NCBI GenBank assembly: GCA_030523245.1
Contig: JAUNIW010000001.1
Span: forward strand, 18,971-82,970
Source of the DNA: Pseudomonadota bacterium
GTDB taxonomy: Bacteria > Pseudomonadota > Alphaproteobacteria > RF32 > CAG-239
Direction: 5' to 3'
DNA length: 64,000 nt
Shown: in pieces, positions 1 through 64,000 of the stretch
Layout of the letters: every line of letters starts with the position of its first letter
Position numbering within the stretch: the first letter of the stretch is position 1
The notes under the pieces: generated by a model
The model's database searches: none
Seen by the model: only the letters and a program-made list of their open reading frames with translations
What the model was told of the DNA's origin: nothing
Program-made: the position numbers and the translations under genes

Positions 1-1
1 T

Positions 2-952
2 GATGCTTCTTTTGAAAAGAGCCTGATAGAAGGAGCTTCGGAACAACAGATAGAAACATATACGGCTATCCATAAAAAACTGATGGAAGAAGCGGATTGT
101 TATGTTGCCGTGCGCGGATACGATGATGTATTTGCGTTTTCTGATGCAGCTGTCAGAGATATGGATAAATTCGGCAGGATTTTTCAGGAACAGGTCCACA
201 TGCGCACCCGTCTGCCCAAAACCCGCTGGTGTGTTTTGCGCTGGCCGAACACGAGCATGGCTGCAATGTCCCGAATGTCCCTGAAACAATTTGAAGATTT
301 TTATTTCTCGGCTTGTCTGGTAGATTATCGCAAAATGGGGCAGGCAATGCTGCCGCTGAAACAGCTGATGGATAAAACGGATAAGGTGCATATTAAAGGG
401 CATGATACGGATTTAACTTTTTCCCTGAAAGGAATTAAGGCAATTGTCTGTGATGGAAAAATGAATATCCCTGACGGTGAAGTTTACAGCGCACCTGTAA
501 AAGATTCTCTGAACGGCTATGTTCAGTTTAATACGGATACCATGTATGACGGTGTTTTTTATTCTAATATCCGTCTGGAGTTTAAAAATGGGCGGATTAT
601 CAAAGGAACATCACTGGTTAATAACGAAAAATTTCAGAGAATGCTGGATACGGATGCCGGAAGCCGTTATATAGGTGAATTTGCTTTAGGCGTAAATCCT
701 TATATTACGCATCCTATTTTGGATATTCTGTTTGATGAAAAAACGTGTGGTTCTTTTCACATGGCTATCGGAAATTCTTATGAAGACGAAACAAACAACG
801 GTAATAAATCATCCATTCACTGGGATTTGGTGAAAATTCAGACAGCAGAGAACGGTGGCGGAGAAATCTGGTTTGATGATAAGTTAATCAGGAAAGACGG
901 CATTTTTATCGTGCCGGAATTAGAAGGATTAAATCCTGACAATCTTAAATAG
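2..952 (+). CDS. M29-family aminopeptidase (AmpS/PepS-like), 5' end outside window
   Basis: Frame 2 is open from the window edge (DASFEKSLIEG...) into the 289-aa ORF. The C-terminal half carries M29 aminopeptidase T/S-like signatures GEFALGVNP, FHMAIGNSY and SIHWDLV. Confidence 0.65.
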   Translation, partial: DASFEKSLIEGASEQQIETYTAIHKKLMEEADCYVAVRGYDDVFAFSDAAVRDMDKFGRIFQEQVHMRTRLPKTRWCVLRWPNTSMAAMSRMSLKQFEDFYFSACLVDYRKMGQAMLPLKQLMDKTDKVHIKGHDTDLTFSLKGIKAIVCDGKMNIPDGEVYSAPVKDSLNGYVQFNTDTMYDGVFYSNIRLEFKNGRIIKGTSLVNNEKFQRMLDTDAGSRYIGEFALGVNPYITHPILDILFDEKTCGSFHMAIGNSYEDETNNGNKSSIHWDLVKIQTAENGGGEIWFDDKLIRKDGIFIVPELEGLNPDNLK

Positions 953-1008
953 AATTTAAGATTTGTCGGATAATCTGGAAAAATACCAAATAATAAAAGG
1001 AAAATGTT

Positions 1009-1974
1009 ATGGTTAGAATTAACGATGCTTATCATTCAGATATTTACATTACGCCGGATAAACAAATGTTTGTTCCGGATTCAAAATCTGAATTCGGTTT
1101 AGCACAAATATATCCGGACGATTTTGATGAATTTTATAATCTTCTGGAAAATACATATCAGGGAAAATCAAGCTATTCTATTATATATGAAGGTTTTTTC
1201 TTTCGTGTAGAACGAACTGTTTCTATGTATGGCGTTATGTTCTGTATGCGTAAGATGCCGAAAAAAGTTCCGGATTTAATCAGTCTGGGATATCCGCTGC
1301 CTCTCGTCAAATATTTATCCGCGCTGAGCAGTGCTTCAGGCCTGATTCTTTTGGGTGGTGCTACCGGTTCGGGAAAAACAACGACTATTTCGAGTTTGCT
1401 GCGTGAATATCTAATAAGAGACGGCGGATTTGCTTATACCATTGAAGATCCGTTTGAAATGCCTTTAGATGGTGAGTATCATGCTGCAAACGGTTCTATC
1501 GGTTTGTGTAAACAGACACAGCCTGTTAATGATGATTGGGGAGCCTCTTTGCGTTCGGCACTGCGTTCTCGTCCGCGCTATATCATGATAGGCGAAATCC
1601 GTTCTCCTGAGGCGGCCAGTGAATGTCTGCGTGCCTCGACATCAGGACACTTGGTGTTGGCAACAATTCACGCCAACAATGTATCAGATGCAATTGATGC
1701 TTTAATAAAACATGCTTCCGGCGGAGAAATGAGCGAAGAACTGGCCTTCGACTTATTATCACGCGGAGTATTGGGTGTTATTCACCAGCAGTTGGTCGGT
1801 ATCGGACAGAAACGTCCGGTTGTGCAGTATTTATTTGCCAATCCGAACACAACACAGGGTGACCAAACCAGAAATATTATCAAATCAGGCAAAATAAATC
1901 TGGCTACAACCATTGAAACACAGATGACACGTATGGCTCAGGGCCGTCCGTTATTTGATGTTGTCGTAAAATAG
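1009..1974 (+). CDS. PilT/PilU/DotB-class secretion ATPase (possible pilus retraction ATPase)
   Basis: 321 aa. Walker A GGATGSGKTTT, Walker B/Asp box RYIMIGEIRS, His box SGHLVLATIHANN. The FFFRVERT...MRKMPKKVPDLISLGYP segment resembles the PilT RFRVN...R.IP motif. Its size fits the PilT class rather than the GspE/PilB class. It is convergent with the pilin-like gene. Confidence 0.7.
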   Translation: MVRINDAYHSDIYITPDKQMFVPDSKSEFGLAQIYPDDFDEFYNLLENTYQGKSSYSIIYEGFFFRVERTVSMYGVMFCMRKMPKKVPDLISLGYPLPLVKYLSALSSASGLILLGGATGSGKTTTISSLLREYLIRDGGFAYTIEDPFEMPLDGEYHAANGSIGLCKQTQPVNDDWGASLRSALRSRPRYIMIGEIRSPEAASECLRASTSGHLVLATIHANNVSDAIDALIKHASGGEMSEELAFDLLSRGVLGVIHQQLVGIGQKRPVVQYLFANPNTTQGDQTRNIIKSGKINLATTIETQMTRMAQGRPLFDVVVK

Positions 1975-2037
1975 TTTGTCCTATTACCGAAACTGCCGCC
2001 CTTATGCTAAAGGCGGCAGTTTTTCTTTTATGTGGAA

Positions 2038-2583
2038 TTATTGGAATGTCCAGCTGATAATATTGTCTTTTGCCTGACAAAAGTTGCGGGCAGAATATTT
2101 GGCAACCGGCAAAGAATTTTGTCCGCCCCATGAAAATTCGGTTTCGGCTTGTGCCGTAATAATCGTAATTTTCAACAGAGTCAGAGACGCTTGTTCTTTC
2201 AGAGGCATTTCGATTAAAGACACACAGGCCGATTTATTCAGATTTTTGACGGTGATATCAAAACTCATATCACTGGGAAAGCCTTGTTCGCCATTGATAC
2301 CCTGACCTGCCTGAATATCATAATCTTTATATTTCAGTAAATCATCGCGCAACAGATTGTCTTGTTTTGCCGATTGTGTCGACAGTTTCCAGTATCCGGG
2401 CGTATCCCGATAATAATTACGAATTCGTTCAGCCGTGGCAAAAACGGCTTGCTGCAAATCTTTATACGGATTATGGAATAAAAAAATACTCAGACCGATA
2501 CATAAGGCCAGCAAAACAGACAGAACAATAATGCCTGCAAATCCGTTTAGTTTGGCTTTTTCAAAGTCTATCTGCCTGACCAT
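2038..2583 (-). CDS. type IVb pilin-like protein (PilS position)
   Basis: The ATG at 2583 is preceded by AAGGAG; the ORF-track start at 2691 would overlap the upstream gene. 181 aa. A charged leader MVRQIDFEKAKLNG is followed by the hydrophobic helix FAGIIVLSVLLALCIGLSIFLF. Two C-terminal Cys (SACVS...NFCQ) resemble a pilin D-region. It is the last gene of the pilus operon, as pilS is in R64. There is no Glu at +5, so the call is tentative. Confidence 0.45.
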   Translation of the reverse strand: MVRQIDFEKAKLNGFAGIIVLSVLLALCIGLSIFLFHNPYKDLQQAVFATAERIRNYYRDTPGYWKLSTQSAKQDNLLRDDLLKYKDYDIQAGQGINGEQGFPSDMSFDITVKNLNKSACVSLIEMPLKEQASLTLLKITIITAQAETEFSWGGQNSLPVAKYSARNFCQAKDNIISWTFQ

Positions 2584-2599
2584 TGTGTATCTCCTTATA

Positions 2600-3718
2600 T
2601 TATTTACCCATAGCGCTGGTAATCTGATCTTGCATATCGAAAGTAGCAAACACGGCCCAGGCAATAATACCGGAAACGGCAAACATTGCAATCATGTTCA
2701 TAATTTCCGCGCGTTGTTCAATCAGATAAACAGATTCTTCCAGCCATTCATTAGCGAGTTTATCCAAAGCCTCTTCAAAGTTATCCAATTCGGAATAAAT
2801 TTTCAAATCGGTAATAATCATCTTATCCGGAAATTCATGTCCGGCTTTATCCAGAGCTTGTCCGAGGTTGTCACCGTTTTTAATATGAAACAGGGCGCCG
2901 TCTATTCTTTCTTTCAGATATTTATTGGCATCACGTCTGAGTGAAGTCAGGGCAACAGATACCGGAACGCCGCCTTTTACAAGTGCCGATAAGGCCAAAA
3001 GCCAAGTAATACCGGTAAAAATTTTATACAAGGACCAAGGCGGACAATGGTCAAATTTAACACGGGTAATACCGGTCCAGAAACCAATAGTCAAATAAAT
3101 CGCCAGACCTATAATCGGAAAGACCGAAAAGGCAAGCGGCCAGTTTACCTGAATCCAGTCGGACAAATCAACCAGTGTTTTAGCTGTTCCGGTCCAGCGG
3201 GTGTTTGGCGCAGCGCTGAGCATCGGCGGCACCATATAAACACCGATAGCCCAGAGAATAACCACGGACATCATCAACAAAAATGACGGATAGGTAATGG
3301 CACTGACAATTGGTCGTATCATACGAGTCGAACCCTCTGTAACTTTAATCAGGTTTAATAAAGCGCTTTCCAAATCAGATACATCGCCGACGGAAAGCAT
3401 CAGGCGCTCACGGCTCGGCGCCCATCCCTTCAGACAATCGGAAAACGGATGACCTTCCTGCAGGGAACGTCCCCAGCAGCCGACAGCAACAGCCATAGGG
3501 TTGCTCGGATGTTTTCCGTCTTCGGACAAACCGTTATATATCATATCCAGAGCATTCATCAATGAAAAACGGTTGCGAAGCAGAGCGGCAAGTTTGCGGT
3601 AAATCTTTAAACGTCCCTGATTTGAAATAGAACACATTATTTTTGCATAAGACATAAGCCATTGATTGTTGTTGCGCATGGCTTTGTTAAAGGCACTTTG
3701 TTTTTTTATCTCAGGCAT
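2600..3718 (-). CDS. type IV pilus inner-membrane platform protein (GspF/PilC/PilR family)
   Basis: 372 aa with alternating soluble helical regions and about 3 TM segments (ITYPSFLLMMSVVILWAIGVYMV, WPLAFSVFPIIGLAIYLTIGFW, IAMFAVSGIIAWAVFATF). It lies immediately downstream of the GspE-type ATPase, as pilR does in R64-type operons. Confidence 0.7.
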   Translation of the reverse strand: MPEIKKQSAFNKAMRNNNQWLMSYAKIMCSISNQGRLKIYRKLAALLRNRFSLMNALDMIYNGLSEDGKHPSNPMAVAVGCWGRSLQEGHPFSDCLKGWAPSRERLMLSVGDVSDLESALLNLIKVTEGSTRMIRPIVSAITYPSFLLMMSVVILWAIGVYMVPPMLSAAPNTRWTGTAKTLVDLSDWIQVNWPLAFSVFPIIGLAIYLTIGFWTGITRVKFDHCPPWSLYKIFTGITWLLALSALVKGGVPVSVALTSLRRDANKYLKERIDGALFHIKNGDNLGQALDKAGHEFPDKMIITDLKIYSELDNFEEALDKLANEWLEESVYLIEQRAEIMNMIAMFAVSGIIAWAVFATFDMQDQITSAMGK

Positions 3719-3727
3719 TTTTCACTC

Positions 3728-5509
3728 CTAATAAATCGGCCGTTGGTCCAGCAGGCCGCACCAGCGTTCGATTTCATCCAAATCAATATATCCTTTTAAC
3801 ATACGTTCGATAGCGGCTTCACGCAGCGGACGTCCGTCAAGCTCACTGACCCAGTAGTCAATAGCATTTTTGGTATCACCGTTGACCATAAGCTGCAAAA
3901 AGTGAGCATCCGGCACAATAATTTCCGGAACAGACATACGGCCGATAACGCCTCTGTGTTCACAATATTTACACCCCGGACCGCGAAGATAGGTGTTTTC
4001 TACACCATAGTCACCTAAAGCTGTTTTCAGTCTTTGAAAAGACGGGTCACTCATGCGTTCTTTAATGGAGATGCGACAATACGGGCAAATTTTTCGGAAC
4101 AGACGCTGAGAAATCAACCCTTTCATAATTTCCGGATCACTCAACATATACGGCTGCACACCCATATCCCGCAGACGGGTTATAATTGCCGGAGCAGAGT
4201 TGGCGTGCAGGGTCGACCACACGCTGTGTCCGGACAATGCGCCCTTAAACACCAAATCTGCCGCAGAAAGCGAACGAATTTCACCGACCATCATAACATC
4301 AGGGTCAGAACGCAATGCTGCCGACAAGGCTTTTGTAAACTCTTCATCTTTTTGTTCTTCGGTATTGGCATTTGTCACCGGCATTTGCCGCGCACCGGGA
4401 ATAGGATATTCCGGCGGATCTTCCACGGTAATTACGTTAATTTCACCATTACGTTCCTGAATGAGTTTAATCATATTTCTCTGCAGTGTCGTAGATTTAC
4501 CGGAGCCGGTCGGACCGGCCACGATGTTCAAACCGACGGCAGTAGCACGCAATCGATAAAACAGATTAAGTTCTCTTTCGCCTAAACCCAGAGATTTTAA
4601 GTCACCGTTACCATTAGGATTATCATCGGCGTACAACAAACGCATAACCAAATACTGAGAACCGAAAGCAACAGGATTAAATTGCAGACGAATAGCCAGA
4701 ACATTATGAGGCAGTGTTAATTTACCGTCTGTTCCGCGCAAAGGCGTTGATCCCAGTTTTTGGGCGCCCTGAAATTCATTTTGGGCATAGTTGGCATCAG
4801 AAATATCGGCTGAGGCAAAAGCCGCACGCACAAAAGCTTCTCCCCATTCTTTGGCATATTCCAGCTCACGCTCCATCATACCGTTGACGCGGAAAAGAAT
4901 TAAAGTAGAATCAGCCACGACAACATGAACATCGGAAACTTTTCGCGCGGCTGCACGGTTAATAACGCCCAGAAAGTCAATCTGCATCTGGTAATCAGAA
5001 GACTCTTGGGCCGTCATATTGATTTTGCCGTCGCCGCGGGTTGCATAGGCATAAATGGCTGCTATTTCCTGACTGGAAACATATTTGGGCGGATTTATGT
5101 GCAGCTTACGGCGTTTGGCAATGGAGGTAAAGTTTAAAACCTGACCGTCAAAGCGGTGGGCTTCATCAATTAAATAAGTTCCGTCTGAAAACAGAACAAG
5201 CATACGGCGTGTTTCGCTGTTAATGTTTAAATCGCCGTCTTCAATCGTTAAAACTTTATTGTCGTTAGCAAAGAGTTTTTTCAGAATATTACCGCCGCCG
5301 TCACCACCGGAATCTGTTGAGTCCTCAATAATATCCGAACTCTTTTTTTCTTCTTTTTTTGGTGCATCCGTTTTTTGGGTTTGAACGGCAGTCGCTGGTT
5401 GAGGTGTCGGATTTGGCTGTGAAACAGGCGCTGCAGGCTTAAGCGCGCCGGGGCTGATCCGCTCGGCGCTGCTTAAAGTCTGTACTTGTTTTACATCCTG
5501 TTCTGTCAT
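3728..5509 (-). CDS. type IV pilus assembly ATPase (GspE/PilB/PilQ family)
   Basis: 593 aa. Walker A GPTGSGKSTTL, MMVGEIRS, His box SGHSVWSTLHANS, and a tetracysteine zinc motif CPYC...CKYC typical of GspE-class ATPases. The N-terminus is low-complexity and Pro/Thr/Lys-rich. Confidence 0.85.
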   Translation of the reverse strand: MTEQDVKQVQTLSSAERISPGALKPAAPVSQPNPTPQPATAVQTQKTDAPKKEEKKSSDIIEDSTDSGGDGGGNILKKLFANDNKVLTIEDGDLNINSETRRMLVLFSDGTYLIDEAHRFDGQVLNFTSIAKRRKLHINPPKYVSSQEIAAIYAYATRGDGKINMTAQESSDYQMQIDFLGVINRAAARKVSDVHVVVADSTLILFRVNGMMERELEYAKEWGEAFVRAAFASADISDANYAQNEFQGAQKLGSTPLRGTDGKLTLPHNVLAIRLQFNPVAFGSQYLVMRLLYADDNPNGNGDLKSLGLGERELNLFYRLRATAVGLNIVAGPTGSGKSTTLQRNMIKLIQERNGEINVITVEDPPEYPIPGARQMPVTNANTEEQKDEEFTKALSAALRSDPDVMMVGEIRSLSAADLVFKGALSGHSVWSTLHANSAPAIITRLRDMGVQPYMLSDPEIMKGLISQRLFRKICPYCRISIKERMSDPSFQRLKTALGDYGVENTYLRGPGCKYCEHRGVIGRMSVPEIIVPDAHFLQLMVNGDTKNAIDYWVSELDGRPLREAAIERMLKGYIDLDEIERWCGLLDQRPIY

Positions 5510-5512
5510 TTT

Positions 5513-7081
5513 TTATTCAACAAACATTCCTTGACCGGTAAAACCAACATTGGCAACTTTAGGTTTTGACGAAACTTTTTTATTTTTGTTTGGTTGTGCA
5601 GCCGGTTTTGATACGGCTGCCGGAGCAGCCTCTCCGGAACTGCCGCCGGTTGTCGTCGTTGCTGCACCGCGAACATTGCGGACAACATTAGCGTTGTTAA
5701 CAACACCTTTTGCGGCTACAGGCGTTTTATCCGCCCCGTTGAAAGATGCTTCCGGTTCATATTCGCGAACTGTTCCGCCGGTGTACAGATAACTTTTGAC
5801 ACCTTTGTTATCAAACGCAATATAATTATCCGTAATAGCCATAACGACTTCGCCGCCTTTAAGCATAGACCCCTGATGGACAATAAATGTTGTTCCTTCT
5901 TTGTTAATAATTTTAGCCACAATTTCTTTACCTTTTCCGGTAATATCCATAATAGCATATTCATCAGACATATCAATAGCATTTTCGTCTATGCCTTCTG
6001 CAAACGGATTAGCCGAATTACCGGATTTGAGCTGCTGAATGGTTTCTTCATTCTGCATAATTGTTTTTTTCAGGTTAGAAATTTGAGATTTGAACGATGT
6101 AACAATTCTCTCATGAGAAGATTTTGCATCTTGAGCTCTTTGAATTGTTGCACCGGTTTCTCTGTGGATAGCTGCAATTTTATTTTCAAAGTCTTTAATC
6201 AGTGCTTTTCGTTCATCACGCAGCTGTTGTACCTGATTCTGTAAAGCAGCATTTTTTTCGACCCATTTCTGGTTAACGACCAGCATTTCATTCATGTATT
6301 CATTCAAAATGCGAGCCTGACGAACTTTTTCGAGTTCCATTTCAGCACGTTTTAATTTTTCTTGTGCTTCCATTTCTTTGATTTTACGCTGATTTTCTTC
6401 TTCTTTAAGACGTGTTTCTTCAGCTTTTTTCCGGTTAGCCTCTTCTTCTTTGGCTTTTTGGCGTTGGATTCTCAAAGCTTCAATACGATTTCTGACCTCT
6501 TCGCGTTTATATTCCAAATTCAAAATAGTTGTTTGCTTTTCGATATTTGACATTTGGTTAAACAAGCTGTTGTCTACTTTGGAAAGAATAGCGTTGCCGA
6601 AATTTTCAAAAGGGGATTTCGGGGCTTCGACAACAGCCGGCGCATCGGAATCGGCCAAAGCGCTTTCTAAAGTTTTTTTCCCTTCCGGAGTAGAAGTATC
6701 CGGCAAAGAATTTAAATCAATTCCGTCAGCACTGCCGGCCGGAACATCCGGAGACAACATATCGTTCGGCGACGTCGGCGCGGTTTCACCATTATTCGGC
6801 GCCTGAGCCTCATTTTCTGCTTCGTTTAAAGCAGGGGCAGGTTCTTGGACATCACCATTTGCTTCGTTCTGAGGCAAAACAGCCGGTGTGTCAGCCGGTG
6901 CATCCGGAGTTTCCTCGTCAAGTCCGAACAAATCATCAGTATCTGATGCATGGGGAACAGAATTACCGGTCTCGGTCGGAGCGGTCGTTGCCTGTGCGTA
7001 AGTCGCTTGGCTGAAAGTCATCATTGCCGCAAAAGCGACAGCAATCATGGCAATACTTTTATTTTTTAAATTATAGCTCAT
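5513..7081 (-). CDS. PilP-like pilus biogenesis protein with long coiled-coil extension
   Basis: The start at ATG 7081 gives the signal peptide MSYNLKNKSIAMIAVAFAAMMTFSQATYA. The N-terminus is acidic and disordered, the centre is a Lys/Glu/Gln coiled coil, and the C-terminal beta-domain (MDITGKGKEIVAKIINKEGTTFIVHQGSMLKGGEVVMAITDNYIAF) resembles the PilP fold pattern. It lies between the PilO-like gene and the ATPase gene, as in R64. Confidence 0.45.
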   Translation of the reverse strand: MSYNLKNKSIAMIAVAFAAMMTFSQATYAQATTAPTETGNSVPHASDTDDLFGLDEETPDAPADTPAVLPQNEANGDVQEPAPALNEAENEAQAPNNGETAPTSPNDMLSPDVPAGSADGIDLNSLPDTSTPEGKKTLESALADSDAPAVVEAPKSPFENFGNAILSKVDNSLFNQMSNIEKQTTILNLEYKREEVRNRIEALRIQRQKAKEEEANRKKAEETRLKEEENQRKIKEMEAQEKLKRAEMELEKVRQARILNEYMNEMLVVNQKWVEKNAALQNQVQQLRDERKALIKDFENKIAAIHRETGATIQRAQDAKSSHERIVTSFKSQISNLKKTIMQNEETIQQLKSGNSANPFAEGIDENAIDMSDEYAIMDITGKGKEIVAKIINKEGTTFIVHQGSMLKGGEVVMAITDNYIAFDNKGVKSYLYTGGTVREYEPEASFNGADKTPVAAKGVVNNANVVRNVRGAATTTTGGSSGEAAPAAVSKPAAQPNKNKKVSSKPKVANVGFTGQGMFVE

Positions 7082-8315
7082 AGATTTCCCCCTTGTAAGT
7101 CCAAGTGCTGCTGTTGATATCATAAGTTATTTCTGTAACAGATAAACCTGAAAATTTCATTAACAATTCAATCCAAGTCAGCGGGTCATTATTTGATGAT
7201 ACGCTGAAATCCAGAATATTATACAATTTTCCGCGTGGAGATGTCCAACTTTTCCGTTCCACTTTAATTTCGGTAGATAAAGTTTGATTCAAATCGTTTA
7301 TAATATTGCGTAAATCCTGATCATTATATTCCGGCGGAGAATTCAAAGTTGATATTTCACTGATAGGAACGGTTATCATAAAGGTATCACCGTCTTCGGA
7401 AATAGCGCGGGATGTAAAGTTTACTCCGGAAACATTCAGAGCCTGTTCCATCCAGGTAATACGCCCCAAATCACGTTTCCAAGAGGTAACAAGTCCTCCG
7501 GAATTACAGGTAACACCTTCCATTGACCACCCCGGTGTGACAATTTGCACAACTTTTTTGGTCGCATCAAAACATTCTTTCATCAGGTCTACCGGATTAT
7601 TGATAGTTTCCCATGGTTTTGGTTCCGGTGGTTCGGGAGCCGGTGCCTGAACTTGTTCCACCGGCGCAATAACAGGTGTTTCCGGTGCGGCAAAGAAGAT
7701 GCTTTGTATGGTTGAGTAGCCATACCACAAGATAATGGCGAAACCAACAATAACAACACCGAGCATAATAATGTCATTGTTACCGTTTATCTTTTCAAGT
7801 TTGACGAGCAGACCGCGGCCGATCAGGGTTGCCAGAGCATCTGGTTTTGTATCTTCAATTCCCCATTCGGCCGGAGCAAAAAGCATATCCCAATCCGGTA
7901 CGGCCAGCATCGAAATAAACTGGTCTTTGGCGTCTTTTTCGTTGACAAATAAGGTGTCGCCGTCCGAAAGGATAACATCATTTCTGAAACAGATGTACCA
8001 CCAGCCGTTATCAACTTTAAATACACCCAGAAAAGAGGTAACATTGCCCAACGCCGTAACCAAAGCAATGGCGGCTGAAGGCAAACCGTGGGTAAAACCT
8101 TGTGATGAAGCAGCCAGTCCGAACTGGGAAGATTTTCCTTTTCGGACGGCATAGAGGTCTGCGCCTTCCAGAATGTTTTCAGCAGCTTCTTTAACTTCGG
8201 GCAGCGGACTGTCCTCGTTGATTAGAGGTTGCCAAAACAAACTGGCAGCGTAGGTTATCCCGCCTTCACTGAAGGAGGACTTCCATGCTTTTTCTTCTAC
8301 AATATCATCAGCCAC
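7071..8315 (-). CDS. PilO-like type IVb pilus accessory protein
   Basis: 414 aa with one central TM (IIMLGVVIVGFAIILWYGY). It sits directly after the secretin gene, as pilO/pilO2 does in R64/PAPI-1 operons. Its stop overlaps the next gene. Sequence similarity is recalled, not searched. Confidence 0.5.
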   Translation of the reverse strand: MADDIVEEKAWKSSFSEGGITYAASLFWQPLINEDSPLPEVKEAAENILEGADLYAVRKGKSSQFGLAASSQGFTHGLPSAAIALVTALGNVTSFLGVFKVDNGWWYICFRNDVILSDGDTLFVNEKDAKDQFISMLAVPDWDMLFAPAEWGIEDTKPDALATLIGRGLLVKLEKINGNNDIIMLGVVIVGFAIILWYGYSTIQSIFFAAPETPVIAPVEQVQAPAPEPPEPKPWETINNPVDLMKECFDATKKVVQIVTPGWSMEGVTCNSGGLVTSWKRDLGRITWMEQALNVSGVNFTSRAISEDGDTFMITVPISEISTLNSPPEYNDQDLRNIINDLNQTLSTEIKVERKSWTSPRGKLYNILDFSVSSNNDPLTWIELLMKFSGLSVTEITYDINSSTWTYKGEIYEL

Positions 8316-8332
8316 GGATTTTCTCCTCTAAG

Positions 8333-9967
8333 TTAGTTCATTCTGGATTCCGGAGACAATGGAGATTCCAAGACAACCGGTGTTAACATAATGACCAGAA
8401 TCGTTCTGTCTTTTTTGGCACTCTGAGAACCGCCCAACAGGGTGTTCTTTGGTGAGCCGACACCTTTTTTGTCAGTGGTGTCTTCAACACGTTCATAACC
8501 GGCCAGAATAAGTGTTTCACCTGATTTCAAAGCCACTTCCTGAGTAAAGCCGCGCGTTTCGATAACAGGGTTTTGAATAAATTCGCTGTCTCCGCCCGAA
8601 CTGCCGGAATCACCGCCCTCTTCAGAACCGTCGCCGGAGCTTGACGAATTGCCGCCGGATACATTAACGGCATCCAAAGACAACAAGTCGGACAAAGTCA
8701 GGTTAAAGAACATTAAAATACGGCCATGATCCAAGATACGCGGTAAAACGCTCATAGTAAAGCCGGTTTCAATTTCTTCCGTTTCGACAGAGATATCATA
8801 AGTATCGGAGTCACCGCTGTTTGTTTTGGTAATTTCCGAAATATAGTTCTGGGTTTTGACAACCTGAATCGGAGCCGGTTTATTGTTCATTGTCGTAACC
8901 GTACCGCTGGTAACCAGATTGGTCTGTCCTTCCTGAGACAAAGCCTGCATAGCAGCATCAACACTCCAACGGCTTGAACTGATACCCATGGTTAAATCTG
9001 TCAGAGGATTATCCAGAGTGGAAGTCGTGTGGCCCGTGATATCTTTAATTGAACCGCGTCCGTTGAAGGTAGCGGACAAATCCAGACTGTATTGATCAGA
9101 GTTGGATATGTTAACCTGAATAACTTTTACACTGATAGCCACCTGCTTGGATACGCGCTGATTTTGTTCATTGATGAATTTAGCGACGCGTTTGATATCT
9201 GTCGGAGTTGCCGTCAGGGTAATCGTACCGGCTCCCTTATCCATAACCAGATTAGAGTCGGATGTAATCATGGAACTGATTGTGCTTTGAATGTTGCCCC
9301 ACATATCCATGCCGTCAACGGAACTGCTCTGCGAAATGCTGGCCGAACCGCCCGAACCACCGACGGAGACGCTTAAGGACGGGTTTGTCGGCAAAGAATA
9401 GAGAACAAATGTTTTGGTTATATATTTATAGAAATAAATTTCATTCTTTTCATATTTCCACCAAATACCGAAACGATTGGAAACTTCATCCAACAAACCG
9501 CTGATTGGGCCTTTGTAGTTAACAATCATCTTGCTGGAATCAGTCCATTGTACACCGATATCTTTCATTGCCGGCTGGTTTTTATCGGCGTTGGAAATGG
9601 CATTTTCTTCTAATTCCGGCGCATAACGAACGGACAAAGAAGTAATTTTGTTAATCATACTGCCGATTTCAAAAAGAGTTATCGGGCGGTTACTGATTAA
9701 GGTAATACCGTCTTTAGTTTCAAGATAAGCCGGAACAGGCTGCCCTTCAAATTCGATATTACTTGTATCACCGAGCCAGATATCATTTTTTACTCTGATG
9801 ACATCATCAGGAATAGGCTGACTCGGCAGAGCTGCTTTTTGTTTAAGGTCAAGAGCATTCTCTGTCTGACGGGCCATTGTTTTATCCATTTCCGGTGAAA
9901 CGGAACAAGCTACGGTAACACCCAAAATACCTATAACGGCAAGTTTTACCAGATTAGTCATACGCAT
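8333..9967 (-). CDS. type IVb pilus secretin, lipoprotein (PilN/BfpB-like)
   Basis: The ATG at 9967 has a GGAGG SD. The signal ends ...GVTVAC (lipobox-like). The C-terminal secretin-domain pattern is VTTMNNKPAPIQVVKTQNYI, ETGFTMSVLPRILDHGRILMFFNLTLSDL, TILVIMLTPVVL. A Gly/Ser/Asp-rich insert (GGNSSSSGDGSEEGGDSGSSGGDSE) is present. Confidence 0.8.
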   Translation of the reverse strand: MRMTNLVKLAVIGILGVTVACSVSPEMDKTMARQTENALDLKQKAALPSQPIPDDVIRVKNDIWLGDTSNIEFEGQPVPAYLETKDGITLISNRPITLFEIGSMINKITSLSVRYAPELEENAISNADKNQPAMKDIGVQWTDSSKMIVNYKGPISGLLDEVSNRFGIWWKYEKNEIYFYKYITKTFVLYSLPTNPSLSVSVGGSGGSASISQSSSVDGMDMWGNIQSTISSMITSDSNLVMDKGAGTITLTATPTDIKRVAKFINEQNQRVSKQVAISVKVIQVNISNSDQYSLDLSATFNGRGSIKDITGHTTSTLDNPLTDLTMGISSSRWSVDAAMQALSQEGQTNLVTSGTVTTMNNKPAPIQVVKTQNYISEITKTNSGDSDTYDISVETEEIETGFTMSVLPRILDHGRILMFFNLTLSDLLSLDAVNVSGGNSSSSGDGSEEGGDSGSSGGDSEFIQNPVIETRGFTQEVALKSGETLILAGYERVEDTTDKKGVGSPKNTLLGGSQSAKKDRTILVIMLTPVVLESPLSPESRMN

Positions 9968-10718
9968 TTTCGTCCTCCATTGTTTCAATTACCAAGACGC
10001 GGTTACCTTTATAGAATGTTGCGACCGGAGCAGGTCTTGCTCTGGCAAAAGCGCGTACAAGTGCAGATGCCACATCGGCAAAGTTTCCTCTGAACATTGC
10101 GCCGGCGTTCAGAGTGTAATTTCTGTTGGTTTTCCAAATCAGTCTCCAGCCGGATTCTTCACTCCAGGCTGTCAGAAGTTCTTTCAAACTCTGTCCTTCT
10201 TCTGCCAGCCAGTCTTTATTTTGGTCTTCCTCTTCCGACTGATTGCTGCCGCTTTGTTCATTGTTCTGTTCAGACAAAACGATATCTGTTTCCACGACAG
10301 TACCTGCCGGAGCAGAACCGGCGGTAAGAGATCCGGCCGGAACCGGAGATGAAGAACCGTCACGGCTCAAGACTTCAGCTTCATAATCAACCACTTCATC
10401 ATCTATGCTTGGCGGAACTGCGGCAGAAAGGTTATTTCCGACACCGGCTTGCGTAATACGATGATCTCTAGGCGTACGCTCGCCATATTTGCGGAAATCG
10501 GCCTGTGTTCTGGTATAATTAACATTTCCGAGCGGTTCTGCAGCATCTTCACAGACACTGAAACCGTCCGGTGTTTCCGTACAGACTTCGCGATATTCCT
10601 GCTCACTGGTGCAAATGCCGTTAACGCATTCTTCTTCCACATAACTTTTTTTGCCCACGCAGCCGCTCAGCATGAGGAGGCTCAGGCATAAACTCAGCAG
10701 TGTAAGTTTATTTTTCAT
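9954..10718 (-). CDS. PilL-like lipoprotein with TcpQ-like C-terminal domain
   Basis: The ATG at 10718 gives MKNKLTLLSLCLSLLMLSGC, a classic lipobox. The C-terminus WLAEEGQSLKELLTAWSEESGWRLIWKTNRNYTLNAGAMFRGNFADVASALVRAF matches the PilL/TcpQ-type domain pattern. The gene lies directly upstream of the secretin. Confidence 0.55.
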   Translation of the reverse strand: MKNKLTLLSLCLSLLMLSGCVGKKSYVEEECVNGICTSEQEYREVCTETPDGFSVCEDAAEPLGNVNYTRTQADFRKYGERTPRDHRITQAGVGNNLSAAVPPSIDDEVVDYEAEVLSRDGSSSPVPAGSLTAGSAPAGTVVETDIVLSEQNNEQSGSNQSEEEDQNKDWLAEEGQSLKELLTAWSEESGWRLIWKTNRNYTLNAGAMFRGNFADVASALVRAFARARPAPVATFYKGNRVLVIETMEDENAYD

Positions 10719-10791
10719 AATATTTCTTTCAAAGTTGTATCTCATCGTATTTTCCTATAATACAGGTTGAAATTAAAATAGCAAGCAGAAG

Positions 10792-12453
10792 TTAATACCA
10801 AGGGTTATAAGCCTTTTTACGGTTTTTTTCCGCGTCAGCTTCGCTGGCATATCTCACATTCCTAATAATAAAAGAGTTTGGCTCCCTATCAGTAAAAATT
10901 ATGTTAATTTTATTGTAATCAACACCATTATTTATCAAAATAGAATATAAAAGGTTAAGGCGCTTTTGCTGCAATTCAAAAGAGCTGGAACCGTCTATTC
11001 TGATTTCAATAAAAACATCGTCATTATTAACAGAGTTCAATGAAAAGGCCTTGAGCCATTCCAAAGTCTGTCCGGATATCTCAGCCCGATTAGGCTGAAA
11101 AGACAGTTTTAATTCCGAAGGCGCAATTTCTTTTTTTACGCCCAGTCCCAACAGTTTGCCAAAAGCGGATTGGGTTGAATCTTCGGATTTATCACTTTCG
11201 GCAGCGGTATTTTCGGCAGCCGTATCTTTCGGGGAAGGGGATGATGAAAACCATGCGGCGATGCTGTCAGTGAGGCTCGGAGCCGTCTTCTGCTGGGTTA
11301 CCGGCGTTTGCTGAACAGGTGTTTCTTCATCTTTTTTCTTTGGTGCATCCGCATTTTCGGTGTTTGTTATATTCTCTGTCGGTTCGACAGCCAACGTGCC
11401 TTGTTTTTTTAGTTTCTCGCTTAATTTTTTGTTTTCTTCCGAATAAGAGAGTTGCGGTGTCAGATTTTCATCATTGGCAATATCTTCCGGAATCGGGATT
11501 AAAATGTTTTTAACCATTTTATAAGCAACATGTTGCTCGTTGTCGGATTTTGCCGCCGTAAATTTATCTCTGTTCAATGCTTCAACCTCATCGAGATTAT
11601 CGGCTGCAAAGTTTTTCAGTTTGTTTTTTGTGATATGATTATTGCCGACGGCGGCGACATTCCACGGACTGTCTTCTTCAGCCGGATTGGAAGCGGCTGC
11701 TGCAGATATTGAATTTTCCTGAGCCGGTCCGGTACTGTTCAGTGCTGTTTTGTCGGTTGTTCCCAGATTTTGGATTAAAACATTATCAGACGCCAAAGCC
11801 ACCTGACTGGCGGAGGCTTCATGAGAAACTTCAATATTCTGCGGTGTATGTGCAAAGTTGTGCTGAAGCGGGATAGTAAAAGGCTTGGCTTCAGAAGCAT
11901 CGGCTATTTGTAATGGTTCACCGGTATCAATGTCGGCAATTTCTGCCGGCGTATCGTCAAGGACGGTATTGTCGGCCGTTATGGCGTCCGGATGATTTTC
12001 CGTGGCCGCTGTTGGCTGGCTGTTTTGAGTGTCTGAATCTTCATCCGGTGCGTATAAAACAGCATCCTCGTTTTCAATAACGGTGTCAGCAAAAGTGTCG
12101 GAGACAGGAATATCTTTATGCTTTTCTGCCCAAGATTTGTCGTCTGTGATTTTTAAGTCAGCCGATGCTGTTTGGATTTCAGGCTGCTCAGGTTCCGCTG
12201 CCGCCGTCTGCGGCTGGGCGGAAAGAGAAATATTCTGATTAAGTTCTTCAAATTTCTGGACAATCGGATTAGGTTCTTCACTATTGGCAAAAAGGTCGAT
12301 ATTTCGAGGTTCTATATTGTCAAAGGCGGAAACAGTTTCGGTTTTATCTTCTTCTGCAGGCAGCAAAAGAAGATAAATCTTTGTGGAAGCAAATACTGCC
12401 GTCAAAGAAAAAAGAAAACTTCCAATAAAACATTTCCAACCAAATCTTGGCAT
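10792..12453 (-). CDS. membrane-anchored acidic protein with OmpA/MotB-like C-terminal domain (first gene of pilus operon)
   Basis: The likely start is ATG 12453 (MPRFGWKCFIGSFLFSLTAVFAS TM anchor); GTG 12504 is an alternative. About 400 aa are Asp/Glu/Thr/Ala/Pro-rich and disordered. The last ~100 aa (LSFQPNRAEISGQTLEWLKAF...IEIRIDGSSSFELQQKRLNLLYSILINNGVDYNKINIIF) follow the OmpA_C topology pattern, but the peptidoglycan-binding residues look degenerate. Confidence 0.35.
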   Translation of the reverse strand: MPRFGWKCFIGSFLFSLTAVFASTKIYLLLLPAEEDKTETVSAFDNIEPRNIDLFANSEEPNPIVQKFEELNQNISLSAQPQTAAAEPEQPEIQTASADLKITDDKSWAEKHKDIPVSDTFADTVIENEDAVLYAPDEDSDTQNSQPTAATENHPDAITADNTVLDDTPAEIADIDTGEPLQIADASEAKPFTIPLQHNFAHTPQNIEVSHEASASQVALASDNVLIQNLGTTDKTALNSTGPAQENSISAAAASNPAEEDSPWNVAAVGNNHITKNKLKNFAADNLDEVEALNRDKFTAAKSDNEQHVAYKMVKNILIPIPEDIANDENLTPQLSYSEENKKLSEKLKKQGTLAVEPTENITNTENADAPKKKDEETPVQQTPVTQQKTAPSLTDSIAAWFSSSPSPKDTAAENTAAESDKSEDSTQSAFGKLLGLGVKKEIAPSELKLSFQPNRAEISGQTLEWLKAFSLNSVNNDDVFIEIRIDGSSSFELQQKRLNLLYSILINNGVDYNKINIIFTDREPNSFIIRNVRYASEADAEKNRKKAYNPWY

Positions 12454-12801
12454 TTTCAAACCCTTAAATGCAGATTCCGGCGCAGGATACAGCGCACGGG
12501 ACACCCGTCTTAGGGGCAGAATACACCTGATTGTGTTAAAATAGAGTTAATGTAAAAAATGAAAAATAAAATCGTAAAATCAAGCCGCCGCCGCATATTT
12601 ATGTTATCAAATTATTTACTTTTCTATGTTAAAAATAAAACCGTTAAAACAATTTGTATGAATGCAGATAAATGTGAAATTTTTGTTACAGGAACTTTTA
12701 TATAATAAAAACAAAGTGTTGTCTAAATATAAAAAAGCTGGAAAATTTTGCAAAAATGCGTTAATATAAAATTGTATAAATTCGACTTAAGGAGAAAAGA
12801 A

Positions 12802-13137
12802 ATGAAATTTTTGAAATCAAATATCCTCAGTATCCTGACAATGACATTTTTATTTGTTCTGGTTCTGACGGATTGCGCCTCTGCTTCTGTATTTGATACG
12901 GCAGTAAAAAAATTAGGTGATTTGTTTAGAAACAGTAAAATGGTCATCTTTGTTATCGGTGGTTTCGGTTTGATTGCACTGGCTTTCCAGGCTATTTTCG
13001 GTAAAGTTAAATGGGCCTGGTTTGCAGCCTTGGCTTTCGGTCTGGCTGTTGTAGCCGCTGCCGGTGCTATTGTGAATTACGCTTCACAAGATGCGGCAAC
13101 CGGAGGAAACTATAACTTCAGCGATACTCTGCAGTAA
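12802..13137 (+). CDS. virB2: VirB2/TrbC-family T4SS pilin, paralog 1
   Basis: The ATG at 12802 follows AAGGAG. 111 aa with a signal peptide (..LTDCASA) and two hydrophobic helices separated by a basic loop (IFVIGGFGLIALAFQAIFGKVKWAWFAALAFGLAVVAAAGAIV). It lies upstream of virB3-virB4. Confidence 0.65.
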   Translation: MKFLKSNILSILTMTFLFVLVLTDCASASVFDTAVKKLGDLFRNSKMVIFVIGGFGLIALAFQAIFGKVKWAWFAALAFGLAVVAAAGAIVNYASQDAATGGNYNFSDTLQ

Positions 13138-13205
13138 GCTGTCTGATTTGTATGCTGCCGGTATTTTCCCGGCAGCATACAATAATCAAAATAGGGAGAA
13201 AGACA

Positions 13206-13517
13206 ATGTGTATGAAAATATTAAAACTTTTGTATAACAATAAACAAGTATTGGCTTTGTTTCTTTTAGTATTTTTATACACATCTGATGCGTATGCCGT
13301 GTTTGAAGAATTGAATAAAGCAGGAGAAAGTATCTTTTCCGGTTTGAAAAGTATTGTTATACCGGCAGGTCTTATCGGTATGACCTGCTGCTGTATTGCC
13401 GGAATGTTTGGTAATTTTAACTGGAAATGGTTTGCGGCAATTGCCTTGGGCATGTTCGTGATGTATGCAATTGGTTCCGGTTCTGATTCGTTAAATGCGT
13501 TATCCGGAAGTCAATAG
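13206..13517 (+). CDS. virB2: VirB2/TrbC-family T4SS pilin, paralog 2
   Basis: The ATG at 13206 follows GGGAGA. 103 aa with the same architecture (signal ..SDAYA, then IPAGLIGMTCCCIAGMFGNFNWKWFAAIALGMFVMYAIG). Confidence 0.6.
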   Translation: MCMKILKLLYNNKQVLALFLLVFLYTSDAYAVFEELNKAGESIFSGLKSIVIPAGLIGMTCCCIAGMFGNFNWKWFAAIALGMFVMYAIGSGSDSLNALSGSQ

Positions 13518-13529
13518 GGGAGAAACAAG

Positions 13530-13913
13530 ATGAATAAAAACATTCTTAAACTTTTCTTACTGATGGTGGCTGTTGTCTGGTTTTATCCGGCTATGGCATC
13601 AGCAGCAGACACAGCTGTTTTTGATAAGCTGTCCAATAAAGGATACTTTATTGCCAATGGTCTGATAAAAAACGGTTATATTATTGCCGGTGTTGCCTTG
13701 ATTGCCTTTTCTTTTGCTGCCGTTTTTGGTAAAATCCAGTGGAAAACACTTGGGTATATCATGATGTGTTGTTTCTTTCTGTCAGCTCTTACGGCAATTG
13801 CCACTTATGTGACCGGTTCAACCGTGACAATGGAGGGACACTTGGTTGCAAACGGAGCCGGCGGTGATAATTCTATACCGGGAAATACACAGGGGGTCAA
13901 CATTAAAAAGTAA
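13530..13913 (+). CDS. virB2: VirB2/TrbC-family T4SS pilin, paralog 3 (longer C-terminal tail)
   Basis: GGGGAG SD. 127 aa with signal ..AMASA, then IIAGVALIAFSFAAVFGKIQWKTLGYIMMCCFFLSALTAIATYV. A ~35-aa C-terminal tail is absent from paralogs 1 and 2. Confidence 0.6.
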   Translation: MNKNILKLFLLMVAVVWFYPAMASAADTAVFDKLSNKGYFIANGLIKNGYIIAGVALIAFSFAAVFGKIQWKTLGYIMMCCFFLSALTAIATYVTGSTVTMEGHLVANGAGGDNSIPGNTQGVNIKK

Positions 13914-13953
13914 CAGTCACTTTCTAATACAGGGTAAATTTAAGAGTAAATAA

Positions 13954-14379
13954 ATGAAATTATTATCTGTTTTGACATTATTTTTGTTCATTGTGTATCC
14001 GCTGCAGGCTGCAGAGGTGGGTGATGCTCAGGCAACGCCTGGCGAGCAGACCACAAATCTTTACCGGCTCAATGCCGGTTCGGCCGTTCAATTAAAAAAA
14101 CTCCGGCAGCTGGATAAAATTCTGTCAAAAAATCCGAATTTGGTCATTACAAATAATGAGGATATTTCCGATTTACTCAGCAATAAAAAACAGGTCAACA
14201 TGGATGAGCAAAAACAACTTGCCCAGCTGCAACAGGAAACTGTCAAACGAACGGCTCAAAAGAGAAATCTGATTGTCAGTAACTCAAAAAGCTACCAGCA
14301 AATTAACAGTATTTTGGCATCTTCCGTGCGTGATACGGAAAAAATTGTTGCCCTGAAACAAAAAATGGGGAGGAGATAA
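13954..14379 (+). CDS. secreted helical protein, unknown function (T4SS operon)
   Basis: 141 aa with signal peptide MKLLSVLTLFLFIVYPLQA. The remainder is Gln/Lys-rich and helical. Its stop overlaps the virB3 ATG (TAATG), implying translational coupling. Confidence 0.55.
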   Translation: MKLLSVLTLFLFIVYPLQAAEVGDAQATPGEQTTNLYRLNAGSAVQLKKLRQLDKILSKNPNLVITNNEDISDLLSNKKQVNMDEQKQLAQLQQETVKRTAQKRNLIVSNSKSYQQINSILASSVRDTEKIVALKQKMGRR

Positions 14380-14669
14380 TGCGTGAAGAAATCTTAAAAG
14401 CTGTTGCGCAGCCACCGAAATTTTTGTTTGCACCGATGGTGCCGTCCATCATCAATCTTGGCGTGCAGTTTCCGATGTTATTTATGGGAATTGGTGTGGC
14501 TGATGCCAACCCGCTGCTTTTTGTTACAAGTATCCTGATTGTCCATGCTGCTTTGGTTTATGCAGGATTTAAGGAGCCGCATTTATCAACAATGCTTCAG
14601 GCCTACGGACAGACTAATAAAATTTCACACAATTTATATGAAGTGCAGGGAAATAAGTTTGAACCATGA
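14379..14669 (+). CDS. virB3: VirB3-family T4SS protein
   Basis: 96 aa with two hydrophobic segments and a KEPHLSTML motif like the VirB3 k-DP motif. It overlaps virB4 by ATGA. Confidence 0.7.
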   Translation: MREEILKAVAQPPKFLFAPMVPSIINLGVQFPMLFMGIGVADANPLLFVTSILIVHAALVYAGFKEPHLSTMLQAYGQTNKISHNLYEVQGNKFEP

Positions 14670-17095
14670 ATAATTATGATTTTATGAGCATATTTGTCGA
14701 AGGGTTGAGCAGTGCGCAGGTCATTGTCGCCCTTATCGGTATTGCATCGGCAGCATCTTTTGCCGTGTTGTTATCAACGCGTTTTGGCCGCATGGTTTTA
14801 CCGCAACCGCGTGAGTCCAGAGTTTCTGACTTTTTACCTTTTGCCAAATTGATGTCTGACGGTGTGACAATTCAGTGCAGCAACAATTCTTATGCACGGG
14901 TATTCCGGCTGGAGGGTGTGGATTTAGCCTCAGCCACCGGTGAAAAAATTTATTCGATGATGGAAGCGCGCAAGTCATGGATTGACGATATGGCGAATAT
15001 GCAGATTGTCTGTCGGGTAATCACCATGCGCGAACGGATATCTTTGGAAACAGAAAAGCGGGATTTCCATAATCAGCTGCTGGATACTATTTCGCAGTTG
15101 TGGTTTCAGAATATGAACCGTATTTACAGCAACAAGCACTATATAATAATGTCTGTTATTGACCGGAAAGATGCCCTGAAAGATTTGAACTATGCCTCAC
15201 AAAGTTTGATTTCGACAATGGGCGAGTATGGTGTCAGCCCGATGTACGAAACGGCGGACAGTAAGGCATCGGATAGTCCGTTTTATGTGTTCTCACGTAT
15301 CTGCAGTCCTATTTCCAAACCGGAACCGAAAGTCCGGAATACCGAAGGAGCAAGACTGTGTGAAATGCTAACCGCCGACCATATTCATTTTACCAAAGAA
15401 GAAGGGATTATTCACTTTTTTTCCGGAGAAAAGAATTTATACGAAATTGCCATGGGTATACGCGTCAGCGGCGAGGCTATGGATGAAAGCATGATATACT
15501 CGCTGAACGCCATAGACTGTGAACTTATTATTTTACAAAATATCCGGCCGCTGTTTCGTTCGGAAGGCCGGCTTTTACTGGTTCAACAACAACGTATGTC
15601 AAGGGTAACCAGTTTTTCCGAAAATGTGGCGGAACAATACAGCGAAGCTTTGGCAGCTATTGATGATAGTGATAATAATTACCAGTCTCTGTGTGAATAT
15701 GCCATGACGATTATCATCAAAGGCGAAAGCAAGGAGGAAATTAACTTTGGCGAGTCCGAAGTACAAAGAATATGCCGTGCCTTTGGTGTGACGCCGGTGC
15801 GTGAGGGCTGGGTAACACAGGCCGTATTCTTTACCCAGTTTCCGACGTATGATACGTATCCGAGAACCTACCGCTATTTATCCCGTGTTATTGCCATGGC
15901 AACAACTTTGGACAAGCCGTCCGAAGGATTCAGTAAAAGCGACTGGGGTAACGGTGCCATTACGGTTTTCCGTACCATGTCCGGTTCGGCCTACCGTTTT
16001 CAATTCCATGTTTCAAGTGAAGATTCCGCTGTGGCACACTGCTGCATCATCGGTCCGACCGGTCAAGGTAAAACAACGCTGTTAACGTTTTTGGCCGGAC
16101 AAGCTATGCGACACGGGGATTTACGTGTTTTCTTCTTTGACCGCCATTTGGGTGCGCAAATTTTCACAAGGGCAGTAAAAGGAGCCTACATCGGTTTTGA
16201 CGGTGATGAAAAGAACGTGTCGTTGAACCCGTTTGACTGTGCTAATACGGCAGAAAACAGGGCATTTTTACGCCGCTGGCTGAAGGCTATTACCAAAGTG
16301 GACGATGCGTTGGCGGAGCGGGAAGTTGCCCGTGCCATTACAACGGCTTTTGATTATCTGCGTCCGGAAGAGCGTTTGTTGGTTAATCTTTATAAAAGTT
16401 GTTTTTCGCCGACCGGTAATATGCGGCGCGAATTGTACCGCTGGGTAAACATGGATCAATACGGTGCAATTTTTAACGGACAGAACGACAGCCTGGACTT
16501 GAAGAGCCGCCGCTTTATGGCTTTTGACTTTACGCACATTTTTGAAGATGAAGATCTGGCGCCGGCCGTCATCAGCTATATTATGCACCGGATTCAGTCT
16601 GAAACAGGTGAAACCGGCGTTCCGTCACTGATTATGATTGATGAAACGGCGCCGATGCTGAAACACCCGATGTTCCGTGACTACTTTATTATCGGTCTGC
16701 AGGAAGGACGTAAAAAACGTCAGGCCTATCTTTGTGCATTCCAACAGCCGAATATTGTGGATAAACTGGGGGTTGGCGAAGTTATTCGAGGTCAGTGTCA
16801 GACAGTTATCTTTTTCCGCAATCCGCAGGCGCAAATGGAAGATTACGCGAACTGGAATCTGACACAAAGTGAATTGGATTTCATTTTCGGTAAAAGCTAC
16901 CGAGATTTTCCGTATGCCATTTTATTATCACGGCCGGTAACGGGTGAGTCGGTAATCTTGGATGTAAATTTAGGCGGATTAGGCAAATATTTACGGATTT
17001 ATAATTCCGGACGAAAGAACGTTTTGTTGGTTCAGCAGCTTATTCAGGAATACGGAGAAGACGGATTTGTTACAAAATATTTAAATATTGCCTAG
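14666..17095 (+). CDS. virB4: VirB4-family T4SS ATPase
   Basis: 809 aa. N-terminal TM, Walker A GPTGQGKTTLL, Walker B SLIMIDETAPM. Size and position after virB3 fit VirB4. Confidence 0.9.
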   Translation: MNNYDFMSIFVEGLSSAQVIVALIGIASAASFAVLLSTRFGRMVLPQPRESRVSDFLPFAKLMSDGVTIQCSNNSYARVFRLEGVDLASATGEKIYSMMEARKSWIDDMANMQIVCRVITMRERISLETEKRDFHNQLLDTISQLWFQNMNRIYSNKHYIIMSVIDRKDALKDLNYASQSLISTMGEYGVSPMYETADSKASDSPFYVFSRICSPISKPEPKVRNTEGARLCEMLTADHIHFTKEEGIIHFFSGEKNLYEIAMGIRVSGEAMDESMIYSLNAIDCELIILQNIRPLFRSEGRLLLVQQQRMSRVTSFSENVAEQYSEALAAIDDSDNNYQSLCEYAMTIIIKGESKEEINFGESEVQRICRAFGVTPVREGWVTQAVFFTQFPTYDTYPRTYRYLSRVIAMATTLDKPSEGFSKSDWGNGAITVFRTMSGSAYRFQFHVSSEDSAVAHCCIIGPTGQGKTTLLTFLAGQAMRHGDLRVFFFDRHLGAQIFTRAVKGAYIGFDGDEKNVSLNPFDCANTAENRAFLRRWLKAITKVDDALAEREVARAITTAFDYLRPEERLLVNLYKSCFSPTGNMRRELYRWVNMDQYGAIFNGQNDSLDLKSRRFMAFDFTHIFEDEDLAPAVISYIMHRIQSETGETGVPSLIMIDETAPMLKHPMFRDYFIIGLQEGRKKRQAYLCAFQQPNIVDKLGVGEVIRGQCQTVIFFRNPQAQMEDYANWNLTQSELDFIFGKSYRDFPYAILLSRPVTGESVILDVNLGGLGKYLRIYNSGRKNVLLVQQLIQEYGEDGFVTKYLNIA

Positions 17096-17180
17096 GTTTT
17101 TAAAAAAGTATTCACTTTATAAAAAAAATAAGGTATTTTTAAAATAAAGAAATTTCTAAGGTTTTGCAAAGGAGGCCGCA

Positions 17181-18056
17181 ATGGAAAAAATCAAGTCAAA
17201 GTTAATTTTATGGGGATTGGCAGGCCTTATTGCAATTTGCAGCGGAACCTCGTGTTATGCAGCAATTCCGTTGCCGACAGTAGACTGGAAAAGATTGTCT
17301 CAGTCTGCCAAAACAGTCGCTTCGCAGGCATCTCTTGTTCAAAAAGAAATACAAGAAAATCTTTATATTATTCAACAAATTCAAAACGGCGGCTATGCGG
17401 CCGCTGCCGGTGCTTTGTTTGGTAAAATCGAAAACGATGATTACGACCGTTACGGAAAAATCTGGGCAGATTCAAAAGACGCTATAAATGACGGTGCGCA
17501 GGCAGCCGGAATGAATGCTCAAGAAAAAAGTAAGAAAAAGGAAGAAAATAAAAAGAAGGCTCAAAAAGAAGGGGAAGAAATTGCGAAACAGGATGCAGAA
17601 GCTAAAGATGCAGCCGATAAAACGCATGAAAAAAATACAAATACCCTGAAAAGTCTGTATAATTGGACCAAGAAACACGGTCGTTCGGCATCTTCCGCAG
17701 TGTTTGGAACTATTAGTGCGGTTGAGGACGGCGGCGGACTGGTTAAGGTCGGTTCTGGTATATATAATGCCGGAAAAGGCTTGGGTAAAGAACTGTCTGA
17801 TGAACATAAGGCAAAGAAAGAAGCCGAAGAAAATGCTAAAAAGAAAACAGATCAGACTCAGGCTCAGACTCAGACCGATACCGGAGCAGCTCAGACGGAA
17901 TTAGAAAAAGCCAAGGCAGAGGCTGAACAGGCCAGAAAAGAATTAGAAAAGGCCAAGGCCGAAGCCGAACAATCCAAAAAAGAACTGCAGCAGCTCAAAG
18001 ATGAGTTGGAGCAACTAAAAAAACAGCTGAATAATAAGAGCGGAACAACCAATTAA
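17181..18056 (+). CDS. VirB5/TrbJ-like secreted coiled-coil protein
   Basis: 291 aa with a signal peptide ending CYA. The mature start AIPLPTVDWKRLSQSAKTVASQASLVQKEIQENL resembles the IPV-D...Q start of VirB5/TrbJ proteins. The remainder is Lys/Glu-rich coiled coil. The position after virB4 fits. Confidence 0.4.
   Translation: MEKIKSKLILWGLAGLIAICSGTSCYAAIPLPTVDWKRLSQSAKTVASQASLVQKEIQENLYIIQQIQNGGYAAAAGALFGKIENDDYDRYGKIWADSKDAINDGAQAAGMNAQEKSKKKEENKKKAQKEGEEIAKQDAEAKDAADKTHEKNTNTLKSLYNWTKKHGRSASSAVFGTISAVEDGGGLVKVGSGIYNAGKGLGKELSDEHKAKKEAEENAKKKTDQTQAQTQTDTGAAQTELEKAKAEAEQARKELEKAKAEAEQSKKELQQLKDELEQLKKQLNNKSGTTN
17898..17981 (+). repeat. 42-bp coding tandem repeat x2 (ELEKAKAEAEQ-RK/ELEKAKAEAEQ-KK)
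   Basis: gaattagaaaaagccaaggcagaggctgaacaggccagaaaa is followed directly by gaattagaaaaggccaaggccgaagccgaacaatccaaaaaa. Confidence 0.8.
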
Positions 18057-18069
18057 AAGGAGCAGGACA

Positions 18070-19008
18070 ATGAATTTTCAATCTAATAATATTCTTAAAT
18101 GCGCGGTGCTTGCTTCTTTGCTGACGGTTTATGCCGCTTGTCCGGTCAGGGCAGCTGATTCAGAGAAGTCGACAGGCGGAGCATCTTCCTCCGGAAAAAT
18201 ATACACGGGGGTCTATAACGGCCGGCAGATTATTCCGAATACAATGGCAATTTATTGTAAAACCAATGCCGAGGATATGCTTCAGGATACGAAAAAGTTA
18301 TCTGATTGTATAAATTTACTTATTAAAAACCTTAAAAGTTCGGATGCTTCGACTCGGCAGGAAGCTCAGGCGGATTACGGATTGATTCGCTATGAAGAGT
18401 TGTCAACAATGATGGCCCAATCCATCGCTAAAGGAGCGGCAATTGCCAACTATGAAGAAGTTCAGAATTCTGTAGGTGATGCCGTGAGCCAAACTCAGAC
18501 CGAGCATGAAGATAATGTGGCTGCAGCAAATGCCCTCAGTATTTCTACCGATGTGATAAACTCCATGCGCGATTTGTATGCGGAACGATTGAAATATGAA
18601 GCTGTTTTGGGAATAGAAACAGTTGATATTTCAGCTATAGCAGATGTGTCCGATTCAGAAAATGTTTTAGAGAATAAGAGTTCTTCCAAGACATCTTCAG
18701 AAGGTACGGGAAAAGAAGGCTCGGGAGAAAAAGGTTCGAAAGAAGAAGGTGAAAACGGTACATCGGAAGGTGTTAAATCTTCGGATACGGCAGAGATGTG
18801 TTCAAAAGACGGGTTGAACAAAATTACAACGCATACGGTTATCTCTTCTGCCGACGGTATCGGTAAATGTTCGGATGGAAAGAATACAGCAGCTTGTCCG
18901 GATGGTCTCTATGAATCAAACGGTACCGGTTATATTGTCTGCAGAGGCGGAAATTGTATCAGCTGTCTGGATGAAGTCGTCGTCGAAGGGACCGGAAAAG
19001 GAAATTAG
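18070..19008 (+). CDS. secreted protein, helical N-domain and Cys-rich C-terminus, unknown function
   Basis: 312 aa with signal ..CPVRA, a helical middle, a Ser/Glu/Gly/Lys low-complexity tract, and a C-terminal ~70 aa with 7 Cys. The gene is tightly spaced in the T4SS operon. Confidence 0.55.
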   Translation: MNFQSNNILKCAVLASLLTVYAACPVRAADSEKSTGGASSSGKIYTGVYNGRQIIPNTMAIYCKTNAEDMLQDTKKLSDCINLLIKNLKSSDASTRQEAQADYGLIRYEELSTMMAQSIAKGAAIANYEEVQNSVGDAVSQTQTEHEDNVAAANALSISTDVINSMRDLYAERLKYEAVLGIETVDISAIADVSDSENVLENKSSSKTSSEGTGKEGSGEKGSKEEGENGTSEGVKSSDTAEMCSKDGLNKITTHTVISSADGIGKCSDGKNTAACPDGLYESNGTGYIVCRGGNCISCLDEVVVEGTGKGN

Positions 19009-19114
19009 AAAGCTAAAAGGCGGAAAATTTCGGCAGATAAGTTTTACCGCATATAAATGATGAACAAAGAATAAAACATTACTGAATTATAAAAGAATCA
19101 TGAGGAGAAAGGAA

Positions 19115-20557
19115 ATGAAAAATAAAATAGCTGTAATATGCAGTACGATTTTGGTCCTGTCTCCTTATGTCGCAAAGGCAGACATAGATGTCATGTCTTT
19201 TGCTCAGGATCAGCTCACAAACTATCAAAAAGTTATTGATGAAAAAGTTTCCGATTATATCGGTTATGAAATGAATTTGCAGGAATTGGTCAACAGTCGT
19301 GATGTTTTAGGGGATTTAAAAAACAAAGCAAAAGGTTTTGCTATTGATGCGGCAATGAAATACGGGAGCAATATAAAAATCCGCTCGATGAGTCTGGGGG
19401 GATTAAAAGATGCCGTCAAAGGCAGTACGCCGACACCTTTACTGGCTCATTCTACCGGTAAAAAAATGTCGCGTGACAGTAAGGTGGCAAAAGATAGCGC
19501 GGAAGCCGTTTTACGGAAAAAGAAACTGAACCGGCTGCAGGTTGAAAATGTATCGACAATGTTCGCCAAAGCTTTGGTTGCACGTCGGGCCATTATCAAT
19601 GAGGAAAAGCAGCTTGCCGAAGAAGAAAAAAACGAACCGACGGATTTGACACAAGTTCTTGACGCTTATAAAAAAGTTTCAGTACGTGCGGATGGTCGCT
19701 GGAAAAGTATTTTGGACTCTCAGTCTAATCACTATGGTCAGTTGGCAACAATTGAATATCTGAATTCGGCAATTGAAAAGATTGACGAAGAGAACAAAAA
19801 AAGAGCCGAAGAAGATAAAAAAGAGAATGAAGATAATAAAAATGGTTTGGATAATACCGGTTTAACTAATCCGTTAAGCGGAGGCGATAATAAAGGTATG
19901 TCTTTAACGGATATGTATAATAAAGGAAGTGGTCTCATAAAAGATGCCAAAGACGGCAATTGGGATAAAGTTGCCAGCGGTGCACTTGGAAATATCGGTG
20001 ACTCAGGATTTGTTAACGGCCAAACCGGAAATATATTTAAAGATGTCGGATCAGGTATAACAACGGTTACAGATACGGCAAACCGTATAGAACGGGGTGA
20101 TGATGCCCTCGGTATTATCGGCGGTGTTGTTAACAGCGCAGGCAATATGGGATCTCTTGGCGAGGGTGTAAAAGGAACTATAAATAATATCGGAACAGGT
20201 GTGGATATTGCCGGCTCGGGCCGAAATACGATAAATAGTGTGAGCAATGGCGATATAAGCGGTGCATTAAACGGATTAGGCGATATGGCCGGCGGAGCAG
20301 GTGATTTAAGTACAAAGCCGTCCTCAAATACAAACAACGGTACACCGACATCTGATACACCTTCTACAACGCCGCCGGCCGGAACACCTTCTGACACGAC
20401 ATCATCAGGGACAGCTGCAGGCACATCACCGGCCGGAACGGCTTCTGACACGACATCTGATACGCCTTCCACAACGCCGCCGGCATCGTCAGGCCAAGGC
20501 GGTAAGACGACCATCAGAGGCGACGGTTGGCACTTTACAATAACCGGAACAAAATAA
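19115..20557 (+). CDS. secreted protein with Gly-rich and Thr/Ser/Pro-repeat C-terminus, unknown function
   Basis: The ATG at 19115 follows GAGGAG. 480 aa with signal ..YVAKA. The N-half is helical, followed by a Gly-rich region (GNIGDSGFVNGQTGN...GSLGEGVKGT...). TSDTPSTTPPA occurs twice in a T/S/P tract. Confidence 0.6.
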   Translation: MKNKIAVICSTILVLSPYVAKADIDVMSFAQDQLTNYQKVIDEKVSDYIGYEMNLQELVNSRDVLGDLKNKAKGFAIDAAMKYGSNIKIRSMSLGGLKDAVKGSTPTPLLAHSTGKKMSRDSKVAKDSAEAVLRKKKLNRLQVENVSTMFAKALVARRAIINEEKQLAEEEKNEPTDLTQVLDAYKKVSVRADGRWKSILDSQSNHYGQLATIEYLNSAIEKIDEENKKRAEEDKKENEDNKNGLDNTGLTNPLSGGDNKGMSLTDMYNKGSGLIKDAKDGNWDKVASGALGNIGDSGFVNGQTGNIFKDVGSGITTVTDTANRIERGDDALGIIGGVVNSAGNMGSLGEGVKGTINNIGTGVDIAGSGRNTINSVSNGDISGALNGLGDMAGGAGDLSTKPSSNTNNGTPTSDTPSTTPPAGTPSDTTSSGTAAGTSPAGTASDTTSDTPSTTPPASSGQGGKTTIRGDGWHFTITGTK

Positions 20558-20577
20558 TCAGAGAGAAAGGAAAGGCC

Positions 20578-21864
20578 ATGAAAAATATATGTAAAAAAAT
20601 TCAAATCCTTGCTCTGGTTGCGTTGATTTGTATTTTGAACAACACAAAAGCTTATGCGGCTCATAAACTGGACTTTTTTGCTCAAGCAGAAGAGGTTGGA
20701 AAGCAGGTGGAAACGTATAAAACTGATATGGAAGAAGAATACAATGCCGCGATGTCTGATTTAAAAGGAAAAGTTATGGCGGCAACAGGTTTGGAAGGTT
20801 CCGCTCTCTTCAATATGCTTATGACGGAATTAGGCGATGTTGGCAAGGATTTCGTTAAAAATATGGGAAATCAGCTGAAAAACGGCGAATTTGATGTTGG
20901 TGCTGCTTTTAATGATTCAGCCAGAGATTATGCTAATTTGTCGTTATCGGCTGCGACGGCAGAAAACCTTTTTAAAGATTATGCTCAGACCTTAGAAGCC
21001 GAACGAACCAAACAACTGGCTGAAATTAACAAAGCTTTGGAAGAAATTAACAAAGAAATTGAACAGGCTGCCGGTGACGAGGAAAAAACAGCAGAACTTA
21101 TGACGAGAAAAGACGAACTGGAAAAAACAAAAATAGAAATTGAACGTAAAGCGTCGGCACGGGATAAAAGAAAAGAAGAACTTAAGATAAATGCCGATAT
21201 TGCAAAACGAAAAGCCAATGAGGTCCAAAGCTATATGGACAGCATAAAGGTAGAACAAGTTTTAGACTTGTTTGGTGAAAAATCAGAAGATGGTGAAAGT
21301 ATTGAAGAAAAAGAAAAGGCTGAGCGTCTGGATGAAATGTACGGAGCCAATATTGATGAATTTTTCTTAGGTAAATATGAAGTTCTTAATTCCGAAACAA
21401 TGGCGCGGGTTCGGGCCAACCGTCAGAAAGAATATTACCGCTCTCTGCAGAATCTGATGCGGGTTATTATGATCGGTGCTTATAAAGGACAGAGCATTGC
21501 AGATAAAAGAGATGCCCTTTTGGATAAAACAACAGAAGCTGACGGTATTTTCGGCGGTAATGCCATGAAAATCGGCGTAGATATTCAAAAAGCCAAAATT
21601 GCTGCGCGTTATACCGAGTTGCTTCTGGCGGAAATCCGGTTTAACAGTGTTGCCGAAATGAACAGCTGGACCGATAAATACAGAAATAACAAAAAAGACG
21701 TGACGAAGTTCAATCTGGATGACTACGTTTACAAAAAGAAATCCGCCGTGCAGAAGCTTTGGGATAAAGCGATGGACAAAGGACAGGATGCGCTTCGGAA
21801 GAATCTTGATTCATCCAGTGTTTCGGATAAAGTAAACAGCGGCCTTCATTCTTTAGGCCTGTAA
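20578..21864 (+). CDS. secreted coiled-coil protein, unknown function
   Basis: The ATG at 20578 gives the signal MKNICKKIQILALVALICILNNTKAYA. 428 aa, Glu/Lys-rich and helical. Confidence 0.6.
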   Translation: MKNICKKIQILALVALICILNNTKAYAAHKLDFFAQAEEVGKQVETYKTDMEEEYNAAMSDLKGKVMAATGLEGSALFNMLMTELGDVGKDFVKNMGNQLKNGEFDVGAAFNDSARDYANLSLSAATAENLFKDYAQTLEAERTKQLAEINKALEEINKEIEQAAGDEEKTAELMTRKDELEKTKIEIERKASARDKRKEELKINADIAKRKANEVQSYMDSIKVEQVLDLFGEKSEDGESIEEKEKAERLDEMYGANIDEFFLGKYEVLNSETMARVRANRQKEYYRSLQNLMRVIMIGAYKGQSIADKRDALLDKTTEADGIFGGNAMKIGVDIQKAKIAARYTELLLAEIRFNSVAEMNSWTDKYRNNKKDVTKFNLDDYVYKKKSAVQKLWDKAMDKGQDALRKNLDSSSVSDKVNSGLHSLGL

Positions 21865-21878
21865 TAAAGGAGCTGACC

Positions 21879-24800
21879 ATGAAAAAGATTATATGCACAA
21901 TTATTTTAGCAAGCAGCCTCTTAATCAATCAGCCTGCCAAAGCCATAATATATGACTATACGCCGCTGTTACCGTATGCCACACAGGTTTGCTATCAATG
22001 TACACCGGCCGTGATTGCAACCGTATTGACATCAGCTGCCGAAGTAAAATCTTTATATGACAAGTATAAAGGCGGTCAGTTGATTACCTCCCTTTCTCAA
22101 AACGCCAAGAGTTATGCCTTGTCAACGGCCAACACCGAATTTATGAAACGTTATAATAACGTTCTTTCACGCAAGAAAGTCGTATCATATTCGCGTACGA
22201 TTGAAGACAGTAAGCTGACCGAGGCAGGAAAAATAGATGATGAAGGGAAAGTTAAAGAAGCTTTTGTAAAGCTGTTTTTCCAATATCCTTCAAACAACGG
22301 TAATGTCAGAGTAACTTATGACAATATCGGGCGTCAGTTTGTAATGGACAGCACAATGGAAATGTACATTACGGGACGTGAAATGAATATAGAATTAAAA
22401 AGTATGCTGGCCGAACTCGATAAAATCGAAAAATGTCTGGTTGCCGGCGAAGATTGCTCCGAGGCAGGCATGGAAGAATATAACTGCCAGAAAGACGGTA
22501 CGGAAGATAAAGTTTGTCTGGCCCGCAATGCATTAACAGCTGCCAGAATTTATGATAAAATTATGCGTTATAACCAGTTTTTATCGGCAATGAATGCTCA
22601 ATATGATGCCGTCAGAAGCATCAATAAGGGCATTAAAGTTCTGGAGTTTGAAGCAGACGAAAAAGATAAGAAAAAGGAAAGCAGTGTTGAAGATTTGTAT
22701 TTGGCTCAACCGGTCAAAACGGCAGAAAAAATGTCTGTCCGGACAGTGGCATCGGCTTCCGTCGAAACGAAGGATGACTTTGATACGCTGGATGATGCCG
22801 GTATTGAATCTCCGGTAAATAAAACTGAATTTGATAATATGGAAGTTGTTGCCGAAGCAACCGAAAAAATGAATGAGGCAATTTTGGCTCACAACTATAA
22901 ACAATCTTTACCACGTTATCGTGATGTGTTCAAAACCTATTATCAAATGAAAGAATACCACAATAAATCTAAAGAGATTCTTTTCAAATCAGAAGGTTGC
23001 GTTCTGAATTACTTGTCCCGCTATTTTAACAATCCGGGGATGGCCTGGGCCGGAAAAAGCTGTTCTAAGACGAGTGACGGCTACACTTGCCAGAAAAAGG
23101 TTGAAACCGTAAAAGGCAGCTATATCTATCAGTTTGCTGCGGATGAGGATACGGAAAAAGGTATATATGCCTGGCTGAAAGGGTTGTATAACAGTGCTCA
23201 GGATGAAGCAAATCTGAATTATGACGGCGTTTATACAACGGATATTCAGAATGGCGAAGCGGATGCTGAAGGTATTGTAAACAGTGTGGTAAGCAACGGT
23301 GAAGATTCAATCTATATATCTCAAGAACTGGATATGGATTCGGAAGGTGTTATGCCTTTAGATAAGCTGAAATCATTTGGAAATAAGGCTTATCAGCAGG
23401 ATAAAGACGGAAAGAATTCAAAGGCTTATAAAAAGCCGTCTATAGAAGATGAGGTCTATGCCGAATCAAGAAAAAGCGGACTGATGAACTGGACATTGGG
23501 AGCTGAGATTTCTCGTCAGATAAATTCTGATGCCATAAACGGCCGTTCGGATTTCGGAGAAGTAAAAGCCGGTTATGTCGTCTGGAACGATGTTCGCAAT
23601 TTCTATGATGCGTATCTGGAAAATAAATATGAAAATATGAAAAAATATTTATCTCAGGAAACATTGCTTTCGATGTTGCCGGAAGTGGCTGCTTCTGTAA
23701 AAGATACCTATAAATATGAGGATATCCGTGATAATAACGGCAAAGTTATTAAAACGGCCGCCCAGCAAAAAGCAGAAGATCAGCAGCTTGTTAATAAATT
23801 GCTGAACAGCGTGAAGAAAGGACCGGAACCGGACGAATTGGACAAGCTTCTGGAAGAAGAAAACAAGAAGTTATCAGAATTGACGGCAAACTATCATAAA
23901 CAGTTGTCTGCATTGCAAAATCAAAAGAAAACGATTTATAACGAAATGGACAGGGACAGCACAAAGCTGAGTAATACGATTGATGAATTAAACCAGAAAA
24001 CAAAGATAATCAGCCGAGCCGGTGCAAATAATCCGGAATCGGAAGATGCTTTGATTTATGGCAAAAAGCTGGAACGAGGTTCGGGAGTATCAGTGCAGCG
24101 GGCAAGTTATGAAAATTCAATTTCTGAAAATGACGAAGCCAAAGCGAAAGCGGTTATCGAAAAGAATAATCTTTCTAATCAAACAGAAAGTCTGAAGAGA
24201 AATATAGAAAGGAATAGAGAAAGACTGGGTAAAATTGACAGACAAATATCTCAGGTAAAAGCTGATTTCGTTAAAGATTACAATGATGTGCAGGATAAAT
24301 ATAATTCCAAAATTGATAAAGCAGCAGAAGATTATCAGGCAAAAGTAACTGCTTACAAGACAGCTCTGGATAAGCTGGCAGAGACAATGCCGATAATATC
24401 GTTGATTTCCACCTTGACGAAAAATGTGCAGGAGCAGGCTGTGGCGTTGATTAATGACAGTTACCAGAAAATCAGGGGCTTAGGCGATAAAATCTATTTG
24501 CCGAATAATACGGATGTTGCCGCGATACATAAAAAATTGTTGCAGGATTTGCGGGAGATGAATATTGAATCTGATGTTTATTCTGTTTTTGCCAAGGCAA
24601 TGGCAATAACCTTGTCAAAAGTAGCCGGTGAAGAAAAAGAAGTTGCAGACAGTGACTATTTTGTCGGTCTTGTAGCGAGAGAAAGAGACTTCATGACACC
24701 GAAAACAGCGGCGACAATTTCTGCGCCGTTCAGGGAGATTTTCCACTTTGATCTGGAAGACTATGATACGGTTTTGAAGTATAAAAAAGGCGGTATAGAC

Positions 24801-25892
24801 AGTGAACCGGCATCCGTGAAAGACATAACATTGGTTGGCCCGAGTTTTACGGAGAGCGGTCTGGATATTCCGGAAATCTGGAAATATGCCTTAAGACACC
24901 GCCAATTTGTGGAGCAGCGTCTGGATTTGACTGAATTTCTGAAGAGTGAAGATTCTGAAGAATTGTTCAGGGCGTCCGGTATTTATCCTTGTAAGGTTGG
25001 AAATAAATATGTAACGGCAACGGATAAGGCTTTCAAATATACGGAACCGTTGCCGGGCAGTGTTAAGTGTACGGGACTGGAAAACTTTTCTACAAAGAAG
25101 AAATCATGTCCGACGGCCGTATTGGATGTTGTATCAAATGTGGCCCAGTGTCTGAGCGTCGGTGCGGCAGAAAACGCAAGCAAGCTGAAACAAGGAAGTG
25201 AACTGGGGCAAATAGTACAGGTTGTCGAAATACCGTCAATTATAGGCGGAACGATTTTGCCGCAATACATAAAGATTACAAAACTGAGCTTTAATCAGGC
25301 TCTTCAGGATGCCGTCATAGTTATCAATAAGTCAACGGAATTGGATGAAGAGGAAGGTCATCAGGATTATTATAATGCAAAACGAATGATGTTTGAGCGC
25401 AACCAGTTTGGTGATTATCTGGATAATATGGAAGGCGAAAAAATGATGGCTGAAGTATGTGCGCAACAAGAGATTCAGGTTGATAAAATAAAAGAAGAAC
25501 TTCTCGAAATGTTTAATTCGCTGGGTTATACAATAGAAGATGATTTTGATTTGTATGACGAGGAAGATTACCGGAAAGCCGAGCAGGTTCTTAAAGATCA
25601 TAAAACAAGCAGTCTGCGTCGTTTGAGAGAATTGACGGAGGCTGTCAACGGAACCTCTAATATTATAAAACATAATAAAGCAAAATTGCAAAATGCCATT
25701 AAGGTTTTGGAAACAGACAGTGAAGAAAAAGTTCAGATATCAGCCGAGGACGATTTGGATGAATTGTCCGAAAAAATGAAAACGGCGGAGGCTGATCAGG
25801 CTGTGGAGAAAGCTTATGAAGAGGAAAGCGACAAAGCTTATGAAAGAGATATTCAAAGAATGCAGGCACCGTACTGTGCCGTGTATCCGTGA
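21879..25892 (+). CDS. very large secreted coiled-coil protein (1337 aa), unknown function
   Basis: GGAG SD and signal MKKIICTIILASSLLINQPAKA. No internal TM segments are visible. Long Lys/Glu/Asn/Gln helical stretches are present. It is the last gene before the first virB8. Confidence 0.65.
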   Translation: MKKIICTIILASSLLINQPAKAIIYDYTPLLPYATQVCYQCTPAVIATVLTSAAEVKSLYDKYKGGQLITSLSQNAKSYALSTANTEFMKRYNNVLSRKKVVSYSRTIEDSKLTEAGKIDDEGKVKEAFVKLFFQYPSNNGNVRVTYDNIGRQFVMDSTMEMYITGREMNIELKSMLAELDKIEKCLVAGEDCSEAGMEEYNCQKDGTEDKVCLARNALTAARIYDKIMRYNQFLSAMNAQYDAVRSINKGIKVLEFEADEKDKKKESSVEDLYLAQPVKTAEKMSVRTVASASVETKDDFDTLDDAGIESPVNKTEFDNMEVVAEATEKMNEAILAHNYKQSLPRYRDVFKTYYQMKEYHNKSKEILFKSEGCVLNYLSRYFNNPGMAWAGKSCSKTSDGYTCQKKVETVKGSYIYQFAADEDTEKGIYAWLKGLYNSAQDEANLNYDGVYTTDIQNGEADAEGIVNSVVSNGEDSIYISQELDMDSEGVMPLDKLKSFGNKAYQQDKDGKNSKAYKKPSIEDEVYAESRKSGLMNWTLGAEISRQINSDAINGRSDFGEVKAGYVVWNDVRNFYDAYLENKYENMKKYLSQETLLSMLPEVAASVKDTYKYEDIRDNNGKVIKTAAQQKAEDQQLVNKLLNSVKKGPEPDELDKLLEEENKKLSELTANYHKQLSALQNQKKTIYNEMDRDSTKLSNTIDELNQKTKIISRAGANNPESEDALIYGKKLERGSGVSVQRASYENSISENDEAKAKAVIEKNNLSNQTESLKRNIERNRERLGKIDRQISQVKADFVKDYNDVQDKYNSKIDKAAEDYQAKVTAYKTALDKLAETMPIISLISTLTKNVQEQAVALINDSYQKIRGLGDKIYLPNNTDVAAIHKKLLQDLREMNIESDVYSVFAKAMAITLSKVAGEEKEVADSDYFVGLVARERDFMTPKTAATISAPFREIFHFDLEDYDTVLKYKKGGIDSEPASVKDITLVGPSFTESGLDIPEIWKYALRHRQFVEQRLDLTEFLKSEDSEELFRASGIYPCKVGNKYVTATDKAFKYTEPLPGSVKCTGLENFSTKKKSCPTAVLDVVSNVAQCLSVGAAENASKLKQGSELGQIVQVVEIPSIIGGTILPQYIKITKLSFNQALQDAVIVINKSTELDEEEGHQDYYNAKRMMFERNQFGDYLDNMEGEKMMAEVCAQQEIQVDKIKEELLEMFNSLGYTIEDDFDLYDEEDYRKAEQVLKDHKTSSLRRLRELTEAVNGTSNIIKHNKAKLQNAIKVLETDSEEKVQISAEDDLDELSEKMKTAEADQAVEKAYEEESDKAYERDIQRMQAPYCAVYP

Positions 25893-25905
25893 GGTAAAAT
25901 AGAAA

Positions 25906-26652
25906 ATGGCCGAGTTAGATAACGGAATGGATAAAAAGCTGATAGCCGATGCGAATGCGCCTCAGAAAAGCTTTAATCCGCAATATGTAACAGATGACAG
26001 AATAAACGGGCGTTCGGCAAAGGAAGTTTATTTCCGCTGGCTTTCTCGATTGGTTATGGTTTGTGCGGTTTTGTCGCTGGGAGCATTCCTTTGTGCGTCT
26101 TTGGTTATTTTCCGTCTGGCACCGGAGATTATTGTCGAACCGCTGCTGATTACCAGCCAGAATGATTCGGAAACAATGGTCAGATATGAACCGATAACAC
26201 CTAAAATGCCATCTATCAAAAAAATGACAGAATTATTTGTTAAACAATATGTCATTATGAGAAACACGGTTATAAATGACGAGGATGAAATGAGAACCAG
26301 ATGGGGACCGGGAGGTATTGTGGCATATCTTTCCACACCGCAGGTCTATCGGGAGTTTGTCGGAAAAAATATAAAAGATGTCGGCAGAATGTTTGAAAAA
26401 GGTTACTCAAAAGAAGTCCGCATTGACAGTGTCGGTCAGGTCAGTGAAAGCAGTCCGGCTTGGATTGTAAACTTTACAATCTATAATCTTTCACAAAAAA
26501 ATGAAACGAACGGACTTACCTTGAAAAAAACAAAAATGAGAGCTTCTTTAACACCGCGTTTTATTCCTGAGCGTGGTGCGGTTTATGCTCGTCTGATAAA
26601 TCCGCTCGGATTTACGGTGATTAAATATAATCAAGATGAAATTCGTGAATAA
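25906..26652 (+). CDS. virB8: VirB8-family T4SS protein, copy 1
   Basis: 248 aa with a cytoplasmic N-tail, a single TM (VMVCAVLSLGAFLCASLVIF) and a periplasmic domain containing FVKQYVIMRNTV, which resembles the VirB8 f-v--Yv--RE-y motif. Confidence 0.7.
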   Translation: MAELDNGMDKKLIADANAPQKSFNPQYVTDDRINGRSAKEVYFRWLSRLVMVCAVLSLGAFLCASLVIFRLAPEIIVEPLLITSQNDSETMVRYEPITPKMPSIKKMTELFVKQYVIMRNTVINDEDEMRTRWGPGGIVAYLSTPQVYREFVGKNIKDVGRMFEKGYSKEVRIDSVGQVSESSPAWIVNFTIYNLSQKNETNGLTLKKTKMRASLTPRFIPERGAVYARLINPLGFTVIKYNQDEIRE

Positions 26653-26789
26653 TTTGTTTAAGCAATTTTAATCTTTTTATTTTAATATAATACCCAAAGG
26701 AGTATCCGGAAGAAACCGTAAAGTCGGTAAAAGCCTGATAATCCCTTGGGTATAGTCGATTCTATATATAGAAAATGGAAGATATGCAA

Positions 26790-26981
26790 ATGTCAAAAAA
26801 AATTTTATTGATAATGAGTTTATTGCTGATTTTATCGGCATGCAGCCTTTTTGGTTCATACTATGAACCGGAAGCCATCGGTCCGGGTAAAGATGTGAAC
26901 GAGTTAAAACTCTCTCCCTGTGCATGTATGCAGGTAGAAACCATAAAAAACGTACCGGATTGGTTTTGGGAAACAATTTAA
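26790..26981 (+). CDS. small lipoprotein, VirB7-like
   Basis: The ATG at 26790 gives a 63-aa protein with the lipobox LLILSAC. Size and location next to virB8/virB9 fit VirB7-type lipoproteins. Confidence 0.45.
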   Translation: MSKKILLIMSLLLILSACSLFGSYYEPEAIGPGKDVNELKLSPCACMQVETIKNVPDWFWETI

Positions 26982-26995
26982 ATTAAGAGGCAGAT

Positions 26996-27742
26996 ATGGC
27001 TGATCAACTGGGGGTAAACAATACGCAGCAAAAACTTTTGAATTCCGGTTCACAGGTTCGGCCGGGAATGCGTTCCGGTACACGGCGTATTAACCGTAAT
27101 GAAGATAGTCTGGTTGTTAATGCCAGTGAGAAAAGATATTTGTGGACGGCACGTGCGTTTGCCGTTGTGACCGCCGTCAGCCTTTGTTGCAATATAATCT
27201 TATTGCTGACCATTGCCAATATTGTTCCGTTGTATCGGGTAGAGCCGTATCTGTTGACCTTAAGCAATAAGGAAGAGCAGGTTTACCGGATTGTTCCCTA
27301 TACACGCAATATGGATTCGAATAAGGCTATTACCGAAACATTTATTCGCGAATATATTTTGCTGCGTACGACTTTATTGCCGGACACCGAAGAAATGGAA
27401 GTCAGATGGCAGAACGGCGGTGATTTGCAGGAAATGTCATCATCTATTGTTTATCAGGACTTTTTGAAAAATACAGGCCGCAAACTGATGCAGCGTATGA
27501 AACAAGACGGCTTGACAAGTTCCGTTAAGATTTTAACCGTCAATGAAATCGAAGAAGGAACATGGCAGGTAGAATATAAAGTGGACTATTATCTGCCGTC
27601 ATCATACACACCAAAGACAATTCGTTACCGTGCCAGTCTGAAGGTGCAATATCAGCCAAGAAGAGTTCAATATAAAGAAAGGTTGAAAAATCCGGTCGGA
27701 TTTAAAGTCATTTCATACGGAACAAAGCAATTGAAAGATTAA
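26996..27742 (+). CDS. virB8: VirB8-family T4SS protein, copy 2
   Basis: 248 aa with the same architecture as copy 1 but divergent (EKRYLWTARAFAVVTAVSLCCNIILLLTIANIV TM; FIREYILLRTTL). Confidence 0.7.
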   Translation: MADQLGVNNTQQKLLNSGSQVRPGMRSGTRRINRNEDSLVVNASEKRYLWTARAFAVVTAVSLCCNIILLLTIANIVPLYRVEPYLLTLSNKEEQVYRIVPYTRNMDSNKAITETFIREYILLRTTLLPDTEEMEVRWQNGGDLQEMSSSIVYQDFLKNTGRKLMQRMKQDGLTSSVKILTVNEIEEGTWQVEYKVDYYLPSSYTPKTIRYRASLKVQYQPRRVQYKERLKNPVGFKVISYGTKQLKD

Positions 27743-27759
27743 CCATTAAGGATAAAAAA

Positions 27760-29463
27760 ATGAAAATGAGTTTAGTAAAATGGAGCGTTTTGTTAGGGTT
27801 GGTAGGTATGGCCAATATTTGTCCGGCTCAGCTGATATCAGATACGGAAAGCTTGGATCAGTATGATGAACAGTCGCAAGGAAATTATCAGCCGATGAAT
27901 TTGAACTATGCCGGTTTTAATTCAATCGGTATGATTCAAAGCGCTTGGCAGGATCCTTTACAGAATTTGGGTGAAGGACAGACAAAACCGGCGTACTCCA
28001 AGTATTATTGGACTCCTGATTTGGTTTTACCGATACGTGTACGTGAAGGAATGATAACACTGGTAAACTTTCCGGAATGGGAATTTATTGAAAGAGTTTC
28101 TTTTGGTGATACGGGTTCATTTTCCGGAAATATTTCATCACCGAATACGGTAATGCTTTATCCGAGCAGCGGCAGTCAGGTTGGTGTGGACAGCAACGTT
28201 GTGATTGAAGGCCGCTCCGGTAACAAATATGTTTTTTATATTAAAAGTGAAGGCGTTAATACAGAGCGCTTGACGAATGCCATTATAGATATTGATGTTG
28301 TCGGAAAAAACGGCACGTCGGGAGGTAGTCCCAGTAGCAGCGTGGGGTCGTTAGGCGGTGGTTCAGGCCACATAAATGCTAATAATTTTCGTCCGGGAGG
28401 CGATAAATTGGTGGATTCGACCTTTACCAATCGTTTTCAAAAAGAAGATTGGTTGAGAAGCCTGCCGATTGATCCGGCAAAATTCAGATTTGATATCGAG
28501 ATTTATGTTCCAAATCCGGATGATGTCGTGATAGCACCGGAACGTGTCTGGCGCGATGATATTTTTACCTATATTGATTTGGGCGAAAAAGCTTTGAATA
28601 TGACACAGCGTCCGATTGTGACGTTAATCGTCGAACGCGTTGAAACGCCGGTTGGTTTTCGGACAAAAGGGCCAAACAACCGCCTGATTATTGTAGAAGG
28701 TATCGGTGATATGGTTATGCGCAGCGGTAAAAGAATGGTTTGCCTGAAATTGCGTCGTTCAGATGAAGAAGGTTTGCAGTATGTATCGTATGCCGATAAT
28801 CCGAACGACTGGGATGTTGCTCCGGCCATTCCGGACGGGAGAACGGGCCGCAGCGGAAACAGTAACAATGGCAATGGGGGAGCAGGCGGCAGTTCCGGTG
28901 CGGAAACAAGTGCTTTGAACAGCGGTGTTGCAGCCGGTGCGGTTGCCGGCGGCGCGGCAGTGTCAGGTGCGGATTCCGGTATTATTTTCAGTAACGGAAA
29001 CGGCTCAAACATGATTCGCCTGCCGAATAATATTGACGGCGGCGCGGGCGGAAGTGCTTCATCATCCGGTATATCCGGAGGAAGCGGAATGCCGGCAAAT
29101 GTTGACTGTTCCAAAATGATAAAAGCCGGAAGCAATTGCAATCCTGATGTCCAAAATCCGTATCCGCGTTATAAGTACGGCAGTGCATTTATCGGACAAG
29201 ACGGAGAAAATCTGTCGATAGAGTTGGGCACAGATTCAAATGTGAATAATCTTGAAACTCTGTGGAAAGATTTATCCGGTCGCTATTCGGCATTGCTCGG
29301 CGGGTATGAACCTTTTTATTCGGTTGACGCACCGGCAGACGGGCAGGGAAAAGAATTGTTCCACTTGCGCGTTGGACCGGTTAAAAGCTTGGAAACCGGA
29401 GATTCCGTATGCAGTCAGCTGGGGCGCGGCGGTGTATTTTGTAGTGTTGTGAGAGTGCAATAA
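27760..29463 (+). CDS. virB9: VirB9/TrbG/CagX-family protein with Gly-rich linkers and C-terminal SPOR-like domain
   Basis: 567 aa with a signal peptide. The VirB9 N-domain is IRVREGMITLVNFPEWEFIERVSFGDTGSF...NKYVFYIKSEG and the C-domain is VWRDDIFTYIDLGE...RPIVTLIVER...LIIVEGIGDMVMRSGKRMVCLK. These are followed by Gly/Ser/Ala tracts. The last ~85 aa (ENLSIELGT...LWKDLSGRYSALLGGYEPFYSV...LFHLRVGPVKSLETGDSVCSQLGRGGVFCSVV) have the SPOR beta-alpha-beta-beta pattern. Confidence 0.8.
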   Translation: MKMSLVKWSVLLGLVGMANICPAQLISDTESLDQYDEQSQGNYQPMNLNYAGFNSIGMIQSAWQDPLQNLGEGQTKPAYSKYYWTPDLVLPIRVREGMITLVNFPEWEFIERVSFGDTGSFSGNISSPNTVMLYPSSGSQVGVDSNVVIEGRSGNKYVFYIKSEGVNTERLTNAIIDIDVVGKNGTSGGSPSSSVGSLGGGSGHINANNFRPGGDKLVDSTFTNRFQKEDWLRSLPIDPAKFRFDIEIYVPNPDDVVIAPERVWRDDIFTYIDLGEKALNMTQRPIVTLIVERVETPVGFRTKGPNNRLIIVEGIGDMVMRSGKRMVCLKLRRSDEEGLQYVSYADNPNDWDVAPAIPDGRTGRSGNSNNGNGGAGGSSGAETSALNSGVAAGAVAGGAAVSGADSGIIFSNGNGSNMIRLPNNIDGGAGGSASSSGISGGSGMPANVDCSKMIKAGSNCNPDVQNPYPRYKYGSAFIGQDGENLSIELGTDSNVNNLETLWKDLSGRYSALLGGYEPFYSVDAPADGQGKELFHLRVGPVKSLETGDSVCSQLGRGGVFCSVVRVQ

Positions 29464-29474
29464 AGTAAAAAAAG

Positions 29475-32400
29475 ATGAGTAAAGAAGTATTAACACATTC
29501 GGACAGATATGTCCGCAAAACAAACCGGATAATTTTGATTGTCGGAATTATTACCTTATTTGTTTTTTTGTTCGGGTTAATGCTTTTGACAACGGAAACA
29601 CCGGAAGAAGAACAGCATTATGAAATTGAGGATACCATAGATGCTGAATCTGATTTGGGAATGGGTACGGCAACAAATAATGAGGCGGACATAGAATTTA
29701 ACGAAGCCGAAGAAATAGAGCGGCCGATTACCCTGACGCCAAATCCGATAAATATGGGACAGGTTGTTCTCGGAAGTGATGCCACGAATGTTTTGACTAT
29801 CGGAACAAACGGTAAAGGAGCGATTCGTATTCTTTCCGTAGATTTGGAAGAAGTTGCATTTGAGGGGTTTACGTTTGAGACAAATTGTAACAATAAGGAA
29901 TTACGCGGCAAAATAACTTGTACGGTTACCATGAAATGGACGCCGACAATAGCCGGAAATGTTCAAAATAATTTCAAAATCAGTTGGCATGAAACAAATG
30001 TTTCCGATAAAAATGCCAAGCATGATGAAGTTCCCGTATATGGAAATGCCATTCATAAAGAAGACTGCAATTTTTGTGATAACGGCACGGGAAATACTGT
30101 TCAGACGGATTTGAAAAGCAACGGGCGTGTTCGTTATGCCATCGGTCCGGACGGTAAAATAATCGGTATTGTCGGAGAGGACGGTATTGTCAGGGACGCC
30201 AATGGCAATGAAATAGGGCGTATGAACGCTGATGGCATGATTGTTGATAAAGACGGCAATATTATTGGTGTTGCTTCTAACGGAAAACTGATTTTGGACG
30301 ACAACGGCAATGTTATCGGTTACGTTGATGCCGACGGCGTAGCGCATGATATGGACGGCAATGTTATCGGTACAATGTTGTCTGACGGGACGATTGTCGG
30401 CCTGAACGGAGAAATTTTGGGACATGCCGTGGACAGCGGGTATGTGTATGATTCCAACGGTAACATTATCGGACGGGTGCTTGAAGACGGTACGGTGGTT
30501 GATCTTGACGGTAATGTTATAGGCCGCGTGAACGAAAAAGGCGAGGTTGTTGACAAAGACGGCAATATTATCGGTTACGTGGCAAAATCCGGTGAAGTTG
30601 CGTTTGATGAGAACGGCAACCGTTTAGGTGTTATTATGCCAAATGGTCGTGTTGTTGATGAAAACGGTGATGTTGTGGGTTTTGTTGATGCCGACGGCAA
30701 TGTTAATCAGCAGCAGAAAATCGGCAAGCGGGGTTCTGCCGCCCAGATGGTTCTTGATGAAAACGGTAATGTTATCGGGTATATTGACGAAAACGGCATA
30801 GCCAGAGATTTTAATGGTAATGTTATCGGTCATGTAGATGAAAACGGCAATATTGTCGACGAGAATGGTAAGATTATCGGAAAAGCCGGTGACTGGCAGG
30901 ATTTGGTTCTTGATGAAAACGGTAATGTTATCGGGTATATTGATGAAAACGGCCTGGCGCGTAACGACAAAACGGTTTTTGGTTATGTTGATGCCGACGG
31001 TAATGTAATCGGTAATAAAAATATATCGGATATTTCAGAACTTTCAATTATTGGCAGAAGAGATAAAAACTCTAATCTTGCTTTGGATAAAAACGGGCAG
31101 ACAATAGGCTGGGTTGATGAAAACAATATCGTTCGGGATAAAGACGGTAATATTATAGGTATTGTCGACAAAGACGGTAATATTCGTGCATTTGGTCTGG
31201 TTACGATAGGCGGGCTTCTGAACAGGTCTTTGCTGCCGATAACACCGGACGGCAAAGTTTTGGGTGAAGTTAATAATCGTGGTGAGGTTGTCAGCCAAAA
31301 CAAAGTTGTCGGCAAAATGCTCCCGAATGGTCTTGTAATGGATAAAGGCGGTACAAAAATTCTGGCAAAAGGTGTGCCTTACGGATATATTGTTAACTGG
31401 GGCTGCAAATATGAGTATAAACTGGACAAAGACGGCGTAGTTCGTCGGGACGGCAACGATACGGATTTAAGGATATATCCTGACGGAACGGTTTGGACAC
31501 CGGAGGGTGTTTTTGCCGGAAAAATGGTTGAAACCGGAAGTGTTTATAATGATGAATGCAATTACATCGGAGAGGCTAATGCCGATGGTTATGTGCGGGA
31601 TGCCTACGGTAAAGAGGTTGGATGCTTAAATCCGGACGGAACCGTGCTGGACTTGGAAAAACCCCAGATAAAAGGTCATCTGGTAGAACAGAAAACGGTT
31701 ATGTCCTTAGACTGGCAGCCAATGGGAACGCTGGAGGCAAATGGTACTTTACGCCAAAACGGTCTGGATATTATCGGATGCGTGAATAACCGCGGAGAAG
31801 TCTTTGATAAAGATATGGCTTATATCGGGAGAGCTTCGGATGCGCATTATATTTTTGACCTGAAAGGTAAACCTTTGGGTGTTTTTGATAAAAAAGGAAA
31901 AATGCCTTCTATTGGAAAAACCGGAGCACATTTGTTTTTGAAGAATCTGGTTGCCGACCAAAATAACCAGATTATCGGTTTTGCGGCACCGGAAGTAAAT
32001 ATATTGATAGACGGCCGCGGCAATATTATGGGACATCTTTTTGCCGATGGTAATGTTTATGATGAAGAAGGCAAGATTGTTGATAAAATCAGCGGTAACG
32101 GTACGGGGCTTTATAATGGAACACCGGCCAGATTTTTGAAAACGGGATACGTTGTTGACATGGACGGCCAGTTTTTAGGCTATGTCAACTATGATTTAAG
32201 TATCGTGGATATAAAAGGCACGATTATCGGCCGTATTGATGCCAAAGGTCAATTTTTTGATGAAAACGGCCGGCAACTTGGCGGAATTGTTAAACAAGGC
32301 GGTGTCCGCGGTTACAACGGAAGTTACTTAGGCTATGTTGTCGCTTCGGGCGATGTTGTTGAATTGGAAAATGCCGAGAACGTAGATTTGGACGGCAATA

Positions 32401-33110
32401 AATATCAACGGGGTGATATAACGGGAAGAGTTGTTCCGGACGGTCATGTTGTCAAAGACGGACGTCTGATGGGGGAAGTTCTTCCGGAAACGGCAATGGT
32501 AAATATTTTTGGAAAATATGTCGGTTATGCAGATGCTTACGGGCTTGTCAAAGGGGCAGACAACCATAATATCACAGCTTTGCTGCCGGGTGGAGTTACC
32601 AATCAGAATATATCTGCTTTGCCAGACGGAATCGTTATTGATTTCGGAGGAAAAGTCATCGGAACGGTTCTGCCTGACGGCAGTTTTATGGATCAGCAGC
32701 GTTCATTATCGGGAAATGTTATGGCTGACGGCAAGGTTGCTAGCAGTGACGGCCGGCTTTTGGGCGAGGTTGTATCGGGTGATATTGTTATCGGCAATGA
32801 TGATAAAGTAAAGGGTTTTGTCGGCTTTAACGGTAAAATCTATTATAAAGGCAATGAAGTTGGTAAATTACTTACGGACGGATTAGCCGTAGATGAGAAA
32901 AATAATATACTCGGACATGTTTATAACATCGGGAGTACCATATTATCCAATAACGGAGATTATGCCGGACGTCTGGCAGCAAACGGAAAAGTTATTGAAA
33001 ATGCCAATAAAGAAATCGGTTATATGAAGAGTAACGGCTCGTTTATTGATGCGGACAGAAATGTTTCAGGGTATTTGTTGCCTGAAGTAGCGAAAAATCG
33101 GAGGAACTAA
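29475..33110 (+). CDS. bitopic membrane protein: Ig/ASH-like module plus ~1000 aa of ~17-residue DGxVVDxDGNVIG repeats
   Basis: 1211 aa. The N-tail and TM are IILIVGIITLFVFLFGLMLL. An Ig-like segment reads ITLTPNPINMGQVVLGSDATNVLTIGTNGKGAIRILSV...FKISW. Continuous repeats begin at about residue 215. The stop overlaps the virB10 ATG (TAATG). Confidence 0.75.
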   Translation: MSKEVLTHSDRYVRKTNRIILIVGIITLFVFLFGLMLLTTETPEEEQHYEIEDTIDAESDLGMGTATNNEADIEFNEAEEIERPITLTPNPINMGQVVLGSDATNVLTIGTNGKGAIRILSVDLEEVAFEGFTFETNCNNKELRGKITCTVTMKWTPTIAGNVQNNFKISWHETNVSDKNAKHDEVPVYGNAIHKEDCNFCDNGTGNTVQTDLKSNGRVRYAIGPDGKIIGIVGEDGIVRDANGNEIGRMNADGMIVDKDGNIIGVASNGKLILDDNGNVIGYVDADGVAHDMDGNVIGTMLSDGTIVGLNGEILGHAVDSGYVYDSNGNIIGRVLEDGTVVDLDGNVIGRVNEKGEVVDKDGNIIGYVAKSGEVAFDENGNRLGVIMPNGRVVDENGDVVGFVDADGNVNQQQKIGKRGSAAQMVLDENGNVIGYIDENGIARDFNGNVIGHVDENGNIVDENGKIIGKAGDWQDLVLDENGNVIGYIDENGLARNDKTVFGYVDADGNVIGNKNISDISELSIIGRRDKNSNLALDKNGQTIGWVDENNIVRDKDGNIIGIVDKDGNIRAFGLVTIGGLLNRSLLPITPDGKVLGEVNNRGEVVSQNKVVGKMLPNGLVMDKGGTKILAKGVPYGYIVNWGCKYEYKLDKDGVVRRDGNDTDLRIYPDGTVWTPEGVFAGKMVETGSVYNDECNYIGEANADGYVRDAYGKEVGCLNPDGTVLDLEKPQIKGHLVEQKTVMSLDWQPMGTLEANGTLRQNGLDIIGCVNNRGEVFDKDMAYIGRASDAHYIFDLKGKPLGVFDKKGKMPSIGKTGAHLFLKNLVADQNNQIIGFAAPEVNILIDGRGNIMGHLFADGNVYDEEGKIVDKISGNGTGLYNGTPARFLKTGYVVDMDGQFLGYVNYDLSIVDIKGTIIGRIDAKGQFFDENGRQLGGIVKQGGVRGYNGSYLGYVVASGDVVELENAENVDLDGNKYQRGDITGRVVPDGHVVKDGRLMGEVLPETAMVNIFGKYVGYADAYGLVKGADNHNITALLPGGVTNQNISALPDGIVIDFGGKVIGTVLPDGSFMDQQRSLSGNVMADGKVASSDGRLLGEVVSGDIVIGNDDKVKGFVGFNGKIYYKGNEVGKLLTDGLAVDEKNNILGHVYNIGSTILSNNGDYAGRLAANGKVIENANKEIGYMKSNGSFIDADRNVSGYLLPEVAKNRRN
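30748..30797 (+). repeat. 50-bp direct repeat, copy 1 (49/50 identical to 30904-30953)
   Basis: tggttcttgatgaaaacggtaatgttatcgggtatattgaCgaaaacggc. Confidence 0.9.
30904..30953 (+). repeat. 50-bp direct repeat, copy 2 (156 bp downstream, in frame)
   Basis: tggttcttgatgaaaacggtaatgttatcgggtatattgaTgaaaacggc. Confidence 0.9.
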
Positions 33111-36100
33111 TGAAAAAAAGCGGAATAATAAGATATCTGCAGGTAATAATCCTTTCATTAGGAATAGCTTTTGTGTCTGCGGCAGAAGTCTATGCGGTTG
33201 AGATTACGGCCGTGGATTTTAACGGTAATGTTATCGGACAGGTTATTTCCAACGGTTTGGTTATAAATGCCGACGGCGAGAATATCGGGTATATTACGGC
33301 AGACAGTTTAATTTTGAATAATGACAATGAAGTTATCGGCGGCGTCATCCCGCAGGGTGTGGCTATCGGTATGGATAACCGGCCTTTAGGTAAAGTCAAC
33401 AGTGATGGTTTTGTCCGCAGTGAAACCGGTAAATCTTTAGGCAGGGCATTACCGAATGGTTTAGTTGTCAATGAAGAGTTTAACGTAATCGGTGCCATTT
33501 TGTTTCCGGGGCTGATTTACGCTTCTGACGGGAGTACCGTTGGCCGTCTGACAGGTGCCGGAACATATACCAATCTGGACGGTAATGAAGTCGGTTTTGT
33601 TTCGGCCAATGGCTATGCGTATCGTAAATCCGGAGAAGAATATCTTTTGGACGGTCGTTTGATGTCATCTAAAATGGTTGTATCCCTGACCGGAGAATTT
33701 ATCGGCAGCATCTCACCGTCCGGACGGGTAATTAACTTTGAAGGCAAAGATATCGGTAAAATACATGCTAATGAGTATGTTTATGATAACCAGAATCAGA
33801 TAGTGGGGCGTCTTGTTTGTACAGGATATGCCTTTGATTTGAACGGGCGCTATATGGGAATTATTACCTATAACGGAACCGTTGTCAACGGGACAGATGC
33901 CGTTGCTTTTTATCGGGCTGACGGTAATATTGTAAACAAGGACAACGAGGTTATAGGTTTCTCTGTTCCGTTATCCGCAACGGCTAATGACAATACCGGT
34001 CATTATCTCGGCCGTGTAGCACCTAAAGGACTTGTTTTGAATAATACGGAAATTGCCGGACACATCGGTATTGGCGGTTTTGTTTATGATCAAAATAATA
34101 ATAAGATTGGTCAGATAACCGTAACAGGACCTGTTTTCAATACGCTTGGTAATTTGAGCGGTCAGGCTATGAGTAACGGAACCTATATTTCTCTTAAAGG
34201 AAGCACAATCGGCCGTATAAAAGGCAGTCTGGCTTTTGACGGAAACGGTATGCTGGCCGGCGGTTTGTTGGAAAACAATATAGCGATTGGCAGCAACAAT
34301 AAAATTCTCGGTTCGGCCGAGATGAATGCTTTTGTCCTCGATGGTGCAGAACGTAAAAAAGTTTCGCCGTTTGGTTATTTGATGACCTCAGAAAATAAAC
34401 TGGACGGTCGTAGTCAGCGCTTATCTCCTGTTTATGGTTTGGAAGGACAGATATATTCTTATTTAACACCTAACGGCAGTCTGTATCGAGATGTTTCTGA
34501 TGTCAGACTGAATATGAATGGTGTTTTAACCGGAAAGAACGGATATATCGGTAATCAACTGGATATTTATTATGCTCTGGGTTTTAAAGGCCTGCCATTA
34601 GGACGTTTATCTTCAACAAATATAATTTTTGATGATAAAGGGGAAGCCGTCTATAAAGTAACACCGGGATATAATGTTGTTGCCGTTAACGGCAGTGTCG
34701 GTCAAAATATGATGCCTCTGCGCGGGTATGCCGGGTCTCGGTTTATTGCTGTCGGGACAAACGGTGATTTATTGGGATATGCCGGTGAAGACGGAAAAGT
34801 AATGGATTTGGAAGGCCATACTTACGGCCATGTTTTATACGGAAATTATGTCAGTGACAATAATAATTCGGTTACGGGAAAATTGCTGCCGTTTATCGGT
34901 GTGGGAAATGACAAATGCACGCAAATCGGTGTTGTTAATGGTCGGGGTGAAGTCATTAACAATCGTGATGTGGCCATAGGGCGGCTTTTGCCAAACGGAC
35001 AAGCGATTTCAGATGTTGGTTCGTATATCGGCTATGCCGTGTTTGAAACGGGACTGATTGATTTTGACGGCAATTATGCGGGAGTGGTCAATGCCGGAAA
35101 GGGTGTTGATATGTCAAATAAAAGTTTAGGCTGTATCAATCGTGCGGGTATCATTCTGGACAGTGATAATAAATGGCAGTATGGTGTGATTACACCGAAT
35201 CCGGTTATTGATTTTGAAAACAATATCATCGGTCAGGTTTTAGAAAACGGTGCGGTTGCCGATAACAATAATCAGATATTAGGTTCAATGCAGCCAAACG
35301 GAACAGTTGTTTCCAAATCTAAAAAAGCACTTGGTAATGTTATGCGTTATAAGGTTGCTTTCCGCGATGACAATACTTTTTTGGGAATGGTACAAAACAA
35401 CGGACAAGTTTGGGATGCAAAAAATGAAAATGTCGGACAGGTTAATTTTGACGGCAGTGTTCAGCATAACGGCGAAGTTATAGGTTTTGCTCTGTATGAT
35501 ATGTATGTATATGATAACAATTTTGTTGTTTACGGCTATATTATGAAAGACGGCGTGATTTTGAATATATCGGGCAGCAAAATGGGTAAAATGGACAGAG
35601 GTTTTGTTGTTGATAAAACAGGGCAGGTTGTCGCACGGGGAAACAGAGATTATACGGTACGGGATGCCAGCAATAATGCAGTCGGCGAATTACAGATAGA
35701 TGGCAGCGTTACAGACTATAACAGCCAGAATATCGGTTATTTGGCGGAAATCGGTATCATTCGGAATGTCAGCGGTAATGAAATTGCCAAAGCTTATCCG
35801 CTGCAATATTATATTGCTTCGGAGAAAAAGCCGGACAGCGGGCAAGATTGGGCTGATTATAAAAAAGTACAGATTCAGGATGAAGGAAAGACTAAAGACA
35901 AGGTACCGACGGAACAGAAACAAACTGGCAGCAGTTTTAACCGGCGGATTATCGGAATAGCACTGAGTCCGGACGGAGATATTCTGGGAAGCATTTACGA
36001 TGATAATAAAGTATATAATGAAGACGGCAGCCAGATTGGTTTCAGAACGCCGGATGGAATGATTGTGGATATGAAATACAACCCGATAGGTGTTGAAGAA

Positions 36101-37318
36101 ATCAAAAATTCATCGGCTCAAAATATGTTTGTACCGGCCGGAACATTCGGGAGCGGCAATGCCTACGGTATAGGAAATAAACCGGCTTCGTTAGGTCCCG
36201 GAGGAGGATACGGCGAGGGGGAACGCTATGATCCGGCAAAAGCCAGTGCATTGAATCAATTGCAGGCTGCCCGACGAGAAGGAATGCAGGTCGGTTCTAT
36301 CGGAACAGATATTAAAGTATCATCGTTTACCGGATATGAAGAAGAAGGCTGGGGCGGTATAGACGCAGGCCAGATTTCAACCTGGCGTGTTGATATGAGC
36401 GAGATGATTCTTGAAGATAAGCCGATTCCGGCAGTTTTAGCTCGTTCGGTTTATGCTTCCGACGGTCTGGGTTCCAATATTCCGGTTACGGCAGTTGTTG
36501 AAAGAAATGTCTTTGCCGAAGAAGGTCGAAATATCATTATTCCGGCAGGTTCCCGTGTTATTGGCGATTTAGGCAGCGAAAACGGTGCTATGGGCGGAAA
36601 CAGCGGCGGAGCTGTAAAAATAGGAATTCAATGGCGGCGTCTGATTCGGCCGGACGGCTCGCAATTTGATTTAGGAGATGCCCAGACAGCCGATGCTCAG
36701 GGACGTGCCGGCGCTATCGGTTATTTGGATGAACAACTGTTGAAGAAATATACGGCACCGATGTTGATTACGGCAATGGAAAGCGCAACAAGCTATATGA
36801 TGGCATCGGGAGACGGCAGCACGACAACAGATTATGGAACGAGTTCGGATTCTAAGAGTGAAGCAGCAAGTCAGGCCCGTGAAAACTTCTTAAATCAAAT
36901 GAACACAATATTTGAAGAAATTATTGAAGCAAAAGCAAGTATCCGCTCTGTAACGTATGTACCGGCCGGAACTCGTATTATCATCTTTCCGAATAAAGAT
37001 TTGTGGTTAAATAGTCAGAAATTGTCTAAGACAAAAGATTCTAACGTTAGCGGAAGGGGTACTGTTGATGGGCTGGTAACGCCGGGAGAATATCTGGATA
37101 GAGATAGTGCTGTGGCAAGAGGATCTTCTACCAGCAGCGGAGAATATGAAGAAGATATCCGGCCGACCGGTGGAAATCGGTCTGCGGCCAGAAACAGAAG
37201 AAATGCAGCCAATCAGGCCCAGAGACAACGTCCAGAACAGAATAACGGCAATGTTCCGGCTAATATTCCGCAACAGACGATTTCTCCGGAAGATAGTGAT
37301 GTGCCTTCGTTATTATAG
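33110..37318 (+). CDS. virB10: giant VirB10/TrbI-family protein (1402 aa) with ~950-aa N-terminal repeat region
   Basis: The C-terminal ~320 aa show TrbI/VirB10 barrel signatures (ISTWRVDMSEMILEDKPIPAVLARSVYASDG, IIIPAGSRVIGDLGS, IGIQWRRLIRPDGSQFDL, RAGAIGYLDEQLLKKYTAPML). The N-terminus has a signal/TM followed by the same ~17-aa repeat as the upstream gene (VDFNGNVIGQVISNGLVINADGENIGYITA...). Confidence 0.85.
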   Translation: MKKSGIIRYLQVIILSLGIAFVSAAEVYAVEITAVDFNGNVIGQVISNGLVINADGENIGYITADSLILNNDNEVIGGVIPQGVAIGMDNRPLGKVNSDGFVRSETGKSLGRALPNGLVVNEEFNVIGAILFPGLIYASDGSTVGRLTGAGTYTNLDGNEVGFVSANGYAYRKSGEEYLLDGRLMSSKMVVSLTGEFIGSISPSGRVINFEGKDIGKIHANEYVYDNQNQIVGRLVCTGYAFDLNGRYMGIITYNGTVVNGTDAVAFYRADGNIVNKDNEVIGFSVPLSATANDNTGHYLGRVAPKGLVLNNTEIAGHIGIGGFVYDQNNNKIGQITVTGPVFNTLGNLSGQAMSNGTYISLKGSTIGRIKGSLAFDGNGMLAGGLLENNIAIGSNNKILGSAEMNAFVLDGAERKKVSPFGYLMTSENKLDGRSQRLSPVYGLEGQIYSYLTPNGSLYRDVSDVRLNMNGVLTGKNGYIGNQLDIYYALGFKGLPLGRLSSTNIIFDDKGEAVYKVTPGYNVVAVNGSVGQNMMPLRGYAGSRFIAVGTNGDLLGYAGEDGKVMDLEGHTYGHVLYGNYVSDNNNSVTGKLLPFIGVGNDKCTQIGVVNGRGEVINNRDVAIGRLLPNGQAISDVGSYIGYAVFETGLIDFDGNYAGVVNAGKGVDMSNKSLGCINRAGIILDSDNKWQYGVITPNPVIDFENNIIGQVLENGAVADNNNQILGSMQPNGTVVSKSKKALGNVMRYKVAFRDDNTFLGMVQNNGQVWDAKNENVGQVNFDGSVQHNGEVIGFALYDMYVYDNNFVVYGYIMKDGVILNISGSKMGKMDRGFVVDKTGQVVARGNRDYTVRDASNNAVGELQIDGSVTDYNSQNIGYLAEIGIIRNVSGNEIAKAYPLQYYIASEKKPDSGQDWADYKKVQIQDEGKTKDKVPTEQKQTGSSFNRRIIGIALSPDGDILGSIYDDNKVYNEDGSQIGFRTPDGMIVDMKYNPIGVEEIKNSSAQNMFVPAGTFGSGNAYGIGNKPASLGPGGGYGEGERYDPAKASALNQLQAARREGMQVGSIGTDIKVSSFTGYEEEGWGGIDAGQISTWRVDMSEMILEDKPIPAVLARSVYASDGLGSNIPVTAVVERNVFAEEGRNIIIPAGSRVIGDLGSENGAMGGNSGGAVKIGIQWRRLIRPDGSQFDLGDAQTADAQGRAGAIGYLDEQLLKKYTAPMLITAMESATSYMMASGDGSTTTDYGTSSDSKSEAASQARENFLNQMNTIFEEIIEAKASIRSVTYVPAGTRIIIFPNKDLWLNSQKLSKTKDSNVSGRGTVDGLVTPGEYLDRDSAVARGSSTSSGEYEEDIRPTGGNRSAARNRRNAANQAQRQRPEQNNGNVPANIPQQTISPEDSDVPSLL
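33197..36095 (+). repeat. coding array of ~17-codon degenerate repeats inside virB10 (approximate bounds)
   Basis: The G-x-V-x-[DN]-x-x-G-x-x-[IL]-G periodicity is visible from about residue 30 to about residue 995. It is more degenerate than in the upstream gene. Confidence 0.6.
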
Positions 37319-37327
37319 GAGTTGAAT

Positions 37328-46268: not shown

Positions 46269-47570
46269 ATGCGTAAAATATGGGTCAGTTTGCTGATAGT
46301 CATTTTATACCGGTTTCCGGCACAGGCAGAACAACGTTTGCTGGAAGACGTGATAGAAGAGGTTAATCCGGCGGTGGTAAGCATAGCTGTTGATGTCAAC
46401 GAAACCGAACAGGCTCTCGGTGCCGGCATTATTATCAGTGCCGACGGCTATATTGTGACGAATGCCCATGTTATGGAAAATGCGCAAAAAATTATGGTAC
46501 AGACAGCCGACGGCGAAAAATTTTCGGCCGGACTTGTCGGTAAAGATGAAAAAACGGATATTGCCTTATTGAAAGTGGATAAACCGCTTAATCTGGAAGC
46601 GGGACATTTTGGCGATTCGGATACGATACGGGTCGGAAATCAGGTATTTGCCATAGGTAACCCGTTCGGTCTGGGAAACAGTGTTTCTTTAGGTATTATT
46701 TCTGCCAAAGAACGTGATATCGAAAAAGGACCGTATGATAATTTTCTGCAGACGGATGCGGCTATCAATCAGGGGAATTCGGGTGGTCCGCTGTTCAATA
46801 TGGATGGTAAAATAATCGGTATGAGTACAGCCATTTTTTCAATGGATGGTCAAAATGCCGGTGTCGGATTTGCAACGCCGTCGAATGTTATTACATGGGT
46901 TGTCAACCGGTTGAAACAACAGGGAAAAGTTGTTCGGGGCTGGCTTGGTATAGGGGTAAAAAGTGTCCGCGCCAAAGATGAGACAAACAATTCTGTTCTG
47001 ATTATAAGTTCTATGGTTGAAAATTCACCGGCGGCCCAAGCCGGATTGAAAGTCGGCGATAAAATAATTTCGCTAGGCAGAGTGCCTTTGAAAAATCCGC
47101 GGTTGTTTTCTTTGGAAGTCGGCAAACTTCTGCCGGATACGGAAGTTCCGGTCGAAGTCAGTCGGGACGGTCAGAGTATAAAAACAAAAATTCTCATCAA
47201 AGCAGCACCGGAAGAAAATAATGAAAAAGAAACGGATGATAATGATAAAAAGGTAATTAAAAGCTTCGAAGAGTTGGGGTTGGATAAATATAAAATAGGC
47301 AAAGCAGCCGAGTTTCCGACTTTGGGATTCTCCGCATATTATGACGAATTGAAACGGGAGCTTGCCGTTGTATCGGTTATGCCGGATTCGGAAGCTGAAC
47401 AAAAAGGTATGAAAATAGGCGACCGCATCAGAACCGTAAATGACAAGCAGATATTCGGGATTGAAGATATGCAGGTCAAAATCAAACAGCCGGCCAATAA
47501 TAAAGTGACATTTTTATTAAAAGACGGAGAAGGCGAATACAGTGTTTCTCTCAATGTGAAAGCAGAATAA
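46269..47570 (+). CDS. degP: periplasmic serine endoprotease DegP/HtrA family
   Basis: 433 aa with a signal peptide. Catalytic motifs are TNAHV, DIALLK and GNSGGPLFN. PDZ region(s) follow. Confidence 0.85.
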   Translation: MRKIWVSLLIVILYRFPAQAEQRLLEDVIEEVNPAVVSIAVDVNETEQALGAGIIISADGYIVTNAHVMENAQKIMVQTADGEKFSAGLVGKDEKTDIALLKVDKPLNLEAGHFGDSDTIRVGNQVFAIGNPFGLGNSVSLGIISAKERDIEKGPYDNFLQTDAAINQGNSGGPLFNMDGKIIGMSTAIFSMDGQNAGVGFATPSNVITWVVNRLKQQGKVVRGWLGIGVKSVRAKDETNNSVLIISSMVENSPAAQAGLKVGDKIISLGRVPLKNPRLFSLEVGKLLPDTEVPVEVSRDGQSIKTKILIKAAPEENNEKETDDNDKKVIKSFEELGLDKYKIGKAAEFPTLGFSAYYDELKRELAVVSVMPDSEAEQKGMKIGDRIRTVNDKQIFGIEDMQVKIKQPANNKVTFLLKDGEGEYSVSLNVKAE

Positions 47571-48025
47571 TGGCCAGAGTGGACTTCTATCATTTGCAAA
47601 AAAGAACGTTGGATGAAACGTTGCCGATACTTTTGCAAAAAGCTTACGGAACGGGAAAACGCATCAAGATAAAAATAGGGACGGAAGAAAGAGTTGAATT
47701 TATTAACAGTCTGCTCTGGACTTATAATGATGAAAGCTTTTTACCGCATGGTTCCAAAAAAGACGGATTTGCCGAGCAGCAGCCGGTATGGTTGTCTTCT
47801 GACAGTGAAAATCCGAATGATGCCGTGTTTTTGTTTTTGGTTGACGGCGCGGCAGAAACAGTAGCAAATGTGCAAGCCTATGAGCGGATATTTAATATAT
47901 TTGACGGCAATTCGGATGAAGCTTTGCAGCTGGCAAGACAGTTGTGGAAAGAATATAAAAATGCCGGATTTGAAGTTTATTACTGGCAGCAGGATAATAA
48001 TGGAAAATGGCAGCAAAAGGTTTGA
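47570..48025 (+). CDS. holC: DNA polymerase III chi subunit
   Basis: 151 aa. VDFYHL...LLQKAYGTGKRI...LLWTYNDESFLPHG is the HolC pattern. Confidence 0.7.
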   Translation: MARVDFYHLQKRTLDETLPILLQKAYGTGKRIKIKIGTEERVEFINSLLWTYNDESFLPHGSKKDGFAEQQPVWLSSDSENPNDAVFLFLVDGAAETVANVQAYERIFNIFDGNSDEALQLARQLWKEYKNAGFEVYYWQQDNNGKWQQKV

Positions 48026-48108
48026 ATTCGGGCATAATAACCAAAAAAATCTTGAATTCACCGCTAAAAATTCTATTATCACAAAAAGAACTTCCAAAGG
48101 AGGAAAAA

Positions 48109-49074
48109 GTGACCGAAAATAAAGATATTGAAGTGGCTAAGCAAACAATAGACCGTGAAATTGAAGCTTTGAAAGCCATGGAAAGCGGATTGGATGATAC
48201 ATTGACCACGGCGGTTGATATTTTACAAAAAACTAAAGGGCGTGTTGTTGTGACGGGGATGGGAAAATCCGGTCATATCGGCCGGAAAATTGCGGCAACA
48301 TTCGCATCTACGGGAACACCGTCATTTTTTCTGCATCCGGGCGAAGCCAGCCATGGCGACTTGGGAATGATAACAACCAATGATACGGTGATAGCCATTT
48401 CAAACAGCGGAGAATCAAAAGAACTGTCAGATATTTTGATTTATTGCCGCCGGTTTGGTGTTCCATTGATAGCTATTACCAAAAATCCGGAAAGTTCTTT
48501 GGGACGAAACAGCGATTATGTTTTAAAATTACCGGCTAACCGCGAAGCCTGTCCGCTGGGTTTGGCACCGACGTCTTCTACGACCGCGACACTGGTTATG
48601 GGCGATGTTCTGGCGGCAGATTTGATGGTGCGTAAAGGATTTTCCGAAGCGGATTTCCATTTGCGTCACCCGGGAGGAAAACTCGGTTCTATTTTGCGCC
48701 ATGTATCGGATGTTATGCATATCGGTGATGAAATGCCGCTGGTCAAAGATACGGCAATTATGCAGGATGCTTTGATTAAAATGTCCGAAAAAATGCTGGG
48801 TTGTGTCGGAATTGTAAACGATAACGGCGATTTAACCGGTATCATTACAGACGGTGATTTACGCCGTTGGATGTCACCGGATTTGATTTCGGAAAAAGTT
48901 TCAAAAGTTATGACGAAAAATCCGAAGACAATTACGCCGGATGCGCTGATTGCCGAAGCGGTAAATGTAATGAATAATACAGGACGGGGTATAACCAATC
49001 TGTTTGTGGTAAAAGATACCAAACCGGTCGGTGTTATCCATATTCATGACTGCCTGAAAGCCGGAGTAAGCTGA
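48109..49074 (+). CDS. kdsD: arabinose-5-phosphate isomerase KdsD/KpsF (SIS + tandem CBS)
   Basis: The preferred start is GTG 48109, 5 nt after AAGGAGG; the ORF-track ATG at 48007 overlaps holC. The SIS motif is VVVTGMGKSGHIGRKIAATFASTGTPSFFLHPGEASHGDLG. Two CBS domains lie at the C-terminus. Confidence 0.85.
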   Translation: MTENKDIEVAKQTIDREIEALKAMESGLDDTLTTAVDILQKTKGRVVVTGMGKSGHIGRKIAATFASTGTPSFFLHPGEASHGDLGMITTNDTVIAISNSGESKELSDILIYCRRFGVPLIAITKNPESSLGRNSDYVLKLPANREACPLGLAPTSSTTATLVMGDVLAADLMVRKGFSEADFHLRHPGGKLGSILRHVSDVMHIGDEMPLVKDTAIMQDALIKMSEKMLGCVGIVNDNGDLTGIITDGDLRRWMSPDLISEKVSKVMTKNPKTITPDALIAEAVNVMNNTGRGITNLFVVKDTKPVGVIHIHDCLKAGVS

Positions 49075-49077
49075 TAG

Positions 49078-50136
49078 ATGTTTGATTCGCACAAGATAGA
49101 TGCTTATTTTGAAGGCGAGCGGCCGTTTGATAATGCCAAAACCGAGGACAAACCTGCCGTGTCCGGATGGCACCGGCTTATCAAACTCGGTTTTCCGTGT
49201 CTGGCTGCTGCTATTCTGGGGTTGATGCTTGTGATGCCAAACATAAAAAAAAGTGTTGATTTGCAGGATAATATAACGGTTCCGCATAAAAATGAAATGG
49301 AAAAGCTGCATATAGAAGAAACGGTTTATTATGCGACGGATGCCAAGAATCGGGTATCCACAATTACGGCCGACAGTGTTGACGAAGTGTCTCCCGGCGC
49401 AGCTGAGGTCAAAATAAGTAATCCGCGCGGAAACATCCCGACAGACAACGGGGATATTGATGTCAGGGCCGATACAGGGCTCTTTAACCAAAAAAGTAAT
49501 GTATTGAATCTGCAGGGAAATGTGGAAGCTTTGCACGAACGCGGGACAAAGGTAACCTCTCAAAATGCCGTTTATGATTTTAAGGCTGAATACGGTTATG
49601 GTAATGAACACATAAAAGCCGACGGAGACTGGGGAAATCTGGAAGCTGCAGCCTTTGAGTTCTTAAAAAAAGAAAATATTCTGGTTTTAAAGGGAAAACA
49701 TATTGTTACAACCGGACAAGGCGTACTGACGGCAGAAAAAGAAACGCGTTACTTCCAAGACCGGCATAAAAGTGTATCGGCAGGAAATGTTGTCGTACAA
49801 CAAGGAGACAATATCCTGTATGCAGATAAACTGGTGGCCCAATATACGCCGGATAACAAGTTAAAAAAAGCCGAAGCTTTCGGTAACGTGCGTGTTGTAA
49901 CGCCAAAGGGAAAAGCTTTTGGCGATAAAGGTGTTTATAATCCTGAAACAGCTAAGGTGAAACTTTTTGGCAAAGTAAGGCTTGAACAGGATGGAAATAT
50001 TATTAACGGTAATCAGGCCGAAACCGATTTGAATAAGCAAATCAGCCGGATTACGGCCAATAAAAACAAGGGCAGCCGGATAACCGGTACATTCTACAGC
50101 AAAAGGAAAAAAAATAATGGTAAAAACGCAGACTAA
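49078..50136 (+). CDS. apparent LptC-LptA fusion protein
   Basis: 352 aa with a single N-terminal TM (LIKLGFPCLAAAILGLMLVM). The first ~210 aa follow the LptC pattern. The last ~140 aa follow the OstA_N/LptA pattern (GNVVVQQGDNILYADKLVAQY...AEAFGNVRVVTPKGKAFGDKGVYNP...LFGKVRLEQDGNIINGNQAETDL). There is no second signal peptide and no separate lptA gene before lptB. Confidence 0.6.
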   Translation: MFDSHKIDAYFEGERPFDNAKTEDKPAVSGWHRLIKLGFPCLAAAILGLMLVMPNIKKSVDLQDNITVPHKNEMEKLHIEETVYYATDAKNRVSTITADSVDEVSPGAAEVKISNPRGNIPTDNGDIDVRADTGLFNQKSNVLNLQGNVEALHERGTKVTSQNAVYDFKAEYGYGNEHIKADGDWGNLEAAAFEFLKKENILVLKGKHIVTTGQGVLTAEKETRYFQDRHKSVSAGNVVVQQGDNILYADKLVAQYTPDNKLKKAEAFGNVRVVTPKGKAFGDKGVYNPETAKVKLFGKVRLEQDGNIINGNQAETDLNKQISRITANKNKGSRITGTFYSKRKKNNGKNAD

Positions 50137-50863
50137 TGAAGCCGAAGAACTGGAAATTTTTAATATCGGCAAAAAATATAAAAAGCGTACGGTGCTGAAA
50201 AATGTGTCACTGCATGTCAGAAAAGGCGAAGCCGTCGGGCTGCTGGGGCCGAACGGTGCCGGTAAGACGACCTGTTTTTATTGTGTTACCGGTTTGATAA
50301 CGCCGGATTATGGCGATGTTTATATCGGAGGCAAAGATATTACCGATTTACCGATGTATAAGCGCGCCCGTATGGGAATTGGCTATTTGCCGCAGGAAGC
50401 TTCCATTTTCCGTACGCTGAGCGTTGAAGATAATATCAAAGCTGTTTTGCAAATAGTGATTGACGATGAGAGCCAGCGTGAAAATATGCTGGAAGAGTTG
50501 CTGAACGAATTTTCTATTGCTCATCTGCGTAAATCTCCGGCTTTAGCCTTGTCCGGCGGTGAGCGGCGGCGTCTGGAAATAGCCCGCGCACTGGCCAGCC
50601 GGCCGAGCTTTATTCTGCTGGATGAACCGTTGGCCGGTATCGATCCGATAGCCGTCGGTGAAATAAGAATGCTTGTTTCCCAGCTGAAAAACAGAGGTCT
50701 TGGCGTTTTGATTACAGATCATAATGTTCGGGAAACCTTGGACATTATTGACAGAGCTTATATTTTGCACGGCGGAACCGTTCTTATGGAAGGAACTCCG
50801 GATGAAATAGTCGCTAATGAAGAAGTTCGCAAGGTTTATCTGGGGGATAATTTCTCGCTGTAA
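50117..50863 (+). CDS. lptB: LPS export ABC transporter ATPase LptB
   Basis: Walker A GPNGAGKTT, signature LSGGERRRLEIARAL, Walker B FILLDEP. Confidence 0.9.
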   Translation: MVKTQTNEAEELEIFNIGKKYKKRTVLKNVSLHVRKGEAVGLLGPNGAGKTTCFYCVTGLITPDYGDVYIGGKDITDLPMYKRARMGIGYLPQEASIFRTLSVEDNIKAVLQIVIDDESQRENMLEELLNEFSIAHLRKSPALALSGGERRRLEIARALASRPSFILLDEPLAGIDPIAVGEIRMLVSQLKNRGLGVLITDHNVRETLDIIDRAYILHGGTVLMEGTPDEIVANEEVRKVYLGDNFSL

Positions 50864-50962
50864 AAAAGTATATTGTTTACTTTTGCTTAAACAGTGTTAT
50901 ACTATAAAGCAATTATTACAAAAGGGCGATTGTGCCGAAATAATTAACAAATGGGGTAAATT

Positions 50963-51526
50963 ATGAAAATTACATTAACAGGAAAACAAGTTGATATTAG
51001 TGACAGACTGCGCAACCGTGTGGAAGAGGCTGTTGAAAATGCCGTAAACAAGTATTTTAATGCGCCGATAAGCTGCAGTGTTGCTTTTTCTAAAGATGGC
51101 GAAGACTTCAGAGCAGAAGTTACTGTTCATCCGGCTAAAAATATTGTCCTGAAAGGTACCGGTGTGGCAGCTGATCCATACTCGGCATTTGACAATGCTA
51201 ATGAACATATTGCTACACGTTTGCGCCGCCAAAAAACAAAATTGAATGACCATAAAGGCAAAACAGGTATCGTTGAGATGGCTCATGCGGCTGTATTCCC
51301 TGTTAAAGAAACAGAAGACGAGATGAGTATTGACGAATCTGCGCCGCTGACAATTGCCGAAACCGATGCTAACATAAAAGTCTGCACGGTCGGTGAAGCT
51401 GTTATGTATATGGATTTGGCTGATGAAAATGCTTTGATGTTCCGTAACAGTGCCAACAACCGTATCAGCATGGTATACCGCCGTAAAGACGGCAATATCG
51501 GTTGGGTTGAGCCGGCAGAAGAATAA
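50963..51526 (+). CDS. hpf: ribosome hibernation promoting factor, long form
   Basis: 187 aa. The N-terminal S30AE domain begins MKITLTGKQVDISDRLRNRVE. A C-terminal dimerisation extension is present. Confidence 0.85.
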   Translation: MKITLTGKQVDISDRLRNRVEEAVENAVNKYFNAPISCSVAFSKDGEDFRAEVTVHPAKNIVLKGTGVAADPYSAFDNANEHIATRLRRQKTKLNDHKGKTGIVEMAHAAVFPVKETEDEMSIDESAPLTIAETDANIKVCTVGEAVMYMDLADENALMFRNSANNRISMVYRRKDGNIGWVEPAEE

Positions 51527-51546
51527 TTAAAGCAAAAGGATATAAA

Positions 51547-51990
51547 ATGGAAATTTCTGATATCTTGTCCGAAGACATGGTGTTGATTCATGTTGATGCA
51601 GAAAATAAACGGGATTTGCTCGAGAAAATATCTGTATTTGTCGCCGATAAAGAAAATTTGGATAAAAATCCTGTTTTTGAGGCAATTCTTGAACGTGAAA
51701 ATCTGGGAACAACAGGATACGGCAATGGTGTAGCTTTCCCGCATGCCCGTATTGATGGCTTGGATAAGATAATTGTTGTTTTCGCCCGTCTGGATAAAGG
51801 AATTGACTATGATGCTCTTGACGGACATCCGGTTGATTTGGTCGCATTTTTACTGTCTCCGGAAAAAAGCGGAGAAGATCATCTACGTTCTTTATCGATT
51901 ATGTCACGAGTTCTTAAAGACGAAGCAATATGCCAAAAAATCCGAGAAGCCAAAACATCTCATGAAATTTATATTGCCTTGCAGAATTAA
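51547..51990 (+). CDS. ptsN: PTS EIIA-Ntr (PtsN)
   Basis: 147 aa. The EIIA-2 motif GNGVAFPHARI contains the phosphorylatable His. The gene follows hpf, as in the rpoN-operon layout. Confidence 0.8.
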   Translation: MEISDILSEDMVLIHVDAENKRDLLEKISVFVADKENLDKNPVFEAILERENLGTTGYGNGVAFPHARIDGLDKIIVVFARLDKGIDYDALDGHPVDLVAFLLSPEKSGEDHLRSLSIMSRVLKDEAICQKIREAKTSHEIYIALQN

Positions 51991-51994
51991 AAAA

Positions 51995-52022
51995 AGAGCC
52001 TCCGGAGAGAGGCTCTTTTTTT
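51995..52022 (+). terminator. rho-independent terminator after ptsN
   Basis: Hairpin agagcctc/gaggctct with loop cggaga, followed by a T-run of 6-7. Confidence 0.8.
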
Positions 52023-52097
52023 AATTGACGCTGTATTGTTTTGTGCTATATTGAAATAAGTATTAAATTATTTGACATATTATTAAATTTCAGACTT

Positions 52098-52394
52098 ATG
52101 GTACAAGACAACAAAACAGAAATCAGAGCAGTCATCATTTATGTAGATGTTAATTCTAACGGGCTAAACCTTGTTTATCTCACAAAAGGTACAAATAAAG
52201 GCAAAAAATCCGCAAAAACAGGAAATATTCAGCTTTTGGAAGGAGAGACCTTCTATTTTTCGGCCTTTGAATTGATGGTTGGTGACGAGATTATCATAGA
52301 TGAAAACGAAAAGATTGTTAAATTGTGTCCTCAGCCTTTTTGTAAGCGCTTGAAAAATCAGTGGCATCTTCTTCAAAGAGGTGTTTTTGCCTGA
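52098..52394 (+). CDS. small hypothetical protein, paralog A
   Basis: 98 aa from ATG 52098, with a weak SD. It is paralogous to the next ORF (LMVGDEIIIDENEKIVKL vs LKRGDEIWIDRETDTVYCL). Its own hairpin and T-run lie at about 52389-52410. Confidence 0.3.
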   Translation: MVQDNKTEIRAVIIYVDVNSNGLNLVYLTKGTNKGKKSAKTGNIQLLEGETFYFSAFELMVGDEIIIDENEKIVKLCPQPFCKRLKNQWHLLQRGVFA

Positions 52395-52469
52395 TTGTCA
52401 GGCTTCTTTTCTACAACGTATTGAAAACAGAGTGAAATAAATCAATTTTGTTTTTTAAATATTATACTT

Positions 52470-52772
52470 ATGGAAAGTGAAGATTGCAAAATTTGGTCAT
52501 TGGCGGTTGTTGTTACAGTCGAAAAGAAGAGCAGACATGCCAGAATTGGCTACATCTTCCGTCATAAAACGTGGCAGGAACCTGTTATAAGAAACCTGCA
52601 TTATGATGACGTTTGTTATGATAATCATCGGGTGTTTAATGGTACCGCATTGAAAAGAGGGGATGAGATTTGGATAGACAGAGAAACAGATACTGTCTAT
52701 TGTCTGAATCAAATCACTCTGTTTAAGAGATTACGGAACTGTCTCTTTTTGTTTTTTACGCGTTACATCTGA
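52470..52772 (+). CDS. small hypothetical protein, paralog B
   Basis: 100 aa. The upstream region is similar to that of paralog A (tattgaaa...ttaaat..acttATGg). It is followed by a strong terminator. Confidence 0.3.
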   Translation: MESEDCKIWSLAVVVTVEKKSRHARIGYIFRHKTWQEPVIRNLHYDDVCYDNHRVFNGTALKRGDEIWIDRETDTVYCLNQITLFKRLRNCLFLFFTRYI

Positions 52773-52815
52773 AACAAAGCACCTCCGGTTAATTTTCCGG
52801 AGGTGCTTTGTTTTT
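52772..52815. terminator. bidirectional rho-independent terminator (17-bp perfect stem) between paralog B and gyrB
   Basis: aaacaaagcacctccgg / ccggaggtgctttgttt with loop ttaatttt. The A-run and T-run flanks serve both convergent genes. Confidence 0.85.
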
Positions 52816-52827
52816 CAGCTGAAGAAA

Positions 52828-55278
<2,451 letters not shown>

Positions 55279-55442
55279 TCATCTAAACAAATTTTTTCCA
55301 TGGAAGCAATATAGCGCAAACCATAGGAAGCGCAAAGCATAAAATCAAAGTTATAAACGAAAAAACGTGAAAAAAGTTGCTTGAATTTAATACAAAAATG
55401 AACTAATGTGAAAACATAAATTTATTTATTATAACAATAATT

Positions 55443-55865
55443 ATGCGTATGAAGAATTTTATTATTTTAGGGTGTGTAATTCTCTTGACGGCCGGTCTGG
55501 CTTTCTTGGAATATCTGTTTGCCTGTCCTTTCAAGTGGCACATTGGCGAGATTATCGGCGGAATTTTATTTCTGATAATCGGCCTTTGGGGGATGCGGCA
55601 GCTGGTTGCTTCCAGAAAGAAAATGATTTTCAGTTTTCTGAGTGGTTGTATTTTAATTGTGGCCGTTAATGTGGCAACAAATGCGGTTGTTTTGGGAAAG
55701 ATACTTTTGGATGCTTGTTCGGAAGATATGAATGGTTTTCTTGTCGGTATAGTATTGCTGATGTCGCTTTACTTTCCTTTTGTGTATGTCGGGGCTGTCT
55801 GGCTCTACTTCTACCATTTTTGCGGTTTGCGTACCATCTTTGCCCGAATGAAGGAAGACATTTAA
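55443..55865 (+). CDS. small polytopic membrane protein, unknown function
   Basis: 140 aa with about 4 hydrophobic segments. No family is recognisable. Confidence 0.4.
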   Translation: MRMKNFIILGCVILLTAGLAFLEYLFACPFKWHIGEIIGGILFLIIGLWGMRQLVASRKKMIFSFLSGCILIVAVNVATNAVVLGKILLDACSEDMNGFLVGIVLLMSLYFPFVYVGAVWLYFYHFCGLRTIFARMKEDI

Positions 55866-55929
55866 AACTAAAAAAGGAAATTCTTAAAACAGAATTTCCT
55901 TTTTTGTTTTAGGTTATGCCGGTATTTTA

Positions 55930-56631
55930 TTAGTCCCAATCGAAATCTTTGCCGCAGGTCTCGGGATCTTCAATGCCGGTCAGAGAATGTGCAATAGTAA
56001 ATTCACAAACATCTGATTTGCAACTGCAGGCTTGTGCTGCGATATCAGGCGGTACCGGCAACCCGAATTCCGGAGTAGTTGTTCGGGCGCATTTGCAGGC
56101 AAAAAGATGTTCATCCGAAAAATATCTTCCCTCGGTAGCATCAATTATATTCATGCAATAAGAGGCTACAGGATTGTTACCCGTTCTGTTCACGGCAGCT
56201 AAGCCCACAAAATAAGGTGAGTTAAAATCCCAGTGGAAAGTGCTGAGAGCAATACATGCTTCTTTTGATATATCGGATATGTAAATCTCAAAAAGTGTAT
56301 TATTGAGATAAATATAGGAAATTCCTCCCAAAGGATTAACGAAATGATAAGTATCATTTGAATAAGGAGCGAGATTTTCTGGAATTATGCCAAGATTTTT
56401 TAATTCGGCCACACTGCTGACAGAATTCGTAAATCCAAGAGTTTTTTGGTTGGTATAAAGTGTTAATATATTGTAGGTAATTTGTTCAACCATTTCAACG
56501 GTTTTGTTTATTTTCCATTTTATCATGGCTTTGGCGTATCCGGCAATTCCGGCAACGCTTAAAACACCGATAATTGCCAATACCCCCAGCATTTCTATCA
56601 TTGATCTGCCTCGTTGATTTTTGCATTCCAT
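55930..56631 (-). CDS. type IV pilin/pseudopilin with canonical prepilin N-terminus and Cys-rich C-domain
   Basis: MECKNQRG|RSMIEMLGVLAIIGVLSVAGIAGY shows a short basic leader ending in Gly, Glu at +5 and a hydrophobic alpha1-N helix. 233 aa with about 10 Cys in the C-terminal half. Confidence 0.7.
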   Translation of the reverse strand: MECKNQRGRSMIEMLGVLAIIGVLSVAGIAGYAKAMIKWKINKTVEMVEQITYNILTLYTNQKTLGFTNSVSSVAELKNLGIIPENLAPYSNDTYHFVNPLGGISYIYLNNTLFEIYISDISKEACIALSTFHWDFNSPYFVGLAAVNRTGNNPVASYCMNIIDATEGRYFSDEHLFACKCARTTTPEFGLPVPPDIAAQACSCKSDVCEFTIAHSLTGIEDPETCGKDFDWD

Positions 56632-56656
56632 CTGTCTGTCTCCGTTTAATTTGTAC

Positions 56657-56834
56657 CAAAAACAAAACCCGCTGTTTCTAGCGGGCGGATGTTGAGAAAC
56701 CGTACAAGATTAAACGGCTCGGCTTATTCAGCTCATAGCCTTATTTAGCCGACATCCGCACAATGCAAAAATCGGCAAATATATTTAAAGTCGTTTGCAA
56801 ACGACTAATCTTGTAAAGGGTTCTCACGCCCTGA
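56657..56834 (-). ncRNA. candidate structured leader or small RNA ending in an intrinsic terminator just upstream of the pilin gene
   Basis: Minus-strand terminator CCCGCU-agaaac-AGCGGG followed by UUUUGUUUUU (56657-56684). A long helix pairs 56805-56824 with 56693-56711 (10 perfect bp plus 7 of 8 bp). A 16-nt perfect palindrome GTCGTTTGCAAACGAC lies at 56789-56804. A possible promoter TTGATA-16nt-GACAAT lies at 56868-56841. The RNA class is not recognised. Confidence 0.3.
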
Positions 56835-56910
56835 GTAAACTATTGTCTACCTGTCTGTAATTCTATCAAAGTCATTAAAAAATGTAAAGTTATTTATATT
56901 TGAGATAAAA

Positions 56911-56936
56911 ATAAAAAAGAGGCTTTGAGGCCTCTT
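56911..56936 (-). terminator. rho-independent terminator after nrdG
   Basis: Hairpin agaggc/gcctct with a 6-nt loop and a T-run on the minus strand, directly after the nrdG stop. Confidence 0.7.
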
Positions 56937-56939
56937 TCG

Positions 56940-57647
56940 TTATTTCCGTACATCAAATATTTCAAATTTTGATTTTAGGTAGGTGAGTAATTCTGTGTCA
57001 TTGAAAAACTTATCACAATCGGCTTCGGTTGTGGTTTTATCTTCGGCAACAGGGCGGTATTTTTGCAGATAGTATTCTTTGACGCCGGCTGCAGAAAGTT
57101 CTTCGGCAATTTTATAAATATCTTCAATGTCCAGAATGCGCGGGTCGCAAGTTGTCCGGCATTCAAAATGAACACCGCTGTCAAGCAGGATTTTCAGGCT
57201 TTCTTTGATGTTACCGACAGGTGTGGGACAACCGGTAATCCGGCTGTAACGTTCTGTTTCCAGCGGTACCTTAATATCCATGCCGACCCATGAAACTTTA
57301 TCAATCAGTTTTTTCAAAGCCTCGGGATTATAGCCGCCGGTATGCAGACCAACTTCAAATCCCATGGCTTTAACTTCATCCATGGCCTGAGGCAGATTTA
57401 CCTGCATCAGAGGTTCGCCACCGCTGAAAACAACCGCATCTAAAATTCCCTTCCGGTGTTCAAGCAAATGAATAAGCTTATCCCATCCGGTTTCATCTTT
57501 GCTGTTTGGATTTTGTAAGGAAGCGTTGTAACAAAAAGGACAACGCCACGGACAGCCCTGCATAAAAACAACAGCGGCTATCTTAGACGGAAAATCGACG
57601 ATACTGAATTTTTCAATATCGCCGATTCTGATTAAATCAGAAGCCAT
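56940..57647 (-). CDS. nrdG: anaerobic ribonucleotide reductase activating radical-SAM enzyme
   Basis: The CPWRCPFCYN (CxxxCxxC) radical-SAM cluster motif and VVFSGGEP are present. The start at ATG 57647 (MASDLIRIG) is preferred; the alternative ATG at 57695 would overlap the upstream small ORF by 35 nt. Confidence 0.85.
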   Translation of the reverse strand: MASDLIRIGDIEKFSIVDFPSKIAAVVFMQGCPWRCPFCYNASLQNPNSKDETGWDKLIHLLEHRKGILDAVVFSGGEPLMQVNLPQAMDEVKAMGFEVGLHTGGYNPEALKKLIDKVSWVGMDIKVPLETERYSRITGCPTPVGNIKESLKILLDSGVHFECRTTCDPRILDIEDIYKIAEELSAAGVKEYYLQKYRPVAEDKTTTEADCDKFFNDTELLTYLKSKFEIFDVRK

Positions 57648-57660
57648 GATTTCCGCTGAC

Positions 57661-57876
57661 TTATTCTGCTGCAGCGTAAACACAGCCGCAGTCATAATCC
57701 AAATGCGTTACGGCTTTTTCTTCACAGAAACATTTACGGGCATAATATTCTGACTTTTTGCCTTTGTTAAATTCGGAAACCGGACGATGATAACCCATAA
57801 CACGAGTCCAGATTTCACAAGGCTGTCTTTCAGCATCAGTCAATTTAACATCTTCGATATTGATTGTGTTGGTCAT
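57661..57876 (-). CDS. stand-alone NrdD C-terminal glycyl-radical domain protein (71 aa)
   Basis: The ATG at 57876 lies 8-9 nt after AAGGA. CEIWTRVMGYHRPVSEFNKGKKSEYYARK matches the NrdD C-terminal radical loop (E. coli RRVCGYLG...FNAGKQEEVKRR). It lies between nrdD and nrdG and is in a different frame from nrdD. Confidence 0.6.
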   Translation of the reverse strand: MTNTINIEDVKLTDAERQPCEIWTRVMGYHRPVSEFNKGKKSEYYARKCFCEEKAVTHLDYDCGCVYAAAE

Positions 57877-57904
57877 TATTTTTTCCTTTCTTGTTGTGTA
57901 AAGT

Positions 57905-60004
57905 TTAAGCCGCATTGTTGGCTTTTAATTTTTTAAGTTTAGCCGCTTTTTTCTCTTCATCACAGAGCGGACAGAACTTGTGTTCTCCGGCCAGATAACC
58001 GTGCTTCGGACAAATTGAAAAAGTCGGGGTTATTGTAATGTACGGCAGACGATAATTTGTCAGAACCTTTTTAATCAGCTCGCCGCAGACTTTTGCAGAA
58101 GAAATGCGCTGGCTCATATAAAGGTGCAGAACGGTGCCGCCGGTATATTTTGATTGCAGGGTTGCCTGCAAATCCAAAGCTTCAAACGGATCATCCGTAT
58201 AGCCGACCGGTAATTGAGAAGAGTTTGTATAATACGGATCTTCCTTTGTGCCGGCTTGAATAATTCCGGAGAAACGTTTTTTATCTTCACGGGCAAAACG
58301 ATAGGTTGCGCTTTCAGCCGGTGTTGCTTCCAGATTATACATGTGACCGGTTTCTTCCTGAATTTTAACCAGACCGCTTCTGATGTAATCAAGGAATTTT
58401 TCGGCAAAAGCTTTTCCCCATTCATCGGTAACGGAATGTTCGTCATTGGTAAAGTTCCGAATCATCTCATTGATACCGTTGACACCGATTGTCGAAAAGT
58501 GATTGCGCAAAGTGCCGAGATAACGTTTTGTATACGGATATAAACCATTGTCAATCAGACGCTGAATGACTTTTCTCTTAATTTCAAGAGAAGTGCGCGC
58601 AATATTAAGCAGTTCGTCAACCCGTGCCATCAGAGCCTGTTCATTGCCTTTATAAACATAACCTAAACGAGCGCAGTTAAGGGTAACGACACCAATAGAT
58701 CCTGTCTGTTCGGCCGAACCGAATAAACCGTTGCCGCGGGCCAGAAGTTCACGCAGATCAAGCTGCAGGCGGCAGCACATAGAGCGAATCTGCCCCGGTT
58801 TTAAGCTGGAATTGATGAAGTTCTGGAAATAAGGCATACCGTATTTGGCTGTCATTTCAAACAACAATTGTGATTTTTCATTATCCCACGGAAAATCCGG
58901 TGTCATGTTATAAGTCGGAATCGGGAAAGTAAACGGACGTTCCAAAACATCACCGGCCATCATAACTTCGATATAGGCACGGTTAATCATATCCATCTCA
59001 TTCTGCAATTCACCATAAGTAAACGGCATTTCTTCCTGCCCCTCGATAATCGGCATATAATTTTCATCATGGCCGGCAATATGGCCGCCGATACAAGGAT
59101 GCTGATTACGCAAATCTTCCGGACAAACCCAGTCAAAAGTAAAGTTTGTAAACGGTGTCTGCGAACCCCAGCGTGACGGAACATTCAGGTTGTAAACCAA
59201 TTCCTGAATAGACTGTTTTACCTGATCATAAGACAAATTATCTTTTCTGACATACGGAGCCAGATAAGTATCAACAGACGAGAAAGCTTGCGCACCGGCC
59301 CATTCATTTTGCAATGTTCCCATAAAATTGACCATTTGACCGACAGCAGAAGACAAATGTTTCGGCGGATTGGCTTCGGATTTGCCTTTAACGCCGTTAA
59401 AACCTTCTTTCAGGAGATTCTTTAAAGACCAACCGGCACAGTAAGCAGCCAGCATATCCAAATCATGAATATGAATATCACCGTTGCGGTGTGCTTCTCC
59501 GACTTCTGCCGGATATACATGACTCAGCCAGTAATTAGCCGTTACTTTTCCTGATACATTCAAAATCAAACCACCGTTGGAATATCCCTGATTGGCATTG
59601 GCATTAACGCGCCAGTCCAGTTTTTCCAGATATTCATTGATAGAACTTTCAACATCAACCATAACTTTATGGTCAGAACGCATACGATTACGTTTATCGC
59701 GGTACAGAATATAAGCTTTTGCCGTTGAAAAATAGTTGGCAGAAATCAACACTTGCTCGACAATATCTTGAATTTGTTCAATAGAAGGCAGGGATTCGTT
59801 AAATTTATGGTTAATAACTTTCATAACCTGAGCTGTTAAGAGCCACGCATCGGATTCGTCAAATTCTCCCGTAGATGTTCCGGCTTTCAAAACGGCGTTA
59901 TAAATTTTGCTTTCGTCAAACGGAGCCAAAGTTCCGTCACGTTTGACGATGTTTTCAATTTTTGAATCGATTTTGTTGATTTTTGTATTTTGTTCTGTAC
60001 CCAT
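57905..60004 (-). CDS. nrdD: anaerobic ribonucleoside-triphosphate reductase (class III), lacking the glycyl-radical loop
   Basis: 699 aa with an N-terminal ATP-cone (IVKRDGTLAPFDESKIYNAV) and the class III core. It ends right after the zinc ribbon SICPKHGYLAGEHKFCPLCD plus a Lys-rich tail. No RVxGY motif occurs in this ORF. Confidence 0.9.
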   Translation of the reverse strand: MGTEQNTKINKIDSKIENIVKRDGTLAPFDESKIYNAVLKAGTSTGEFDESDAWLLTAQVMKVINHKFNESLPSIEQIQDIVEQVLISANYFSTAKAYILYRDKRNRMRSDHKVMVDVESSINEYLEKLDWRVNANANQGYSNGGLILNVSGKVTANYWLSHVYPAEVGEAHRNGDIHIHDLDMLAAYCAGWSLKNLLKEGFNGVKGKSEANPPKHLSSAVGQMVNFMGTLQNEWAGAQAFSSVDTYLAPYVRKDNLSYDQVKQSIQELVYNLNVPSRWGSQTPFTNFTFDWVCPEDLRNQHPCIGGHIAGHDENYMPIIEGQEEMPFTYGELQNEMDMINRAYIEVMMAGDVLERPFTFPIPTYNMTPDFPWDNEKSQLLFEMTAKYGMPYFQNFINSSLKPGQIRSMCCRLQLDLRELLARGNGLFGSAEQTGSIGVVTLNCARLGYVYKGNEQALMARVDELLNIARTSLEIKRKVIQRLIDNGLYPYTKRYLGTLRNHFSTIGVNGINEMIRNFTNDEHSVTDEWGKAFAEKFLDYIRSGLVKIQEETGHMYNLEATPAESATYRFAREDKKRFSGIIQAGTKEDPYYTNSSQLPVGYTDDPFEALDLQATLQSKYTGGTVLHLYMSQRISSAKVCGELIKKVLTNYRLPYITITPTFSICPKHGYLAGEHKFCPLCDEEKKAAKLKKLKANNAA

Positions 60005-60053
60005 TATAAAGTTCTCCCTTGTGGCTTTGTTAAAACATAACTTGTCATAAGTT

Positions 60054-60100
60054 GTACTATATATAGTATGAATAAAATGTAAACAAACAATATATAGTGA
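60054..60100 (-). promoter_or_regulatory. tandem NrdR boxes upstream of nrdD
   Basis: The 16-mers gtaCtAtATaTaGtat (60054-60069, with a 14-bp perfect palindrome core) and aaaCaAtATaTaGtga (60085-60100) both fit the NrdR-box consensus acaCwAtATaTwGtgt. Their start positions are 31 bp apart, and they lie 50-96 bp upstream of the nrdD ATG. Confidence 0.55.
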
Positions 60101-60440
60101 TGCTCAGAAAAATGATGAATAACAATTAACCATTGATTTTCTAGAAAACATACTAAAAAAATAATTATATATCCGACAAGGAAAAAGATGAGGTATTTTT
60201 GCAAAAAACAGATAACCTTTTATTTTTGCTGACAAAAATTTTTATTGGTATGTATATAACATTGTTAACATTTATTAAGAACGGCAGATATATTTCTTAG
60301 ATTTAAAAACAGAGTGTTATATGTAACAACTTGATTTATAAAAACTAAAAAAACATTTCCGGAAAAATTAAACAATATCATTCCTATAAAAAGGAGTCGT
60401 AAAGGTAATTTTCTTAAATTACCGATTCTCTTTTCTCAGA

Positions 60441-60471
60441 AAAACAAAACCCGCCATTCGGGGCGGGTTTT
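60441..60471 (-). terminator. rho-independent terminator after the TolC-like gene
   Basis: Hairpin aaacccgcc/ggcgggttt with loop attcgg. On the minus strand it is followed by ttttgttttt. Confidence 0.75.
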
Positions 60472-60490
60472 GCAGTTTAAAGTCAAAGGC

Positions 60491-62371
60491 TTATCTGACC
60501 GGTGCGAAAACCTGTACGTCATCAAGCGTTTCATCCGTACACTGATTACCGTGGCAGCGTTTCATAACGGTTGCTTTCCGGCTTTTATTGAGGCCGCGAA
60601 CCTTAATGGAAGGAACATAAACTTCAACAATTGTCAGCTTAAAGGTCAGATAAGCAATATTGTTATTTTTATCCAGCGCGTAGATTTTGATGTGGTAAAC
60701 ACCGCCGTCTTTCGGCATGGCCATACCGCTGAAAATGCGTGTTGCCGGATTATATTTTAACCATTTCGGCAGAGGCGAATCGTCAATCAAGCCGGCTTTA
60801 GTCGTAAACTCGACATCTTTCCACCCCATTTTTTCAAATACGGAATCCGGAATAACAATGTTGATATGTTCGCCGGTTTCATAAGTGACATCCGGCAGTA
60901 ATTTTTCTGACGACAGATTAACCGGCGGCCGGCGGCTCGGAATATCCATCAGATACGGCCGGTTATCCGGAATAAATTCGCCTTTCCGCCACTTATCCAG
61001 ATTATCACGCAAAGCCAGAGCAATACGTGATGGCGATTCGTTCAGCATATAGTACGGAACAGCATCAAGACCGATTGTGGCATAGAGTGTTCCCAGCGCG
61101 TCTTGCAGGTCGACATATGCCAGAGAAGCCTTTGTTTCATCGGCAATGGCACGCGCCGCTTCCAGCTGACTCTTTTCTGCATGGCTGCCGTTAGCCGAGG
61201 TAACATCTTCGGCAATATTTTCGGATGTGCCGGCAATTTCATAGGCAATTTGATAATCTTCGGTTGCCGAAATATAACGTGCCCAGGCAATATAAACCTG
61301 ATTCAAAATCAATGAAGTCATGCGTTGACGGCGTAATTCCGTCATCATATCCGGACTGACGCCGCGGCGGGTATCCTCATAGACAATCATGGAAGCCTCT
61401 TTGGCGGCATTGCACCACTTCTGGTTATAGGCATTCGGATTATTTTTGTAGCCGCTGCCGTTATCATTACGGAAATCGGATATAATCATTTCTAAGTCAT
61501 CGGCATTGATGAGCAGGTCATGAACTTTCAGTTCCGGACGGTTGGTCAAAGCCAGCCATTCCAGACGGGAAAGATTAGATTTAATTTCCGGCAGAGAGAA
61601 ATTGCCGTATTCTTTACCGACCAAAGTAAACTGGGTAGCCGGATGCAGTCCCATCAGGGAGGCCAGTTGCTCATGAGCTGTTTCCATATCACGTTTTAAA
61701 GCAGAAAGTTTTTTAACGGCTTCCATATATTTACGTTTTTTAACCAGTTCCTCTGTTGAAGGATTTTTCCCCTGTCGGGCCAGTTCTTTGGCCTGAACAT
61801 TCATCTCGTCGACATCAAGAGTGATATGTTCAATAGTGTCGTCGATAACAGGAATAAGCCGCTGTGCCGTCAGGGCTTTCCAGTACAAAATACGAGCTTC
61901 CTGCAAGATATTCTGAATAACTTTCCGGCTTTGTTCGACGGCGACGTTTTTCTTAAATTCGGGATCGGAATCCATATAGTACAAAGTGGAAATATCCAAA
62001 ATATTCCATGCAACTTTGAGATCCGGACTGGTTTGTCCGTTGCTGTCCGTGTTGATATAGCCGGCATTTGAAGCAATCTCCGGTAGTTTCGCATAGGTTG
62101 ATTTTCCTGCCTGAACCAGACTTTCCTGATAACGTATCATCCGGCCGGTATAATTATATTTTAGAGCCAGAGCCATTGACATATACATATCAAGAGGCTT
62201 TTCTAATTTGAGCGGCGCATTCGCATACATGTTTTGCATGTCAACATCATACCGGATAGCCCTGTCCCAATCAGAGTAATAGGCTGCATCAGGCTTTTTG
62301 GCATTGTATTCCGAATCGGAGCATCCCGCTGCGGCCAAAAGACCCAACATTAAAAACAACAGTTTTTTCAT
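60491..62371 (-). CDS. outer-membrane-factor (TolC-like) lipoprotein with C-terminal cadherin-like/He_PIG Ig domain
   Basis: The ATG at 62371 follows AAGGA and gives the lipoprotein signal MKKLLFLMLGLLAAAGC. About 450 aa look OMF-like and helical-repeat. The C-terminal motif LPKWLKYNPATRIFSGMAMPKDGGVYHIKIYALDKNN is typical of dystroglycan-type cadherin-like Ig domains. Confidence 0.5.
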   Translation of the reverse strand: MKKLLFLMLGLLAAAGCSDSEYNAKKPDAAYYSDWDRAIRYDVDMQNMYANAPLKLEKPLDMYMSMALALKYNYTGRMIRYQESLVQAGKSTYAKLPEIASNAGYINTDSNGQTSPDLKVAWNILDISTLYYMDSDPEFKKNVAVEQSRKVIQNILQEARILYWKALTAQRLIPVIDDTIEHITLDVDEMNVQAKELARQGKNPSTEELVKKRKYMEAVKKLSALKRDMETAHEQLASLMGLHPATQFTLVGKEYGNFSLPEIKSNLSRLEWLALTNRPELKVHDLLINADDLEMIISDFRNDNGSGYKNNPNAYNQKWCNAAKEASMIVYEDTRRGVSPDMMTELRRQRMTSLILNQVYIAWARYISATEDYQIAYEIAGTSENIAEDVTSANGSHAEKSQLEAARAIADETKASLAYVDLQDALGTLYATIGLDAVPYYMLNESPSRIALALRDNLDKWRKGEFIPDNRPYLMDIPSRRPPVNLSSEKLLPDVTYETGEHINIVIPDSVFEKMGWKDVEFTTKAGLIDDSPLPKWLKYNPATRIFSGMAMPKDGGVYHIKIYALDKNNNIAYLTFKLTIVEVYVPSIKVRGLNKSRKATVMKRCHGNQCTDETLDDVQVFAPVR

Positions 62372-62492
62372 GGTTATATCCTTAAGTATACTTTCAGTTA
62401 TTCTGCTTTGATAATAATATCTAAAAATTAACATTTTGTTACACTTTTACTTATAATATGGTAACTGAGAAAAAAATTGAGGTAAAAGCAAT

Positions 62493-63269
62493 ATGGTTTC
62501 AATTTTAGGCACCTTATTTAAATATAAAGAAAAAGAGTCTCCTGATGTTTTGGGATATTTTCCAGAACGTGTGCATGTTGATGCTTTTCCTGAGCGCCGA
62601 TATTTGTGGACATCCCGTTTTTTGGTTATGCTGACTTGTCTGAGCATCTGCCTGAATATGCTGATTGCCTGTATAATTTATATGCTTTTGCCGGAACAGC
62701 GGGTGCAGCCGCGTCTGTTTATCTTGGATGATGATGTGAACCAGATGAAGATTCTGGAAGAAGATGAACGTTACTACTATGCGGCGGACTTGATAGCCGA
62801 ACAGTATATCCGCGATTATATTGTTTTGCGCTATACCGTAACGGAAGATTATGCCGAATTGCAAGACAGATGGCGCAAAAATTCTATTTTATATTGGTAT
62901 TCCACCAATAAGATTTTTGATGATTTTACCCAGAATGAAGCGGTGGCAGCCAGTCAGCAGTTCAAGGCTATCGGCTTACAGCGCTATATTGAAATTGACT
63001 GGACCAGACGTATGTCGCGTTCTATGTGGATGGTGCAGTTCAAAACCTACGATATTACGAGAGATAATCAAAAACCGAAAGTGGATTTATGGCGAGCCAC
63101 CCTGCGCGTTGGTTATGACGGTAATCTGAGATTCCAAAAACCGGAAGACAGATTATTAAATCCTTACGGATTTTTGGTATACAGTTACACACTTTCTTAT
63201 CAGGGAGATTACCGCAACGGCCCTGAAGAAGTGGATACAAATCTGAAATACAATATGATGATGCATTAG
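62493..63269 (+). CDS. orphan VirB8-like protein (third paralog)
   Basis: 258 aa. ERRYLWTSRFLVMLTCLSICLNMLIACIIYML aligns with EKRYLWTARAFAVVTAVSLCCNIILLLTIANIV of VirB8 copy 2. IAEQYIRDYIVLRYTV aligns with ITETFIREYILLRTTL. The RATLRVGY and NPYGFLV C-terminal motifs are shared. Confidence 0.55.
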   Translation: MVSILGTLFKYKEKESPDVLGYFPERVHVDAFPERRYLWTSRFLVMLTCLSICLNMLIACIIYMLLPEQRVQPRLFILDDDVNQMKILEEDERYYYAADLIAEQYIRDYIVLRYTVTEDYAELQDRWRKNSILYWYSTNKIFDDFTQNEAVAASQQFKAIGLQRYIEIDWTRRMSRSMWMVQFKTYDITRDNQKPKVDLWRATLRVGYDGNLRFQKPEDRLLNPYGFLVYSYTLSYQGDYRNGPEEVDTNLKYNMMMH

Positions 63270-63310
63270 AAAAATTGAGTCTGACAGTTTAAAAGATTTT
63301 GATTGTATAT

Positions 63311-63340
63311 GAGAACCGCCGGAAAATCCGGCGGTTCTTC
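63311..63340 (+). terminator. hairpin terminator after the orphan virB8-like gene
   Basis: gagaaccgccgg / ccggcggttctt with a 5-nt loop. The T-rich tail is weak (tcgttatt). Confidence 0.5.
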
Positions 63341-63484
63341 GTTATTACATTTCGTCCAGAAAGCCCTGAGTTTATTCGGGGCTGAATGCCAAGGCATCGT
63401 CAGGCACCGTTCCACGCCAACGGGCATAGTCAAACCGTGATTTTTAGCTGATTGGCACTCACAGTTTGCCGGAGGATATCTGTT

Positions 63485-64000
63485 TTATTGAACAGGCGTG
63501 CCTTCAACCAACATTGTCAGATTATATGTAAACAGTTTCACGGCAATGGACATTAAGATAATGCCAAAAGCTTTTTGGAAAATACAAATAATTCCCGGTG
63601 ACAACATCTTTTCCAGTTTCGGCGCCATTTTCAAACCGAAATAAACAATAATGACATTGCAGATAATTGCCAAAACAATATTTAAATCGGCATATTGGGA
63701 ACGAATGGAAAGAATTGTCGTAAACGCACCGGCTCCGGCAATCAGCGGAAAAACAATAGGCGTAAAAGTGGCGTCATTGGCCGAATATTTATTTTCATGA
63801 AAAATATGCACATCTAAAATCATTTCCATCGAGATGATGAAAATAATAATGGAACCGGCAATGGCGAATGATGAAATATCCAGACTGAATAATTGCAAAA
63901 AGGCATTTCCCATATACATAAACCCAAGAAACAAAATAAGAGAAATAACCGAAGCCCGTCCGGCATGTACCGTACGTCCGTCTTGCAGGAGATTCAAAAC
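63485..64000 (-). CDS. MarC/UPF0056-family membrane protein, N-terminus outside window
   Basis: The protein is multi-TM. LQLFSLDISSFAIAGSIIIFIISMEMIL fits the MarC-family GIS--aFrIAGGiiL pattern. The ORF-track start is a TTG at the window edge, so the ORF probably continues beyond it. Confidence 0.6.
   Translation of the reverse strand, partial: VLNLLQDGRTVHAGRASVISLILFLGFMYMGNAFLQLFSLDISSFAIAGSIIIFIISMEMILDVHIFHENKYSANDATFTPIVFPLIAGAGAFTTILSIRSQYADLNIVLAIICNVIIVYFGLKMAPKLEKMLSPGIICIFQKAFGIILMSIAVKLFTYNLTMLVEGTPVQ

Follow-up and report, generated by a model that had tools for sequence, protein, structure and literature searches.

We identify a block of five consecutive genes downstream of virB4 in a type IV secretion system (T4SS) from an uncultured gut alphaproteobacterium, encoding about 2850 aa of exported protein. 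We propose, at a probability of roughly one half, that these are Sec-exported, soluble T4SS components that represent an ancient and strongly diverged expansion of the VirB5 module, with the fifth protein specific to this clade, and that VirB6 is probably encoded elsewhere.

Results

Five exported proteins occupy the VirB5/VirB6 slot

The window analysed here is a stretch of 64,000 nt (assembly GCA_030523245.1, contig JAUNIW010000001.1, positions 18,971-82,970 of the forward strand). It carries an MPF-T (VirB/Trb-type) system, defined as a VirB4 ATPase together with VirB2, VirB3, VirB8, VirB9, VirB10 and VirB11 homologues in one locus (Table 1). The Pfam and NCBIfam family matches are TrbC (three copies), VirB3 (weak, 16.6 bits), CagE_TrbE_VirB/TIGR00929, VirB8 (two copies, plus one outside the operon), CagX, TrbI and T2SSE. 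An earlier, sequence-only reading of this DNA had overlooked two T4SS components, the VirB7-like lipoprotein and the third VirB8; since the latter sits outside the operon, T4SS genes are dispersed in this genome. The motif of the lipoprotein listed in Table 1 is common to VirB7 of the sister plasmids described below, and the protein matches Erythrobacter VirB7 at 35% over 43 aa (tblastn).

Table 1. Features of the T4SS locus, in positions of the window.
Feature	Position	Strand	Description and basis
VirB2/TrbC pilins	12748..13913 (12748-13137, 13152-13517, 13530-13913)	+	three tandem paralogues; Pfam TrbC, 29-37 bits
u141	13954..14379	+	141-aa signal-peptide protein between virB2c and virB3
VirB3	14379-14669	+	Pfam and NCBIfam
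VirB4	14666-17095	+	Pfam and NCBIfam
g1	17181..18056	+	291 aa
g2	18070..19008	+	312 aa
g3	19115..20557	+	480 aa
g4	20578..21864	+	428 aa
g5	21879..25892	+	1337 aa
VirB8a	25906..26652	+	VirB8 paralogue; Pfam VirB8, 51 bits
VirB7-like lipoprotein	26775..26981	+	68 aa; lipobox LSAC, motif NELKLSPCAC
VirB8b	26996-27742	+	Pfam
VirB9	27760-29463	+	C-terminal SPOR domain; Pfam
Beta-flower repeat protein	29475-33110	+	1211 aa, N-terminal TM; Pfam, hydropathy
VirB10	33110-37318	+	N-terminal extension of ~1000 aa carrying beta-flower repeats; Pfam
VirB11	37322-38302	+	Pfam
Third VirB8	62493..63269	+	orphan paralogue 24 kb downstream of the operon; Pfam VirB8, 52.7 bits

The five open reading frames 3' of virB4, here g1 to g5, are as that reading had given them in length and position. 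Gaps at the block are mostly 13-20 bp, with two of 85 and 106 bp, and a Shine-Dalgarno-like AGGAG, GGAGA or AAGGAAAGG lies 5-9 nt upstream of every start; because such sites precede them, the starts already chosen for g3 and g4 are preferred over longer ORFs. All five begin with a K/R n-region and a hydrophobic core, followed by a predicted AXA-type cleavage site (in order, with the cut at the slash, CYA/A, VRA/A, AKA/D, AYA/A and AKA/I), and maximum internal hydropathy ranges from 0.84 to 1.47, with nothing reaching Kyte-Doolittle 1.6 in a 19-residue window. A signal peptide on each protein and no internal transmembrane segment, as had been claimed, is thus what we find.

The features of composition described earlier are also real. 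Tandem Repeats Finder places the 42-bp repeat of g1 at 17898-17984 (previously 17898-17981), with 2.1 copies and 84% matches; on the + strand it encodes ELEKAKAEAEQ(A/S)(R/K)K. K and E make up 25% of g1, six Cys fall within the final 73 residues of g2, and in g3 Gly accounts for 23% of residues 250-400 and S/T/P for 61% of residues 400-470.

The slot genes are conserved with the secretion system and evolve rapidly

Every one of the 56 related loci with a whole virB4-virB8 interval, from uncultured gut and rumen Alphaproteobacteria, carries four to six signal-peptide genes in this slot, which supplies the co-conservation check that the sequence-only reading had called for and rules out unrelated cargo. 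We also rejected a disguised VirB6 (PF04610), taken as a polytopic inner-membrane protein with at least 4-5 hydrophobic helices. None of the 258 orthologous-slot proteins is polytopic (256 have no internal segment at KD19 >=1.6 and two have one marginal segment, KD 1.65), and hydropathy of the five themselves and TrbL profile searches agree. The two outcomes that would have undone the earlier proposal, a hidden VirB6 and unlinked cargo, therefore do not hold, because the five are conserved, T4SS-linked, exported and non-membrane.

Across the 11 nearest species, identity is 93-94% for VirB4 and 33-52% for g1-g5. NG86 dN/dS is 0.00-0.02 for VirB4, 0.01-0.08 for VirB3 and VirB8a, 0.05-0.27 for g1-g5 and 0.03-0.39 for the VirB2 paralogues. 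The five genes are fast-evolving yet under purifying selection, and diverge 10-50 times faster than VirB4. This VirB4 is carried by at least 164 species-level genomes of a clade that is common, uncultured, and found in gut microbiomes of human, primate, ruminant and poultry; our literature search found nothing published on its T4SS.

Sister megaplasmids share the operon order and keep VirB6 apart

The nearest T4SSs by VirB4 (33-38% identity) are on megaplasmids of Microvirga (pMVF16-3), Erythrobacter aureus YH-07 and Sphingosinicella BN140058 (p1). Their operons resemble that of the window in the order VirB2, VirB3, VirB4, VirB5-type genes, VirB7 with a PCAC motif, VirB8, VirB9, VirB10 and VirB11, and in having no polytopic VirB6 between VirB4 and VirB8. 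That interval holds VirB5, then a protein we call X, then VirB7. Erythrobacter VirB5, our positive control, scores 30.3 bits against Pfam T4SS/VirB5 (PF07996; cutoff 24.7), and X aligns to VirB5 at 97% (E 1e-10, hhalign). X is thus a VirB5 paralogue, a further likeness to the window, and the VirB5 duplication is therefore older than the gut clade. The sister systems differ in having VirB5 and X alone (428-493 aa), with no detectable counterparts of g3, g4 or g5, and in keeping VirD4, which adjoins VirB11, and a MobA/MobL relaxase beside the operon.

Two of the sister replicons, unlike the window, encode VirB6 25-29 kb away. In Sphingosinicella a 441-aa protein with six transmembrane segments matches Pfam TrbL (E 4.2e-5, 23.8 bits) and has an SLT gene as its neighbour, at a distance of about 25 kb from the operon. 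Erythrobacter has an orthologue with 46% identity, which carries the annotation 'type IV secretion system protein' and is separated from its operon by about 29 kb. One lineage of alphaproteobacterial T4SSs thus keeps VirB6, and in one case also VirB1, in a separate cassette. This arrangement matters for automated T4SS typing; MOB-suite (via PLSDB) does not type any of the three sister megaplasmids as conjugative.

When all non-overlapping ORFs of 150 aa or more were scanned with Pfam, no TrbL/VirB6, SLT/VirB1, T4CP/VirD4 or relaxase match came up in the 64-kb window, and no polytopic ORF there is fit to be VirB6. The reported absence of VirB6, VirB1 and VirD4 is accordingly confirmed at this scale. 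The broader claim of a T4SS without VirB6 survives for the slot and the window, but probably reflects gene location, given that the operons of the nearest relatives are themselves VirB6-less and two of these systems encode the protein at a distance. A metagenome pattern scan for the VirB6 of this clade found none. By analogy with the nearest related systems, the genes for VirB6 and VirB1 probably lie at another place in the genome.

g1 to g4 show moderate similarity to VirB5

Direct family assignment failed. Searches of g1-g5 against Pfam, NCBIfam, PHROGs and PDB sequences gave no match linking any of them to VirB5, and with per-member Pfam scans of two family alignments and PDB profile searches for three families the sole output was coiled-coil noise and a weak DUF4141 match in 2 of 24 members. 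PF07996 matched none of the five, nor, in individual scans, any of 24 relatives from the first-gene family and 23 from the g3 family. A short HMM of the VirB5 N-terminal motif did not separate slot proteins from background ORFs, and a profile built from four canonical VirB5s produced no signal, matching even sister VirB5 over only 37 N-terminal columns. Paralogy among the five families was undetectable by BLAST, and raw domain profiles yielded nothing significant, with signal appearing only after linker removal.

Comparison with the sister proteins was more informative. Behind its signal peptide, g1 has a conserved mature N-terminus, (A)IPLPTVDW..., and then a coiled-coil or low-complexity tail rich in K, E, A and Q. 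In g1 and its relatives this N-terminus, (L/I)P(T/S)(V/F/I)D..I, resembles the GIPVIDP..IA of the nearest bona fide VirB5 and aligns to Erythrobacter VirB5 at 37-68% probability (hhalign). The second protein comprises a signal peptide, a core at about residues 42-198 and the Cys-rich tail; four-gene relatives have a single first gene of 365-767 aa, and the g2 core is a homologue of its C-terminal domain (blastp E down to 1e-12). This type of domain matches VirB5 plus X at 48% (profile-profile E 1.9e-4). In most relatives the equivalent of g1 and g2 is indeed one gene with a long low-complexity linker. With the linker removed, this first-gene family aligns to VirB5 plus X at 76.6% local and 82.7% global probability (E 1.1e-6, 224 collinear columns, hhalign; reversed control 0.1%, column-shuffle z 13-16), and its E values against VirB5 of the nearest T4SSs range from 1e-6 to 2e-5. 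Moderate evidence from these profiles suggests that a single VirB5-like gene has been split, g1 being its N-terminal and g2 its C-terminal half.

The third protein consists of a signal peptide and a helical core of about 220 aa kept across the clade (ENxSxLYAxALxxR, RW..IL); its Gly-rich and S/T/P-rich tail is confined to the subclade of the window. The core aligns to the de-linkered first gene at 69% local and 89% global probability and to de-linkered g4 at 78% local (g3 versus g4, 52-78%). It has no direct hhalign match to VirB5, and the link runs through the first-gene and g4 profiles. The fourth gene is found in 56 of 56 complete loci and encodes a signal peptide and an all-helical protein, as judged by DSSP on a poor AlphaFold2 (AF2) model. 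Its profile retrieves 223 representatives among 1.84 billion proteins, only the closed family itself. Against sister VirB5 it reaches 63-79% (E 1.6e-5 to 6.9e-5; reversed control <1%, hhalign), the match being C-terminal. The AF2 model (pLDDT 51, pTM 0.31) is too poor to judge the three-helix bundle with appendage that TraC and TrwJ have; by Foldseek it gave nothing at E <=1e-3, and the top 50 contained no VirB5 structure. More than 100 'clusters' of 411-aa homologues raised strain-level hypervariability of g4, or its being a DGR target, as a candidate, which we rejected since these are ~99% identical variants with scattered substitutions. Moderate evidence again suggests that g3 and g4 are further VirB5-like paralogues, g4 with a coiled-coil insertion.

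All hhalign probabilities in these comparisons of g1-g4 are below 90%, with reversed controls at or below 3.5%; the best depend on in silico removal of the variable linker, and helical, charge-rich profiles can align spuriously. It had been claimed that only the first gene has a VirB5-like N-terminus, which we revise: g1 looks like the N-terminal half only, its C-terminal half would be g2, and g4 and g3 are moderately similar to VirB5 or to each other.

g5 is a 1337-aa orphan

The fifth protein belongs to an orphan family, with 37 unnamed homologues that have no Pfam domains. It has a signal peptide, a conserved N-terminal module, two helices of 80-98 residues (652-836), a beta-rich domain (1038-1138) and a C-terminal helical bundle that ends in a near-invariant PYCAxY; its AF2 model reaches pLDDT 75.3 and pTM 0.65. 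In six-gene loci the N-terminal module is a separate gene (about 222 aa and about 1225 aa). Foldseek against PDB and BFVD found nothing at E <=1e-3, and the matches beyond that threshold are coiled-coil look-alikes (SMC, dynein, PrgA, AhlB, TcA, tape-measure proteins). Similarity to X is faint (10-15%, hhalign). On this model g5 is best read as a clade-specific giant with a coiled-coil hairpin of about 12 nm.

Discussion

Like VirB5/TrbJ (PF07996; TraC of pKM101, TrwJ of R388), a stalk and pilus-tip component, the slot genes sit directly after virB4 and encode soluble, helical proteins with a Sec signal. They differ from a single VirB5 of 220-250 aa in comprising several highly diverged paralogues, in the long low-complexity linker, in the split found in this genome, and in having no Pfam or NCBIfam match. 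A close parallel is the Bartonella Trw system, with amplified, fast-diverging trwL (VirB2) and trwJ (VirB5) and no coupling protein (PMC2883598). The analogy drawn by the sequence-only reading fits: three VirB2 paralogues, probably several VirB5-like genes, no T4CP or relaxase in the locus (64-kb window), and surface components diverging far faster than the ATPase and the rest, in a system that is chromosomal, domesticated and akin to a conjugation system of plasmids. Recognisable co-amplification of VirB5, VirB6 and VirB7 is not seen. In Trw, whose function is erythrocyte adhesion, the amplified genes can still be recognised as tandem duplicates of recent origin, and trwI (VirB6) and trwH (VirB7) were amplified along with trwJ, whereas here paralogue homology is moderately supported and the window has no VirB6, a single VirB7 and an added 1337-aa orphan. 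We read the locus as a Trw-like expansion of VirB2 and VirB5. The parallel with the VirB5-like module of Helicobacter Cag (CagL, CagI and CagH) fared less well, with no sequence or structural match. Several small exported proteins are encoded together in an expanded T4SS with a giant VirB10, an analogy only; by inspection the C-termini of g1-g5 share no common motif, PDB sequence searches gave no CagL, and Foldseek returned no CagL, TraC or TrwJ for g5 or for the poor g4 model.

We propose that the five genes are co-transcribed within a chromosomal VirB-type (MPF-T) system inherited across the gut and rumen clade. After Sec export their products may assemble on the periplasmic stalk and, with the three VirB2 pilins, be exposed on the T4SS filament (at its tip or surface), from where they could mediate contact with a target. 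VirB5 ancestry has moderate evidence, and we infer the stalk or tip location and the function; such an exposed role would explain fast divergence under purifying selection. The coupling protein and relaxase kept beside the operon in sister relatives appear to be gone from this locus, so the system would no longer be a self-contained conjugation machine, and may act in adhesion, like Bartonella Trw, or secrete without a linked T4CP.

The same proteins could instead be lineage-specific scaffold or core-complex accessories, comparable to Cag3, CagM, CagT or the Dot/Icm-specific periplasmic subunits; what they form would then be a larger complex in the periplasm or outer membrane and not a VirB5-type tip. 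Signs of an expanded machine are clear (VirB9 SPOR domain, VirB10 extension of about 1000 aa, 1211-aa beta-flower protein, triplicated VirB8), g5 is large, conserved over its full length and rod-plus-globular in its model, and none of the five has a significant database match. We nevertheless consider this unlikely, as within the same genomes g1-g5 show far less conservation than the core-complex partners (VirB8, VirB9 region), the genes occupy the VirB5 slot upstream of VirB7, and the first gene and g4 have moderate profile similarity to VirB5. That similarity points to structural proteins and also weighs against two-step export, in which the five would be periplasmic substrates or surface adhesins carried by Sec and then by the T4SS across the outer membrane, as for pertussis toxin and Ptl, a precedent with the toxin as VirB5 analogue (discussed in PMC12857230). 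Such a route would suit a system without a coupling protein, and the Sec signals on all five, the lack of VirD4 in the window set against VirD4 next to VirB11 in the nearest relatives, the fast divergence, and a Cys-rich g2 tail and S/T/P-rich g3 tail of a kind often seen in extracellular proteins are all compatible with it. It seems rather improbable to us, since position and copy structure are kept inside a structural operon in 56 of 56 loci and Pfam, NCBIfam and further profile scans detected no toxin or enzyme domain.

VirB6 might also be truly lost, with one or more soluble proteins such as g4 or g5 taking the place of its pentamer at the foot of the stalk. One can conceive of a soluble substitute because R388 VirB6 is mostly periplasmic, with only two anchoring helices (PMC12857230). 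No polytopic protein occurs in the slot of 56 loci or in the window, and tblastn with the sister VirB6 cassette found no homologue in the window and 80 loci. That search, however, covered about 22 kb per related genome and 64 kb here, in a genome with dispersed T4SS genes, and the nearest relatives with a VirB6-less operon encode a TrbL/VirB6-like protein elsewhere on the replicon; we regard true loss as very unlikely. Equally doubtful is the boldest version, that the T4SS of this clade truly works without VirB6 and coupling protein as a non-conjugative adhesive or secretory organelle whose stalk and variable tip are built by VirB5-derived paralogues and the 1337-aa orphan. If true, such a machine would be at odds with the conservation of VirB6 that is held to extend to all T4SSs (PMC12857230).

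The preferred reading, an ancient expansion of VirB5, would, if true, add four or five new protein families and provide a second, much older case of Trw-style diversification of a T4SS tip. As a vertically conserved, chromosomal system with three pilins, a fast-evolving block of slot proteins and no coupling protein or relaxase in the locus, it could plausibly determine how members of this clade make contact with other microbes or host cells.

Organization of the T4SS locus

We identify a single VirB-type T4SS operon on the plus strand of the window, between 12.7 and 38.3 kb, in which five genes (g1-g5) lie between virB4 and virB8a. It includes a VirB7-like lipoprotein gene that the sequence-only reading had not listed, and whose PCAC motif recurs in VirB7 of all three sister megaplasmids described below. 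The core machine (27760-37318) is strongly enlarged, with a SPOR domain on VirB9, a 1211-aa insert between virB9 and virB10, and a beta-flower extension of VirB10. The 141-aa protein u141, encoded between the pilin paralogues and VirB3, evolves fast (25-55% identity), is not detectable in more distant relatives, and may be another minor pilus component.

A type IVb-pilus-like cluster adjoins the operon divergently, an adjacency kept in 53 of the 59 related loci with a full upstream flank. Genes 3' of the operon are chromosomal housekeeping genes (engB, yidC, gyrB, holC, lpt genes, nrdD). T4SS genes are dispersed in this genome, because an orphan VirB8 paralogue, flanked by a 647-aa He_PIG/OEP-like protein and the membrane protein MarC, stands 24 kb downstream of the operon.

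Features of the T4SS locus and of its relatives (window positions unless a retrieved locus, L, or record is named)
Feature	Position	Strand	Remarks
Type IVb-pilus / R64 thin-pilus-like cluster	2600-12504	-	T2SS-F, T2SS-E ATPase, 536-aa unknown, PilO (PAP), secretin, TcpQ, 570-aa unknown
VirB2/TrbC x3	12748-13913	+	tandem paralogues
u141	13954-14379	+	signal-peptide protein; flanked by third VirB2 paralogue and VirB3
VirB3	14379-14669	+	
VirB4	14666-17095	+	
g1-g5	17181-25892	+	
Antisense ORF, 315 aa	19738-20685	-	overlaps g3
VirB8a	25906-26652	+	
VirB7-like lipoprotein, 68 aa	26775-26981	+	lipobox LSAC, motif NELKLSPCAC; flanked by VirB8a and VirB8b
VirB8b	26996-27742	+	
VirB9	27760-29463	+	C-terminal SPOR (peptidoglycan-binding) domain
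Beta-flower protein, 1211 aa	29475-33110	+	N-terminal TM; 4- and 5-fold beta-flower, DUF3659, YD-like repeats
VirB10	33110-37318	+	~1000-aa N-terminal extension with beta-flower repeats
VirB11	37322-38302	+	
Orphan VirB8 paralogue (third)	62493-63269	+	Pfam VirB8, 52.7 bits
X, after VirB5 in sister operons	L081 19932-21218; L082 19255-20736; L083 15301-16683		
VirB6 cassette, Sphingosinicella p1	L090 37849-39885		record 87849-89885; VirB6-like gene 88560-89885
VirB6 cassette, Erythrobacter plasmid	L097 4180-6191		record 78827-80838

A conserved block of exported proteins

The five ORFs are present exactly as the sequence-only reading described them. Each is preceded by a Shine-Dalgarno sequence and encodes a signal peptide with an n-region, hydrophobic core and AXA site; no internal hydrophobic segment is found (maximum internal KD19 0.84-1.47), in agreement with the reported lack of TM segments. 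We also confirm the 42-bp repeat, the tracts of g3 that are rich in Gly and in S/T/P, and the Cys-rich tail of g2. The antisense ORF over g3 has a Pro/Ser/Val-rich translation that mirrors the Gly/S/T/P tract, and is most likely a low-complexity artefact, not a gene.

VirB4 matches occur in at least 164 species-level genomes of the collection scanned. The 80 loci retrieved from these all belong to MAGs of uncultured gut, rumen or faecal Alphaproteobacteria, with titles including 'Azospirillum sp. 51_20' and Candidatus Scatocola; titles with unrelated taxa ([Ruminococcus] gnavus, Bacteroidaceae) look like mislabelled bins. All 56 loci covering the full virB4-virB8 interval hold signal-peptide ORFs and no polytopic ORF there: four genes in 30 loci, five in 18 and six in 8. 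Clustering and alignments resolve these into families. The first gene of four-gene loci (365-767 aa) is conserved over ~80 aa at its N-terminal end and ~200 aa at its C-terminal end, with a hypervariable low-complexity linker in between; the window's subclade has it split into g1 (N-terminal part) and g2 (C-terminal part), the latter equipped with its own signal peptide. The g3 family has a core of ~220 aa, its Gly-rich and S/T/P-rich tail being restricted to the window's subclade. Both g4 and g5 are found at every locus, g5 being divided into ~222 and ~1225 aa in six-gene loci. The block is thus built into the T4SS and passed on with it by vertical inheritance. The sequence-only reading had allowed for a disguised VirB6 or unlinked cargo; we find neither, but a conserved, T4SS-linked, non-polytopic block.

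Across the 11 nearest species, identity to the window protein is 93-94% for VirB4, 80-85% for VirB3, ~75% for VirB8a and 33-52% for g1-g5. We estimated dN/dS (Nei-Gojobori) on closer pairs of loci. For L005/L011, VirB4 gives 0.00 (dN 0.000, dS 0.17) and g1-g5 give 0.09-0.20 (dN 0.029-0.056, dS 0.15-0.34); for L008/L009 the values are 0.00 (dN 0.002, dS 0.344) and 0.09-0.15. The VirB2 paralogues are comparably fast (0.03-0.39). Thus g1-g5 are functional and under purifying selection, with far weaker constraint than on the motor, a rate pattern also reported for Bartonella TrwJ and TrwL (PMC2883598). The more than 100 database 'clusters' of g4 do not reflect hypervariability: these entries (P0041-P0145) are a 411-aa homologue from one abundant gut species, ~99% identical to one another (median); they dominated the homologue searches, which took in up to 8000 candidates.

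Moderate profile links to VirB5

Searches of g1-g5 against Pfam, NCBIfam and PHROGs returned no match, as did member-by-member Pfam scans of the slot families, and PDB profile searches returned coiled-coil noise only. Among 1.84 billion proteins, the g4 profile retrieves 223 representatives, which form a closed family; for g5, the database holds 37 homologues, none named and none with a Pfam domain.

The nearest T4SSs in annotated records lie on the Microvirga, Erythrobacter aureus and Sphingosinicella megaplasmids (VirB4 33-38% identical). Their operons run VirB2, B3, B4, VirB5, X, VirB7, B8, B9, B10, B11, VirD4, with a MobA/MobL relaxase upstream, and the Erythrobacter VirB5 scores above the Pfam threshold. 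X (428-493 aa) has a signal peptide, no TM segment and a mature N-terminus of the form CP..PPPC(I/V)(V/I)xD; by hhalign its N-terminal half is that of a VirB5 paralogue (97%, E 1e-10). For Erythrobacter and Sphingosinicella, the annotated start of X seems to be placed too far downstream, so that the signal peptide is cut off.

With its linker removed, the first-gene family matches VirB5 plus X at 76.6% locally and 82.7% globally (E 1.1e-6, 224 collinear columns), against 0.1% for reversed sequences and a column-shuffle z of 13-16. The C-terminal half of the g4 family matches VirB5 at 63-79% (E ~2e-5 to 7e-5; reversed, below 1%). The g3 core matches the first gene (69-89%) and g4 (52-78%), with no match to sister VirB5, and the g5 N-module matches X faintly (10-15%). 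Canonical VirB5s are very diverged, their own match to sister VirB5 being limited to 37 N-terminal columns. These profile comparisons offer moderate support, not proof, for a link between the slot families and VirB5.

The structure model of g4 is all-helical but unreliable (26-sequence MSA, pLDDT 51, pTM 0.31). The model of g5 residues 138-1337 (29-sequence MSA, pLDDT 75.3, pTM 0.65) predicts helical N-terminal parts, two long helices of 80 and 98 residues (652-731 and 739-836; ~12 nm if a hairpin), a beta-rich domain at ~1038-1138 and a C-terminal helical bundle. Foldseek against PDB and BFVD gave nothing at E <=1e-3: its hits were all coiled-coil proteins of a generic kind, and the match to PrgA, a T4SS surface protein of enterococci, was not significant (E 0.11). 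Within the reach of a whole-chain search, g5 thus stands as an orphan in fold as well as in sequence.

A VirB6-like protein is encoded at a distance in two sister replicons

The absence of VirB6, VirB1 and VirD4 noted in the sequence-only reading stands for the window alone. Among all non-overlapping window ORFs of 150 aa or more, Pfam detected no TrbL/VirB6, SLT, T4CP or relaxase, and there is no polytopic VirB6 candidate anywhere in the 64 kb. Compared with the sister operons, the window locus has truly lost VirD4 and the relaxase. T4SSs that are less closely related (Paracaedimonas, Nitrosospira, Caulobacter, Magnetospirillum) carry a canonical VirB5-(Eex)-VirB6 between VirB4 and VirB8; like the window, all three sister megaplasmids have no VirB6 in that interval.

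A scan of the whole 347-kb Sphingosinicella replicon revealed a 441-aa, 6-TM protein matching Pfam TrbL/VirB6 below the cutoff (E 4.2e-5, 23.8 bits, cutoff 25.9; profile positions 3-191 of 215). Its gene is preceded by two small ORFs and lies beside an SLT (VirB1-like) gene, ~25 kb from the T4SS operon. An orthologous cassette lies ~29 kb from the Erythrobacter operon; its VirB6 is 46% identical and annotated 'type IV secretion system protein'. The conserved make-up is a soluble protein (126-137 aa), a 2-TM protein (95-102 aa) and the 6-TM TrbL/VirB6-like protein (436-441 aa). In this lineage VirB6 is thus unlinked rather than absent, and in Sphingosinicella this also applies to the SLT (VirB1-like) gene. 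The clade's own VirB6 was not found by tblastn on the window and 80 loci or by a metagenome scan; by parsimony, we consider it likely to be encoded elsewhere in the genome, and a lack of VirB6 at genome level is improbable.

According to the MOB-suite typing in PLSDB, none of the three sister megaplasmids is conjugative. Among the products of Sphingosinicella sp. BN140058 p1 (L089-L096, 347 kb) are DNA polymerase III alpha and beta, a replicative helicase, LigA, RNR, RecA, ClpX, sigma factors and numerous DNA methyltransferases, and the replicon also holds a T2SS-E/F pilus cluster. This is no ordinary plasmid but a giant element, made up largely of hypothetical genes, that brings replication and repair genes of its own.

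Discussion

The products of g1-g5 are very probably Sec-exported T4SS components. Accessory proteins of the core complex are an unlikely alternative, and two-step-secreted substrates or adhesins seem somewhat less likely still; the moderate profile matches of the first-gene and g4 families to VirB5 speak against both. A true soluble replacement of VirB6 by the slot proteins would account for an interval in which every ORF is non-polytopic, and is the most doubtful of the three; two sister replicons with the same gap keep VirB6 at a distance.

To judge from a literature search, the putative split and expanded VirB5 array, the g3, g4 and g5 families, and the separate VirB6 cassette of this lineage have not been described before. 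The system is recognisably MPF-T, and its logic resembles that of Bartonella Trw.

We propose, with a probability of about one half, that g1-g5 represent an expanded and diverged VirB5-type stalk/tip module accompanied by an orphan giant. Together with the three pilin paralogues, module and giant would form the end of a domesticated T4SS that is exposed and makes contact with the target.

Follow-up and report, generated by a model that had tools for sequence, protein, structure and literature searches.

Canonical VirB10 proteins are about 380–450 aa long. In the type IV secretion system (T4SS), VirB10 is the envelope-spanning subunit and the only one to bridge the inner- and outer-membrane complexes, which it does as one chain (PMC12857230). 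Giant homologues are found in the Dot/Icm type IVB systems of Legionella and Coxiella (DotG/IcmE) and in the Cag system of Helicobacter pylori (CagY). DotG repeats are of the pentapeptide type, and the repeat number of CagY changes by DNA recombination. The ~600-residue repeat region of DotG lies between the transmembrane (TM) anchor and the TrbI domain and has been proposed to form a beta-structured wall of the periplasmic stalk channel (bioRxiv 10.1101/312009). CagY has two extra repeat segments N-terminal to its VirB10 domain (PMC13507270). Beta-flowers, a fold predicted in 2023, comprise families defined by Durairaj et al. 2023 (PF21784, PF21785, PF21786, clan CL0395, with DUF3659, PF12396); those described are small closed barrels of ~96 residues with 4–6 hairpins, often around a helix, known only from predictions and lacking both a known function and a solved structure (PMC10584680).

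We analysed a window of 64,000 nucleotides from a clade of uncultured gut Alphaproteobacteria, in which two adjacent genes (A and B) with more than 100 beta-hairpin repeats of 17 residues together read, by sequence, as a split VirB10. As in DotG, a VirB10 homologue has been enlarged by repeats between TM anchor and TrbI domain, and DotG provides the best functional analogy; its repeats are, however, predicted beta-helices in an undivided, still anchored chain, and its ~600 repeat residues compare with ~1950 over two proteins here. CagY is likewise a giant VirB10 homologue but a single chain with two TM regions, and its repeats are unrelated, as the initial annotation of the window had judged; the array of B, in contrast, is of fixed length and without DNA-level repeats. 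A split giant VirB10 with beta-flower repeats was not found described in any paper of the literature searched, in keeping with the initial view of the repeat-bearing pair as a candidate for an undescribed T4SS elaboration.

The gene pair and its neighbours

ORF A (1211 aa) and ORF B (1402 aa) have the boundaries, lengths and overlap first assigned to them; that B is an anchor-less VirB10, and so the split of the pair, had been missed. The stop of A and the ATG of B overlap by one base (TAATG) and the GGAGG ribosome-binding site of virB10 lies within the last codons of A, which points to joint translation of the pair in matched amounts. This ribosome-binding site may also account in part for the conservation of the NRRN end of A. 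The features of the locus are as follows.

26775-26981 (+): VirB7-position lipoprotein, 68 aa, LSAC lipobox, between two VirB8 paralogs
27760-29463 (+): VirB9/CagX homologue (PF03524, E 3.5e-11) with a C-terminal SPOR domain (E 2.6e-4), core-complex partner just upstream of A
29475-33110 (+): gene A, putative N-terminal half of a split giant VirB10 (ORF; aa 1-217 align with N-termini of single-chain giants)
29475-29588 (+): A aa 1-38, cytoplasmic tail of 18 aa (MSKEVLTHSDRYVRKTNR) and one TM helix (aa 19-37, hydropathy 3.09)
29727-30059 (+): A aa ~85-195, ASH/PapD-like Ig domain (Pfam ASH, NCBIfam choice-of-anchor D, AF2, Foldseek)
30126-33080 (+): A aa 218-1202, ~58 beta-hairpin units of 17 aa, beta-flower type (Bflower_2 E 1.1e-59 in nine stretches; 42 PSSM units)
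30684-31169 (+): A aa ~404-565, length-variable hotspot with super-repeats of 51-52 aa (three hairpins), from the A ortholog alignment
33030-33107 (+): A aa 1186-1211, conserved C-terminus ...KSNGSFIDxDKNVSGYxLPEVA(K/R)NRRN, kept in nearly all A orthologs
33110-37318 (+): gene B, putative C-terminal half of a split giant VirB10 (ORF; TrbI and Bflower_2; >100 full-length orthologs)
33110-33196 (+): B aa 1-29, Sec-type signal peptide, predicted cleavage VYA/VEITAVDF (from the sequence pattern)
33197-35809 (+): B aa 30-900, fixed-length array of ~51 hairpin units (PSSM units, ortholog alignment, AF2)
35810-35947 (+): B aa 901-946, disordered acidic/lysine-rich linker (pLDDT <50; indels concentrated here)
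35948-36100 (+): B aa 947-997, three additional hairpin units (PSSM hits starting at aa 947, 964, 981; pLDDT ~90)
36101-36337 (+): B aa 998-1076, Gly/Pro-rich disordered linker, then a helix (aa 1042-1058) into the barrel (AF2, sequence)
36338-37021 (+): B aa 1077-1304, TrbI/VirB10 beta-barrel; long helices inserted at aa 1209-1231 and at aa 1248-1276 (PF03743, Foldseek, AF2)
37022-37315 (+): B aa 1305-1402, disordered variable tail ending in conserved DVPxL[LFI] (pLDDT <35; ortholog tails compared)
37322-38302 (+): VirB11 ATPase, immediately 3' of B (T2SSE, E 1.8e-25)

As initially annotated, gene A begins like a VirB10 and continues with an Ig/ASH module and the 17-residue repeat; its tail and TM segment are nearly invariant among orthologs. 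Matches of the Ig module to Pfam ASH (E 9e-4) and NCBIfam choice-of-anchor D (E 9e-8) are both below cut-off; its AF2 model (pLDDT ~80) matches PapD-like domains of CEP192 and HYDIN by Foldseek (E ~2e-6, target TM-score 0.6–0.7). The AF2 model of A (1171 residues; pLDDT 82, pTM 0.72) has 107 predicted strands in the array.

The identification of B as a giant VirB10 was borne out by Pfam TrbI (PF03743) on aa 1100-1300 (E 4.5e-31, 108.6 bits against a cut-off of 35) and by Foldseek matches of the AF2 barrel to VirB10-family structures, namely CagY (E 5e-10), TrwE, TraF/pKM101, ComB10 and Xanthomonas VirB10 (E 5e-10 to 1e-7), and we count this agreement in favour of B being a member of the core complex. 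The barrel had been assigned to the last ~320 aa, of which the final ~90 (aa 1313-1402) are predicted to be disordered and lie outside it. B shares its barrel with two long helices, taken to be the antenna projection, with canonical VirB10/TrbI proteins (A. tumefaciens VirB10, TrwE of R388, TraF of pKM101, ComB10), along with the flexible Gly/Pro segment before the barrel and the position between virB9 and virB11. Whereas those proteins are single chains, here the anchor is on a second protein and the barrel chain has a signal peptide. The full-length B orthologs inspected have variable n- and h-regions, an AxA-like site and, after it, a mature chain that begins with the conserved (A/Q)EITA(I/V)DFNG; a small number of the calls compared are truncated at the 5' end. 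The cleavable-looking signal peptide is predicted to stand in place of the VirB10 cytoplasmic tail and TM anchor; if uncleaved, it would leave B anchored in the inner membrane, but without the usual tail. As B has no membrane anchor and A carries both tail and anchor, we read the pair as a split VirB10.

Related loci that reach far enough have the order virB8-virB8-virB9-A-B-virB11, and A adjoins virB10 in 16 of 18, down to 36% identity of B. The exceptions are L013, with a ~110-nt gap between A and virB10, and L008, which starts inside virB10 so that the upstream gene was not recovered. RvhB10 of the Rickettsiales rvh T4SS is of ordinary size. That system shares with the present one the duplicated VirB8 flanking a small lipoprotein and followed by virB9-virB10-virB11, the several VirB2-like genes and the chromosomal location (PMC2653234), but polytopic VirB6 paralogs, a second VirB4, a second VirB9 and VirD4 were not seen within the window.

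The 17-residue repeat

Mean BLOSUM62 scores at lag 17 stand well apart from those of shuffles (z = 15.2 for A aa 218-1202 and 13.5 for B aa 30-997), the next best lags being 34, 51 and 85. With the PSSM threshold set at the 99.9th percentile of shuffled positions there are at least 42 scoring units in A and at least 41 in B, mostly spaced exactly 17 residues apart and with gaps near multiples of 17. Dividing the spans by 17 gives ~58 and ~57 units, so the original estimate of ~50 per protein was right. The consensus is x-[DN]-G-x-[VI]-[VI]-[DN]-x-[ND]-G-[NK]-[IV]-[IL]-G-x-[VI]-x.

This repeat had been considered unrecognised; it matches Bflower_2 (PF21785) at 199.6 and 174 bits (cut-off 38) in the two proteins and also Bflower (PF21784), with a match to DUF3659 in A, all far above threshold, and by these profiles it is of the beta-flower hairpin type. 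Both the described beta-flowers and the present repeats have [DNEQ]xxG at the hairpin tip. In contrast to the small barrels, more than 50 hairpins follow one another here in continuous 17-residue phase and free of helices; AF2 models and the lag scan revealed no helices and no super-period of 68, 85 or 102 residues in either array. Model confidence in B is above pLDDT 90 without a break over aa 560-900 (340 aa), and a sister clade (1500–1711 aa) has 74–275 extra residues at the position of the linker at aa 901-946. A search for co-occurrence of repeat and TrbI, proposed at the outset, showed that more than 100 database proteins have PF21784/PF21785 together with PF03743 under the names "TrbI/VirB10 family protein" or "DUF3659 domain-containing protein". 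The initial proviso that the repeat might belong to a known family already described as fused to VirB10 was thus half borne out, the family being known and the fusion on record in database annotation, although no paper describing it was found.

MORN, YD, choline/cell-wall-binding, WG and pentapeptide repeats had all been set aside, which needs amending for YD, to which there is weak similarity through RHS_repeat (PF05593, 32 bits) and YD_repeat_2x (TIGR01643, 33.5 bits); these are whole-protein scores and no single stretch passes alone. The period of YD repeats is roughly 20. RHS/YD shells (Tc toxins, teneurins) are also long runs of beta-hairpins, but A and B have a period of 17 aa, a consensus without the YD motif, and neither a toxin domain nor an RHS core. 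The best non-VirB10 Foldseek match, to a Tc toxin shell, was non-significant (E 0.1). The repeats of A and B have no Pfam match to the pentapeptide-type family and no significant match to any cell-wall-binding family (GW domain E 0.04; LytB_SH3, a relative only, E 5e-4; both below cut-off).

Single-chain relatives and origin of the split

Related MAGs encode single chains of 1500–2360 aa, A-like at the N-terminal end and TrbI-type at the C-terminal end, between virB9 and virB11. The first 217 aa of A are 28–32% identical to single-chain N-termini (P0159 32%, E 2e-29; P0162 E 5e-23; P0181 E 6e-22), and the C-termini of the same three proteins are B-like TrbI domains (33–47% identity, E 1e-68 to 5e-33). 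Four more giants (1930–2363 aa) join an A-like N-terminus, Bflower_2 and TrbI, and two loci (L019, L020) have a lone giant gene between virB9 and virB11 and no partner gene. In a neighbour-joining tree of the TrbI domain, midpoint-rooted and built without a canonical VirB10 outgroup, the split forms make up one clade nested among the single-chain giants.

We infer that the ancestor ran from a cytoplasmic tail and TM anchor through an ASH Ig domain and a long beta-flower-type array to the TrbI barrel, a layout still present as single chains in the sister lineages. In the lineage of the window it is divided: A has the tail, inner-membrane anchor, Ig domain and ~58 hairpins, and B has a predicted signal peptide where the anchor would be, then ~54 hairpins, the flexible Gly/Pro linker and a TrbI barrel bearing two long helices. 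On P0159, A maps to residues 1-1243 and B to 595-1875, overlapping parts of the single-chain array; this would be explained equally well by simple fission and by tandem duplication followed by reciprocal loss, and a separate role for A is conceivable. Within the single-chain giants there is no internal counterpart of the C-terminal motif of A or of the mature N-terminus of B.

Proposed architecture

The best explanation, and the one we favour on balance, is that the two genes encode a single VirB10, first enlarged and later split, whose arrays form a non-covalent link between inner and outer membrane. B would be exported by Sec and lose its signal peptide, its barrel entering the outer-membrane core complex alongside VirB9-SPOR and the VirB7-like lipoprotein while the hairpin array hangs into the periplasm. 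A would sit in the inner membrane with its array likewise periplasmic. The two arrays would stand in for the proline-rich linker of ordinary VirB10 proteins and associate with one another, this contact rebuilding the connection otherwise given by a single-chain VirB10. The arrays most likely constitute a fixed periplasmic scaffold rejoining the membrane halves; with many copies per machine they may build a large scaffold or channel wall of fixed size, as proposed for DotG. The indel-free array of B, its unbroken high-confidence AF2 stretch and the pTM of the A model speak for a rigid, well-defined structure. The hotspot of 51-aa modules, at the membrane-proximal end of the A array, would adjust length on the inner-membrane side.

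Length variation and alternative explanations

Short-read MAG assemblies can collapse repeats, and the initial annotation had raised the concern that the array lengths or the two-gene structure were artefacts. Misassembled repeats, or a frameshift in one long gene, are exceedingly improbable: the split and the B signal peptide recur in over 100 clusters of independent origin (different assemblies and sources), full-length B orthologs, also numbering over 100 and independently assembled, measure 1382–1425 aa throughout, no DNA tandem repeat was found, and repeat copies are only 60–80% identical at the DNA level, too little to collapse barring one near-identical ~50-nt pair in the A hotspot (30748-30798 and 30904-30954). 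Gene lengths and the two-gene structure are confirmed. The copy number in the hotspot is less secure because of this pair and because the contig of a 99.6%-identical strain (L021) breaks there. The same hotspot, which holds this near-identical DNA pair and shifts by ~51-aa modules between strains, would suit a surface-exposed variable adhesin or immune-evasion layer whose repeat number is recombined to tune function in the manner of CagY, the variable surface layer initially suggested. So would the divergence between loci, where A is 52–73% and the 1337-aa protein 37–49% identical against 94–99% for VirB11, both changing faster than the rest of the machine. This reading is nevertheless quite unlikely, and for B it is contradicted: in an alignment of 48 orthologs (43–99% identical), the ~870 residues of aa 28-900 are free of indels of more than 3 aa, and the array differs from that of the 99.6%-identical strain at ~3 positions per kb, no more than neighbouring genes, most differences being in the disordered tail. 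The low DNA identity of the copies and the lack of a tandem DNA repeat argue against it, as does topology, which places both arrays in the periplasm, that of A after an N-terminal inner-membrane anchor with the hotspot membrane-proximal and that of B before the barrel. Nearly all indels of at least 6 aa in the A alignment fall in the hotspot (~50, 51, 102, 155, 201 and 363 aa); the exceptions are an insert of 6-7 aa at aa 206, present in two sequences, a deletion of 14 aa at aa 966, shared by seven, and two large deletions at the termini, each in one sequence.

The overlapping regions to which A and B map on the single-chain arrays, together with the variable length of A and its faster evolution than B, would also be expected if A were a diverged tandem duplicate outside the VirB10 bridge (a regulator, decoy or independent envelope protein), with B alone held only in the outer-membrane complex. 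We consider this unlikely in view of the adjacency of A to virB10 in nearly all loci, the high conservation of its tail, TM segment and C-terminus, the overlapping genes with their shared ribosome-binding-site arrangement, and an array almost indel-free outside the hotspot. Choline-binding and CW_binding repeats, which are hairpins of comparable length, attach other proteins to cell-wall polymers, and the neighbouring VirB9 has a SPOR domain, so the hairpins could, together with it, bind peptidoglycan or another glycan and fix the machine in the wall or line its hole. There is little probability in this, since cell-wall-binding families are not matched significantly, ~112 hairpins per A-B pair far exceed what wall anchoring needs, and the strictly conserved length suggests that the arrays serve as architecture. 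Glycan binding can, however, coexist with a split-VirB10 scaffold.

Gene organization

The two giant open reading frames (ORFs) proposed in the initial annotation were recovered at exactly its coordinates, with gene A, the proposed N-terminal half of a split giant VirB10, at 29475-33110 and gene B, the proposed C-terminal half, at 33110-37318. The last base of the TAA stop of A is the first base of the ATG of B (TAATG), and a GGAGG ribosome-binding site for B lies within the last codons of A. B occupies the virB10 slot, between virB9 and virB11, of a virB-type cluster.

Features of the type IV secretion system (T4SS) cluster and the adjoining pilus-like set, in window coordinates
2600-10745, - strand: pilus/T2SS-like set (T2SSF, T2SSE ATPase, PilO, secretin, TcpQ)
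12748-13913: three VirB2-like genes
14379-14669: VirB3
14666-17095: VirB4
17181-25892: five ORFs without a family match
25906-26652: VirB8
26775-26981: 68-aa lipoprotein
26996-27742: second VirB8
27760-29463: VirB9 with SPOR domain
29475-33110, + strand: gene A, ORF of 1211 aa
33110-37318, + strand: gene B, ORF of 1402 aa
37322-38302: VirB11, directly after A and then B

The cluster is chromosomal, as indicated by engB and yidC, which lie downstream of it on the opposite strand. In L021, a 99.6%-identical strain, these two genes are followed by yidD, rnpA, and rpmH; gyrB is found at 52828-55269 of the window. Neither a VirD4 coupling protein nor a relaxase was present among the large ORFs scanned in window 37322-64000, and no VirB6/TrbL homologue is recognizable in the cluster. 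The five ORFs after VirB4 were considered as VirB6 paralogues and rejected, having at most one hydrophobic segment each and no TrbL match. One of them, a 1337-aa ORF with a signal peptide and coiled coils, diverges far more quickly than the other T4SS components (identity 37-49%, vs 94-99% for VirB11).

The VirB2/pilin-like trio consists of small tandem paralogues that all carry a signal peptide and two hydrophobic segments, and is followed by a 141-aa coiled ORF and then by the 96-aa VirB3-like ORF, which overlaps VirB4. In the VirB9/CagX homologue, a SPOR (peptidoglycan-binding) domain lies at the C-terminus (aa 487-565, Pfam E 2.6e-4), and we do not know this fusion from canonical VirB9 proteins; the VirB9 of a related locus, L020, also gave a weak SPOR match. 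The lipoprotein between the two VirB8 paralogues (59-68 aa, lipobox LSAC, conserved ELKxSPCAC) is encoded at 26775-26981 in the window, at 7490-7693 in related locus L019 and at 7231-7410 in L020, and its gene falls below the 80-aa minimum of the ORF list. The set just upstream of the T4SS resembles a type IVb/Tcp-like pilus or a T2SS and is adjoined by a 570-aa acidic low-complexity ORF (10792-12504).

VirB10 divided over two chains

A cytoplasmic tail and an inner-membrane transmembrane (TM) anchor on the same chain are a defining feature of VirB10. The TrbI-bearing chain B lacks a tail with a single TM anchor. Instead, all full-length B orthologues inspected begin with a short basic n-region, a variable hydrophobic stretch, and an AxA-like site, followed by a strongly conserved (A/Q)EITA(I/V)DFNG, which at the sequence level is the signature of a predicted cleaved Sec signal peptide and not that of a VirB10 tail and anchor. 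A supplies both elements, with an 18-residue tail that hardly varies between orthologues and a strong TM helix.

Aa 1-217 of A align with three single-chain giant VirB10 proteins (P0159, P0162, and P0181; E 2e-29 to 6e-22), and four further giants matched by this N-terminus carry TrbI. When aa 1-217 were searched against 1.8 billion representative proteins, single-chain proteins of ~1500-2360 aa were recovered whose N-termini resemble that of A in tail, TM segment, and Ig module; all those checked have Bflower_2 repeats and a C-terminal TrbI domain. L019 and L020 have a single giant gene between virB9 and virB11 without a partner gene. The order virB9-A-B-virB11 was found in 16 of 18 related split-type loci, down to 36% identity of B, the remaining two being L008, which begins inside virB10, and L013, which has a ~110-nt gap between A and virB10.

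In a neighbor-joining tree of TrbI domains, midpoint-rooted without a canonical outgroup, all split forms constitute one clade nested among the single-chain giants. These data are read most simply as one fission of a VirB10 that was already giant. A possible alternative is tandem duplication with reciprocal loss afterwards, because A and B map to overlapping parts of the single-chain arrays and no junction motif is left in the single chains: neither an EITAIDF-like nor a PEVAKNRRN-like motif, which might mark a fission scar, occurs internally in these giants. At 33096-33112, the GGAGG of virB10 is made up of the Arg-Arg codons of the invariant C-terminal NRRN of A, so part of the protein-level conservation of this motif may be nucleotide-level constraint. 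The NRRN in the tail of B was rejected as a motif common to the A C-terminus, being unconserved in B orthologues.

The 17-residue repeat

Self-similarity at lag 17 exceeded that of shuffled sequences by 15.2 SD in A and 13.5 SD in B, the next-best lags being 34, 51, and 85. A position-specific scoring matrix (PSSM), refined on A and B with dynamic programming and thresholded at the 99.9th percentile of shuffled positions, replaced hmmsearch domain calls, which under-counted short units. With it, 42 units were called in A, between aa 218 and 1202, and 41 in B, between aa 30 and 997. Unit spacing is mostly exactly 17 residues, and where gaps occur they come close to a multiple of 17, indicating degenerate units left uncalled; by span, A and B have ~58 and ~57 units. 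The unit consensus is x-[DN]-G-x-[VI]-[VI]-[DN]-x-[ND]-G-[NK]-[IV]-[IL]-G-x-[VI]-x. Copies are only 60-80% identical in DNA, and Tandem Repeats Finder reported no tandem DNA array.

The repeat, initially described as unrecognized, belongs to known Pfam families. Bflower_2 (PF21785) scored 199.6 bits on A and 174 on B (cut-off 38), Bflower (PF21784) passed on both with 89.5 and 36.7 bits (cut-off 25), and DUF3659 passed on A only (62.9 bits vs 24.8). It was for the beta-flower that Durairaj et al. (2023) set up the Bflower families. This fold of the Tubby clan (CL0395) is a shallow closed barrel in which 4-6 beta-hairpins act as "petals", giving 8, 10, or 12 strands with 4-, 5-, or 6-fold symmetry, and the hairpin tips bear the semi-conserved motif [DNEQ]xxG; it is known from AlphaFold models only and has no assigned function, and many members, not all, enclose a helix (PMC10584680). 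The tip motif is present here at unit positions 7-10 (D/N-x-N/D-G, with G at 53-78%). A super-period of 4-6 hairpins was looked for and not found: self-similarity is raised only at lag 17 and, with a smooth decay, at multiples of it, lags 68, 85, and 102 show no excess over this decay, and the models of A and B have no pLDDT dips every 4-6 hairpins. Nor was the central hydrophobic helix of beta-flowers seen, DSSP assigning no helix of at least 4 residues to the arrays in either model.

RHS/YD repeat models give weak matches that pass on whole-protein scores (32.2 vs 22 bits and 33.5 vs 15.8 bits), but no single stretch of the arrays is significant, YD is missing from the unit consensus, and A and B have no RHS core or toxin domain. 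A PDB sequence search of the arrays gave nothing significant (teneurin at E 0.076 only). Foldseek searches of the PDB with both models matched only the TrbI and ASH domains and left the arrays unmatched, their best non-significant matches including a Tc toxin shell (E 0.1). A search of the BFVD viral library returned Ig-like matches only.

Predicted structure

B scored 108.6 bits with the TrbI family (PF03743; cut-off 35), and its barrel matched solved VirB10-family structures of six proteins, including CagY, TrwE, TraF, ComB10, and Xanthomonas VirB10, with Foldseek E values of 5e-10 to 1e-7. The NCBIfam VirB10/ComB10 equivalog models scored below their cut-offs (88 vs 220 and 108 vs 300 bits), making B a divergent member of VirB10. 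An AF2 model of aa 560-1402, built from a 56-sequence alignment, predicts the following layout.

Predicted layout of the C-terminal part of B (AF2)
aa 560-900: unbroken hairpin run (pLDDT >90)
aa 907-944: disordered linker
aa 947-997: three further hairpins
after aa 997: disordered Gly/Pro linker, then helix, then TrbI barrel
aa 1313-1402: disordered tail

Within the barrel, AF2 predicts an antenna-type pair of long helices (aa 1209-1231 and 1248-1276) with pLDDT 50-75. The C-terminal ~95 residues of B (37022-37315) are disordered and highly variable, yet end in a conserved DVPxL[LFI]-COOH, which could be a docking or sorting signal.

The model of A (aa 41-1211, 34 sequences) has a mean pLDDT of 82, a pTM of 0.72, and 107 strands following the Ig domain. 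For a chain of 1171 residues this is a high pTM, suggestive of one defined body and not of beads on a string. The N-terminal Ig domain is ASH/PapD-like, matching CEP192 and HYDIN domains with target TM-scores of 0.6-0.7.

Length constraint and variation

B is 1382-1425 aa long in 96 orthologues. Across 48 orthologues of 43-99% identity, aa 28-900 contain no indel of more than 3 aa, and variation is restricted to aa 901-946, the disordered linker, into which a sister clade of 1500-1711 aa has 74-275 residues inserted. Orthologues of A range from ~1010 to 1580 aa, nearly all of this variation falling in a hotspot at aa ~404-565 in steps of ~51 aa, equal to three hairpins; outside the hotspot the A array is nearly indel-free. 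Between the window and L021, the arrays are no more variable than the flanking genes, and differences cluster in the disordered tail of B. The fixed length of the B array, the confinement of its variation, and its stability between close strains point to a structure of fixed dimensions.

The A hotspot contains a ~50-nt near-identical direct repeat (30748-30798 and 30904-30954, 156 nt apart), and the L021 contig breaks exactly there, at its position 1. Short-read assemblies, the window included, may for these reasons contain too few copies of the 51-aa module.

Proposed mechanism

VirB10 normally provides the link between the inner- and outer-membrane complexes as one chain (PMC12857230). Judging from sequence, we think it reasonably probable that this link is provided here by two. 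In the outer-membrane core, the barrel of B would assemble with VirB9 and the lipoprotein, and the arrays of A and B, both presumably periplasmic, would associate and so restore the connection between the membranes. Many copies of the arrays would then make up a periplasmic scaffold or channel wall, as proposed for the repeat region of DotG (10.1101/312009).

The rival readings, in which the arrays are a surface or variable layer or bind the wall, A has an independent role, or the finding is an artefact, are less well supported than this two-chain link. For B, a CagY-like variable surface, and with it the variable surface layer considered in the initial annotation, is argued against by the fixed array length, by the confinement of indels, and by the comparison of close strains; the length changes seen in A are those of its hotspot.

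Less likely than not, in our view, is the reading in which this would be the first T4SS with a two-protein inner/outer-membrane link, in place of one continuous VirB10 chain, made through hairpin arrays that form a trans-periplasmic beta-structure of fixed length and a kind not seen before. Such a structure could be, for example, a tube, sheath, or shell of ~112 hairpins per A-B pair multiplied by the core symmetry. In a stronger version, based on the Tubby-clan affinity and the hydrophobic channel of beta-flowers, the stacked hairpins would serve as an intermembrane conduit, hydrophobic or lined with lipid.

Comparison with known systems

The A-B pair is in kind a repeat-expanded VirB10, like CagY and DotG, from which it differs in its repeat family (the beta-flower hairpin), in its scale of ~1950 repeat residues, and in consisting of two polypeptides, the TrbI-bearing one without a membrane anchor. 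The repeats of CagY are nearly identical in DNA, allowing recombinational length change. In contrast, A and B have diverged copies and no array detectable by Tandem Repeats Finder, the length of B is fixed, and the one ~50-nt pair in the A hotspot is the only near-identical repeat. DotG carries predicted pentapeptide or beta-helix repeats between TM anchor and TrbI on one chain, whereas here a 17-aa hairpin repeat occurs in a split protein; the Pfam and NCBIfam results for A and B include no pentapeptide family.

The Rickettsiales rvh system has duplicated VirB8, VirB9, and VirB4, five VirB6 paralogues, and VirD4 after VirB11. Of these features, the present cluster has only the duplication of VirB8, around a lipoprotein in the position of VirB7. 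Unlike rvh, the window encodes a single VirB9 and a single VirB4, no VirD4 was present among the large ORFs scanned, and the five ORFs after VirB4 are not polytopic.

VirB10 is regarded as the only T4SS subunit to couple the inner-membrane motor to the outer-membrane pore both physically and energetically (PMC12857230). A split VirB10 would surprise the T4SS specialist, and a clade-wide two-polypeptide form offers a natural experiment on whether an unbroken chain is required for coupling. This is a third, independent repeat expansion of the VirB10 periplasmic segment, after CagY and DotG, suggesting that the segment is a general growth site for T4SS periplasmic architecture. It also sets the beta-flower hairpin, a fold predicted in 2023 without an assigned function, in a periplasmic secretion machine.

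Distribution

The literature searched contained no paper describing a split, hairpin-repeat VirB10; database annotation already shows the repeat-TrbI fusion itself. At 90% identity, B-type proteins in public data fall into more than 900 clusters; entries with a name are called "TrbI/VirB10 family protein" or "DUF3659 domain-containing protein" and derive from metagenome-assembled genomes (MAGs) labelled "Alphaproteobacteria bacterium". The hosts are uncultured gut Alphaproteobacteria, and related loci come from human gut (Hadza and Nepali samples), chicken ("Candidatus Scatocola"), and rumen MAGs. The conserved chromosomal T4SS of these bacteria probably matters for their interaction with the host, protists, or other bacteria. 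NCBI places Scatocola in Rhodospirillales, and we take it to be placed in order RF32 by GTDB. The records of two related loci, L006 and L017, are titled "Bacteroidaceae bacterium" and "Eubacteriales bacterium", yet the T4SS they encode is the same alphaproteobacterial one, at 67-69% identity, and mis-binning of these contigs is probable.
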